A stretch of DNA of 64,000 bases from Octopus bimaculoides (GCF_001194135.2 NC_069001.1:33457559-33521558); one strand, 5' to 3'; shown: positions 1 through 64,000, counted from the first letter of the stretch. Program-made: numbers and translations. The notes: generated by a model from the sequence alone, not told the origin.

Positions 1-240
1 ACAGAGAAGTACTCATTTATGCATACACACACATATATATATTATTGATACATATCTATACCAAAAAGTGTGTATAATCATGCTTTAATCTAAAATAAGC
101 ATATACTTAGTAAGATATGAGCTTGTATATGTATAGGAGTATAGGTATGTATCATCATCATCATTATTCCCAGCATAGCTCTCCACATTTTAGATCTAAT
201 CTGCACTTACATCCAAACATGCATGCAAAATTTATGTATG

Positions 241-281
<41 letters not shown>

Positions 282-304
282 NNNNNNNNNNACACACACA
301 CACA

Positions 305-340
<36 letters not shown>

Positions 341-1846
341 GAGAAAGTGGTCAGGATCAGACATGAGTAGACAGCCATCATCATGTGTATATAAACTGTA
401 TTCAAAATAAATGCAAACAATAAATAAAAGGTGGGGAAAAAATCAACAACACATTGAACCACTCACATACTGGCATGCATATAAACATACACATATATTA
501 ATACATATACATCTGTACATAAATATACACACATAGATATATACATGCATGCATAAATACATACATACACATACATACATACACTCTTTTACTCACAGAG
601 AAGTACTCATTTATGCATACACACACATATATATATTATTGATACATATCTATACCAAAAAGTGTGTATAATCATGCTTTNNNNNNNNNNNNNNNNNNNN
701 NNNNNNNNNNNNNNNNNNNNNNNNNNNNNNNNNNNNNNNNNNNNNNNNNNNNNNNNNNNNNNNNTTACTTTTCTTGTTTCAATCTTGATCATACATCAAC
801 GTTGAATCTAAAGAATTGATGTTATTGAAAGAAAACATATTTCATGGGATGTACTTTAGAAATTTAAAAAATATTTCATACAAAGGTTAAAAAAAAGATA
901 AAATTTTTGTTTTGTGTATTTTGTTTGTGATTGAAAATTTTTTTCTTGAAAAACCTGTTTTTGTATTTTTCATTTCCTTTTTTTTTTATAATTTAAAAAT
1001 GTGAAAAAATTTTTTCCAGATATTTTTTACCTTTGAAATATGAATGATAAAAAAAATATATAGATATGTGTGTGTGTATGTATATATGTAATTTTTTTCC
1101 TTGTTGGAGAAAAATTAATTTGTTGACATAGATGGGGAAATGGTCAGTCATTTTTAGATGAGAAAGAAAACGTGAGAAAATAAAAATAAAATATGAATGA
1201 CTGATGAGATGTATGAAATATAAAAGTGAGAAAGAAAGAGGAAAGAGGGAGAGCGGGGAAGAGGGAGAGATGTGGTGATATTTCAAATAAAAAGTTGTGG
1301 TTAATTTGGTTCTTATATTTTTCTATTCTTTTGCTTGTAGTTTGTGCTGTATTGCTTGTGTTGTTTTGATTTGTGTTTTTTATTTTGTTGTTCTCAGAAC
1401 AAATCCCTCATCCATGGAAAAAAAAAAAATTAAATTTGGAAAATATCTGCTATTGGAATAGCTTCTTTAGTGTTTGTTAACAGTTGGCTGAGATCCAGGA
1501 CTACTCATGCAACATTCTAAACAAGCAAGAAAAACATTCATTTAGCTATACATACACACACACATATACACTCCCACTCACATATACACATACACTCTCT
1601 CTCATACACACACATATCATACAAAAAAAAAATCATACATTGCCATTGAGCTTATTTTTCTATGTTGTTGCAACAGATTTGCTTTGTAGCCACGGTGAGA
1701 GTTGTATGGTAGTGGTTAGTTTCTGTGACCTACAAGACATGCTAGCAATACACCCGATTAGGAGTAGCGAGGGTAGTGTCGGTGGATTTGAAGGGGAAGG
1801 CAGAAAGGGGGAAAGGAAGGGAGGGGAACCTGAATTTTTGCTGTTT

Positions 1847-2060
1847 TTAGAAGTCCATTTCATTGCTGCTAGCACTGGCTGCACTGTCACTAATTATTTC
1901 TAAAGAAGACTCTCTCGTTCCAGTTCTGCTCTCTTGGTCAGTAGAACTATTGCCCATGTAACAACCAGGTTTCCTGCACCATTTCATTAAACCTTCATCA
2001 ACCATTATTTCATTGGCTCGTCCTATTAAAACAGGACCACACCCACATGGAATCATATAA
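1847..2060 (-). CDS. SINHCAF: SINHCAF terminal coding exon
   Basis: Acceptor ttgatttcattacag|T (phase 2). Encodes (I)YMIPCGCGPVLIGRANEIMVDEGLMKWC...EMDF then TAA. Resembles the family C-terminal CCGxxxxGxxGEVxxD motif. Spliced CDS is 663 nt = 220 aa. Confidence 0.92.
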
Positions 2061-2414
2061 CTGTAATGAAATCAAGAAAAAATGAAGAGAAAATAGAATT
2101 AAAAGAAACAAACAAAAAGAAAGGAATTATAAATGTTTGTATAAATAGTTTATAAAGTATATAAGTTGTAATCTGCACTATAAAGTGGTTGGTGACAGGA
2201 AGGATATCTTGCTGTAAAATCCATGCAAGAAACATTATGAGACTATTGCAACTCATACAGCATAAAAAAATTGGGTATCAAATGATGGTGAATGCTAACA
2301 ACATTAAAATAAAAGCAATACATACATGAGAAGTTTCAAAATATGAAAATCAGTTTTAAAATTTTCAAATGTTACATTTGTTCTGAGGGGACTAGATGTT
2401 ATTTTTATTGTTTG

Positions 2415-2685
2415 CTTGTGACAGTACATGGTTTAGTGGTTAGGATATTTAGCTCATGATCATAAGATCATAAGTTTGATTCCCAGCAGTGCATTGTGTC
2501 CTTGAGCCAGACACTTTACTTCTCGTTGCTCCAGTCTATTCATCAGGCAAAAATGAGTTGTACCTGTGATACTAAAGGCCAGCCTTGTCACATTCTGTAC
2601 CTTGCTGAATCTCCATGAGAACTACATTAAGGATATACATGTCTGTGGAGTTCTCAGCCACTTGCATATTGATTTCATGAGCTTT
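2415..2685 (+). mobile_element. tRNA-derived SINE family 1, decayed copy in SINHCAF intron
   Basis: Aligns by eye with the copies at 9740, 14490 and 52302 (shared gtacctgt..aaagg.ccagccttgtcaca...gtctgtggag..ctcagccacttgca core). Confidence 0.8.
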
Positions 2686-2971
2686 TTCTTTCAGAGCCTT
2701 TGAGGCTGGTGGGAGGAGTGGAGGAAGTTATCCTCAGACCAAAAACCTGGCCTGAATGCTTGCAACAAAGTGGACTCAACTTGAGGGCAGGTGGTTGAGG
2801 AGTAGTGGTGCTGTTGTTATTTCAGCCCCAAGCCAGCTTTCACCAAGCTGATCTTATACTCAAACACATTCTACTTATGACAATTCCTGGGATAATACAA
2901 CTTGGATTACATTATCCAATGTATCTTTGAAGGAGATTTGATTCTTATTAACTCAGTAGCAGTAGTTGTAT

Positions 2972-3160
2972 CTTTGTCAGTTCAATAGGGGCACATTTTG
3001 TTAGTTCATTAGAGACGCTTTTGTCAGTTCTGTAGAAGCACCTTTATCAGCTCTGTAGAGGCACCTTTGTTAGCTCAGTAGAGGCATGTTTTTTTAGCTC
3101 TGTAGAGGCACATTTGTTAGCTCTGTAGTGACACCTTTTATTAGCACACTAGAGGCAATC
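2972..3160. repeat. Degenerate 23-24 bp minisatellite (about 8 units, consensus tttgttagctctgtagaggcacc)
   Basis: Direct reading of tandem units in SINHCAF intron 3. Confidence 0.85.
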
Positions 3161-3659
3161 TTGTAAGCCAGGTGAGCAACTGTGTAGATGCTATCTATCC
3201 TGTGACAACAATGTAAAACTGACAGGTACTTTGTTAAGATGATGGGATGAATTCAAATTTTCTGTTGTGTTTAGCTTAGAGAAAAAGATAGCCACCCCAA
3301 CAAATTAAGATGACTTTCTTAAGAAGAAATCTTCAGAGGTGTCCCATGACCATCAGATAGATAACAATCCTGTAGAGACATAATGTTATTTTAACAAACA
3401 TCATACCACTCCAACCAACAAGAGAAGGAACCTTTATGTAGCCACTTGTTAAAAATAGCAGCCAAATCTCTTTCAAATTGTACCCTACCATCTTAGAAAA
3501 GGAAAGATACATTGGATAATGTGGTTCAGGTTGCACAATGCCTATAGTATATGAGATGAACATGGCTGAAATTCCTATGCTTATAGGAATGCTTAGTTGT
3601 CTAAATTTCAACCCTTGTGCCACTTGAGTGTCACCCTCCTTCACAAACAAAACACTTAC

Positions 3660-3786
3660 ATTCGCCAGTAGTGACCATCACTTTCCATCAATGCTTCTTC
3701 TTTCTCTCGCCGTTTCCGTTCTCGTCTTTTGGCAACTATGTGTCCCACTGACCTTATTCCTTCACAGATATCGCAGCTACATGCAA
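3660..3786 (-). CDS. SINHCAF: SINHCAF coding exon 3
   Basis: Acceptor ttctgtccttgtag|TTGCA, 127 nt, phase 1 to 2, open frame (V)ACSCDICEGIRSVGHIVAKRRERKRREKEEALMESDGHYWR. Donor AT|GTAAGT. The YWR end matches the family YWKR motif. Confidence 0.88.
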
Positions 3787-4306
3787 CTACAAGGACAGAA
3801 TTGTTGAGAGTAAAAATTATGTTATGAATGACATGACATCAATAGTAATTAGCTTACATTTAATCTTTTAATTCCCTTTTTTAGCAGAGTTAACGATACA
3901 AACTGGAGAACCAAAGCAGATGAATTCCTTTCAGCCAAAGAACTTACCACAATACAAGGGCACCTGTGACATTTTTCAAACATTTTAAAACAAGTATGAA
4001 GCTTCGGTTTTGTAGAAATAATAAGACAGCAAATTCCACCAATGTCAAATTTGCCTTTCATCCATTTGGGCGTCAATAAATAAGAACCAGTTGAACTGCG
4101 GGGTCGATGGAATCAACTTACCCCCTTTCCCGAAATTGCTGGCCTTGTGCCAAAATTTGAAATCAATATTAGATGAACTATGATATCTATGTCATTCTAC
4201 GCTGGTCTTTCCTCTTACAACAAGTGTTGACAAAAGGTCATTGAAATTAAACTGCTATTCATTGCTTTCTTCTAAGATGCAATATAGGAGTCAATAAATG
4301 CTTTAC

Positions 4307-4409
4307 CTCCATGTTTCCGAGGTTCTCCAGTTTGGTTGTCTACTTTGGTCTGGCGTTTTTTTCTTTTTAATATAGACCTTGCACCTGGATTTAAGCGGAG
4401 ATCAACCAC
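4307..4409 (-). CDS. SINHCAF: SINHCAF coding exon 2
   Basis: Acceptor tattttcag|GTGGTTGAT. Encodes VVDLRLNPGARSILKRKKRQTKVDNQTGEPRKHG, continuing the family WxxVVDxR motif. Donor G|GTAAAG, 103 nt, phase 0 to 1. Confidence 0.92.
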
Positions 4410-4472
4410 CTGAAAATAGTCAGAAAAAAAACAATAAAAAACAATTAAAAAAAACAAACATTCTGTGCATGC

Positions 4473-4510
<38 letters not shown>

Positions 4511-4511
<1 letters not shown>

Positions 4512-5400
4512 TGGGTCATTCCATAATTAATGCAGTTTTTTCAATTGCATGAACTAAAAGTTGGAGGGGGACGGGATAAACTACCTGTATCAACTCGCTA
4601 TAAAAGCAGGTATTAATTTTACCTTGTGCTTATTCTTGGTGCATGTTTTGAAGAGGACAGTTCGATTTTAACAGTTATTTTTTCAAAGCTATAATGGAAG
4701 TGACAAAGGAGCATATTTGGCATATTTTGCTTTATGAGTTCAATGAAGATAACAATGCAACAGAAAGTGTGAGGAATATGAATGCAGTATATGGGTATTG
4801 GACAATAAGTATAAGCCAGTGTCAACGGTGGTTCCAGAAATTCTGAGCCAGAAACTACAGCCTAGAAGATGAGCCTTGTCTTGGAAGATCTGTAGAGCTT
4901 GACAAGAACGTCCTGCAATTCATGGAACAAAATCCCATTGAGGAACTAGCAGAGAAGCTTGGATTTTGTCATTCAACCATTCATTGACACCTGTATGCCA
5001 TTGGAAAAGTCAGCAAATTGAGTCAATGGGTTCCTCACAAACTTTCTGAGTCTAATCGCATGCAGTGAGTGAATGTGTGCTCTTCTTTGCTGTCATGTCT
5101 CACAAATGAACCTTTTTTGGACTGAATAGTGATTGGTGACGAGAAATGGGTTCACTATATAAATGTCAAGCACTGAAGACAGTAGATAGAGTAATGAGAA
5201 ACACTGGTACCCCAAGCTAAAGAATGTCTTCACCTATGTAAGGTGTTATCTGTTTGGTGGAATATGAAAAGTTTAGTCCACTTTGAACTTTTAAACCCAA
5301 ACCAAACGATAACAGCTTGAGTGGCTTAAGTCAGTGCTAGAAGAAAAATGACCATCTTTGGTTTCAAGACAATAGGTCAAAAGAACAGAAAACACACAAA
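4511..5400 (+). mobile_element. Mariner (DD34D) transposon remnant, antisense in SINHCAF intron
   Basis: Broken frame MEVTKEHIWHILLYEFN...SLEDEP...WVPHKL...GDEKW...VWWNMKSLVHFELLNPNQTI with stops and frameshifts. TA plus TIR-like start at 4509. The 3' part is missing. Confidence 0.9.
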
Positions 5401-6554
5401 AAAGCATTAAAACAAATTGACTTAAAATGACTGGAAAAGGACTTGGAGAAAAGGAGGTAACATTAATAACTCTGAACACGTGATAAAAAAAGAGATCTGA
5501 AATTGTCCATGAGCAAGCATCCAAAGGTCAGTTTTCTAAAAGGATTTCTGATCATGATGACAAAATACCTTGTAGTATTAGTTACATCTCTTTTATCTAT
5601 ATGAGAAATTGTTATTATTACTATTGAAGCAGTTATTGGCAGAGAGTCATAAAAGTATCAGATTGTCTTTATGATATAATTAAAACGTATTTAGTTACCT
5701 CCCTTCAATTCTGAACTGAAATTCTGCCATGGTTGAGAGGATCAGTTAACTGATTAACTACATTCCTTCTGTATCAGTATGTAAACATTGTTTAACAAAA
5801 ATGACCAAGTGCAAAGTAAAGAAAACTAATGGGTGCCGATTAAATTGATTGTTGTTGTTTAGACCCAGATCAACCCTGATTGTTTAGACGTTCCAACCTT
5901 GATTAGATACATTATATCTAGGTCTATATCAATTCATGTGTCCTCTTTTTAACATAACTGTAGGAATTATGCCAAGACAAAGGCATTGGAGCAAGAGATA
6001 ATCCTCTGACTCATTGGATCATGCCAGACAGTCCAATCCATGCCAGTATGGAAAGTGGCTGTAAAGATGATGATGATGATGACTATTTGGATTTGAGGGA
6101 GCTTTAGCTGCTATTTCTGGAATATTGAACAAGCATTGCATAAGATCATTATGGCTTGTAGAATTCCATTAACTTGCACGTTATAACTTTAAAACTGGAT
6201 GGACCGATACACATCAGTTCTTATATACAGCCTACAAAAACAGCAGTAAGCATAGGTACCAGGCTAGTATGGCTGGAGATAGATACTAAGTTAGAAAACC
6301 AAGAGGTTTCAAATCCCTAAACCTAGCAGTTACAAGTCAGGGAGCTGAAATGTTCCAGAAGATACCAAGTTGGCAGGTCTTTTGATACCAAGCCAGTGAG
6401 TCTCAAGCATGGCCACTGCCTAATGATTGAAATGAGTGAAAATATAAAAGAATATTCACAGAAACATATTATTTCTAAAATAGTGTATTAAAGCTAATGA
6501 AAATAAATGTGTGAAAAAATATGTTTTGAAATGAAATAGAATATCATGACTTAC

Positions 6555-6773
6555 ATATTCCCAATGTCGATCTTTATCTTTCCTCATCCGCCATCGTTTA
6601 ACAAGAAGCACGCACGCATTGCAGATATCCCCTGATCTGTTGGCCACGTGAAAGCACCGCCGAAAGTCTCTTTCATAACGCTCACTGCTTGTAAAGCGAG
6701 AGCTAGAAGATTTCACGCGACAGATGCAACAGCCCGTCTGGCTGCGATACATCTTATGCCTGTTGCTGGACAT
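6555..6773 (-). CDS. SINHCAF: SIN3-HDAC complex-associated factor (FAM60A family), coding exon 1 (73 codons)
   Basis: Translates MSSNRHKMYRSQTGCCICRVKSSSSRFTSSERYERDFRRCFHVANRSGDICNACVLLVKRW...HWEY. This matches the recalled FAM60A N-terminus (KMYRSxxGCCICRxKSSSSRFT...RSGDICNACVLLVKRW). Donor TAT|GTAAGT at 6554 (phase 0). Upstream acceptor tttttcag lies at 6802, so 6774-6801 is 5'UTR. The ORF track start at 6782 is a TTG; the true ATG is 6773. Confidence 0.96.
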
Positions 6774-8007
6774 TTTGAACAAGTCAAGTCGATAATGTTT
6801 GCTGAAAAATATAGAAACGTTTTTTTTTTATTATATTAGTTTTCTTTTGAAAATCTTCCTATAAAGAAACAAAGCTCAATCATTGTAATTTAGATAAAAC
6901 AAACAATAGTAAAAGATTGATTAGACATTTTCAATGCTGTTTCACCACTTAACCCCCTCCACACCTCTTCCAGACAATTACTTAAACGATTAGCCACATA
7001 ACTAAGTACACAAATGATTATGGGTAATGTAAATTAAAAATGTAGGTAGGAATGTATATTTTGAAACAGTTGAGCCTTTCTCCCTTAAAAATGTTCTCTT
7101 ACTAGTTTTAAAGTTTGTATGCACATGTTACATATGTAATTTAAAGGAGCAAACAGGTAGACTTGTTAGAGTGTTGGGTAGAACACTTCACAGTATTTGA
7201 CCTGACACTCAGCACTCAGAGTTCAAATAATGCTGAACCCAACTTTGACTTTCATCCTTTCAAGTTTGATAAAAAAAAAATGTATCAAAGCAAGGCAGTG
7301 GATTGATAGATTGCACAGCAGCAGATTAGATACCTTGTGGTGTTTGTTTAGCTCTTTACATTTTGAGTTCAAATGCTGCTGTGGCCCACTTGGTTGGTAG
7401 ACTTAATCAGCTACCTGATTTAACATCATCACCTGGTTGGTATCTTGAGTACCTTTAGCAAAATCCATTCTGTTACTAGCATTCAGACAAGGACTCCAGT
7501 TTAAGGATACATTCTTTCCTTCTTACTGGTCTTAGAAGCTCTGTGAAAGGTCATGAACACCACACTACTTACCCTTCTGACTAAAAGATAAGAACCCAAA
7601 GGCTCTGGGTTCAATCTCACTGTGAAGTACAGAGGGTAAGTTGTGTCATACCACAGCCTTAAGATGACCTAAAGCCTGTCAGATAGATTGTACCTACTTT
7701 GAAGTTGATAGACTTAATCCATCACCTAGTTCAACACCACTGAGTGGTTGCCTTTAGCAGAGTCCACTTTGATGCAAGCATTTGGATCTGTTCTCCAATC
7801 TGAAACAAACTAAAATATCTTAATGTGTTGCTTCATACCATAGCTAACAACTGGTTGTCATTTCTTCTTCCCTTTAACTCTATAATTTTTGGAGTCCCTG
7901 ATAAAGGTCATCAGTATTAAACCCTTCCTCTCTTGACCACATAATATTAAAAGAAAAAAATGTGAGGTGCAGGAGTGGTTTTGTGGTAAGAAGCTTGATT
8001 CCCAACC

Positions 8008-8050
<43 letters not shown>

Positions 8051-8470
8051 GATTTAATATACTGAGTAAAAATTCAAAGGAGAGAGAATACATATGTTTA
8101 AAAATCATTTTGGATACTAATTGAAAAATATCTGTCCTATAAATTATTAACGGCGATTACAATAAGCACATATGCATACACACAAAGCATACATACATAT
8201 ACACACGTGCACACAGATGTTGAAACATTCATTCATACACACAAGCACACACACAAACACGCGCGTGCACATGAATATATATGTACCTATGTATACATGT
8301 ATATTAACAATTTGAGAATTGGAGCAATGGGACAACATACAGTTTCTGCTCAATCCTAAATTCCGTGGAATTAAGTGTATGAGCGGTAGGACATCACTCT
8401 TTTGTGTAGTTGTGTGGTTGCTAGTTCGAGAGCTAGCAATCACAATTTAACTCCACTGAATTTGGGGCCA

Positions 8471-8509
<39 letters not shown>

Positions 8510-8769
8510 AGAGAGAGAGCGTGTTTGACAGTTTCAGAAGACAATATTTAAACATAACTAGGGGTTACCCCAGTCATTCTTGTCTTTATTTATTATTATT
8601 ATCATTATTATTATTATTATTATTTATTTATTTTTTTTTTAACTAACAGCAACAGGAAGTATTGTCATCTAATTATATAAATAAATAAAGTAAATAAAAT
8701 AAATAGATAAATAGATAAGCAATGTTTGTATCACTTTTCAGAGAAAGCAGTGCTGAGTAAGGGTGTGCC

Positions 8770-9300
8770 CTAACGAGGTGTTGATACAAAATCAAGATAG
8801 GCAATCAAGGAACTTATTCTGTTGCACTTTTTGGAGGGTAAACGGAATTTTTCTTTATTATTATCTTTTTATATATATATTTATATATAAATTCACACGA
8901 CCTTTGCAGGTCCTGCTTCTCAGAGTCGATGTGGCTGATACGGGGGGAGATCTCGGTGAGTCTGAGAAACATAGTGAAAGAAAGGTAATGAAATGGAGAC
9001 TGTTATGGTGAGAGAGAGAGAGGAGGAAACAGAAAGTGAGTGAGAGAGAGAGAGGGAAAAGAGAGAAAGAGGAAACTGTCACTGAGGAAAGAGAGGGGGG
9101 AGGGAGAACACACGTTGTTACTGAGGAGAGATAGGAGAGGAGGATAAACATTGTTACTGAGGAAAGAGAGAGGGAGGGAAAGAGGAGAACTATCAAGTCG
9201 CGAACAAATTGGAAGAAACAGACGACATATCACGTGACACACTGTCGGTGGATCTGAAATGGTGAACCGCGAATTTTTGAAAGAGAAAAGTTTCAAGAAA
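8770..9300. promoter_or_regulatory. Putative SINHCAF promoter / 5' region, possibly bidirectional
   Basis: CpG content rises abruptly here compared with 1-8.7 kb. GA-rich tract, ATTGG at 9208 and TCACGTGA at 9230. A weak minus-strand donor candidate CAAAG|GTCGTG lies near 8901. TSS cannot be determined. Confidence 0.5.
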
Positions 9301-9513
9301 ATATATATAATAATAATTGAACGACTTAAAAAGTGTTATTCACGATTTTCTTATTTATAAATACGATTTATAGAATAAGGTAAGTAACTGGGTTTTGTTT
9401 TTTCTCTATATTTTAAAACTTTGAAATAACATTGTTTTAAACTTGATGACAAGCGATGTGTGCCAATATATTTCGAAGTCAAAACCATTGAGAAACAATG
9501 TTTTATGCGGTAG
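9189..9513 (+). promoter_or_regulatory. Tandem cassette A: motif block, putative non-coding first exon, donor, short intron
   Basis: actatcaagtc (9189), ATTGG (9208), CAGACGAC, TCACGTGA (9230-9237), donor AAG|GTAAGT (GT 9380), AG at 9512-9513. Confidence 0.6.
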
Positions 9514-9739
9514 ATGTTTCACTCCCGCGAGAATTAAAAGAACAGACGAATGATACAGGGTATTCAATCATGACCATTCGGACAGTGCCTATACGACTAG
9601 GCCAGGGGTCCTTAACCGCCGGGCTGCACAGAAAGAGCAGATTTTAAAATTTTATTTCTATTTTATTGACTACCGCAGTCTACAGAGTGTTTTTGCATTA
9701 TATACGTACTATATGTGTAATGTATATGTAATAAGTTGA

Positions 9740-10113
9740 GGCGCAATGGCCCAGTGGTTAGGGCAGCGGACTCGCGGTCATAGGATCGCGGTTTCGATTC
9801 CCAGAGCGGGCGTTGTGAGTGTTTATTGAGCGAAAACACCTAAAGTTCCACGAGTCTCCGGCAGGGGAGGGTTGCGAACCCTGCTGTACTCTTTCACCAC
9901 AACTTTCTCTCACTCTTTCTTCCTGTTTCTGTTGTGCCTGTAATTCAAAGGGTCAGCCTTGTCACACTGTGTCACGCTGAATATCCCCGAGAACTACGTT
10001 AAAGGTACACGTGTCTGTGGAACGCTCAGCCACTTGCACGTTAATTTCACGAGCAGGCTGTTCCGTTGATCGGATCAACTGGAACCCTTAACGTCGTAAG
10101 CGACGGAGTGCCA
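9740..10113 (+). mobile_element. tRNA-derived SINE family 1, near-intact copy
   Basis: Pol III A box TGGCCCAGTGG (9747) and B box GGTTTCGATTCC (9790), followed by the family core and 3' end gacggagtgcca. Confidence 0.9.
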
Positions 10114-10398
10114 ACAAACAACAAACATGTAATAACTAGATTATATATCATGCATTTTATTGTGTTTTCCGGTCTGTGGGAAAATTGTCTTGCACTAAGC
10201 CGGTCCATGAAGCAAAGAAGGTTGGGGGCCACTAGACAAGACGATACTCATGTTTAAAACTCTATTTTCACTTTGTCATTCAGAAACATGTATAACTTGG
10301 CTTCACGACCGGGAGGGGGGAATATTTTACTTTACGATTAATAAGTGCAGTTGTAGAATTCTTCATTCTTTGTATTGTTGAACGGAATTCAATATTCT

Positions 10399-10464
10399 AT
10401 TTACCAGTTATTCAGTGTAAATTTACCATTTATTCAGTGTAAATTTACCATTTATTCAGTGTAA
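10399..10464. repeat. 22 bp tandem repeat x3 (atttaccatttattcagtgtaa)
   Basis: Direct reading; one mismatch in the first unit. Confidence 0.9.
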
Positions 10465-10984
10465 ACTTTTTGGAGGCGTGTATGGTTGCATCACATCGTT
10501 TTGAATTTTATTTTCTTCCGTTTTGAATTGTTGTTAAAGATGGAAAACTAATTTGCGTGATGTTGCCTTTAATACAATTTTTCTTCGAAAGAAGTTTTCA
10601 CTTGACATGGATATTCTGAGGAATATCTGGTTGCTAGTTGTAAAAGGATAAGTCATCATATAGGCAGAGCCAGATTTATGTATGAGCCATGAACCCCTCC
10701 CCCAAGGAGGGCAGGGGAATATATTGGCTCAGGAGCCCCACTAGAGTTATATTCGGCTCAGTATACAGGAGCCATATGTAGTTTGATTGGATAGTCCAAA
10801 CTATTTGCAACAATATGTACCATAAAATGAAACTATAACCCTCAATATCCAGGTGATGGTGTTAACGAAAGAAAGGGATGAATGGATGGATAGATTAAAG
10901 TGTGCGTGCGTATGTGTGTGTGTTTGTGTGGGTGTGTGAGAGAGAGAGTGAGAGAGAGAGAAAGAGAGAGTGAGAGAGTCATGA

Positions 10985-11292
10985 CCAAATTAGAAGCAGA
11001 CGATATGTCACGTGACACTGCGTTATGGCTGGTTCTCAAATAATCCAGCGCAAATTTTTAAAAGAAAAGTTTAAAATTTAAGAAAATCTATAAGATTGAA
11101 CATCTTGAAAACTGTTTTATTCATGATCTTTTTAATACATAAAATGTAATGTGAAAAACAAAGGTAAATAATTTTCAACTTTAGAATGAGTTGGTTTTCT
11201 CTTATTTAATTTTCAAGCGTAGGAAAGTAATATATTTGATTTCTAGTTTGTCACAAATTGAAGCCATTGAGAAGCAATGTGTTTTGTTATAG
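10985..11292 (+). promoter_or_regulatory. Tandem cassette B
   Basis: GCAGACGA, GTCACGTGAC (11007-11016), donor AAG|GTAAAT (GT 11164), AG at 11291-11292. Confidence 0.6.
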
Positions 11293-11531
11293 ATGTTTTG
11301 TTATAGCTGCTGATTAACAAAAGGGATAAAAGACTAAATTCAAAGACCTAACCAAGAATGATTCCCTCCATTTTATTTAGACAAGTAGGGAGTAACTTGA
11401 GGGATCCTACTTGGCTGCTATTTCTAGCTAGATGGACGACAAGATAGGCTTCAAAAGTTTTGTTTTGCGGTCTGAATTCTTTGCAGCAAAAGTCAATCCT
11501 GCTAAAAGCATTCAAGATCCAGGTGGAGGTG

Positions 11532-11570
<39 letters not shown>

Positions 11571-11644
11571 GGAGGCAGAGAAAACGAGAGGAGCTGAAGG
11601 AGAGAGAAAGGAAGATAGAAGAGAGAGGGAAGGTGCGCGTTGAA

Positions 11645-11947
11645 GACTATCAAGTCATGAGCAGACGACACATGTGATATACTGTGTTATGCCAGTGGTC
11701 TTCAAAAAGTGCGCTGCGGATTTTTAAAGAAAAATTACAAACTTCAGATTAAACATCTTGAAAACCGTTTCATTCCTGATTTTGTTATATACAAATATGA
11801 TTATAAAACAAGGTAAGTAATAGCTTTTTAAATTTTTAACTTTAAAATGAAATGTATTTCTTTTTAAACTTTCCCATAGACAAGCAGGGTATTTGAATTC
11901 TAGCTTGTCACGGTCAAAACTATTGAAAAGCAATGTATTTGTAATAG
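11645..11947 (+). promoter_or_regulatory. Tandem cassette C
   Basis: actatcaagtc, GCAGACGAC, variant E-box ACATGTGA (11670), donor AAG|GTAAGT (GT 11813), AG at 11946-11947. Confidence 0.6.
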
Positions 11948-12183
11948 ATGTTTACTCTTGAGAAAAATTTGAATCAGTAGACGATTGATAAAAGGCACCC
12001 TTCTATGGACACCCAATCTTTATTTCAGGCAATGTGTCTAAGATTGTTATCCAATGTACTCTTCCATCTTTTACGACCGATAGGGAGTGATTTGAGAGAA
12101 TTCGATCGCTGTCTCTAGCAGGTCGAGCGATTAGCTTGACCAATTTAGGGTTCAAAATGGTTGTAAGGTTCAACTTCGCTAAA

Positions 12184-12221
<38 letters not shown>

Positions 12222-12222
12222 T

Positions 12223-12560
12223 GAGCGTTCAACGCACTCTTTGAACAAATGGAAAGAGCAGACGACTTATCACGTGATAGACTGCTGAACACTCCGGCAT
12301 TAAATCAACGAGATGAAATGGCGCGCCACGGAATTTAAAACTTTAGAAAATCTAGAGTCGTGTCTAAACGTCACGAATACTGTATTATTCATGATTTTGT
12401 CATCTACAAACGAGTATATGGTATGATACAAGGTAAGCAATAGTTCTCTAGTTTTAGCTTTAAGCAAAATGGGAGAATGATATTTTATTTGATGCTCCAG
12501 CGTTCTTGCATAAGTAAAAAAACAACAAAAAAACAGAACCAATGTGTCATATCATTGTAG
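12223..12560 (+). promoter_or_regulatory. Tandem cassette D
   Basis: GCAGACGAC, TCACGTGA (12270), donor AAG|GTAAGC (GT 12433), AG at 12559-12560. Confidence 0.6.
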
Positions 12561-13379
12561 TTTAGCCCCGAGGGAAATCTGGACGAGTAAACCAATTATA
12601 AAAAAAACGATCCATAAGTTAAATGCTCCAGTTTTAACTACATCGATTAGCAGCTAATATTATTTGGTTTAAACCGTCAGAGAAAGTTTTTTCATTTAAT
12701 ATTTTGTCTTCTTATCAAAAGCCTAACTACAGTTTAGCGCATCCATTTTCTCCACTTTATTTTTACGAAATTCTGCAGAAATGAATTTTTTAAGGTTTAC
12801 ATGACAATTGTCAGTTTTTGATATTTCTTCATCAAGAAAAGACATTCTTATCATTTTAACTATTTTGACAACTTGTTCATAATCTTTGAAGAACGTATGC
12901 CATTATCCTCATCGATATTATTTATTATCAATACGAAATCGGAAGGCATGATAAAATATTCTTTCTAGTTTAAGTTTTGTTTTCGACAATATAAATCGAA
13001 AGTAATCAGAAATTCGAATATTTTCCATTTGTAGGTTATAACCCAATTAAAATGTATTATTGAATTAAATTCACTACCTTATTTACTTCCATTAAACCCG
13101 TTATATTGTTAGCTGTTGGTTGACAAAAGGGAGAGTATTTAACTCAAAGATTACTCTAAATGACTTCCATTTTTTTAAAAGACAAGTAGGAAGTAACTTG
13201 AAGGATATTTGGCTTCTATTTCTTGCAAGGCGAGCGACCACATGGGCTTTAACAGTTTAATTTTGAGGTCCAGCTAAAAGCATTCAAGATGCAGATGGTG
13301 GTGGTGCGTGAATGTATATGAGTGAGAGAGAAAGAGGGAGAGAGAGGGAGGGGGGAGAGGGAGGGAGATGGGAAGAGAG

Positions 13380-13692
13380 AGCGTTCAACACTATCAAGTC
13401 GTGAACAAATTGGAAGCAGACGACACATCACGTGACTGTTATGTCAGTAGTTCTCAAATGGGGAGCTTCAGGCTTTTGAAAGAAAAATTTTAAACTTGAG
13501 AAAATTCGTAATAATGATGGAACGACTTGAAAAAAATGTTATTCACAATTTTCTTATACATAGACATATATAATTTATAAAACGAGATAAGTAAAAATTT
13601 TCTATATTTTTAACTTGAAAATAAATTTCTTTTAACTTTCATGCGATGTGTATCATGAAGTGAAAACCAAGAAGTAACGTGCTATGTCACAG
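13380..13692 (+). promoter_or_regulatory. Tandem cassette E (donor mutated)
   Basis: actatcaagtc, ATTGG, GCAGACGAC, TCACGTGA (13428). The donor position reads GAG|ATAAGT (GT changed to AT at 13587), with an alternative GT at 13591. AG at 13691-13692. Confidence 0.55.
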
Positions 13693-14489
13693 ACGTTTAG
13701 TCCCGGCAGAACTCTGAGGGAGCAGATCATTGATAAAATGCGATCCACCATGACTATTCTATATTTTAAGTAGTGCATTTAAGACTATGTTATTTAATGT
13801 ATCCATCCCTCCCTTTTTTAAAAGACATAAGGAATGATTTAAAGATACTTGGCTGCTGTTTCTAGGAGAACAAATGACTAGAAAGAGGCCTTCAAAGGTT
13901 TGCAATAGAGTCAGCTCTGCTAAAAGCACTCAATACCTAGTCAAAATTTGTGGCTTAGTAGCCAGCTTTTTTTTGGCAAAAATGTTGTATCCAAATGAAC
14001 AGAATGCAATACTTAATAAGTAATTTAGTTTATCGAATCCAGGAAGAAGGAAAGATAGAAAGTAAACTGAATTTGTGTAAAGAACTGAGTCTATTCTTTT
14101 GAGGAAAAGAACTGGACACAGAGGGAAAGAGAAATGGATATGTCGAACAAAATAGGAAGCAATGGATTAAGAGGACAAAAGGGTCAGACAATAGCGTTAA
14201 AGAGAACGGGATAACAATTTCAACGTAAAACGTGCGGACGTCACACGTTTGTTCTCAGAAACTAAAAAAAAAAAAGTTTGAAGTTAATATAAAGAAGGAG
14301 AAAAGAAAAAGACACAAAGAGCGAGAAAAGAATACATGTTGCGATGAGAGGTTGGAAACAAGTACTGTCATGGACTAAGACAGTGAACAAAAAGGGTCAG
14401 CTAAAAAAGAAAAAAAAAAGGCAAACAAAAAACGGCAAGAGACTAACATTAACAAAATGTGTGTATATGTGTGTGTGTGTGATATATAC

Positions 14490-14786
14490 AGGCGTGAAGG
14501 TGTGTGGCTTAGTGGTTAGAGTATTCAGCTAAAGGTCGTAAGTTCAATTCCTGGCGGTGCGTTGTGTCCTTCAACAAGACACTGTACCTTGCTCCAGTTC
14601 ATTGGGTTGGCAAAAATGAGTTGTACCTGTAATTCAAAGGGCCCAGCCTTGTCATATTCTGAGTCACATTGAATCTCCCTGAGAACTATGTTAAGGGTAC
14701 GTGTGTCTGTGGAGTGCTCACGAGCAGTCTGTTCCGTTGATCGGATAAACTAGAACCCCTGCCATTGTAACCGATGGGGTGCCAGT
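14490..14786 (+). mobile_element. tRNA-derived SINE family 1 copy
   Basis: Same head and core as the 9740 copy. Confidence 0.85.
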
Positions 14787-14843
14787 CATGTATATAGACA
14801 CATATATGCACATATATACACATATGCATACATAAAAATCCTT

Positions 14844-14898
<55 letters not shown>

Positions 14899-15419
14899 AA
14901 TCTTGGATTTTCTTACCCCCTACAATACTATTGGATTACCATCTCGGATTTCGCCGGCACCCTTTATTATGTATATACATATATGCATATAAATGTGTGT
15001 ATGCCCGAACTAATCATTCTTTGGTTAACCAACATGTGTAACCTTTACACTGCTATCCAAACACTTTGCTAATCAGGTTCTTGCATGAAACACTGCTAAG
15101 GTGATAGCTTGGATTTTATCTACCTCCTCACTTAATATATGTGAGTGGTTTCCTTATATGAAAACCGAACGAAGTCATTTATGTAGAATCTTGGGTATAG
15201 ATTTGACGATTTTTATGTCACCTTTTTTCCCAGAAACAGCTGGGTGAATAGCCAATGGCATTGGAGAACATAAATATTAAAGTTGTAGTTGAGAAAAAGT
15301 TAGCAGAATAGAGGACTGGATATTGGAAAAGAGATACTCATGTTGACATCATCATTACTGCTCAATGCTGTGTGAACACTAAAGGCTGTAGGACGCGACA
15401 TGGACAGCTGAAATGAAGA

Positions 15420-16020
15420 CTACAAAGCCGTGATCAGCAGAAAGGGACACAGCAAGCTTCTTTACTGCGTCTGCACACCGGAATTTATCCCTCCAGTCTT
15501 TGAACAGGGACTGAGGCTCAATTCAGATAGCTAAAGTGAAGGTGCTGGAGTGTGTAGTCAAACCCAGGCTGGAGAGGCTTGCCGCAGGAAGGCCATATAT
15601 GTGGCAGACGGATCCAGTTCTTTGCCATACCTCTGCAAAGAATCACAAGTGGTTGTCAGAGATTTCCTACGACTTCATCAACTCCAACTTCTGTCCTCCA
15701 AATTCCTCTGAATATAATCCCATGCATGGGGCGCGGTTGAGAAAAACAGCAACATTCTACTTGCAACATAAAAGCCAAGATGTAGCCAAGAAGAGGTGTT
15801 CGAAGATCTTCCCAAGAACACAATGAGAAACGTATGCACCAGGTTCTGGAACTGTCTTGAAGCCGTGGTGGCAGCTGAGAGTGGCTACTTTGAGTAAATT
15901 GTTATCTCCCAGCCATAAATTAGTTGATATATTTTGACTTAAAATGTTTTCCTTATTATTGGATGAGATATTGTTTTCTTATCTTTTTATGCAAACTGTC
16001 AAATTTAGCCTGAACACTAT
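15420..16020 (+). mobile_element. Tc1/mariner (maT/DD37D-like) 3' remnant
   Basis: FEQGLRLNS..VKVLECVVKPRLERLAAGRPYMWQ...CHTS...WLSE...PPNS..NPM. TIR-like 3' end aaactgtcaaatttagcctgaacacta. Confidence 0.8.
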
Positions 16021-16178
16021 GTGAAGAAACTATTAGTAGCTCTTATACCTATACACACACATATACTATACATACACTATATATATATATATATACAAAT
16101 CTATATCTATATATAAATATATGCATATATCTAATAGATACATACACATATATATGCATACATGTGTGTGTAATTATA

Positions 16179-17330
16179 CAAAGGTCGACTGAAAAGTTCA
16201 TAGGCTGAACAAGATACCCTCATGGAATGTGGCCAATTTTTCAACAAAGTTTCCCCTTGTGGACTACTCACTTCTTCCATCAGTGTTGCCGTGCTTGGTT
16301 CCCATTGAAGAAGTTTACAACCTGTTGTCATCAGTCTTTAGCAGATATGATGCCATCATCATTGCGATACTTGTTCCTAGTCAAGTGTATTTTTTTTCAT
16401 GTTGGGGAACAGATGATAGTCAGCTGGGTTCAAATCTAGTTGCCCAGATTAGGGAGGGTAGTTAACCAGTTCAAAATCACAGCCACGCATAGCAGCCATT
16501 GAAATGAAGGACTTGTATGCTGGGGGATTGTTCTCATGGAACTAGAGCCCTTTCGTCAGTTTTCATGAGCGTTTGGTCTTGATAGCCTTTTGAAACTGCT
16601 TAATACTCTCCATTGATGGTGCGGCCCTTTTGAAAATAGTCAATAAACACAATGCCTTTCGCATCCTAAAAAACTGGTGAAACAACCTTGGCCTTCTTTG
16701 AAGTAGGTGAAGTAAGTTTCCACTGCATGGATTGTCTCTTTGTTTCTCGCTCAAAGTGATGAGGCCAACACTCATCCTGGGCTAGAAAATGTTCAAAGAA
16801 ACTAGCTGGATCTGTCTCAAACAATGTCAGATTTTCTCATGATGTGATCAGCTTGGTGCGCTTTTGATCAGGTGTCAGAAGAGGTGACACCCATCGAACA
16901 GAAACTTTCGTCATACCTGTCATCCATCACTAGGTGCTTTCCTCAGTGGTAGCTGTTGCAGGACATCAGACCTTGGGTGATCTTCAACACTCTCCCTTCC
17001 CATCCTAATTTCAGTTGCCCACTTTTGCACTGATGATAAAGCTACGGTGTCGTTCCCTAATATAACAACAATGTCAGCATGAGTGTCCTTGAAGGCTAAA
17101 CCCCTTTTCTGCAGGCACTTGATAACATGACGATGCCAAATTTTGTCCATTTTCAAGATAAGTTGCTACTAGTTGTTTTTGAAGTCTTCTTTGAACAGTC
17201 AGATGTCAGTTTACCTGGAAAGAAACAATGCAGTTATTAATAAGAAGGGTTGAAATTAATGCATGCGAGATTTCACAGGTATAGCGTCACTCCTTCATAG
17301 TCAGCCTATGAACCTTTCAGCCCACCCTCG
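16179..17330 (-). mobile_element. Full-length decayed mariner with both TIRs and TA TSD
   Basis: TA|caaaggtcgactgaaaagttcataggctga ... tcagcctatgaacctttcagcccaccctcg|TA. Broken transposase on the minus strand (MDKIWHRHVIKCLQKRGL...). Same family as 54331-55578. Confidence 0.92.
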
Positions 17331-17541
17331 TACATATATAGGAGACAGACGTCAAATGATAATGATGATGATGATATGCGTATGTATAGATATGTATTTT
17401 ATTAGCGTGTGTGTATGTGTGTGCGTGTGTGCACGTGCACACTTGTAGGGTGTATTGGTATATAAATGGATGTATGTATATACGTATACACATATATGCA
17501 CTCACATATAAACGCACACATGTATGTGTGTGTATATATAC

Positions 17542-17585
<44 letters not shown>

Positions 17586-18269
17586 GTATACATACAAGTA
17601 CACACACAGCAACCATGGTAAAAACAGACAGGGGTGACAACCCTAAAATCTTAAATGAAAATAGTATTCGGGTAATGCAGTGGAAAGGAGTCTGATGTTG
17701 ACAGTACGATGGCAAATCAGTATTCGTACTATATATTGCATATTCGAGTTTATTGAGCATAAACAATGAATGGCTTGATAACTAGAAATTATAACTTGAA
17801 AGAACCCAAGGGCACGCTAGCATGAAATGAACCTGGTACACAGTGTAGTGAGCCGAGAAATTTTAATTGTTTAAAATTACATTGATGATGATCTCCACAT
17901 ACTGGCGAGATCAGACTCACTTTCCTCTTATGGCTCACATTCTATTTTCAATTAAAATTTCCTGCCTCACAACACTAAGTACATTAGCACCGACCTTACC
18001 ATTTTGTTTTCATGCCGAGATTGTCACTGGGTATTTTCTCCTTGTCCTTATATACACCACTACCCCCATACAAACACACATTATTCCTTCCTCCCCACCA
18101 AAAATGTGCATACAATGAGAAAAAAAATGCAATATCAGATTCCATATTTATTAGAAAATGAAAACTGCAATAAATGTTACTCTCAGTTTTACGTTTCCAA
18201 AGATACACCACCCCACCACTCTCTATTTCTCTCTGTCACACTTTCTCATAAACGCGTGCGCGCATTATA

Positions 18270-18491
18270 CAGTAATCCCTCGACTATCGCGGGTATTACG
18301 TTCCACCCCCACCCCACCCTCGCGATTAGTGAAAATCCGCGAAGTAGAAACAGTACTGTATTTTAATTATTATTTTTATAATTTATATATATTTATTTTA
18401 ATATAAATGCAAAACAACACCACGGAAGAATCGACGTGGGCTTAGGTAATAAACCGCGATAGGTGAACCGCGATATGGCGAACGATTACTG
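18270..18491. mobile_element. pogo/Tigger-type MITE
   Basis: TA|CAGTAATCCCTCG..ATCGCGG left end and CCGCGATA..GCG..GATTACTG right end form terminal inverted repeats. Confidence 0.8.
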
Positions 18492-19089
18492 CGCATATAT
18501 AAACATACACTTACATACAGAAGACGCAGACATTCAGATATACACGTATACACATTGAGTATGTATGATGTAAGTCGTTAGCAAGCAATGATCTGCAGTG
18601 TCTGCCAGACGAGATACAATTCTATTCACATTCATATATTGTTCTTTCCTCCTTTAATAGCACAGGTGGTTTGTGGCGGTGAAAGTTCATCACTCTAAGA
18701 GTCAATGACCTGGTGATCGCAGACGAGAACAACGAACTTTCATGCTGACAGAAAAATAATTGATTAAGTGACAGACAAGCAAATAAAATTTAGAAATCTA
18801 CCAGACTGCTTAAAAGACGAAATATAGAATTCATGTAAAGAATTTTTTTTTTTTTTTAAATATTTCTTTCACAGTTTAAGTTGAGTTCTGTTCAATCAGT
18901 GCTGTTCTAGCCATGATCATCTCGTCTTTGTATATCCCTATCCAATGCATTTTTTCTGTATTTCAAACGAGGAGGTGTTACTTGAGGGAGATTAAGTGCA
19001 GGTTGCTAGATCAGTTTTATAAAATATAGCACACAATTTTTCAAAAACTAGCGGAATGTCTTACAGAGAAACCGAAAATGAATGTGTGC

Positions 19090-19610
19090 NNNNNNNNNNN
19101 NNNNNNNNNNNNNNNNNNNNNNNNNNNNNNNNNNNNNNNNNNNNNNNNNNNNNNNNNNNNNNNNNNNNNNNNNNNNNNNNNNNNNNNNNNNNNNNNNNNN
19201 NNNNNNNNNNNNNNNNNNNNNNNNNNNNNNNNNNNNNNNNNNNNNNNNNNNNNNNNNNNNNNNNNNNNNNNNNNNNNNNNNNNNNNNNNNNNNNNNNNNN
19301 NNNNNNNNNNNNNNNNNNNNNNNNNNNNNNNNNNNNNNNNNNNNNNNNNNNNNNNNNNNNNNNNNNNNNNNNNNNNNNNNNNNNNNNNNNNNNNNNNNNN
19401 NNNNNNNNNNNNNNNNNNNNNNNNNNNNNNNNNNNNNNNNNNNNNNNNNNNNNNNNNNNNNNNNNNNNNNNNNNNNNNNNNNNNNNNNNNNNNNNNNNNN
19501 NNNNNNNNNNNNNNNNNNNNNNNNNNNNNNNNNNNNNNNNNNNNNNNNNNNNNNNNNNNNNNNNNNNNNNNNNNNNNNNNNNNNNNNNNNNNNNNNNNNN
19601 NNNNNNNNNN
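19090..19610. other. Assembly gap (one of about 13 N runs, mostly bordered by (TA)n, (GT)n or (GA)n microsatellites)
   Basis: N runs near 282, 681, 19090, 24010, 26089, 33219, 36167, 41087, 50403, 58503 and 62494; many flanked by dinucleotide tracts. Confidence 0.98.
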
Positions 19611-19685
19611 ATTGCATTATATATAAACAATATAAGTCGGTCCGGGTTGGAACCCAGCAATAATAATAATAATAATAATAATAAT

Positions 19686-20228
19686 GAAACTGTGATTGAG
19701 GGAGAAAATGTATCGATTCTCTGGGACTTCCCCGTACATACCGACAAAACTATAAAAGCTAATAAACCGGATATTATTACAAAAGATCAGACAAAGATGT
19801 GTTTATTGACATGAGTATTCCTTGCGATCATAATATAGCGGCGAAAGAATTTGACAAGATCAGTAAATATAAAGACTTGCTAATAGAAATTTAAAAAATG
19901 TGGCATCTCAAGGCGACTACCATACCAGTGATTGTAGGATCTCTAGGAATGATAAAAAAGGTACTGAAATCTATTTGAAAATGATACCAGGCTTACCATT
20001 CTTACAGGAAGTGCAAAAAATCGTGTTAACTGGATCGACTCATGTACTGAGAAGAGCATTATCGCTGTGAAAACAACATCCATTCATGAATTTATTTATT
20101 TTTTTAAATACATATTTTACCTGTGAATTTGCGCGTGTAAACTGGAAATGCATACAATGAGCTTCTCTGCCCTAAGAGTACGGAAAACACTCGGCGAGAA
20201 ATGGAAGAAAATTTGAAGAAAGAAGAAA
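19686..20228 (+). mobile_element. 5'-truncated non-LTR retrotransposon, restriction-like endonuclease C-terminus (R4/Dong/NeSL type)
   Basis: ETVIEGENVSILWDFPVHTDKTIKANKPDII...D(M)SIPCDHNIAAKEFDKISKYKDL...MWHLKATTIPVIVGSLG...LRRALSL, stop at 20070, frameshifted. Abuts an (AAT)n tract at its 5' end. Confidence 0.88.
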
Positions 20229-20639
20229 AAAAATATTATAATATACACACACGACGAACTTCTTTCAGATTCCGTCTACCAAATCTACACACAAGCCTTT
20301 GGTCGGTCCAAAGCTATAGTAAAAGACACCTGCCCAAGGTACCGCGCAGTGGTGTACACAATTGCAGTTCACCTAGATGCTGGACCATCAGAACCTAAAA
20401 CAATTGCAGCGTGGAAGGCACATATCCGTTTAGAACACACAAAGACTCTTAGGTTGAGCATTTATTTTGGTGTCAGAATTTTCGTTGCACTAATTGCAAC
20501 TTGGTCACTGAAAAGATTCCATTGCATCTCAAATCACTGGCTAGACAAGAACATCTCTGAAATCAGAACCCAGATTTTGAGAAAATTAAAACCCGCCCAT
20601 TATAGCTGACGCATTATATTAATTAATGTACATTTCTTT

Positions 20640-21210
20640 TTTTAAGAAGGAGACAATTGTAAGTTGGAGATTTGACTGCTATTTCTAGCAGGTCGAGCGA
20701 TCACGTACGGGCTCACTCATGAACTCGCGTATGAGGATGCTGTTTAGCTCAGATTAGTCCTGAATAAGCAAACCTACATGATTAAAGATATTTCAACTAT
20801 GTCCACTCCATCTTCATTGCAATGTATGTATGACTTAGCCAATATGTCACGTCTTTAAGACGGCAGGAAGAGATTTGATTGCTATTTCTAGCAAATCGGG
20901 CGATGGATGCTCAGGCTCGCATATGATAATGTAATGGAGATACAGAAGCTTGTACAACTTGTGCCTAATGAGCCCATGATTCATTAGGAAATGAATAATC
21001 CCTGCTGGGAGTGTCTGTGTAATAATACTGACGTTATTATTTAGTCTAACTCTAATCAAGAACTCTAAGACGCAAACCATGACGCCTATCTTCTGACTAT
21101 TTATTACCTCAGACAATATACTTGTCATTAACATATTTTTAAGACAGACAGATGTAATTAGAGAAAGATTTAGATGATATTTCTAGCAGATTGAGCGACC
21201 ACTTAGAGAT
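20640..21210 (+). repeat. Three successive copies of an abundant dispersed repeat (core ttttaagac...gatttggctgctatttctagcaggtcgagcgacc)
   Basis: Core seen at about 20640, 20851 and 21135. The same family recurs more than 20 times across the window on both strands. Confidence 0.8.
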
Positions 21211-22185
21211 TTCCTCATTCTTCAATGTTAGGAAGTGGAGTACAGTGGTACTGGTGGCACTAAATATCATATTGCATATATGTATAGGCAATGATATTCA
21301 ACCCGGCACGCTGAATAAAGAGGCGCTAACGATGTTAAATCACAACAGCAGCTTTTTAAAAGTTTTATTGTATGAAAATTAGAATAAAAATTGTTTTAGA
21401 TCTGCGATGGAAACAGGCATTGCACTTTGCTGTAAAATAATACCTTTGGATCGGTGCAAGAATTAAAAAAGCAAAAGTTTTCTAAAAATCCCGTCACTTT
21501 TTGATTCTCAAAAACTTGCGACACAGTGGTTAGAAATATCCACATATAGTTATTTACAATAAAATAAATCCAGCCTACACGTTTTAAAGGGTCTTCTGAC
21601 AATATATAACAACCAATAACTGTAGATATATCAACACCTCATAGTGTTTGAGACATAGCTAGGAATATAAATGTAACTAACACTTGACGAAGTTGACTCT
21701 ACGCGGTCGCTCGACTCGTCAGAAATAAGTGAATTTTCCATCAAAATCATACACACGTCTTAAAACAAAGGAAGGATACGTTCGACAATGTTGTCCTATA
21801 AAAACAAAAGAGCTAGGTACTAACTACGAATTTACATGAGTTAACAAAGGAAACTTTAAGCAGTCATTCGATCTACTAGAATTATAAGTCAAATCTTCCT
21901 CCAATCACATCCTACTTTTTTAAATAACGGACATGATATAATGCAGTCTTGGATGCGTTATGCCTGAAGAAGCCAGGATGGTCACGATTGGACGTTTTTG
22001 ATCATAAGTCGCTTCGATCAAAACTGTCACAGAATTACTACTACGGCAAACAATTACTACTACGGCAAATTGACAGGGAAGTAAACAGTCGATTCAAAGC
22101 AAAATCAACTCCAGGGGTTAATGAACTCAGAATGTTTAGAAGCAAATACCCCACCAACATAGAAATGTAAATGCCATAAATGTAC

Positions 22186-22220
<35 letters not shown>

Positions 22221-22632
22221 TAGAAAATGAAAAACAGTTTGAGTGGAGGAGAAATGTATAACTACACAAAGAGAGAGGATGAAAAAGAAAGACAGGCAGT
22301 GTGGAGGAAACAAAGACAGGAAATAAGGAAGAGAGGGAGTGGTAAATGAAAAAAAATAATAATACTGATAAAAAGAACTAGAAACAAGGAAAAGGAATGA
22401 CAAGAGATGAGAAAGAGGACATAAAGCGAGGAGGGAGAAACATGTTTAGAACTAAGTAATTCCAGCCGTAACCACCCCGTCAGGGACGACATTATTCAAT
22501 GTTTCTTTTAAAACGATAGAGGTTCTCATTGTCTCGAGATAAATAATGTGGGATTGATGAGAGGTGGAGGAGATATAGATTTGGTGGTGAGAGGAAACAG
22601 AGAACAGTATGTACTGAGAGTGGAGTGTGAAG

Positions 22633-22670
<38 letters not shown>

Positions 22671-23967
22671 ACAAAGGAGAAAACTATGACAGGAAGATGG
22701 AGGTGCAAAGTGGACAGAAAGCGAGTGGAGTGACAGATATAAACACGAGAAGACAAAAGACAGATAAATAAAAGGAAGGTGGGGGGGTCCTATCATTGAG
22801 AGAAGGAGATTAAACAGTAGAACAGAGGGAGAAGAAAACATCAATAGAGACGGATTACACGACTGATAAACACAGCCGGATAGAATTACCAAATTCTCAA
22901 AAATTACATCTTGCCATCCTAATGGAAAATTACTACATTGGATAATGTGGTCCAAAGTATCCAAAAATACAGGATTGTCACGGTTAGTACGCTTTTGCTT
23001 ATAGATCTGCTCGATCAAGCTTGACGAGGGGACAAACAACAACGTAAACATAAACAGTGGACAGTAGTATTAGCAAGATATGAACAGATAACAAATGTGA
23101 GAGGTGGAGTAAAGTAGAATAGAGAATTAAAACAGAAAAGGGGAGAAACAGAGAAAAACGGGCAGTAGGGAAGGACACAGGAGGAAGAGATTTAGAAAGA
23201 CAAAGTCAGAATGAGAGACGTAACGATGGATTTAGAGGGGGATAAAGAACAAGAATGATAAGCATTCAGAGAGAAGTTGGGACAGATTGAATTAAAATCA
23301 GAGAAAGGATGACAAACGTCATGTATATTCCTGCATAGGCACATGGTCAGATGTTTTTTTTTCGGTGGGGTGAGGAGACCGGTATTTGATTGGTACATTT
23401 TTTATCGATCCCTGATGGATGAAAGGTAAACTCGACCGCAGAATGTACTGGCCATAACTAAATATAACAAAGTCATTTTGTCCTTCATTCTGAAGATTCC
23501 ACCTACTTCCAGGCGTTAGGATAATGATAGATGTAAAGTAAACATACAGGGGTTTGTTTTTAGTAAACTCATTTTTAGCTTCGCCACGAAAAGTAAATAG
23601 TGTAATTAAACCATGTTTTTTTTAAAAATCCAATTAACAAAAGACATTTTTTTTTGTCTTGACCACGCAGAAGCTATTTTCCAGGATGAGATTTAAAAAT
23701 ATGCTTTTCAAATGAATAAAATTAAATAAAAATAGTAAGATAACCTCACATCTCTAAGATTGATTTAAGTCACCAAGAGATAAAAACAATGACAGGTGCA
23801 ATGGGAGAAAGTTTGTGAAGGTAGGAGCATCACAAAGGCACAAAGGGAGCTACAGAGAGATGTTAGGGGAGGAAATGGATCAGAACAAATATTTTTAAAC
23901 TTTGAAGACGAAGTATTCTAATTAACGAACGAAATACATGCGCGTGCACACACACGTACAAATGTAT

Positions 23968-24009
<42 letters not shown>

Positions 24010-24382
24010 NNNNNNNNNNNNNNNNNNNNNNNNNNNNNNNNNNNNNNNNNNNNNNNNNNNNNNNNNNNNNNNNNNNNNNNNNNNNNNNNNNNNNNNNNNN
24101 NNNNNNNNNNNNNNNNNNNNNNNNNNNNNNNNNNNNNNNNNNNNNNNNNNNNNNNNNNNNNNNNNNNNNNNNNNNNNNNNNNNNNNNNNNNNNNNNNNNN
24201 NNNNNNNNNNNNNNNNNNNNNNNNNNNNNNNNNNNNNNNNNNNNNNNNNNNNNNNNNNNNNNNNNNNNNNNNNNNNNNNNNNNNNNNNNNNNNNNNNNNN
24301 NNNNNNNNNNNNNNNNNNNNNNNNNNNNNNNNNNNNNNNNNNNNNNNNNNNNNNNNNNNNNNNNNNNNNNNNNNNNNNNNNN

Positions 24383-24459
<77 letters not shown>

Positions 24460-24818
24460 TATATATGAAGTAGATTAACAAAGACTATAGTATTAGGTAG
24501 GTATTGCCCAAGGTTATAGCAACAATTAAGCTTGTTATAATACTTCGTGACTGCAAATATAGTATTAGAAATAAAGCAATGATTTGCTGTCAAAGGACTC
24601 AGTCTCAGCATTTGAATCATAAAATTCCTTCGTCATGCACTGTCTCTGTATCTGTCTGTCTGTTTCTCTCTCAGAAGTTAGCATTTATTGTCCTTTAAGA
24701 ATATATCACATCTTAGAATTGGCTGTTTTTGTCTAGCCCTAAGTCAGTCCTGATCAAGCAGACCCGTGATCAAAAACATACCTGTTGCTATCATCTTTCA
24801 GTTATTAAATGCATACAT

Positions 24819-25940
24819 ACAAGGGTTGTCCCGAAAGTAATGTAAATGAGGCATTAACTGACATAGGTCATTCAAATTGCACATGTTCCTGGAGTAACTC
24901 TTCCTCTATCTTGTTGTTTTTCAGTGCAGGTAAATAATGGGTTTCAAGCAGAAGGAGGGGTTCAGGCTGTCCGACATCTACAGCAAGCTACAAGTTGCTG
25001 AGAGATAACACCATTGGCAAGAGCAATGTGAGTAGATAGATGAAGAGGTTTAAAGACGAAAAAAAAAAATCAATATTAAAGACAAACCACGCAGTGGGGA
25101 TCATCAGCTGCGATTACTGACATGAATTGTCAACGAGAGGACGAAGTGATTCGCGCAGACAGACGAATCATTATCCCTGAGCTTGCTGTACAAGTGGACT
25201 GTAGTCAATGCGTTACAGAAAACGGTGAAAGACTAGGTATCAGAAAGTGTATACCAAGTTGGGTACCTAGGCAGATGACATCCGATTTGAAGAAGGAAAG
25301 GGTAGAAGCATTTGAACCCGATGAAGACAGGGTTTATTTTCCCCGATCTTGTGATAGGAGATGAACTGTAGCTGTATCTTCATGGTCCGGAAACGAAGGT
25401 AATGCCTCTCTTCTCCAGCGACGGCACAGAAAGTAACATTGACTGTTTTCGGAGATGACAAAGGCGTCACTGTTTTTCTACTTTCTGGAATGTGCCTATT
25501 CCGTGAACAGTGAATGGTACATCGAGACACTCGAAAAGCTTAGAGAAGCCGTTAGGAGGAAGAGACCAAATCAATAAGTAACCACACAGATTTTTGGCAA
25601 GAAATAAGGCAATCGGCAAATTTGACTGGTCATTAGTCCGCCATCAAGATCGGATCTGGCACCCTCCTACGCCCAAAGCTCGATCCGATGAGGGACTTTC
25701 TTTAGGAACAACGGTTTGATGACAAAAAGGAAGTGAGGATAGCTGTGAAGAATGCACAATACTGCACGCCTAATTTTTTTTCAAAGACAACTCGAGAGTT
25801 GTGCTAACCGATGGCGCAAATGCATCGCTCGTAACGGGGACTACGTTGGTAGTATCTTTGTGTAGAAGAAATACTCTACGAACATGAACAATGTGAACAA
25901 TCTATGTCCATTTTCGCATCACTCTCAGAACAACTTGTGT
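24819..25940 (+). mobile_element. Decayed mariner
   Basis: TA|caagggttgtcccgaaagtaatg left TIR and degenerate right TIR (catcactctcagaacaacttgtg). Remnant peptide ...IKDKPRSG...IRADRRI...SWVPRQMT... Confidence 0.85.
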
Positions 25941-26050
25941 TTATATATATACATGTAGATGTAGGTATGTACATATATGTATGTATACATGCATATGCTC
26001 ATATATCATTTGTATTATTATATTATCGAACGCTACGCGTCCATTTGCAA

Positions 26051-26088
<38 letters not shown>

Positions 26089-26259
26089 NNNNNNNNNNNN
26101 NNNNNNNNNNNNNNNNNNNNNNNNNNNNNNNNNNNNNNNNNNNNNNNNNNNNNNNNNNNNNNNNNNNNNNNNNNNNNNNNNNNNNNNNNNNNNNNNNNNN
26201 NNNNNNNNNNNNNNNNNNNNNNNNNNNNNNNNNNNNNNNNNNNNNNNNNNNNNNNNNNN

Positions 26260-26294
<35 letters not shown>

Positions 26295-27230
26295 ATGATG
26301 CTTACCATCACCTTCATTCCCACTTTCTCAGGGACCACCAATACACCTTCCGCGGAGCCAGATTTACTGGACACCTACTCTCTTATGTCATTCATCAGTG
26401 GGCTCTCATTTTAAAGAAATTCAGAGAAAGCAACGTTGCTGCTATAAACATCAGAAAAGCTTTCAACCGTATCTGACAGCCAAATCTCGTATCAAAACTT
26501 CCCGTCTATGGGCTCCACCCATTTTTCATCTCTTGGATCGATAGCTTTGTATCAAATCGCACGATTGCGGCATGTGTTGGCAGTGCTCTCTCTCAGCTCC
26601 ATTCTCAGTCAACTCTGATATTTCCAACAGTTCGGTTCTGTCCATTATTGACCAACTTGTCACTATATTCAACAACCAATCTTATGTCGATGACACAATC
26701 CATCACTCCTCCCTAACCATGCATCATCCATACGCAAACTAGATATCACGCGCCAAACCTGTATTGAGTCCATGCCGAGAGAAAAAGTTCCCTACCCTAA
26801 GCCCTATCACGCTCCCTCTAATCATGATCAGCATTCAGCCAGAGCCTTCACAGTTGCCGCAAATCTTAGGTCTCACTGTCAACGAGGATCTCGCCTAGCT
26901 AAAGCACATCTTTAGCATAGCTAGGGTCGCATTGCAAAGTCTAGCCAGTCTCTTTAGAGTCAGAAGAAATTTCAGTCTACAACAGCTGCTGATACTCTAC
27001 AAGGCTCAAGTGATGCCCACAATGGGGTACTGCTACAACACACATTGGCACCTAGGACAGCAAAGAAGAGACACTTGACTTGACATCTCATAATTAACGG
27101 ACACATTCCAGCCTCTGGGCTACAAGTGTGCTGTCTCCTGTCTTTTTTTATTGCTACTATGATGGTCTCTGCTTGTCGCGTATTTCCAACTCTCATAATC
27201 TTTGATGCGTCCAACATCTCTTAGTCGCAC
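26295..27230 (+). mobile_element. LINE reverse-transcriptase remnant (jockey/I/CR1-group type)
   Basis: HQYTFRGARFTGHLLSYVIHQW...ESNVAAINIRKAFNRI..NLVSKLPVYGLHP..ISWIDSFVSNRTI. This is a degenerate RT segment with many stops. Confidence 0.8.
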
Positions 27231-27817
27231 TAACTACTATTTCCAAGATATATGACGTGTAAGAGAATGATGGTATGGTCAACTAAAACGTGGGTAAATC
27301 CTAATAAGTCTATTCTGTTAACGCTAGTCTTGCTATTAAACAACAGAATACATTATGTATAAGGGGTGGTCAAACTGCAGGGCTCGAACCAACGACCAGC
27401 GAGAAATAGCAGCTAAATCATTCTCAAATCAACCCTGACCATCTTAGAAAACAGAAGTATTGGATAATGTAACCCGGAGTACACAGTTTACGGCTGAGAT
27501 CTCGTTACTCAGGTCTGCGCAACCAGTACTAATTTGAGGGCTTTCAAGCATTTTATTTGCGGTTTATATTGGCTGAGTATCTCTTGCTTTTCATAATAAT
27601 TAATATAAAAGAGTAAATAAGAAAACCAAGCTTCAATTTTTTTACCGTAGACTTCTGCATTAGTACAAAAATATGAGGATTTCAATAAGGTGATACTTTG
27701 CGACTCTCAAAGAAGGCCCCTCGATCTCCTATAAATAACAGCTAAATTTTCAGATCATGCCTAACTGTTGTAAAAGGGGAAGGACACATTTGATAATGTA
27801 GTCCAAGGCACTATGAA

Positions 27818-27848
<31 letters not shown>

Positions 27849-28532
27849 GGAATGGCTACAGATGGAACCCCTTTGATCAGGTTTACTTAACACCCGAAAT
27901 TTATTTGTGCGTACCTTGTTATTTAACCTCAAGGCCAAACCTGATTGAACAGAATTGTAATCAAAGGTGTTCCAGTTATGATCATGTCTTTTGGGGTATA
28001 CCTCGGATTACATTGTCTAATGTCTTCTTTTTTAAGGCAGTTAAGGTATCGTGTGAGGGATATTTCCAACAGGTCAAGCGACCGTATACAGGTTGCTTCG
28101 AGTGGGCTCCTTTTCTGTTTTTTTTTTTAAAGCAAGTCAGGTCATCCTCGCTACACACAATGAAATATCGTGAAATCTTAAATTCAGACAGCATTCAGTC
28201 AGAAACTGATGCACACAATATGAACGAATATACACGTTCATACAAGGAAAAGTGAAAAACAACATTTCCAAACTTCTATTCTTTCATAGAAATACGTGAT
28301 ATTGTGTATGTTTATATACGTACCAGCGCCCGAATTATTCTGGAATAAATAAATGAAATATAAATTAGCCTCTTGGTATTACAATGAGAAAACCAAACTG
28401 GTTGTATTATATGTCTGTCTGGTAGATAAACGTCTGCCTGGTAGCCTGCATGTGATACGAGTGCGTTACTAGCCTACTTGGAATAATACACAAGTATGTC
28501 TGAAATTATGAAATTGAATATATATATATACT

Positions 28533-28918
28533 CTCTCTTTTACTTGTTTCAGTCATTTGACTGCAGCCATGCTGGAGCACCGCCTTTAGTCGAGCAAATC
28601 GACCCCAGGACTTATTCTTTGTAAGCTTAGTACTTATTCTATCGGTCTCTTCTGCCGAACCGCTAAGTTACGGGGACGTAAAAACACCAGCATCAGTTGT
28701 CAAGCGATGTTGGGGGGGGGGGGGCAAACAGACACACACATATATATACATATACATGACGGGGTTCTTTCAGTTTCCGTCTACCAAATCCACTTACAAG
28801 GCTTTGGTCGGCCCGAGGCTATAGTAGAAGACACTTGCCCAAGGTGCCACGCAGTGGGACTGAACCCGGAACCATGTGGTCGGTAAGCAAGCTACTTATC
28901 ACACAGCCACTCCTGCGC
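28533..28918 (-). mobile_element. tRNA-derived SINE family 2, complete copy
   Basis: Minus strand head gcaggagtggctgtgtgataagtagcttgc...ggttccgggttcagtcccactgcgtggc and tail tgactgaaacaagtaaaagag. Matches 40412-40805. Confidence 0.9.
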
Positions 28919-28982
28919 CTATATATATGAGTGTTGGGTAATATAAGTCTTAGTAAATGTATGATGCCAGTTTAAAAGTTAC

Positions 28983-29152
28983 CGTATAGATCTAGTAGAG
29001 AGTATGTGAGATTTAAAATCCTGTTTGTGATATAACCCTAATAGATTGTTCAAAATCGATTGGTTAACATTCCTCAGTTGCAATGTTTCCTTCATATTTT
29101 GGTTCAGTTTTGTTTGTTTACGTTTGTCAACTTCAGTTACAACGGGGGAAGT
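28983..29152 (-). CDS. Candidate internal coding exon of an unidentified gene
   Basis: Acceptor ttctgtttatttctaaag|ACT, donor CG|GTAACT, 170 nt open frame TSPVVTEVDKRKQTKLNQNMKETLQLRNVNQSILNNLLGLYHKQDFKSHILSTRSIR. No family recognised. Confidence 0.3.
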
Positions 29153-29377
29153 CTTTAGAAATAAACAGAATTTGTTCGCTAGAAAATGTGCGCACAAGCG
29201 AATCTAAAAGACAGTCTTCGGTGACGCAACATGCTAAAAGTAATAATAACAGTAATTATTAATGTACATCTAGTGGTTGTATGATATATACGGCTTAACA
29301 GTTTAATGCTATGTTCGTCTAGTTATTATTATGTAAGTCTACTATAGCGATTACTCAATATGTTGTATAGTTTAATA

Positions 29378-29910
29378 TCAGGTCAGTCTTGATTGAGCAG
29401 ACCTACGACCAAAGGCGTTCCAGCCGTTACCATCATGTCTTTTTATGGATATCTGGAAGTACATTACACAATGTGTACAATATGATCTCAGAAAGTTTTC
29501 GTTGCTATTTCTAGCAAGTCTATGCGACGATATAATGGCTCCCTCATTGACTCGTTATCTAATGTTGTCTAGCTTCAAGTCATTCCTGATCAAGACGCAT
29601 TTTAGCTGTGATCATCCTGTTGTCTTCAAGTAATGCAGTGTATCGAAGACTACATTATCAAATGTGCCTTTGCCTTCTTTAAGACAACAGCGTAAAATTT
29701 GGGAGCGAGTTGACTGCTATTTTTGCAGGTCGTGCGACAACAAAGATTCTTTCGTTACTTAATGTACTTAGTTGTTGTTTAACCCCGGGTCGGTCTTGAT
29801 CATGCAGATCTATATCAAAGGCTTTCCAACCATGCACCTCTTGTGTTTGGCCTGACAAACATCTGTAACTACATTTCTCAGTGTATTTCCTTCTTTAAGA
29901 TGGTAGACTC
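29378..29910 (+). repeat. Head-to-tail trimer (about 190 bp period) of the abundant dispersed repeat
   Basis: Units start at about 29378, 29566 and 29771 with the gtcag.cctgatc.agcagacct.tgatcaaagg..ttcca head. Confidence 0.75.
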
Positions 29911-31700
29911 ATTATGTATTTAATAAGTTGCGTAAAAAGTATAGTTTTTATAACATGTCTGCATCGTTGTATAAACATAGCATAATATGGGGACTCTGAT
30001 AGGCAAAAATTTGTTTTGGAAATACATATATTTTTTAACGCTATCCCTGATATTTTTATTATATCATATATTATTTATTTAAGTCTATTTCCATATTGGC
30101 TTGTATGGTGTGTTCAAGTAATATAAGATACAAGGACAGTCTGGTTATGTCATAAGACTACATATTCGTGTGATTCAAGTGGTAATGTATGTGTGTGTAA
30201 TACAAGCCTGTCTAATGTATGATTCTAATATATGTGCAGTTGCGTAATATAAAGCTAGTTGTATATGAAATAACACGATGTGGTCGAGTGATCAATTGAC
30301 AAGTGACGGAGAGGTGGTTGTCAGTTGAGCTTTTTGAACAGTTCCAAGAATGAGTCTTAACGCATCCAACAGACACTTGATTAGATAAAAAGATAGATAG
30401 ACAGATAGATAAAAAGCGATAAGGAAAGATGGGGGAAAATAAATATCACTACATGTCTGGAAACGTAATACAGTTTAAACACATGCTGATATATATACAC
30501 GAACAAACACGTTGAAACACACAACTCGTATACACGCGCACCTGAGTACATATGTCCGTCTACTGTCTATGTATACATGCATGTAACTATGTGTATGTAT
30601 ATGAATATGAATAGCTGTGTCCGTGTGTGCGCGCCTCTGTTCGTGCTTGATTTAGTACAGATGTACGCATTTGCTGCTGAATCTGCGTGTCTACATGTGT
30701 GTGTCTGAGAGTGAGAGAGAGAGAGAGGGGGGAAGAGGGGGGATAAAGAGAGTGAGTTTTGTGTGTACGTGCGGCGTGCGCGCGTGTATATGCTTATATC
30801 TGGTAATATGTATGAGAGTATTACTCTTTACTTCAGTTCATAAATATTGATTTTTTAAAAATCAGACATGCAGCTATGTTTTGAAAGCGGACGGGTATAT
30901 AACACTGTCGCTTATTCCCTATCATATTACTGGTATTCATTTTCCGTCCCTGGTGTATTCAAAGGAAATTGAAACTGCCAGGATTTGAACTAAAGATGAA
31001 AATGAGATAAACTTAGGCGATGACAAACCGAAAACAACGCAAAACTCGCTAAACCTCTTCGGAAAGGCATGAATGTTGAAAATTCCCCAAATCCCTAATC
31101 TATAAATCTGAGACGCATAGCTATTAAAAGAAGAAAATATATAGCATAGCAAATGCCATAAATTTTGTGGAACAGAGAACTGTGGATTAAATCGACACCG
31201 CCACTTCCATCCAATACTTGACAGGTACTTTATTTTAACAACCTTGAAAGAATTCGACCTGACTATAGTTAATTATTGCAAGGTAATTTAGCTTGATGCT
31301 CTACCGATTCGGCTATTACCTTCCCAAGGAGATGGTAAGAGATGAAAAAAGGAAATGAGAAAAAGAAAATTAAAAAATGCACACGAAAAACTGAAGACAG
31401 GAAAGAGGAAAGAAAAGCAAGAAGGTAGGAGGAGGAGGAAGAGAAGCGAAAGAAGGCTAGACAGACAGTTTGCTCCACAGGTAAAGCAGCGAAGGCCACT
31501 ATACCAGACAAATTACCAACAATGCCAACGTTGCAAGTCATCCATGCAAACATAGATTGTAGCAGTGCAAGAAAAAGCCTCAAGTAGCGGTAATAGAAAA
31601 TGTGTGTATATGTGTGTGTGTGTATATATATGTATATACATACACACACAAGTAGACAAACTATTTTAAAAAAGCCCTTGTTACGTCTGTGTGTACGTGC

Positions 31701-31734
<34 letters not shown>

Positions 31735-34700
31735 CAGTGGAAACAAAGACAGATAGACAGACAGACAGAAGGAGGTGGGAGGGCGAACGTGAGAAAACTG
31801 CCTGCTCGCATGTGCGACCTACATTCCTATGTTTAAAGGAAGACTTCCACTTCCGCGTTACCCGCTTGCTTGACTCGATACGGCAAATGCAGTCACAGTG
31901 TGACGGCGGCAGCGCCTGAGACAATGGCGTGCCGTTAGCCGACCGGCATGACTCCCTCACCGTCTTGCACCCCTTCTCAACATGTGAACATGAACAGTTA
32001 AAATGCAAGCTGCCTACTCTATAACACTGCTACTACTACCGTTACTCTCTATAACTGCCGGCAACAACCACCGCCAATAACATGTGGTTGGTCTACCGTC
32101 TAGAACTAGCAGCCAAGTCTCCCTAAAATCACACCTTAGGTATGTTAAAGATGCAGAAACATATAGGATAATGTAGTCGGGGTGGGGGTTAAAAAAACGG
32201 GGCACTGGCTGAAAAGCATCTGATTACGTCTAGCTACAAGATAAACAACTTCCTCTCAAATCACACGTTACTGTCTAGAAAAATATCGTTCACAATGAGA
32301 ACTCTCTTAATCTGAAAAATTAAGGGCTGACCAGAGGTTAAACAACAATATATTCATTCGCTATATAACGCCACTACAATCATCATGACTACCACCTTCA
32401 CCAGAAATACATGATCGTCATACATGCTAGAAATAGCAACCAAATCATACACTACTGTCTTTAAAAAAGAACATGGCGGAGTTTTGGAATATGTCCCTCG
32501 AAGTCCCTTACCTGACGGGAAAAGAAAATAGTAGTATTTAATCTTTATGCGCGCGCGCGCACACACACACAATATTCCTATTTCATGTAACAAATTATAA
32601 TTCTGAATTAAAAAATTTTTTTCCCCCAAATACGAATTTGTTACACTTTTGTTTTCACCCACTTCTGTACGAAACATAATCGGGATGATCACAGTTGGAA
32701 CGCCTTTGATCACAGATGATCTTGGGCTATACTATGTACTATTTTGAATATTATCAACATAACCAACAGCACATAACCATAACAACACCTTCATCGAGTC
32801 AAAAGTATAGCCTATACGCGATCGCTCGACCTAACAGAAATAGCAGTCAAATCTACTTAAATCATACCCTACTGCACTAATAAATGAAGATACACTGGAC
32901 AATACGGTCCTAGATAAACGAAATGACAGGCCAGTCACAGCTGGATCTAAACAATAACCACTACTATCACCATCTGATGGTGTCGCTGTCAACATGCTTT
33001 TTAATGATCTTTTTAACAATACCCGGAAAAGCTCAAAATCCGAGTTAACGATAAAATCTCTCTATGTTGTCACTAGACTTGCAGCAAATAAATATCTAAA
33101 TTACAATCCTACCATTATAAAAAGAGGGTCTATTGACAATCATGTAGTCCCAGAGACACTCACTGCTACAAAAAGAAAAAAGAAAGGTACACTCACAACT
33201 ATATATATATATATATATNNNNNNNNNNNNNNNNNNNNNNNNNNNNNNNNNNNNNNNNNNNNNNNNNNNNNNNNNNNNNNNNNNNNNNNNNNNNNNNNNN
33301 NNNNNNNNNNNNNNNNNNNNNNNNNNNNNNNNNNNNNNNNNNNNNNNNNNNNNNNNNNNNNNNNNNNNNNNNNNNNNNNNNNNNNNNNNNNNNNNNNNNN
33401 NNNNNNNNNNNNNNNNNNNNNNNNNNNNNNNNNNNNNNNNNNNNNNNNNNNNNNNNNNNNNNNNNNNNNNNNNNNNNNNNNNNNNNNNNNNNNNNNNNNN
33501 NNNNNNNNNNNNNNNNNNNNNNNNNNNNNNNNNNNNNNNNATATATATATATATATATATATATAATATACAGAGAGAGAGAGAGAGAGATGGCCATGGT
33601 CAGAATGTCCTTTGATCAAAGGCCTGCTCGATCCGAGCTGAGCAGCTGTTAAATAACAATTACAACAAAAGTAGTACATTAACAATTAAGTCCTTAACTT
33701 CGCCGTCACCTCCACCACCAGCATCATTATCGAGCAACCTCCGAGACAACTGTCAGCAAAGCTCGATCACCACTATCACAGCCATCGACACGAGACAACA
33801 AAAGTAGTCAAAGAGTATCAACCACTACCATCGACAGTACAATGGCTATTACTAACTATTATTATACCAAGAACATCATTAGAAATAATACTCGTGTGTC
33901 TTAGGTAATCACTCAATGACATCCGTGTTCGTTTTGATGGAAATCAATAGAGGAAAGAACTGTGTTAAGAGAGCATGATGACAACATTAACAACGACGGC
34001 GATGGTGATGGTCTCTATTAAACATCAACAACAATCATGGAGATATAGAAAATGGTTAAATGTGATAATTTCAACAAGCATTAAGCAAACCTACTGCTGC
34101 TGATGATGACAACAATGAAGATGATGACAACCATCATCACCACCACCACCACCACCACCAAGAACGAAGTCAATGATCGACCCCTTACATGGTCGCTCGA
34201 ATTGTTAGAAATAGCAGCAAAATTATCCTTCAATCACACCTTGTTATCTTTAAAAATATGGAAGAATACGCATGCAATCCTAGAAAATCCCCAATGAATA
34301 AGGGTGGTCATGACTGGAACGCTTTTGATCATAAGTCTACTCTATCAGGATTAAAGTGGAGCTAAAAACAAGCTTCGAACGCCGAACACGGCACAATAGT
34401 AGTTAGGAAGTTCTTGGCAGTCAGTGGGAGAAAGACTGCAATAACAGAGAGGGAGCGGGAGAGAGAAAAAGAAAGAGAGATGGGAGGTTAGAGAAAGGCT
34501 ACCTGTTTGCACTATTTCAGGTAAAAAAAAATAAATTACCCAATTGGTTTTACTGAGTCCCGTCACTCACTACATTGCTCCATTCTTTTTAATTTAAATA
34601 AATAATAAATCAGACATAATAACACAAAAATGTTTTTCCTCTAGTTTTTAAATACTACCCATAGAAATATGCACTGCGAGTCGAAAATAATTTTTAATTG

Positions 34701-37031
34701 AAAATATAGTCCTTCGGAGGATATGTGTGTGTGTGTGTGTGTGCAATTGAGAATAGTCATATTAATTTAAATGACTGACAATCATACATTCCATTTCTCA
34801 TACTTCGTTACAAACAAAAATACAAAGTTTTTTTTTACTAAAAAGTGGAATGAGCGAGTCGATTCTCCCATTCACTCACAATACATATATTATAAGTCCT
34901 TGTTTTTCTCGGCCACCCAAGGAAAGGCAAGATCGAACAACAACAATAATAATAATTTCATTCATATGCATAAATCTAGAAATTTAAAGGAGGGTACAGT
35001 CGATTATATCACCACCTAGTACTCGACGGGTACTTTGTCTTATTGATCCTTCCTCGATGACAGTATATCTAACAATCGTAACAACTGCGAATAAGTACAG
35101 AGTAAAAAATAAAACCGACTTTGCAAACTTTCTCAAATCTAAAACAACAATTAATAGAGACGCTCAAAACAGTTTACATTGTGAAGAAAAAGTTAAGACA
35201 AAACAAGATTTCCTTTCTTTCTTATGTGTTGAAGTGGCTAAAATAGAAGGCTTTGACGAAAGTCGAAAGTGAGTAAAGAGGGAGACTCGAGTTGGTCACT
35301 CAAGATATAGATATAGCAAACATCCAAAACATCGCACTAATGTCTTGAAATAAGGTAATCCTAGATATTCAAAAAGATTATATGATCAGAGCTGGAATAC
35401 TTTTAATCATAAGTTTGGGGCTAAACAACAACGAATAAAGACATTGGAATCGAAGTGAACCAGTTTGTTTACTAAACATCCCGATAGTTGAAGACAACAG
35501 ATATTTCAAATGAACAAAAACTAAACCATTTCGATTTCATCAAAAATACTGAAGGATAAAAAAAAGAGACGTTTGAGATAGTAAGTAACAAAGCAAGATA
35601 AAGCAGTCATAATTAAGAGAGAAAGAAGAAAAAGTGTGTGTGTGTGTGCGTGCGCGTATGTGTGTGTGAAAGAGAGACAGAGAGAGGTCCCTAATGTTTC
35701 AGAGGGGTTCATAGCGGAAGTGGGAATAGATCCAGCAAGAGCTGCCTGCCTCCCATTTTCTGATTATAGAATTTAACAGTCAGATATGCCGGTCTACACT
35801 GAATAAAATATATATATTAAAAAAAGACAAAACAAACTCACTACTTACAGAAATGTTCATGTGTGCAAAGATGTGGCTGAAGAAGAAATCTGTTTATGTG
35901 AAGGGAAAAGACGGTGGCAAAAAGGAGAGCTATAAAAAAAATAAATAAAAGGGAGAGCTTTCCAAGCTGGCAGTAAAGCAACAGAGGGAGAAAGGGATAG
36001 GAGAGACAGATATACTGAAAGAGTGAGTGGTTGAAGAGAGTGAACCCCATCTCATTATAATGATTTATGCAGAGGTCACTAGGTCAGAAACAGTAAGCAC
36101 CCAACACAACACATAATACGTCGAACATAGCCACGCAAATATATATATATATATATATATATATANNNNNNNNNNNNNNNNNNNNNNNNNNNNNNNNNNN
36201 NNNNNNNNNNNNNNNNNNNNNNNNNNNNNNNNNNNNNNNNNNNNNNNNNNNNNNNNATATATAATTGTGTGTGTGTATGTGTAAACATCCAAGGTAAGCA
36301 CAGTGAAAAAGCAACGGTAGGGAAATGTGCAGGGCACTAACAATAACGTAGTAATAATAAATTTAGTGTCTTGCAAAGATGTTATGCATTTCTGAAGGTA
36401 ATATATTACTTAGAAGGTTAGGCAATAACTGTTTCTTTTGTTCGATAAACTGAAAGACAAAACGATTACGGTAAAGCAAAAAAAACTAAGAAAAAGTATG
36501 TGTCCGGATCGAGTAGCGAGAGGGGAGTAAAGTGGATTTAGAGCGAGAGAACAAAGAACTCTTCTTTGTTCTGGTGTCAAGAACAAATCAGCGATTACTA
36601 AGTGGGGGAGCAGACGAACTGCTAGGAATGGGGAAGCAAGTTGAAGATGGGGCCACAGAAATTCTGTGTCCAGGGCATAAACATATAACTAATGACACCA
36701 ATGGAAATGGACTGAACATTTCTTTTTTTTTTCCGATGTAACAGTTTTAAGAATTTAAATGTATTTTGTTTTTGTTTTAAGTTTTTCTCGATGTAAATTG
36801 GGAAAGGTTTATTGCTACTTCTCTCCCTTATTTAAAAGAATGATTTAACTGATATATCTGGGTTCACCTCAGGCGAAAGGGAAACAAGATTGTGCTCCTT
36901 GTTATCGCTGTTATAACTGTACACAACGGGATCTCATGACAAAAAGGTAAATAGCAAAGAAAACCCTTAACAAAAGTGATGACACGAAAGAAACCCTTAG
37001 AAAAAGCGATCCTTAACACAGACACACTTAC

Positions 37032-37380
37032 CTATCATTCGGCGAAAGAAGATGCGGATTTCGGTTGGGATTTACTTCTTTCTGACCGCAACTAACTTCA
37101 CCGTGTAGTGACAAGTATATATATATCCCATCAGTTATTTGTTGTGGCTGAAAGATTCTCTCACTCTCGGTCGTCTTTGACTAGTTCTTGGGTTATCGTT
37201 GTTACAGCAAGCTGCGACTTCTCTTAAGCCCGAACCACTTCTCTCCCTCACACATTCGACATTATTTGTCTTTTTGTTTGTTTCTTTTCTTTTTTACTAT
37301 ATCTCTCTTTCAAACAAGAAGATTTTCGCTCCTTTGATTGGTCCGTGAGATGCTACAATATCGTTCTGATTGGTTAGACT
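37032..37380 (-). promoter_or_regulatory. Putative promoter and first exon of a minus-strand gene
   Basis: Two CCAAT boxes (ATTGG at 37337 and 37369) in CpG-containing sequence, followed on the minus strand by a perfect donor ATGATAG|GTAAGT at 37031. Confidence 0.55.
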
Positions 37381-38585
37381 GCTCTTATTACAGCCATCAC
37401 CTCCTCTTCCTCCACAACTGTTCTACGCGTAGCAATTTGACATGGTTACCTGCGTAAACTGTTTACTAGCACATGTCTCTCTCTTTATATATGACTTAAG
37501 CCATACCCTAATACCAATCGACAACAGATTTAATACATAACCGTCCCTCGTAACTAGTGTCCTCTTACTAATTCATAAAGTCATCAGGAATTTATAGAGG
37601 GTTTTTTTTTCTACGAATCCAATAACATGTGTCTAGTATTGGCATGTGCGTTTGAACACATGGTGGTAACGTGAGAAGCACAGCCGCCTCTTTTCTGTTA
37701 TTCTTTTCCAAATCGCCATTCTCTTCTTTGTTTTCTTTTTCTCTTTTCATTGTGGTTTCGCTTTAACAAACGGCATCTTGACTTATTTAAAAAATTAATC
37801 AGCAGTTTAATTATTACTACATGTAATGTTTTGTTATAATTATAAAAAGAGAAATAGCTTCTTTTTTTTTCTAGTCATGTTCAGACTTTATTAAACAATT
37901 TCGAAGTCAATAAAAACTTAATTGAATATCTCGTTTGAAGAAATCACCCAACAATTTTCTTTCCTAAACGCATTTATTGAAAGAATTTTCTAAATCATTG
38001 TTTAATTGAAAGACAAATTACCCTGCTACGTATTCGAGCCACCTAATATCAATGATAAACACGACACTGTCATTCGACCTGTTAGAAATAACAGCATTTT
38101 TTTTTTCAAATCCCACTTTACTGCTTTTTAAAAAGAACACAGTGTACAATGTAGTCATAGATATACAAAAAGATGTGATGGCCATGGCTGGAACGTATTT
38201 TTACACAGAGCTGCTCGATCAGGAATGATCTGTGGCCAAAGAACAACAATAAACACTAACACCCATGATAGATCAATGACACTGTTTATTTAATAGTCCT
38301 AGTTAATATTATAACTAACAGTAAGACTTTTAATCAACACAGTGGTTAACATTACACTTAGCTAGTTAAGAGGAGAAACTATGTTATGATACTAGCTGTC
38401 ATTTAGTTTCATATTTCGTAGCCTACAACATTTCCTTCGGAGAATTTTCCTCTATTATAGCTTGCTTGATCCTTTTACTACTTACGATCAATTCAGACAA
38501 TTTCTGTTGCTTCAAAATGAATGCAAGCAAGCAGTTTCCTTTTCAAACTGTTGATACATTATAAAACGAATTTCAATTAGATCGA

Positions 38586-38654
<69 letters not shown>

Positions 38655-39874
38655 ATATGTATGTATATATATATATGAATGTATGTATGTATATATGTGT
38701 GTGTGCGTATGTATGTACATGCGCTCGCGCGCGCACTCACATACTTACATATATGAGCACTGAGAACGAGTAATAGTGAGGCCTCCTCCGTATCGCTTTC
38801 ATGCTGCTATTTCATTTCCCGATGAGAAAATTTTCATTACACAGATGTCATTATTTTGAAAGCAACATAAACACGAAGGCCGTGCTCCAGCATGGCCTTA
38901 GCCATGATGGCTAAAATAAAGAAAACCGCAGAAGTTCATGTCATTTTACACTATTAATCGTATAATTTCTGCGTATGTAAGGTATTCAATATAATTTATA
39001 AAAACGTTTTAGTCACTATATATATATATATATATGAAATATTATGCAGTCACTCGCGTGCGCGTACACTCGCGCACGCGAGCACGCACCACACACACTG
39101 GTGTTACGAAATATTGATTTCTATTGACGAGACACCACACGACAAATAACCAGTGGAGGGAGTGTAATCAGTCTTTTAAATCAACTATGTTATATTCAGG
39201 GTATTTATTTTATCGAATATGTAGTGTGGAATTCAAAGTATTAGGAGGATTTGAATAGATAATGGGACAGAACTAAATGCTATAATGTATTTGAGCGTTC
39301 AATTGTCAGAGCTCACAACCACCTCAAAATCATAATTTTTGGAATGGGAATGAATGTATATTCTAATAGACTGACCTCAATACTCAACTGGTATCTACTT
39401 TTTTGACCTTCAGTAGAATTTAAGGCGAAGTCGACTTTAGATTGGATTTGAACTCAAAATATCACCTTAAGTTGATGATTTGATGACGATGACGATGATA
39501 ATGATGATGATCACGCTGTGAGAGAGAATATGCTTCTAGGCTGAAGTTCTTTCACTTCATATTGTTTATGTTCTCATAACAGGAATGATTGTCAATTTTT
39601 TGTGTTGCATTTGTATAAAATATCTAAGAAATCAGTGATGATAATGGTTGTGACTACAACAAGAATGAATAATAATAACTATTAGAGTTCATTTTTACCA
39701 TTTTGTAATCTTATTTGTATTTCAGATCCATTCATTAAATATGCATCTTTCTTTAACAATCAGTATCATGACTGCTAGCATCACAACACCATCATCATCC
39801 TATTATCATCATTATTGTACTAAAGCACCATCTTCATGTTTATACTTTTCTCAAAATAATTAACTAAATTCTCA

Positions 39875-39932
<58 letters not shown>

Positions 39933-40029
39933 ACACACACACATACACACATATATAGACACATACATGCACAAATATTTATATATATGTTGTACGGATG
40001 TATATATGTATGCATATGTGTATTTATGT

Positions 40030-40325
40030 GTAAAGGCATGTGACTTAGTGGTTAGGGTGTTGCACTCAGGATTGCATGATCCTGGTTTCAATCCCCAGAC
40101 TTGCAGTGTGGTGTGTTCTTGAGCAGAAAACTTCATTTCATGTTGCTCTAGTTCACTTAGCTGTAAATGGGTAACTCTGTGATGGACTGGCTTTTCATTC
40201 AAGGGGAATGTTGGTCTGCCTGTCTAGCCAGTTGGATGGCATCTTTTGAAAGCTACAACAATGCAAGGAAACGCATTGTGACCAGTGGTATATAACAACA
40301 TCTGATAGTCTGATCGACACAGTGA
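40030..40325 (+). mobile_element. tRNA-headed SINE (further family)
   Basis: ggcatgtgacttagtggttagggtgttgcactc...ggtttcaatccc head with A and B box-like motifs. Confidence 0.7.
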
Positions 40326-40411
40326 TATTTGTATGTATGTATCTATATATATATGCTAGTAAACCAAAACTCTGAAGTCACTGTCCCTCTCTTGTAAAAG
40401 TTTAACAAACA

Positions 40412-40805
40412 TAGGCACAGGCATGGCTGTGTGGTAACAAGCTTGCTTCCCAACGACATGGTTCCAGGTTCAGTCCCACTGTGTGGCACCTTGGGCAAGT
40501 GTCTTCTACTATAACCTCAGGTCGACCAAAGCATCGTGAGTGGACTTGATAGACAGAAACTGAATGAAGCCTGTTGTATATATATATGTATATATCTTTG
40601 TCTGTGTTTGTCCCCTATCACCACTTGATAACCGGTGTTGGTGTGTTTACATCCCCGTAACTTAGTGGTTCAGCAAAAGAGACTGATAGAATAAGTAGTA
40701 GGCTTAAAAAATAAATCCAGGGGTTGATTTATTCGACTAAAAGCCCTTCAAGGTGGCGCTGCGGCAGGGCCACGTCAAATGACTGAAACAAGTAAAATAA
40801 TAAAA
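40412..40805 (+). mobile_element. tRNA-derived SINE family 2 copy
   Basis: Homologous to the reverse complement of 28533-28918. Confidence 0.88.
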
Positions 40806-43449
40806 GAATAAAAGAATGTACTCAACTAAAAAGTATTTCTTCAATTTAATATTAATTTGTTTATATATATAATTTGATATAAAAACAACCATTAACAGAC
40901 ACACACACACAGACTCAGATACACACAGACAGACACACACACACACACACACAGACACCCACAGACACAGACACACATACACACACACAGATGATAACAC
41001 ACTTCCTACCCCACCATGTCTCGTCGTCTCTATTCTACAGAAAAGCAAAATGGAATAAATAAATGAAATAAATAATATATATACATNNNNNNNNNNNNNN
41101 NNNNNNNNNNNNNNNNNNNNNNNNNNNNNNNNNNNNNNNNNNNNNNNNNNNNNNNNNNNNNNNNNNNNNNNNNNNNNNNNNNNNNNNNNNNNNNNNNNNN
41201 NNNNNNNNNNNNNNNNNNNNNNNNNNNNNNNNNNNNNNNATATATACACATACACATACACGCATGTGTTAACTGAAACTGTTTCTTCGAGAATATACCA
41301 ACAGTTTGTAAAGCAAAGAAACTACTTGCTTGCATTCAGTCGTTTCTACTATTTGTAAAATCTATGAATTTGAAAAGTCTCAGATATGTTACTGAAGACT
41401 AATAGAAATCTACCATAATGAATTCTCTGATTTTACATGGAACTGTCTGAGATGGTATTTTTCTTATCTAAGTCTACTTAATACACATATTTCTTCATTT
41501 CCTTTCATTTCCATTGACTTTCACCAACCCTTCAAACTTTTTCACAATTCTTCCTATCCTCTAGGACTCATTCACCCTTTAGTCAAATTGTATCTTATCC
41601 ACATTAATCTCACTCGCTTAGTCCATGTAGATTGGAAGAGTCTAGTAGACTATGTCCTTTAAACTAATAATAAAAATTGATAAAAAGAAAAACCAAATGG
41701 AGTTTGTTCTAAGATTTTTAGGAAAAGTAAGTCTTGGTGTAATTTGCAACTCCCAGAAGAGAGTTTCCATATAATTGTTCAACCCAATCAATATAACAGC
41801 CATGTTTTCCTCCTCAAAATTTTAACTGTCTTTAAAATGTGGCCCACATCATGTTTTAAGTACTAAATCTAAGGTTAGCATGACTTAAGGGTAGCCAATG
41901 CTGACCTGTGTCATAGGTGGTACTGATCTGTTCATTCGTAGAACTAATGGTGTCAGCCAAGTAACAATGATTTGAATTGAAACACTTTCAACATTAGTCT
42001 TTCTAGTTCTATATTTAAGAGATGAGGAATTAAAGTACCTTGGTTAAACTAACCAATTTATAATGAATTTTCAACGGTAGATTGAAAAATCACAGCAGTC
42101 AAATAGACAAGCTGTCAGTTTTATGGTTGATTTGAACCTCTGCATCCTGTTGACCTTGAAACAGCAACCAAATCTCCTTCAACTCACACTCTGCTGTCTT
42201 TAAAGTGTCACATTGGATAATGTTGTCCTTGATACTCTATGCTTGAAAATAAATAGGATTGTTACAGTTGGAATGCTTTTGATCATTCAACTTCTAGATT
42301 AGAGCTGACCTTGGGATGAACAAAAACATAGAGTTTCAAGTATATGCCAAGGGTAATATATTTTTATGATAAATGTGTTAATATTTTTTCATGTTCTTGG
42401 ATGTGAGGAGGGTTTGATTGAAGTCAAGAGTGTTTTACTTCAATCATTATTGCCATTAAATACACACTGTTATATTAATTTTGTACCTTAACATTATTTT
42501 GAAATAATGGTTTCTAACATAAGCAAAAAGTTTCACATTTAAGTGGATGATCTAGCCGATTATATTGATCCCAGTACTTTATGGATACTTATTTCATTGA
42601 TCACTCCCTCCCTGACCAGAGGATGAACAACAAGATATTATTAGGTGTTAAAGTCATTCAGAATATCTACAAATTAGTAACTGACAATCAGCTTCCCTTG
42701 ATCTTGTAAAATAATAATAAAATAAAGTGAATATAACAATGTATATGTGTGCTTTAAATGCATATAATGACTCTACCATAATACATTTGTTTAAAAATAA
42801 ACTATTATTTGAATTTATCATAGCACCTGATAACATTTAAGAACTTTAAGCTTCCATTCACAACTTAGGCGCTTTAAAAGAATATTAAATTGACTCCTGT
42901 AGTTGACTGGTATTTTTTATTAATGCCAGAAAGATGCAAAGCAAAGTAGACCTCAATAGATTTAGAACTATATCAGTGAAAAAGTGTAGTTCTGCTGTAA
43001 AGACTTAATTTGTCCTCTTAAACAAATTCATGGTGCATACCTAGTGTGTTGTATATGACCTATACTCTGAATTCAGTATATTACACTTGAACATCAGCAA
43101 CATATGACACAATAATTGTAATTTATGTCACCTTAAGATTTAAATCAGTTACAGTTGCAAAATGAATATAGATTGATGATTGTCCCAAAATGCTTAAAGT
43201 TTGTAATTTAAAGGCTGATATTAATCAGATTGTATTGTGTCAGTTTTCATTTGGTGGGTGGTGAAAGAGGCAAAGACAAGGAAGTTAATTGCTAGAAATA
43301 TACAATGTTCATTGAACTATGGAAATAAAAGTAGCTAGCAAGCATAAAATGACTATCAATATTAAGTTTATTACACTCATTCTGTTATCAACACTTATCA
43401 TTAGTTACACTTTGTCTCCCTCTTGTCCTTCTTGAAAAGGACTTACTCA

Positions 43450-44560
43450 ACCTTGTGACCCACAACGCAAAACTTTAGTATTAAATTTAGTCCCAAAACT
43501 TAAGTATATCTTGCTGTAAGATATATATTGAAAATATTTGGCACATTGAACAGCTATACAAACAAATGACGGAAATAAATTTACAAGTGCTGGAAAGGAC
43601 TCACCATCATAGAAAATTTTGGAAATAGTCCCCTGTGGTATTAATGCATTGCTGTGCATGTTTGACCATGTTTAGTTATATATCCAGCGTAAAATAGTGA
43701 CTTCGGTGGTGACAACTTTAGTGGTATTGTCTTTCAGCTCCTGTATCATGTGCAGATTTTTTCTTACAGCATACCCCAAAATTTATTATCTCTGGGGATG
43801 TTTGAAGAGCATGCTGTAAGAAAAAATCTGCAAAATGTTCATGTTGATCTCTGTGTTGACAGTACTGTCAAAAAATATCAGTCCAATGAAGCATGCTCTG
43901 AAACAGCACAGCGAACACTGATTTTTTTTTCTTGTGGAGTTGCTGCTCATACACAAGGTGAGAATTCTCCATCACCTAATACCTTCTGTTTTGTGAATTT
44001 ACATGGCTGGAGAGATGAGACCATGCCTTGTCACTCATTATGTACTGGAATGGGTATAGCTCACCATTAGCAAATCTCTTTAGAAGCTATGTGCAGTAAT
44101 TTACTCATTTACTCTTATCATCCACTTTTAATTGCTACACGCATTGGAAATGATAGGTTTCAACTTTAGACTTTTTAACACCTGTTGGCATGACCTTTTG
44201 CTTATGTGAGACAGTTGTGCCAATTTACAGGTTGACTTCTTTGGATGTCAAATAATCATTTGGCAAATGTCCTGAATAACTTCCAGAGTTCAAAATGTAA
44301 GGTCATTGTTTTGGGGCATTGTGCACTGACCCCTTAGCACATTGCTTCTTAACCAACATTTGTATTGTTCTCTTTGCTGGTAAGCCTTTACCTAGAAACT
44401 TGACTTCAAAACTTTTGTGTGCTTGCTTAACAAAACCTTGTCTCCCATATGTTTCCGCAATCTCCACTTTTTCTGCTATTGAGTACATTATCTTGCCGAA
44501 AAGGCTACAGATGTTCACTTAATGTAATCATACAATCAACTAATGTGATGAAGATGCCGT
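43450..44560 (-). mobile_element. Tc1/mariner-superfamily remnant (rosa/DD41D-like)
   Basis: N-terminal HTH-like MYSIAEKVEIAETY...PAKRTIQMLVKK...GSVHNAPK, then MSDKAWSHLSSHVNSQN and FWGML.EK motifs, with stops. The subfamily assignment comes from recalled motifs. Confidence 0.75.
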
Positions 44561-44699
44561 GAGGATAAGTGTAGCAAACAATTGACTGGTGTGCCATCTT
44601 TGTTCAACAGTTACATTGTGGTCAAAATAACACAATGACTCTTGCAAACCAAAGACTGGGTGCTTTTACGTGTGTAAATTTATTTCTGTATTTACACTA

Positions 44700-45660
44700 C
44701 AAAGGGGTACCCAAAAGAAACCAGAATTTTGCAATACTATTTTATTCACTTAGTTTTACATGTTTACCTCTTTATCGCCTTCAAACTTTTCTCCATTTGA
44801 AGCAAGGCATTGATCCAGATGCATTTTCCATTGTTCAAAGCAGTCCTCGAACTCTTGCAAAGTGATGCTTATTAACGCCTTCATCGTTTTTTTCTTCACC
44901 TCTTCCATATCTGCAAAACGTTTTCCTTTAAGAACTATTTTCATTTGGAGGAACAACAAAAAGTTGCAGGGAGCTAGATTGGGTGAAAAGAGAGGCTGGG
45001 TAAACAGGGTTATGCCATTTTTAGTCAAAAACTGTCTCACATTCAAGGTGGTGTGTGAAGGTGCATTGTCATGATGAAACCACCACTCTCCACTTTTGCC
45101 ACTGGTAAGGGCATTTTTGTCTCACCATGTCTTGCAAATGTTTCAGAACTGCCCAGTAAAATATTTGGTTAACAGTTTGACCAGGAGGAACAAATGCTGT
45201 GTGGACAATTCCTTTTGCATTGATGAAACAAATCAGCATTGTCTTGACATTGGACCTCACTTAGCACACATTTTGGGGGCACAGTCACATTGAATACTTC
45301 TGTTGACTTGATAGTTGCTTTGTTTCCAGGTCGTAGCCATAGCTTTCATCACCAGTGATGGCCTTTGAAAAAGGTCCGGATCAACTTCCAACAGTTCTTT
45401 CAGTTCATAACACACATTCAATTGTGACTGCTTTTGATCTTCCATGAGCAAGTGAGGCACAAATTTTGCTGCAACTCTTTTCATTCACAATTCCTCACTC
45501 AAAATTCATTGGGAGGAGCTCCATGACACACCAGTCATATCAACAAGTTTGTCAATCATTCAGCAACAGTCCTCCATGATCAATTCAGGAATTTTTGTGA
45601 TGTTTTCATTTGTTTGGGAGGTCGACAAATTTCAAGCAAGAAAATATTGTTGCCTCGACA
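44700..45660 (-). mobile_element. Decayed mariner
   Basis: MKRVAAKFVPHLL..., RSNVKTMLICF...GIVH..FVPPGQTVNQ.FY..VL, FSPNLAPCNFLLF..MK..LKGKRF. TA plus TIR-like end at 44698. Confidence 0.92.
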
Positions 45661-46264
45661 CAAACATATTCAGATACACATTTCCTAAACACACACACAT
45701 ACACACATACACATGCATGCACTCACGCACACACATGCACACAGTTTCCCTACATTTAGACTTTTCCTTTTTTGTACATGGAATTACACACTTGTTTTCC
45801 ACTCACTACACACAATAATATTTACATGCTTCTATTCTTTACACAGGAAATTTGACCAATCCTTTAAAAAAACAGTACAACTGCATTCAAGGAGAAGGAT
45901 CTTCCTTTATTTAATTACTTATTAATTTATTTTTAAATACAAGTTTGTTATTTTGCCTGCACACCATGTGATCATACAGAAATACTTCTTCCTTCCTGCC
46001 CTGAAAAAATACTTGTCTATTACCGCACATAAGTTCTATTAACTCACCAATGAACCAACAAAAGAACTTCTATGTAGTCCTTCAACCTACCAGAAATAGC
46101 AGCCAAATTTTCTTCAAGTAACATGCCCTCATCTAAGTAAAGAGCATGTTGTATAATGAAGTCCTAGCTCCATGCACATAGAAAAATGATGGGTGGTCAC
46201 AGCTAGAATGCTTTTGATCATAAGTCTGCTCAATCAGTGCTGACCTAAGGCAGCAACAACAACT

Positions 46265-46687
46265 TATCAATGAGTCTGCAAGGAGCTTATCATCAAACTC
46301 AACTGGACGTCCTGTTCAATCTTCATCTTCAAGGCTGAAATCTCCACTTCTGAATTTTGCAAACCATCTTCTGCAAGTTCTTTCATTCAAGCATTCTTTC
46401 CCATAAACTGAGTGTATGTTTCGAGTTGCTTCAGCTGCAGAGTTTCCTTTTTTGTACTCATAAAGCATTACATGCCTCAAATGCTCTTTGGATACTTCCA
46501 TGTTAGGAAGGGTTTTAATCAAAGAAATTTTAATTCTATTATTCTGTAAAATAATATTTAATTAGTTTAAATGTACACAAATGCATAAAAATAATTTTTA
46601 ATTCCATTAATCATTCTAAAATACCATTAAATTTCATTCAATTTTAAAAAAGGTAAAATTGGACAGAACTTATGGGATGGCCTGATA
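46265..46687 (-). mobile_element. Mariner 5' fragment (TIR plus N-terminal HTH)
   Basis: MEVSKEHLRHVMLYEYKKGNSAAEATRNIHSVYG...RTCRRWFAKFRSGDFSLEDE. TIR-like tatcaggccatcccataagttctgtcc on the minus strand. Confidence 0.9.
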
Positions 46688-47278
46688 AGAGAATGATCAC
46701 CAAGAGGATGAGCATTGTGCTAGAATTATATGATTCTGCTCTGCCAACAATTTAACTAGTTCTGTTCTTTCCAAATTACTTTGTCATTCAAAGAACATGA
46801 ATGTAATCTTCAGAAGAATTAGGTTACAGAAAATTAGTGAGCTTTTTTTCACAAATAACCAATTTATTCAAAACTTGTTAACCTATAATGGCTATCACCT
46901 TCTCTATTAGTGGAAGCTAAATAATTGATGTGAATTTCATCATTGTTGGCATGTAAATTAATGTGCTTCAGCAATAAGTCCCAAGACTCATATTTAGTTA
47001 CCACTGAGGTGAGCCAACTTTGTAGTTTTCAGCTCTGAAACTCAAACTATGTTCTGTCAATACTCTGATCATTCTAACAAATCTATGTTATATCTTTTCC
47101 TAACACATTTAATTCATCAATTTTCTTTTACATAGCTGAATCAACATGTCCATGAATATCAGATCTCTGAGCGAAAGTACTTACAGCATACATATGGCTT
47201 GTTGATTTTTCATATTCATTTAACTGGCGTAAATGATGGCATGGTCCCATCATTAAAACTAAGACAAATCAGAGCAAT

Positions 47279-47371
47279 TGTAAACAATTTACATACAATG
47301 TGAATTGTTTACATAAATGTAAGCAATTTACATCAAATGTAAATTGTTTATATAAATGCAAACAATTTACA
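47279..47371. repeat. Five 15-bp units (TGTAAACAATTTACA) in strictly alternating orientation
   Basis: Units at 47279(+), 47299(-), 47318(+), 47338(-), 47357(+), each with at most 1 mismatch. Confidence 0.9.
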
Positions 47372-50253
47372 TTCAAAACAATAAATTCTTCCTGGACTTT
47401 TTGAATAGCATAACCACTTTCTTTCAATAGTTCCCCTTTTAGCTAGCTTTCTCAAAACATTACTGTGCATTGTCTATTGGCATTCACTGAATTCCCAAAT
47501 TCACCACTTTCATTGAATCTGATTCACTGTGTATTGCATTTCCCTGTATCACTAATACTTGTGCTTGTGAAGCATACTTAGAAAAGGCCACTCTCCAGTG
47601 TTTTTCAAGTAACAATCAACTCAGTCCACAATTAACAAAAATCTGTTCTGTTCCAGATATAGAAATTAGAATACACTGCATTTTCTTAAAGACACTTTTA
47701 TTGAACTTTAGTGTTGGTATCAGGTTGTTAAACAATTATTGATGAATTTCAACATTTGATAGGCTGCATGTTACATTCATAATGACAACACTAATCTTCA
47801 TATAAGCTTCCATACTCTTTATTAACTAGGAACATTTGCATTTACTTATGTATGACATTTGAATAAATACAACAACATTCAGGAGATATTACTGAATGAC
47901 ATAAGTACAAGTATGCACTGGAAAATATGTGAAATAGTAATATGAAGACAGTTCATTTTTATTGAAAATAAATCAAATGGAAAGAATGAGAATGCCTAAT
48001 CAAAAAGCTAACAGATGCAGCTTCCAGTAGCATCTCAGGTTGTCCTAGGTAAAGTAATGCCACCTATCATGACATTGAGTGATATAATTCAGTGTAGTGC
48101 CATAGGCCATTCTGTAAGGAAACAAAAGATAATGGAAGAGTATCTTAGAGTAGAGTGACAAGGTTCTGTGAGGAGTTCTGGATGGCTCTGACTAGGGTTC
48201 ACTTCATCTACTTACTGTAAACCCAATGGAGTTTTTCAAGAAAATTTGTCCAGATTATTTGGCTGGAATATTTCAGCTCAGTTATATACCAACTAATCTC
48301 TTACAGGTCAAGCTACATTTGTGTTCGTGTTAATGCTTTTTATGACCACACAGTTAACTTTTCATAACTGACCCTGTCTTTCATGGCAGTATGGCAGGCT
48401 GTAGTTCTGAGCTGGGGAGTTTGAGCATGAGGGTTTAAAACTCAGCAGGATCCTTGCTGAAGAACTACTGCAGTAGTATCTATATCAGTAGGTGTAGTTG
48501 TTGGTAAAGAACATTGTTTTGTTGGCTTTCCAGATTCAGTTGATCAAATATCTATTTTCTTCTTCATGAACCATTATTAGTTGTATTTTAGGCTTTACAA
48601 TATTCTTTTTACATGTCCACTTAAACAAGACCATTTTGTAATTTGTGAAAAAAAAAAAACAAAAAAAAAACATAAACAAACCAGTAATAATAATCCAATA
48701 ATCCAATTTTAGTTGTATTTTAGCTTTCCTATTACAGAAATCTATGAAAGAAATTTGTTTACAACCAAAATCTATTTGTTCATAGAAAAATATTGATCAT
48801 ACAAAATTTGGATAAACTGGAATAAATTAATTAAACATCTTTGAAAATAAAGGTATTTGCAGATCAATAAATTTCAATCATAGGTAAGTATTGTTTACAA
48901 TTGTCTACATTGTTAACAATTAATATCTATAAATCTAAATATCTAATCTATTGATTATAATGATAATTATATGAAAATGACAACCAAGAGTAGTCTATAA
49001 TTTTTTAATCAGAATTTTGTTGAGAATTCTTTTTTCACCTGCAAATAACGAAATGATTTTTTAAAGACATTTTGAGAGGACTTTCAAAAATCTGATTGCA
49101 ACACTTAAGATACAGATAAGGTGCTCTATTGTTTCTGCAAATTCACTATCTTCAGTGACAAATGAAGATAAAATGTTTTGTATAAGAGTGTCTTATTAAT
49201 AATGGATTATAAAATTTTAAAATCTGGTTGACTGCTTAACTACCTACCTCAGTCAATAGAGCATGAAGCTCATTATTGTGGGACCAAACTATGTTTGGTT
49301 CACGTAGGTTTTTTATTCATTTTTTTCTCATTCATCCAATTCTTACTCAACGAGTGCTGGAGCAATTCTCAGATCTTTTAAATATGGGAGCCTTCAAGTA
49401 GTTATTTGACCCAAATTATCCTCAAACTATACCTAACCATCTTAAATTAAGGGATATCGTGGATAAGTTAGTCCTAGATCCAGTATTTCAAAAATAATAT
49501 GATTGAATGAACTGGAATGTCTAAATCATAGCTCTGTCTTGCTTTGGATTAGAATTCTGTTGGAGTGAATTGTACAACAAAGTGTCAATAATGCTGGATA
49601 CTAATCTCATTGTATTCTTGTTTTGCTTGTGGTCAGTCTGTTTTCTCCATATGTTACACCAAGGGAGGTAACAACTTGAATAGAAATATATATATATATA
49701 TATACAGAGAGAGAGAGGGGGGGAGAGAAAGAGAAGAGGAGACAAAGAGAGAAACAGAAATCGTGGAATCAGAGAAAAAACACGAGAAAAAGGAAGAAGG
49801 TCTATATTATTCTGCATTTGTGTGTCCAAATCTCAGGCACAATCAAGGTGTTTAACATAATGAAATAATGTCATGAAGATCTATAAATTTATGTATCAAA
49901 AGATACATTGATATATAGTTAAATTAAAGTGAAGTAACATTAATTACGAAGTAGCTGCGTATATTGTACTTTTATCTTTTATGCATTCCAGAGCAAAGGC
50001 TGAGGCCATGCTGGGGCACTGCTTTTTTTTTATTAGATTTAAAGGCTCATCAGAGAGATACATACATTGACAGAAGGGAAAGAAGATATTCAAATATGCA
50101 GTCTCACATCATGGAATTACTTGGACCCTGCGAGTATTAATAAATGTTGTTGGTGTCTTGGTCACACCATGCAAAAGGATATAACTCAATCTTATTGGAG
50201 TTATATCCCTTAGTTATTAAGTATTAAGTAGATTGTCACCATTTATATTATCC

Positions 50254-50511
50254 AGATTGTCACTTGCCATATGTATTAACTAGATTGTCACTTGCCATAT
50301 GTATTAACTAGATTGTCAGTTGCCATATGTATTAACTAGATTGTCACTTGCCATATGTATTAACTAGATTGTCACTTGCCATATGTATTAACTAGATTGT
50401 CANNNNNNNNNNCAGATTGTCACTTGCCATATGTATTAACTAGATTGTCACTTGCCATATGTATTAACTAGATTGTCAGTTGCCATATGTATTAACTAGA
50501 TTGTCACTTGT
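50254..50511. repeat. 28 bp minisatellite (agattgtcacttgccatatgtattaact) spanning a 10-N gap
   Basis: 5.3 units left and 3.5 units right of the gap; near-identical units with no spacers. Confidence 0.95.
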
Positions 50512-51663
50512 CAATAATTTTTATGACAGTGAGTGTTATCAGATAATAATCACATCTATAATCAATTGATAGCTAATTAGTGTTATTGTTATCTTTAACA
50601 AATATTTATTGCAAATATTTGTATGAAAATTTTGTTTTATTTAATTTCATTTCAATTTGATAAATATATACTGTTTTTGAAAATTAGTATTCATTTATCT
50701 ATTTTGTATAAACACCATCAAATTTGAAAAATTAAAATTATAATTATTGTATCTTTGCAACATTACCTGATATTTTCCCCAGAGTTATAAGTATATTTAT
50801 AACATTATACCATAATATGGTGAATAATCTAGTACCTATATAAGCGGTAAAATTTGCAAGCCTATCTACCTCCTTGTTAGTTCAATCCAAATCTTTCTTT
50901 GAGAAATGTGTGGCCTTGTACCAATGAAGCAAATCAATATTTATATGCTAATGGAGTAGTGTAATTAGGCTAATCAGTGGAAGACAATAAAATAAGTCTT
51001 TCATGAAGCTTCATGTTAATTAAAACAAGAAATATAAAAAGCATTACCATATTTCTATTTCTCAAACCATTTTCCAGTACTCAATGCATTATTCAATGAC
51101 TTGTAAATTCCTTAAGAGGGTGATTGGCAGAATTATTTGAGCATTGGGCAAAATACCTTGTGGTATTTTTCGGAGGTCTTTATGTTCTGTAGTCATCTCC
51201 CATGGAGATCAGCTTTCCTTTTGTCCTTAAATAAAGTACCAGGGAAGTTCTGAGGCAGATAGTAGACTAACTGCTTCCTCGAATATTTCTGACCTTGTAC
51301 CTATATTAGAAACCATTACTTTAATTATTCTTAATATTTCCAGGTTGTTTCAGTAAAGAACTAGTTGAATTTTAAAATGAGTTTATGGCTTTGATATATT
51401 TCTAATGGGATATTATTGTAACCATTGAAAAATATTATCATAGAGTGTTTCTACAACTGACGAAAATGTGGAAAAGCATAACACTATGGTTGAGAAGTTT
51501 GTTTTTCAATTATATTCATGTTCAATCCAATGTGATATGCCTTGGGCAAGTGGCTTTTATCATAGTCTTGGATCAACCAAAACCTTGTCAGTAAAATTTG
51601 GTTAATAGAAACTGTGGAAACCTATTGGGACAGTTCCAAACTTGGGGTGGTGGACTTTATCCA

Positions 51664-51686
51664 AGGTTAGGGTTAGGGTTAGGGTT
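51664..51686 (+). repeat. Interstitial (TTAGGG)3
   Basis: aggTTAGGGTTAGGGTTAGGGtt read directly. Confidence 0.85.
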
Positions 51687-52301
51687 TAATACCACTGTCT
51701 GGCTATGGATGCTTTTAGTGGAGTATATTATGTTGCAGGTAGTTGGACCAGGTCTCTGATTGGAAGATAATTTCCTTCTTTCCACAAGTCTCACACACCC
51801 TGAAAAGGGGCATGGGTACGACCTTTCCTCCCATTGCTAAATCATGTGTAAAAATAGAAAACTAAAAACATACAAAAAGCAGCAAAATAATACAGCAATA
51901 CCAACTATATGGTGTTCCTTGATACAGTCAACCATTTTTAAATTCCAATTATTTGTAGTAATGCTGAAGCACAAGTTATGGGAATTGACTTTTGGGAACT
52001 AAGTATATTATAATCCAAGATTTGTGCTTGACGATCCTTGAGAGATCAAAAGGTCAATTTGCTCATCAGAGATGTGCGAAATGACTTTGTGAGAACCTTT
52101 TCATCTATTATTTTAGCCTTAAATATGCATATTCCCAAGAATATTGTAATATACATGCTCATACTCAAATTCTTAAAAACATCTATGGACCTCATTCATT
52201 ATATGAACCTAATATATATAACATCTGCCAGAACTTTACTTACATTACATATAAGCAACCTGTTGTGCATGTTCACAGCAGGGTTTACATCAGAGCTGTG
52301 A

Positions 52302-52632
52302 AGGCTTGTGGTTTAGTGGTTTGGGGTATCCAGCTCATGATCAAAAGATCATAAGTTCAATACCCAGTGACATGCTGTGTCCTTGAGCAAGACACTTTAT
52401 TTAATGCTGCTTCAGTCCACTCAGCTGGCAAAAATGAATTGTACTGGTAATTCAAAGAATTCAAAGGGCTAGTCTTAACATACTGTGTCACAGTGGAATC
52501 TCACTGACAACTACATTAAGGGTATGCATATCTGTGAAGTGCTCAGTGACTTGTACGTAAATTTTACGAGTAGGCTGTTGAGTTGATTGGATCAGCTGGA
52601 ACACTCGTCATCGTAACCAACAGAATGCCAGT
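52302..52632 (+). mobile_element. tRNA-derived SINE family 1 copy, CpG-decayed
   Basis: Aligns with the 9740 copy. Confidence 0.85.
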
Positions 52633-52945
52633 ACATCAGATGTCCCTGTCCTACAAAAATGCTTTTACAAGAGCTAGGGATTCCTCAATCCCAGTGGTTT
52701 ATATTTACAATCTAATTAATTCCTAGCTGGGACCTTGGCAGATGTGACTACTCTGGGTTGAGGTGGTTCCTTACTCCTCAGAACCCCATAGCTCCTGAAC
52801 AAGGGGCCCACTGCCAAATGCAGTTTAAACACAGATAGACAGATATACGTATACATACATACAAACATACATAGATACATACATATAAGTGTGTGTGTGT
52901 GTGTGTGTGTGTATGCGCTGCACACTCATGCTTTGCACTAGGTGG

Positions 52946-53011
<66 letters not shown>

Positions 53012-53649
53012 TTAATATGAACTGTTGCAGCAAATGTTGTTTTCACGGTTGGTTATCCATTCTATCACTAACCACCCAACTGTGTAGATGTAGTAGTGAT
53101 TAATTTTTATGCTAGACTGGCTGACACAAGGTAGTGTAATGTGTATTGCCTAATATGTGTGTAAGTGTGTGTCTTGATTATGAGTATATATGAGTATGGT
53201 AATTCATATTCTGTTTACTTAGACGGAGCTCAGCTTCCAGTCTTTTCACAGCGTACATACACACGCAACACACTCACGCGCGCACACACACACACGCACA
53301 CATATACACACACATACACACACACGTGTGTGAATGTGCGTGCGTTTTGTGTGAGTACGTGTGTGTGTGTGTGTGTATGAACCCACCCGAGCATGCATAT
53401 GATGGCTCTCTTTAAACTTGTAGTTGTTACTGTCACTGTTGCTGCTGCTGTTGCTACCGCTGCTGATGTTGCTTTTGTTGTTTTTGGGGTATATCATAGA
53501 AGCCGCAAGGTACCTTGCTGAGTTCGATTCAGCTCGCTAGGACTGGCAACGTTATGGTAGTTCCTTTGCTTTGAAGGAAACATAGTTAAAAGTACAGGAG
53601 TTCAGAGAAATTAATAATAAAGAAGTTACAAGCATTTAAAATTATGTAG

Positions 53650-53695
53650 TTTCAGCCAATTGAAGCTTCGATTGCTGAATATACCGGAAGTCGTG
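53650..53695. promoter_or_regulatory. Putative housekeeping-type promoter
   Basis: CCAAT at 53656 and ETS consensus ACCGGAAGT at 53683-53691, located at the right edge of the CpG-poor domain. Orientation unknown. Confidence 0.45.
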
Positions 53696-53964
53696 ATTGT
53701 TTGTCTCCATAGGAACAATAATTACGCGGTCTCTCAACCTGCAAGAAATAGTAGCCAAATCTCCCTTAAACTACGCCATAGCGTCTAAAAACACGTGGGA
53801 CGAAACATTGTGTTACAGCACCGTTTATTTGTTCGCCTGAGGCAAGTCTTTATGGGACAAAGATGGAAGTGTTGGAATGTGAAAACAAAAGGAAGAACTT
53901 GAAGGAGTCTGTATATAATGTTTGTGCCCATGTGATTGGTTTTACCAAACGTAGAATTGGTTTA

Positions 53965-54200
53965 TTGAAAATCTCGGGAAATGACTGGGAAGAAACTGCA
54001 ACTAATCGGGCAAGATGGAGGAAAGCAGTACATTGAGGGAAGTGAGAATTTCGAGACAGCTCGAAGAAATCAGGAAAAGGTGAAGAGAGATGCTAGAAAG
54101 GGTGTGGACGTGATATGGAATGTGGAAGAGTCTGCTTTAGCAGAACGGGACTGTAAAGTCAAAAAAGAAGCCACGTACAGGGAGTTGACTTATATTGAGC
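53965..54200 (+). mobile_element. RTE-clade LINE 3' fragment
   Basis: NDWEETATNRARWRKAVH.GSENFETARRNQEKVKRDARK...ECGRVCFSRTGL*SQKRSH. This is the RTE C-terminal helix plus zinc-finger-like tail, frameshifted. Confidence 0.75.
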
Positions 54201-54330
54201 CATACACAGCATAACAACACGCCATGAATGTATCAAAGTTTTCCTATCAACAGGAGTTCGAAACGACATATGAAAGAGCATGATGACGAAAATGTGGATC
54301 CTGTTCTTGGGGGGTAATCATATACATGTA

Positions 54331-55578
54331 CAAAGGTGGGTTGAAAAGTTCGTAGGCTGATTATGAAGGAGTGGCGATTGAACTGTGAATTCTCGCATGC
54401 GTTAATTTCAACCCATCTTATTAATAACTGCATTGTTTCTTTCCAGGTAAACTGACATCTGACTGTTCAAAGAAGACTTCAAAAGGTAACTAGTAGCAAC
54501 TTCTTTTGAAAATGAGCAAAATTTGGCATCGTGGTGTTATCAAGTACCTGCAGAAAAAGGGTTTAGCCCCTAAAACGACATTCATGCTGACATAGTTGCT
54601 ATATTAGGGGATGACACTCCAGCTTTATCAACAGTGCAAAAATGGCAAGCTGAATTTAGGAAGGGAAGGAAGAGTCTTGAAGATAATCCAAAGTCTGGAC
54701 GTCCTGGAACTGCCACCACCGAGGAAAACATTGATCGTGCTCACCACATATGGATTACAGACGTTTGAATATAAATCAAATAGCCAATCCTCTTAGCATA
54801 TCCCGTGAGAGGGTTGAATATATTCTGCACAATGAACTTGGCATGATAAAAGTTTCCTACTCGGTGGGTGCTACGTCCATTGACACCTAATCAAAAGTGC
54901 ACCAGGCTGATTACATCACGGGAAAATCTAACATTGTTTGAGGCAAATCCAGCTAGTCTTATTGAATGGTTTTTCATCCAGGATGAATATTGAATTCATC
55001 ACATTGACCCAGAGACAAAAAGACAGTCCATGCGGTGGAAACACCCCTACTCACCTGCTTCAAGAAAGCCAAGGCCGTTTCATCTGCAGGGAAGGTGATG
55101 GCCTCAGTTTTTCGAGATGCGAAATGCATTGTGTTTATTTACTATCTTCAAAAGTGTCACACCATCAATGGGGAATACTATGCTAATTTGCTGAGGCAGT
55201 TACGAAAGGCTATCAAGACTAAATGCTTCATGAGGACAATGCTCTAGCACACGTTCTTCGTTTCAATGGCTGATGTGCGTGACTATGCCTTTGAACTGGC
55301 TGATCAGCCCTTCATTTCTCTAGATTTGGCTCTATCTGACAATCATGTTTCCTATCATGAAAAAACACTTGGCTGGGAACCTGTATCGCAGTGATGATGA
55401 CGTCATATCTACTGTTGACTTTTTTGAGCAAACGGATGTAAGTTTCTTCACTCATGGAATCCAAACACTGCAACACCGATGGAAGAAGTGTGTGGGCTGC
55501 AAGGGGGATTGTGATCTCGTTTGGTCACTTTCCGTCAGAGTATGTTAATCAGCCTATGAAGTATTCAGCCGACCCTCG
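54331..55578 (+). mobile_element. Full-length decayed mariner with TIRs
   Basis: TA|caaaggtgggttgaaaagttcgtaggctga ... tcagcctatgaagtattcagccgaccctcg. Remnant ...SAGKVMASVFRDAKCIVFIYYLQKCHTINGEYYANLLRQLRKAIK... Confidence 0.92.
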
Positions 55579-55689
55579 CGTGTGAGTGTGTGTGTGTGTG
55601 TGTATGTGTGTGTGCGTATATGTGTGTCTGTGTATGTGTGTGGCTTGTGTGTATATCTATGTGTGTGTGTATTTGCATTTGTCCACCAC

Positions 55690-55915
55690 TACCTATTTCT
55701 TTATTGCCCACAAGGGGCTAAACATAGAGAGGACAAACAAGGACATACAAAGGGATTAAGTCGATTACATCGACCCCAGTGCTTAACTGGTACTTAATTT
55801 ATCGACCCCGAAAGGATGAAAGGTAAAGTCGACCTCGGCGGAATTTGAACTCAGAACGTAACGGCAGACGAAATACCGCTAAGTATTTCGCCCGGCATGC
55901 TAACGCTTCTGCCAC
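55690..55915 (-). mobile_element. tRNA-derived SINE family 3
   Basis: Minus strand head ggcagaagcgttagcatgccgggcgaaat...gagttcaaattccgccgaggtcgacttt and core gtcgataaattaagtaccag. Fragments of it occur at about 7150-7390, 23380, 31170-31330, 39370 and 51120. Confidence 0.88.
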
Positions 55916-56691
55916 TACCGCTTGACATCAAATGTTGGTTTGTTGACATCCCCGTCACTTGGTGGTTTACGGAAAGAAACTGATAGAATGAGTATCAGGC
56001 TTAGTTAAAAAACAAAAAAAATCAAAACAAAAACAACCAAACAAGAAGTACTGTTTGTTCGACTAACCCACTTCAAGGAAGAGCACCAATATGGCCGCAG
56101 ACAGATGACTGAAACAAGCGAAAGATACAATTTAAAAGGCGCGCACGCATACACACACACACAAACAAGCACACGGAAAATTGAAAGTGCAATTCCTCAT
56201 TGTGACTAACCATTTTCATCTCTATTAGGAATATTCAGGCTGTGGCGATTGAAGAATAGAAGCTGTATTTATAATTATTCACAAATATTTCCTCAGTTGT
56301 TTGTATATGTGACTGTTGTGGTGTGTCGTTTTTGTAATGAGTAAAAGTTTTTGTGTGAATTAGAATGATTCCTATTAGGTGTGAATGTGCCGAGAGGCGC
56401 GCATAAGGTGTTTTAGATGATTTTGCTGGTTTAATTTAAGGCAAAGAGTATTCTGATATTGGGGTATGTGGACCTGTACGATAGAGACAAAAAAAAAAAA
56501 AAAACAAGAAAAAAATTATTGACTATGGAAATACATAGGTGGGTACCGTGAACTAAGACGTGACATTTTGGTAAAGATTGTCGCTTCGGGTGGTGTTTTA
56601 GCGACTTGTAACTTCAATTCCCCAATGAAAACCTATTGAAACGTACTTAAGTGTTGTTTCTCCCTATATATTAAATATATAGGAATCTCCT

Positions 56692-56722
<31 letters not shown>

Positions 56723-56959
56723 TAATCATAAAGGCAATAAACGTAATCGGACACTAGTGTGGTGCTTCCCGCTATGGTTTTATTGTCATCCACTCATTTG
56801 GAAATAGTTGATAGGAGGATGAAAGTTTAATATTCCTTTCATCTTTCTTACCATTTAGATAATTTAAAAAAATGTTTCTTAAAGGTAACACAGTCAATGA
56901 ATAATGTAAGACGCATATCGGGCAAGGGTTATGTATGCTGGGAATGGGGGATGTAATGA

Positions 56960-58110
56960 AATTATATGACTTCGCTGCATAACTGCAAAAGCACCGCAAG
57001 CATTTATTTCATAAGTTTGTGCCAACTACCTATGATATTTTCGCTTGTTTTCAATATTTTATTGTCGGTACCTATTACTGTGCCCAACGGACTTTTCTTA
57101 ATCGGTTCATTAGTCACTCACTCACTCATCAATAATACGGCTACATTAGACGCAGGGCTATTTTTTAATATATGTAAAAATAAAAATATGTGCGTCTTAT
57201 ACGCTGGCAGATACGGTAAATATCCAATGCGAACAAAATGAAAAGCATGCAACATAAGCTGACCTACTTGTATAATATATATAATGTATTGTTCCGTTTT
57301 TCGTGGGATCAGCAAATGTATCGAGTGCTGAAGGAGAATCTCAGAAGCCGCTCCCAGAAGATGTTTCATCGTGATGAGCTCACGCATGAGACTGGAGAGA
57401 AGTCGTTTTATCCCGCGTCAGAATGTTGAAGGCACGCTGCCCAACCTGATGTTCATTGACGAAAAGAAATTTGGCATCGAACACACAGTAAACCACCAGA
57501 ACGACCGACTTTGAAGTGTATCTGACTCCATCGAGGGTAGACTCGTAAATGACATCAATATCTACAATCAGTTATGGTTTGGGAAGCTTTGACAGCCACT
57601 GGAAGATCTCGCCTCATTTTTGTGACTCCCCGGTGTTAAAATAAACATCCAGCAACACATTAGCGACATCTTAGAAGCTGAAATAATTCTATGGGCGAAT
57701 GAGCACTTTCAAGGCCCACCTTGGGGCCTCCAACAGGACTCGGCACCATCCCACTGCTTCAAACAGACACAATACTGGATTCAGAAAAAAACATTCCGTC
57801 GTTCATAGGCAAGGATGTATGGCCCCCAAGAAGCTCCGATCTCAATCCGTTGGATTTTTCTGTTTGGTCCATTTGAGAAACGAGGGTCTCGAGCACTCCT
57901 CGTGCTTCGCTCGATGTTCTGAAGGCAAAACTGCGCCAGAAATGGGTTTCGATTCTGCAAGAACAGCTGCGCGCCGCGTGTGAAGCATTCGCACCTAGAC
58001 TTAAGGCTTTGGTTCAAAACAGATATGGTCATATCGAATAAATGTGCTAGTGTCATAACTGTTTTCTGTACCATTGCAATTCAACGCTCGGACCCGAAAT
58101 ATAACAGTAT
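56960..58110 (+). mobile_element. maT/DD37D-like transposon remnant
   Basis: MFIDEKKFGIEHTVNHQNDRL...QSVMVW..LTATGRS...GVKIN...QQDSAPSH...LDVLKAKLRQKW...LRAACEAF..RLKALVQNRYGHIE with frameshifts. Confidence 0.88.
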
Positions 58111-58512
58111 TTTGCTTTGGCAAAATTGAAAAAAAGTTGGTTGCCTTTATATATATACATACAAATACACACACACATGTACATACATATACACACATAT
58201 TATGTAACAGATAAAATAGTATCTAAGGATGGTGATGATATTGGTGATAATGGTTAAGATAGTCGTAATGATACTGGTAATAATAGTGATAGTGTTAAGA
58301 ATGACGGTCGAGACCAAGGAATTAGTAAGGACGGTGATAATGATGATGATGATAATGTTGGTAATGACGCTATTGTGCTTTTAGCGGTGGTACAACTAGG
58401 CAGCCAAAAAGTTATTCTATGTTTCTCTGTAATTTAGTTATATGCATAAAGTTTATAAGCAAGGTGCGCCGCAAAAGAAAGAATCAACTGTGTGTGTGTG
58501 TGNNNNNNNNNN

Positions 58513-58556
<44 letters not shown>

Positions 58557-58868
58557 AAGAGAGAGAGAGAGAGGGTGATAGAGAGTCAGTGGAATGAAAG
58601 TGAGTGGGTGAGAGGGGAAAAAGAGAAGTGGGTAGATATGTCACTACGCATTTTGCGCATGTATGAATAATGGTTGGCTGTTGATTACCATTCGTTATTA
58701 GTTCAATACACACATGTCCAAACACACACAGTGACACAAAAGGCACAAGGATGTAAATACATACACGTATATCTACTACACACTCATATACTTGTGTGAA
58801 TGTGCATTTGTGTGTGTGCAAGTGTGCGCGTATGTATGTGCATATGTATGTGTGTATAATATATATAT

Positions 58869-58901
<33 letters not shown>

Positions 58902-59014
58902 GGAGAGAGAAAGAGAAAATGACTGAGAGAGTATGTATGTACGCGAAAGAGAAAGAGAGAGAGAGAGGTGGAGCGATGTAAGATAGATTTGTGTGTGTTG
59001 GGGTGGTGGTAATT

Positions 59015-59490
59015 TTAATAAACACATTTTAAACCTCATTCTGAAGAGTAGATACTGTGCTTAAACCGCATGTTTTCAGAAAGGACATTGACTTGACTAG
59101 TTTCCTCCCGTATCTTTTCATTTATCAAAGGCTAATTTGATTACTCATTTTCCCGACCATTGAGAGAGTAGTAGCTAAAATTCAGATAATTGAATTGGTG
59201 TGTCTACATTGCATAACGGTACAAGCGTTGGAAACGTGTATTAAGAGAAGCACTACAAAGAAATTTCCGTGACATTCTGATAAATCTACGGATGTATGTT
59301 TCTAGTAAATACATTTTAAACCTTTCTATAAAAAGTACATATTATGACTAAGCCGCATGTTTTTCTCTTTGAGAATAAATGACTGACCTCTGAAACTAAT
59401 CAGGCCGATCTCCTTTTTCTGAGAGAAAAAACGCGGTTTAACAACAGTATCTGCTTTTCACAGCAAGGCTGAAAATGTGTGTTTTCTAAA
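59015..59490. mobile_element. MITE-like fold-back element with about 70 bp inverted ends and an internal third copy
   Basis: 59020-59085 matches the reverse complement of 59415-59485; 59305-59375 is a direct copy of the left end. Confidence 0.6.
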
Positions 59491-59699
59491 AGAAACGCCC
59501 ATAAGCCTAACATACATAAGCATAGAAAAGCGCAGTGCAGTTATTTTATTTACGTGTAAGTTTGTATGTGTGCACAAATATTCATTCATAAATATACAGA
59601 TATACACATATTTACATACATACGTCATCACCGATGTTTCCTGGGGTTTTAAGTGTTTCGAGTTTTTCAACAACCAGACATTTTCACCAAGGTGACCCA

Positions 59700-60090
59700 G
59701 TTAGGATCGATCAAGCCCCATCTTGTGCCCAGTTAGCACTACTCTTGTTAGCATTGCCTTTTCCAGAGTTTGCTCCTCCTGATCTATAGCCACCTTGAGG
59801 TAATCTCTGCCACCTACTGACTTATGCGATGCACTAGCGTAACTGGGGGAGGATGAGGTGGCAGGGCCGGTCAGCCCGGGCGGCACTTTTGGGTCTGCTG
59901 TAGGCAATATGTGCTTTATTGTGGGATTCGGCGGTGGCAAACGGAAGAGCCATCCCGGGCTCACACACTCTAGCTACGCAAGCGATGCGATGCCCAGTGT
60001 ATTGTAGGATCTACAGAGGGACTGACCTGCAAAAGCTTTGCATTCTACCGCGATGGGCTCACGACTTGTTTACCACCCATTGCTTTGACG
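59700..60090 (-). mobile_element. Heavily decayed RLE-LINE fragment interrupted by the hAT MITE
   Basis: Removing the MITE joins SVDPTIHWASHKSVGGRDYLKVAIDQEEQTLE, which resembles the DVDRLYxxRxxGGRGLxxV region of R4-type elements. Confidence 0.4.
59832..59984. mobile_element. hAT-type MITE with 8-bp TSD
   Basis: ATGCGATG duplicated at 59824-59831 and 59985-59992. Ends CACTAGCGTAACTGG and (reverse complement) CGCTTGCGTAGCTAG match 11/15. Confidence 0.8.
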
Positions 60091-60149
60091 TTGCTCCACC
60101 ACCTTCTCTTACTCTCATTAGCCTCTTCAATGCGATCCTCCCAAGAGAA

Positions 60150-60430
60150 CAATTTGCTTAGATGTTACTAAAATTGGCACCATATCTGGCTGTCCGAATG
60201 AGGTTTGGTCTCCGCATCATCCATCCTCAACAAAAACGATGTTCGCATCACACCACAACACTCAGACAGAAATATTTCACCTCTGGCCCTGCTCTCTTTA
60301 ACATCATGCCGAGATACATAAGAGAAGAGATCTTATAACATTCAAACGGTTGCTGGACAAATATCTCCAACGAATTCTAGATAAACCACCTATATCTAGA
60401 TATACCCGTAAAAAATAACTCTTTACTCGA
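60150..60430 (+). mobile_element. LINE 3' end remnant (CR1/L2-group type)
   Basis: FTSGPALFNIMPRYIREE..ITFKRLLDKYLQRILDKP resembles the conserved GPxLFNxLP...FKxxLDxxL tail. Confidence 0.65.
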
Positions 60431-61769
60431 ATAGGTAATAGTGTCCAAAGAATGACTGTAATATGAAACATCGTAAAATGTCTTTTCCAGGTGGTGCCAA
60501 TTCTGGCCGAAACCTTATCTAAGTGCGCGTGCGCGTGCACTCCCCCTCCCCCTCTCCCCTCCCCTCCAGTTTATATGGAAAAGAATGAGATAAAGTAAGA
60601 AACGCGCCCGAAAGAGAGGGAAATGAAGAAAAAGAGTGGGAGAGGGGGCGCGACATACTACGAGGAATCGATAAAGTAAGCCTCTCCCTACCACCTGTTC
60701 CCTATAAAATAAACTTGACCCATATTATAGGGTATAGTTAAAACAGAGGCCCCTTACTACATTACTGCAATCAATAACAGTCCGGCAAAGTGTTCACTAT
60801 ACATGCGCCTTTCATAGATGTCACATTTAGAAGTCTTTTTTCTCATGTAGCAAATCCTGATGAAATAAACATGTACGTGCGCGCGCACATGCACGCACAC
60901 ACGCACACATATACGCGCACACGCACACTTACACGCAACACACTTTCTCCTTTAGTTTCTCTCGTTCACTCTCTTGTATTTTTGCCCTTCTTGTTTACTT
61001 GTATACCTTCTCTATTCTCCCCCTCTTTCTGTTGCCCTTTTATATTTCTCCAGTCTTTCTTTCACCATCACAATTTCTTACTCCATCTTTTGGTTGCTGA
61101 GACCTTTCATTTGTAATGTCTTTATATTGCGACCAAAATAAATAAACATGTAAATAAAATATAAATTCTGGCCTTAATTTTACAAAGGAATAACTTGCAG
61201 TTAAAGGAAGATCTGAGAGGAAAAGGGTTTAACAGAAGTTATAGCCAGGAATGTGGTTGCAAGAAAAACTGAAGAACCAAAGACGCGTCAATGTTGATAA
61301 TTAATTTAAAAGTAAAATTCCATCCACCCCCTCTCGTAGCTCATCTCTTTCTATTAGCCCTTTTTTGTAGTCCTTTTCTCTCTTTAAACATTTCTCACAC
61401 TCCTTTTCTACTTTCCCTCTTCTTTTAGATCTCCCCTCCTCTCTCATTGACATTACAGACCTGATATTAGTTTTCATATCTCTTTATTTTACCTTCTATA
61501 AGATTAAACACGCGCACACACTCCCTTACAAACAATCAAATATTACAGTTTTCCGAACGAAAGAAGGAGAGAGTACTCAATATCTGCTGTAAAGTGCATT
61601 GTTTATTTAGCCCGCATTATTTCTCCCGTGGGCTTCAGTTTCACACCACTGTAATCTTCGTAGTCGTGTAAAACTCGACTTGTAAGGAAAAGCGGGCGCG
61701 TTCGTGTAGTGTATGTATGTATGTATGTATGTATGTATATATGTGTGTCTTTATGTGTGTATAAGAGAG

Positions 61770-61813
<44 letters not shown>

Positions 61814-61814
61814 A

Positions 61815-64000
61815 TCGAATTGTGACATCATTGCCACGTTGGGCTTCCACCACTCGGGCCCATCCTGCAGCAATGATTCCTTCGCAACCCATTGCACGTT
61901 GTCTAGTCCTGACAATGCAACCCATGTGTTTGGCTTCGAGCTGCTGGTTTAACATCAGTCTCTTGGCTTTCACCTGAGCCGCATAGCCAGTTCACATTGC
62001 TTCCTCTAAGTCCTTAACTATTTCTGATTCCCTTCTAGCCTCTCTAACCACTAAACCTATGCTATATCTGATAGACTCACTTGATGGGTCGCTTGAGGGC
62101 ATACTACCATTTGTTGTTAATAATGGATCTGGTTAATGCCCTCTGAATTAACATCTTAATCCGGTCTCTGTACTCCTTAATCACCAAAAGGGACGTATTA
62201 AGTTTCCAGTAGCCAAGACCTCTATATAACTTATCTGTGTCGAGCTTACAGGTGGCCATCTTCTGATCACTGTAGCTGACCATGTGAAACTGTGGACACC
62301 TAGCTATCTTCTTATCTACTTTTCTAATTACTATTCTATCTAGATAAGACCTGGAATATCGGTGGCTATTTGCCAATGTCCACAATGGGGCATTCGGAAA
62401 TTCCAGTCTATATGGATCTACCAGCTCAAAACGTCTTAGTAGATCCCGGAAGCAAGCATTACTTATCCTATTAACACACGAGCCAACATAATCNNNNNNN
62501 NNNNNNNNNNNNNNNNNNNNNNNNNNNNNNNNNNNNNNNNNNNNNNNNNNNNNNNNNNNNNNNNNNNNNNNNNNNNNNNNNNNNNNNNNNNNNNNNNNNN
62601 NNNNNNNNNNNNNNNNNNNNNNNNNNNNNNNNNNNNNNNNNNNNNNNNNNNNNNNNNNNNNNNNNNNNNNNNNNNNNNNNNNNNNNNNNNNNNNNNNNNN
62701 NNNNNNNNNNNNNNNNNNNNNNNNNNNNNNNNNNNNNNNNNNNNNNNNNNNNNNNNNNNNNNNNNNNNNNNNNNNNNNNNNNNNNNNNNNNNNNNNNNNN
62801 NNNNNNNNNNNNNNNNNNNNNNNNNNNNNNNNNNNNNNNNNNNNNNNNNNNNNNNNNNNNNNNNNNNNNNNNNNNNNNNNNNNNNNNNNNNNNNNNNNNN
62901 NNNNNNNNNNNNNNNNNNNNNNNNNNNNNNNNNNNNNNNNNNNNNNNNNNNNNNNNNNNNNNNNNNNNNNNNNNNNNNNNNNNNNNNTTAATAGGACCAA
63001 CACCACCCCGTTCCTGCTATGAGGACAGCACGGAGAGATGAAACTCTCGTAACCGTCAAACAGCAGAAGCAGATCTCTTGGCCCCTTCAACCGGATTTCG
63101 GTAGCAACAACAACATCTAAATCCCGTGACTTGACGTCATTTAGGAGGCGTCCTTGCTTCCAACTAGACGTCAGGCCACGCACATTTATACATCCAACGT
63201 GAATGCTTGACATGGACTTACCTTAGTCAGTGGTACTCTCTTTTTCGCTGGTTCGTGAGTTGATATTCTGACATAGGTCCTCGTACATTGATTTGTTAAA
63301 ATCAAGTCTTGGAGGACCCATGTCAGTTGGGTGGTAGTTTTTAAAATATTATAGCTCATTTCGTCCATTTTATAGATGGCAATATTTTCTGGAGTCTTAT
63401 AATGATGTTTGTAAATTGACGCCGTTGGTATTTGCTTTAATCTATTTTTTAATTGTTCGTTATCGTTGTTTATTGCAGTCAGGATTTCCTTATATTCGAA
63501 TGTTTTTGTTGGGCTTGATATCGGGGACAGATTGCCTGGGCTTGGCGAGTGAGGGGTGATGTTTGGAATAGAGTGGAAATCCGAACTAGAGGGACAAGGG
63601 GGTACTCATCGCCGAGGGGGAAATAGGATGGGGAGCAATCTGATATTGTTGACTTTTGAGGGAAATAATGGTGGGGTGAGGTAATTTTCCTTTGAGTGTC
63701 CTGAGTTTTTTTTTGGCTGTTGTAGGGTTGGGTTGGTTGTTATTATTGTTTTTCCTTCTTTTGGTTTTTACTACCGACCAGCCGTCTTTTTCCCCGGCTT
63801 GTTGAACACCATCAATGCCGGAGTTCTGCTGGTCGGTCTTTTGGTTTTGTTGTTTTTTTCCCCTCTTCTTTCTCCTTGCGGGTGGGGCAGTTTACCCGAA
63901 TGTGGCTTTTTTCGTCACATTTGGGTTTCCTGCTCTCCACGCAAGGTGGTTACTTTTACGATATGGATGTTTTCTGCAATTTCTTCTAAAGTCTGGGGGG
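61815..64000 (-). mobile_element. L1/Tx1-clade retrotransposon: ORF1 remnant plus ORF2 N-terminal part
   Basis: ORF1 region contains a partial knuckle KCDEKSHIRVNCP. ORF2 is an AP endonuclease (GCINVRGL...VATE...SYLDRI...SDQK...GYWKLNTSLL) followed by a degenerate linker, and is lost at a microsatellite near 61815. Runs off the window edge. Confidence 0.88.
62104..63213 (-). pseudogene. Tx1/L1 ORF2 apurinic-type endonuclease domain, premature stop, partly in gap
   Basis: ORF track 369 aa including about 170 X; hallmark endonuclease motifs on both sides of the gap. Confidence 0.85.

What the first reader, a model, noticed from the sequence alone, without database searches (positions are those of the whole stretch)
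9005..13940. Array of five diverged promoter/first-exon cassettes head-to-head with SINHCAF
Seen: five homologous plus-strand units with E-boxes at 9230, 11008, 11670, 12270 and 13428. Each unit is a GA-rich tract, then (actatcaagtc)-caaat(t)gga-GCAGACGAC-TCACGTGA, then 143-163 nt, then AAG|GTAAG(T) (GT at 9380, 11164, 11813, 12433; mutated to AT at 13587), then 102-135 nt, then an AG abutting a copy of the dispersed repeat. The linker gctaaaagc recurs at 11501, 12178, 13273 and 13919, the last being the stump of a sixth unit. Bulk sequence is visibly diverged with many indels, yet the CpG-containing motif block and the donor are kept in 4-5 of 5 units. Established: TCACGTGA is a USF/MITF-TFEB (CLEAR-type) E-box, ATTGG is an NF-Y box, and clustered variable promoter-plus-first-exon arrays spliced to common exons exist (vertebrate protocadherins, UGT1). 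Inference: this is a tandemly amplified set of alternative promoters/first exons for a plus-strand gene or lncRNA, or a multiplied enhancer bank for SINHCAF. It is the best candidate for an undescribed system in this window.
Basis: partly seen in the sequence, partly recalled or inferred. Interest (0 to 1): 0.82.

Follow-up and report, generated by a model that had tools for sequence, protein, structure and literature searches.

The report
Old tandem array of E-box modules
Just upstream of the SINHCAF gene lies an old five-fold tandem duplication of a ~640-bp segment that has decayed almost everywhere except a short E-box motif, so it looks like a multiplied gene-control element and not the proposed set of alternative first exons.

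Summary
The five plus-strand units are real (9005-13945; 60-73% pairwise identity), and they are homologous along their whole length. Each unit has four parts: a (TG)n(GA)n tract, a ~330-nt core found nowhere else in the window, one copy of a 196-nt dispersed element (DR, 31 further copies in the window), and a linker. The DR copies inside the units share derived characters. One DR insertion was therefore duplicated together with the core, and the array is about as old as the DR family.

Against that near-neutral decay, GCAGACGAC-N3-TCACGTGA is clearly conserved (0.85-0.90 identity against 0.58-0.63; P<1e-4). All four TCACGTGA sites in the 64 kb lie in the array. A second block, GTTATTCAYGATTTTCTTA, is also conserved.

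The splice-donor claim fails. Donor conservation is not above background (P=0.34), and such 9-mers occur at chance frequency. The "acceptor" is only the DR boundary. No plus-strand host exon is recognisable in the next 47 kb. ATTGG is intact in 2 of 5 units, and unit 3's E-box reads CATGTG.

Best reading: a selectively maintained bank of E-box regulatory modules beside the SINHCAF 5' end. Transcription and genome-wide copy number could not be tested.

The parts
9005..13945 (+). Whole array: five head-to-tail diverged units plus a 43-nt stump of a sixth
9005..10842 (+). Unit 1. GA-rich tract 9005-9185, including three ~38-nt sub-repeats; motif block 9189-9238; block 2 at 9334-9352; donor-like site 9377-9385; DR positions 6-100 at 9516-9598; the rest is disrupted (see insertion) and degenerate up to 10842
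9599..10245 (+). Unclassified insertion splitting the DR copy of unit 1; it carries a tRNA-derived SINE copy at about 9735-10125
   Evidence: terminal inverted repeats not confirmed
10843..11500 (+). Unit 2. (TG)n(GA)n 10897-10981; motif block 10977-11016 with a perfect GTCACGTGAC; ATTGG mutated to ATTAG; block 2 at 11115-11133; weakened donor AAG|GTAAAT 11161-11169; DR 11296-11450
11501..12177 (+). Unit 3. Linker GCTAAAAGC 11501-11509; (TG)n(GA)n 11532-11625; GCAGACGAC 11661-11669 followed by CATGTG 11671-11676 (E-box changed, CCAAT part deleted); perfect AAG|GTAAGT 11810-11818; DR 11950-12139
12178..13272 (+). Unit 4. Linker 12178-12186; (GA)16 12187-12218; motif block 12235-12279; block 2 at 12383-12401; AAG|GTAAGC 12430-12438; DR start 12558-12579; a unique 520-nt insertion 12580-13099 inside the DR; DR remainder 13110-13248
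13273..13918 (+). Unit 5. Linker 13273-13281; GA-rich tract 13320-13381; motif block 13390-13436 with ATTGG and TCACGTGA; block 2 at 13537-13555; dead donor GAG|ATAAGT 13584-13592; DR 13695-13889
13919..13945 (+). Stump of a sixth unit (linker GCTAAAAGC plus about 20 nt); the array ends here
9230..9237 (.). TCACGTGA palindrome of unit 1. The others are at 11008-11015, 12270-12277 and 13428-13435. Each is preceded by (G/A)CAGACGA(C/T)-N3
6555..6801 (-). First coding exon of SINHCAF/FAM60A: acceptor tttttcag at 6810-6802, ATG 6773-6771, donor GT 6554-6553
   Evidence: (PF15396); the same acceptor-before-ATG layout is seen in L001 and L002
8901..8960 (-). Candidate non-coding first exon of SINHCAF (CpG-containing, ends AAAG|GTCGTG). 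This is inference only. On the plus strand the same stretch reads as an exon-like segment 8907-8955 (ttgcag|G...TCG|GTGAGT)
   Evidence: no transcript data

Best explanation
The array is an old, degenerate tandem duplication: five units and a stump of a ~640-bp composite segment lying directly upstream of SINHCAF, head-to-head with it. The ancestral segment had four parts: a (TG)n(GA)n microsatellite, a ~330-nt single-copy core, one inserted copy of a 196-nt dispersed element (DR), and a short linker.

The segment was amplified as a whole. Unequal recombination between flanking microsatellite or DR copies is the most likely route; this step is inferred. Since then the units have drifted apart at about the rate of unrelated DR copies, and they have collected insertions in units 1 and 4.

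Two short blocks escaped the decay: GCAGACGAC-N3-TCACGTGA(C) and, about 105 nt downstream, GTTATTCAYGATTTTCTTA. I read this as purifying selection on transcription-factor binding sites. TCACGTGA, with T and A flanking the CACGTG core, is the form preferred by USF and MITF/TFE-class bHLH-zipper factors (established knowledge). The array would then act as a homotypic bank of four intact E-box modules, that is, a multiplied upstream regulatory element. Its most plausible target is SINHCAF, whose likely non-coding first exon abuts unit 1.

Shown: the anatomy, the single origin of the DR copies, the age relative to DR, and block-specific conservation. Inferred: factor binding, the target gene, and the mode of amplification.
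For: Structure. Units are homologous over their whole length, with pairwise identity 0.55-0.73 in the non-DR part and 0.45-0.72 in DR plus linker. The core HMM hits only the five units in the 64 kb. The DR HMM hits 36 places, 31 of them outside the array.

Origin and age. The DR copies in the units share at least 12 derived characters against the dispersed copies. Their mutual identity (0.60) equals that among dispersed copies (0.60).

Constraint. Mean pairwise identity is 0.85 for GCAGACGAC..E-box, against 0.63 for the 'exon', 0.63 for the 'intron' and 0.58 for DR. On the untouched MAFFT alignment without unit 3, the best 20-nt window is this block (0.90; none of 10000 column shuffles reaches it), and block 2 scores 0.81 (P=0.0008). 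Without any alignment, CAGACGA is the only 7-mer shared by all five units, and TCACGTGA and GCAGACGA are among the seven 8-mers shared by at least four units (null 0.04). G/C majority columns are kept 65/70 in the block against 396/510 elsewhere (P=0.0024); majority CpGs are kept 9/9 against 17/32 (P=0.015). Under DR-calibrated neutral decay, the joint expectation of CAGACGA in 5/5 and TCACGTGA in at least 4/5 units is at most 0.0002 per unit scanned. All four TCACGTGA sites of the window lie in the array.

Position. SINHCAF has an acceptor just 5' of its ATG, so it needs an upstream non-coding exon. The CpG-containing candidate at 8901-8960 lies 45 nt from the first GA tract.
Against: There are no expression, chromatin or binding data. 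No orthologous locus could be obtained, so the conservation is only among paralogous units in one genome. Short-tract gene conversion confined to the block is unlikely, but I could not exclude it. Two other animals' SINHCAF loci have no TCACGTGA in the 10 kb upstream of the first coding exon, so the E-box is not an evident ancestral SINHCAF feature. The SINHCAF start site is inferred, and its candidate donor (GTCGTG) is weak. The region is not a CpG island; CpG observed/expected is 0.4-1.3. Invertebrate intergenic DNA may be unmethylated anyway, so CpG retention on its own is weak evidence. Unit 3 has lost the CACGTG core, so not every unit is maintained. Genome-wide copy number of the core is unknown.
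Confidence: 0.45

Rival explanations
1. Neutral relic. The array is an old segmental tandem duplication with no present function. The conserved blocks reflect local mutation-rate differences, alignment effects or occasional gene conversion.
For: Bulk divergence equals that of unrelated DR copies. Units 1 and 4 tolerate large insertions. Unit 3 lost the E-box, unit 5 lost the donor, and three units lost ATTGG. DR forms loose clusters elsewhere in the window (29370-29906, 32085-33171), so tandem amplification around DR is commonplace here. There is no CpG island.
Against: Block-specific conservation is strong, survives an alignment-free test and holds on an untouched alignment. The block is GC- and CpG-rich, while G/C sites elsewhere in the units decay faster than A/T sites (0.78 against 0.85 kept), so mutation bias predicts the opposite. 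The joint neutral expectation is at most 0.0002.
Confidence: 0.25
2. Each unit is an alternative promoter plus non-coding first exon, ending at AAG|GTAAGT and spliced to shared downstream exons of a plus-strand gene or lncRNA.
For: A conserved promoter-like block lies 142-163 nt upstream of a consensus-quality donor in four units, two of them perfect 9-mers. All units share one orientation, divergent from SINHCAF. Block 2 and an A/T-rich TATA-like stretch lie between the E-box and the donor.
Against: Donor conservation is not above background (P=0.34). Donor-like 9-mers occur at chance density, 19 against 19.3, so a given 640-bp unit has roughly a 0.1-0.2 chance of containing one. The 'exon' evolves at the neutral rate. 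The supposed acceptor is the DR boundary. No plus-strand host exon is recognisable among ORFs of at least 55 aa from 13.9 to 61 kb. The units contain no ORF. Only units 1 and 4, and weakly unit 2, keep both the E-box and a donor.
Confidence: 0.15
3. The whole unit, or its core, belongs to a transposon or satellite family that is rare enough to be absent from the rest of this 64 kb. The conserved blocks would then be the element's own promoter or recognition sequences, not locus-specific regulation.
For: A third of each unit is a high-copy element. Units are bounded by microsatellites, as retroposon tails often are. DR itself forms tandem clusters. Tandem-repeat-containing mobile elements are known in molluscs (own knowledge).
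Against: The core has no other copy in the window, while DR has 31. Many dispersed DR copies start at the same profile position (5-8) and end near 195, so DR is a discrete element and the core is not its 5' extension. The DR copies in the units share derived characters, which points to one insertion followed by duplication in place and not to repeated insertions.
Confidence: 0.12

Closest known systems
Homotypic clusters of transcription-factor binding sites and tandemly repeated enhancers or upstream elements (for example the Xenopus rDNA spacer with repeated enhancer elements and duplicated spacer promoters, or the viral 72-bp enhancer repeats); own knowledge
   Same: The same short binding motif is repeated several times within a few kb next to a promoter through tandem duplication of a DNA segment. 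The motif is kept while the surrounding sequence drifts.
   Different: The units here are long (~640 bp), old (about 60% identical) and mostly transposon or microsatellite filler. Activity and target are untested.
Clustered variable first-exon arrays (vertebrate protocadherin alpha/gamma, UGT1A); own knowledge
   Same: A tandem array of paralogous units in one orientation, each with a conserved upstream motif and, in four of five, a 5' splice-site-like sequence.
   Different: Variable exons in those arrays are long and protein-coding, and they splice to identified constant exons. Here there is no ORF, no constant exon in 47 kb, no excess conservation of the donor, and a neutral 'exon' body.
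CLEAR-type and USF-type E-box promoters (GTCACGTGAC, TCACGTGA bound by TFEB/TFE3/MITF and USF); own knowledge
   Same: The TCACGTGA core with a T/A flank is present in four units, and unit 2 has the full 10-bp GTCACGTGAC palindrome.
   Different: CLEAR elements are defined functionally, near start sites of lysosomal and autophagy genes. Here the start site, the bound factor and the target are unknown. The invariant partner GCAGACGAC is not part of any motif I can name.
Macrosatellites and large tandem repeats (for example D4Z4)
   Same: Head-to-tail repeats of a unit hundreds of bp long, with regulatory sequence inside each unit.
   Different: Macrosatellite units are usually homogenised (over 90% identical) and numerous. 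These five units are about 60-70% identical and show no sign of recent homogenisation.
Mobile-element/satellite hybrids of molluscs (tandem-repeat-containing non-autonomous elements); own knowledge
   Same: The DR element is both dispersed and found in short tandem clusters, often next to microsatellites.
   Different: That describes DR, not the single-copy core that carries the conserved blocks.

Membership tests
Variable first-exon array (Pcdh/UGT1A type) | Tandem paralogous units, each with its own upstream promoter motif | tested here: inconclusive
   The units and the conserved motif are present. Promoter activity cannot be tested from sequence.
Variable first-exon array (Pcdh/UGT1A type) | Each variable exon ends in a functional 5' splice site maintained by selection | tested here: not met
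   Donor-like sequence is present in 4 of 5 units, but its conservation is not above background (P=0.34) and its occurrence is at chance density.
Variable first-exon array (Pcdh/UGT1A type) | Shared downstream constant exons with a common acceptor | tested here: not met
   No plus-strand host exon was recognised from 13.9 to 61 kb. Short or non-coding exons, and exons beyond the window, would be missed.
Variable first-exon array (Pcdh/UGT1A type) | Variable exons encode protein | tested here: not met
   There is no conserved ORF in the units; the only ORFs are low-complexity readings of the microsatellites.
Dispersed transposon | Many copies at unrelated sites | tested here: inconclusive
   The DR third of the unit has 31 copies outside the array. 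The core has none in the 64 kb. A genome-wide test was not possible: the collections hold no DNA of this organism.
Tandem segmental duplication / macrosatellite | Head-to-tail units homologous over their whole length | tested here: met
Tandem segmental duplication / macrosatellite | High inter-unit identity from ongoing homogenisation; copy-number polymorphism | tested here: not met
   Identity is 0.45-0.73. Polymorphism cannot be tested here.
Homotypic TF-site cluster / repeated upstream regulatory element | Several copies of one binding motif within a few kb, enriched over the surroundings | tested here: met
   Four TCACGTGA sites lie within 4.2 kb and none in the other 59 kb. They are related by descent, so they are not independent events.
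Homotypic TF-site cluster / repeated upstream regulatory element | Motif under purifying selection relative to its flanks | tested here: met
   (among paralogous units only)
Homotypic TF-site cluster / repeated upstream regulatory element | Factor occupancy and effect on a target gene | not testable with these tools
   This needs ChIP, CUT&RUN or DAP-seq, ATAC-seq, and reporter or deletion assays.
CLEAR / USF E-box element | GTCACGTGAC-like palindrome | tested here: met
   Unit 2 has the perfect 10-mer. Units 1, 4 and 5 have TCACGTGA with 8-9 of 10 matches. Unit 3 has lost it.
CLEAR / USF E-box element | Location close to a transcription start site of a regulated gene | not testable with these tools
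   No start-site data exist. The SINHCAF first exon is inferred only.
NF-Y (CCAAT) box | Intact CCAAT/ATTGG pentamer | tested here: not met
   It is intact only in units 1 and 5.
Structured RNA gene cluster (miRNA, snRNA and the like) | Conserved secondary structure or an Rfam match | tested here: not met
   RNAalifold gives -3.5 kcal/mol over 325 columns. There is no Rfam match at E<=1 and ARAGORN finds no tRNA.

The most novel reading that the evidence does not exclude
The units are working alternative promoter and non-coding first-exon cassettes (at least units 1, 2 and 4) of an unannotated spliced plus-strand transcript divergent from SINHCAF. That would make this a protocadherin/UGT1-style variable 5' array built from non-coding exons, maintained in a cephalopod-like genome for as long as the DR repeat family has existed.
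Probability: 0.13. Interest if true: 0.65.

Novelty: new member of a known kind. Interest (0 to 1): 0.35.

Why it matters
If the E-box block is bound and active, this would be a clean natural example of a regulatory module multiplied by tandem duplication and then kept by selection while everything around it decayed. It sits next to a gene for a SIN3-HDAC co-repressor subunit. It would give a compact test bed of one to five units for how motif copy number tunes a promoter in a mollusc, an animal group with very little functional cis-regulatory annotation. If it is inactive, it is an ordinary relic of repeat-driven duplication. The main lesson would then be that a good splice-donor match in AT-rich DNA is not evidence of an exon.

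Tried and rejected
(1) Orthologous and transcript evidence. The protein search with the SINHCAF exon found no relative above 63% identity over the full query and no cephalopod. Exact look-ups of the window's exon ORF found nothing (one search failed because I had truncated the ORF).

(2) Collection scans. The core motif was absent from metagenome contigs and viral contigs. A positive control using the window's own high-copy SINE was also absent, so these nulls say nothing about copy number in the source genome.

(3) Ancestral SINHCAF E-box. Two other animals' loci (L001 bivalve, L002) have no TCACGTGA in the 10 kb upstream. This gives no support.

(4) Structured RNA or small-RNA gene cluster. 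Rejected.

(5) A sixth, degenerate unit right of the stump, which I suspected by eye at about 14040-14260. Rejected: the local alignment score of 30 is below the shuffle mean of 34, and the unit HMM finds only the stump.

(6) Homology between the stretch left of unit 1 (8840-9005, the candidate SINHCAF exon 1) and the inter-unit junctions, also suspected by eye. The alignment does not support it.

(7) A MITE with terminal inverted repeats as the insertion in unit 1. Not confirmed.

(8) A plus-strand protein-coding gene downstream. Only a mariner fragment was found. The tool refuses translations containing stop codons, so only ORFs of at least 55 aa were scanned.

(9) My first hand-edited alignment was mis-registered. 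It was discarded and rebuilt, then cross-checked on the untouched alignment.

(10) The literature search found nothing comparable in cephalopods.

Full report
SETTING. The window is AT-rich eukaryotic DNA (GC about 0.37) with many microsatellites, N gaps and transposon debris. On the minus strand, 6555-6801 encodes the N-terminus of SINHCAF/FAM60A (MYRSQTGCCICRVKSSSSRF...; Pfam PF15396 relatives). The best relatives over the full query are only 60-63% identical (a bivalve and unnamed contigs). The exon is preceded by a clean acceptor (tttttcag|c at 6802/6801), 28 nt before the ATG. The gene must therefore have a non-coding first exon further upstream, and two other animals' SINHCAF loci share that layout. 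The only CpG-containing candidate is 8901-8960 (minus), ending AAAG|GTCGTG. This is inference: its donor is weak, and on the plus strand the same stretch reads as an exon-like segment. Intron 1 (7000-8000) has no CpG at all. The array has CpG observed/expected of 0.4-1.3, against 0.59 for the whole window.

THE OBSERVATION. The five units exist, at the stated coordinates. The composite GCAGACGAY-N3-TCACGTGA occurs four times (9218, 10996, 12258, 13416) against 0.08 expected. All four TCACGTGA sites of the window lie in the array. GCTAAAAGC occurs at 11501, 12178, 13273 and 13919. Three corrections apply. Unit 3 reads GCAGACGAC-ACATGTGA (CATGTG, not CACGTG) and has lost the caaattgga segment. 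ATTGG is intact only in units 1 and 5.

ANATOMY. Profile searches split the unit into two kinds of sequence. A ~330-nt core (pre-block, motif block, 'exon', donor-like site and most of the 'intron') is found only in the five units. The tail is a discrete ~196-nt dispersed element, which I call DR. DR has 36 hits at E<=1e-3 in the 64 kb, on both strands, 31 of them outside the array. Many copies start at profile position 5-8 and end near 195. DR forms loose clusters of its own (29370-29906, three head-to-tail copies; 32085-33171; 20613-21208). A unit therefore reads: (TG)n(GA)n, core, DR, a linker of about 50 nt containing GCTAAAAGC, then the next microsatellite. Unit 1's DR is split after position 100 by a ~650-bp insertion carrying a tRNA-derived SINE. 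Unit 4's DR is split by a unique 520-nt block. The array starts at the GA tract at 9005; the flank to its left is not homologous to the junctions. It ends with a 43-nt stump at 13945, with no sixth unit.

HISTORY. The DR copies in the units share at least 12 derived characters against the dispersed copies. At several positions, for example, all four unit copies carry A or T where most dispersed copies carry C, A, G or T. One DR insertion was therefore duplicated along with the core, in place. The unit DRs are as different from each other (0.60 identity) as unrelated DR copies are (0.60), so the amplification is about as old as the DR family. An identity of 0.60 corresponds to a Jukes-Cantor distance of about 0.57 substitutions per site between two units (my arithmetic). 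Unequal recombination between flanking microsatellites or DR copies is the obvious way to make such an array. That step is inferred.

WHAT IS CONSERVED. Taking DR as an internal neutral yardstick, mean pairwise identities are as follows:
- DR: 0.58
- 'exon': 0.63
- 'intron': 0.63
- linker: 0.70
- GTTATTCAYGATTTTCTTA (block 2): 0.78
- donor 9-mer: 0.82
- GCAGACGAC..TCACGTGAC: 0.85

I had hand-aligned unit 3 in the motif block. I therefore repeated the test on the untouched MAFFT alignment without unit 3. The best 20-nt window is the E-box block (0.90; none of 10000 column shuffles reaches it). Block 2 is second (0.81, P=0.0008). An A/T-rich stretch in the 'intron' is marginal (P=0.065). The donor window is ordinary (0.69, P=0.34). 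Without any alignment, CAGACGA is the only 7-mer present in all five units. The 8-mers present in at least four units are the GCAGACGAC words, TCACGTGA, the linker words and one DR word, against a null of 0.04. Elsewhere in the units G/C sites decay faster than A/T sites (0.78 against 0.85 kept), yet in the block G/C sites are kept 65/70 (P=0.0024). Majority CpGs are kept 9/9 in the block against 17/32 elsewhere (P=0.015). Under DR-calibrated neutral decay, the joint expectation of the observed retention is at most 0.0002.

The claim about the donor does not. Donor-like 9-mers with at most 1 mismatch occur 19 times in the window against 19.3 expected. From that density, a given 640-bp unit has roughly a 0.1-0.2 chance of containing one, and the ancestral site's survival in four units needs no selection.

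WHAT IT IS NOT. It is not a structured-RNA gene cluster: the RNAalifold energy is negligible, Rfam gives nothing at E<=1, and ARAGORN finds no tRNA. It does not encode protein. Within this window the core is not a dispersed transposon, although a third of each unit is. No recognisable plus-strand host exon lies downstream: ORFs of at least 55 aa from 13.9 to 61 kb give only a mariner Transposase_1 fragment. Short or non-coding exons would escape that scan.

MECHANISM. The pattern is neutral decay everywhere except two short blocks about 105 nt apart. One block is a palindromic TCACGTGA with the T/A flanks preferred by USF and MITF/TFE-class bHLH-zipper proteins (established knowledge). That is the signature of maintained transcription-factor binding sites. 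I therefore read the array as a multiplied upstream regulatory element: four intact E-box modules spread over 4.2 kb, the nearest about 270 bp from the probable 5' end of SINHCAF. Whether the modules act as enhancers, as weak divergent promoters, or only unit 1 matters, cannot be told from sequence. The cassette reading needs promoter and donor together. Only units 1 and 4, and weakly unit 2 (GTAAAT), have both. Unit 3 lost the CACGTG and unit 5 lost the GT, which is the pattern expected if the combination is not under selection.

LIMITS. All evidence for constraint comes from paralogues in one genome. I could not obtain the source genome, related genomes or any transcript data. The metagenome and viral scans for the core were empty. 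The positive-control scan of the metagenome collection with the window's own SINE was empty too, so the nulls are uninformative. Two distant SINHCAF loci show no upstream TCACGTGA, so the module is not an obvious ancestral feature of the gene. The partner motif GCAGACGAC, the best-kept sequence of all, and block 2 match nothing I can name.

VERDICT. The feature is real and modestly interesting: an old tandem array in which selection has apparently preserved an E-box module in four of five units. It is a new example of a known kind of thing (tandemly multiplied cis-regulatory sites). It is not an undescribed system, and the alternative-first-exon interpretation is not supported by any test available here.

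Noticed in passing
window 29370-29906 (+), 32085-33171 (-), 20613-21208 (+), 27393-28088: The 196-nt DR element (consensus begins TGTTTTTTAGTCTCAGGTCAGTTCTGATTGAGCAGAC and ends ...CTATTTCTAGCAGGTCGAGCGACTACATAGAGG) forms its own loose tandem clusters with periods of about 200-400 bp. With 36 hits in 64 kb it is one of the commonest sequences in the window. It behaves like a hybrid between a mobile element and a satellite.
   Followed up: partly
window 9599-10245, with the SINE at about 9735-10125: A ~650-bp insertion splits unit 1's DR copy and carries a tRNA-derived SINE, although ARAGORN does not call a tRNA there. Other copies of this SINE lie at about 2370-2700, 14430-14800 and 52270-52650. 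By eye the flanks look like inverted ends, but the repeat finder did not confirm them.
   Followed up: partly
window 7000-8000: SINHCAF intron 1 contains no CpG at all over 1 kb, whereas the upstream array has a CpG observed/expected ratio of 0.4-1.3. This is consistent with germline gene-body methylation stopping near the 5' end of the gene.
   Followed up: no
window 8907-8955: A CpG-containing 49-nt segment reads as a well-formed internal exon on the plus strand (ttgcag|G...TCG|GTGAGT). On the minus strand it is a possible SINHCAF first exon with a weak donor (AAAG|GTCGTG). Which strand, if either, is transcribed is unknown.
   Followed up: partly
window 11501, 12178, 13273, 13919 (+) and 58377 (-): The linker word GCTAAAAGC is kept as well as the E-box (4 of 4 junctions that have it, plus the stump; 0.31 expected in the window), and I have no explanation for it. 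Weak linker-like matches on the minus strand lie inside two SINE-like copies in SINHCAF intron 1 (7441-7483, 7745-7786).
   Followed up: partly
window 9334-9352, 11115-11133, 11768-11786, 12383-12401, 13537-13555: A second conserved block, GTTATTCAYGATTTTCTTA (P=0.0008), lies about 105 nt downstream of each E-box and 25-45 nt upstream of the donor-like site. It is followed by a TATA-like A/T stretch (TATAAATA in unit 1). If this is a core promoter, the 'donor' would sit at the start site and not at an exon end.
   Followed up: partly
window 10399-10465: A 22-bp minisatellite (ATTTACCATTTATTCAGTGTAA, 3 copies, 97% matches) lies inside the degenerate remainder of unit 1.
   Followed up: no
window 8204-8209: One further CACGTG (without the T/A flanks) lies in the TG-rich stretch between SINHCAF intron 1 and the candidate first exon.
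   Followed up: no
window 44759-45121 (-), 46319-46561 (-), 15515-15823 (+), 54932-55244 (+), about 57400-57980 (+), 62107-63222 (-): There are several decayed mariner/Tc1-type transposase fragments; Pfam confirmed one plus-strand fragment as Transposase_1. A LINE-type endonuclease-like ORF at 62107-63222 is interrupted by an N gap. The 50 kb to the right of the array looks like repeat-filled intergenic or intronic DNA.
   Followed up: partly
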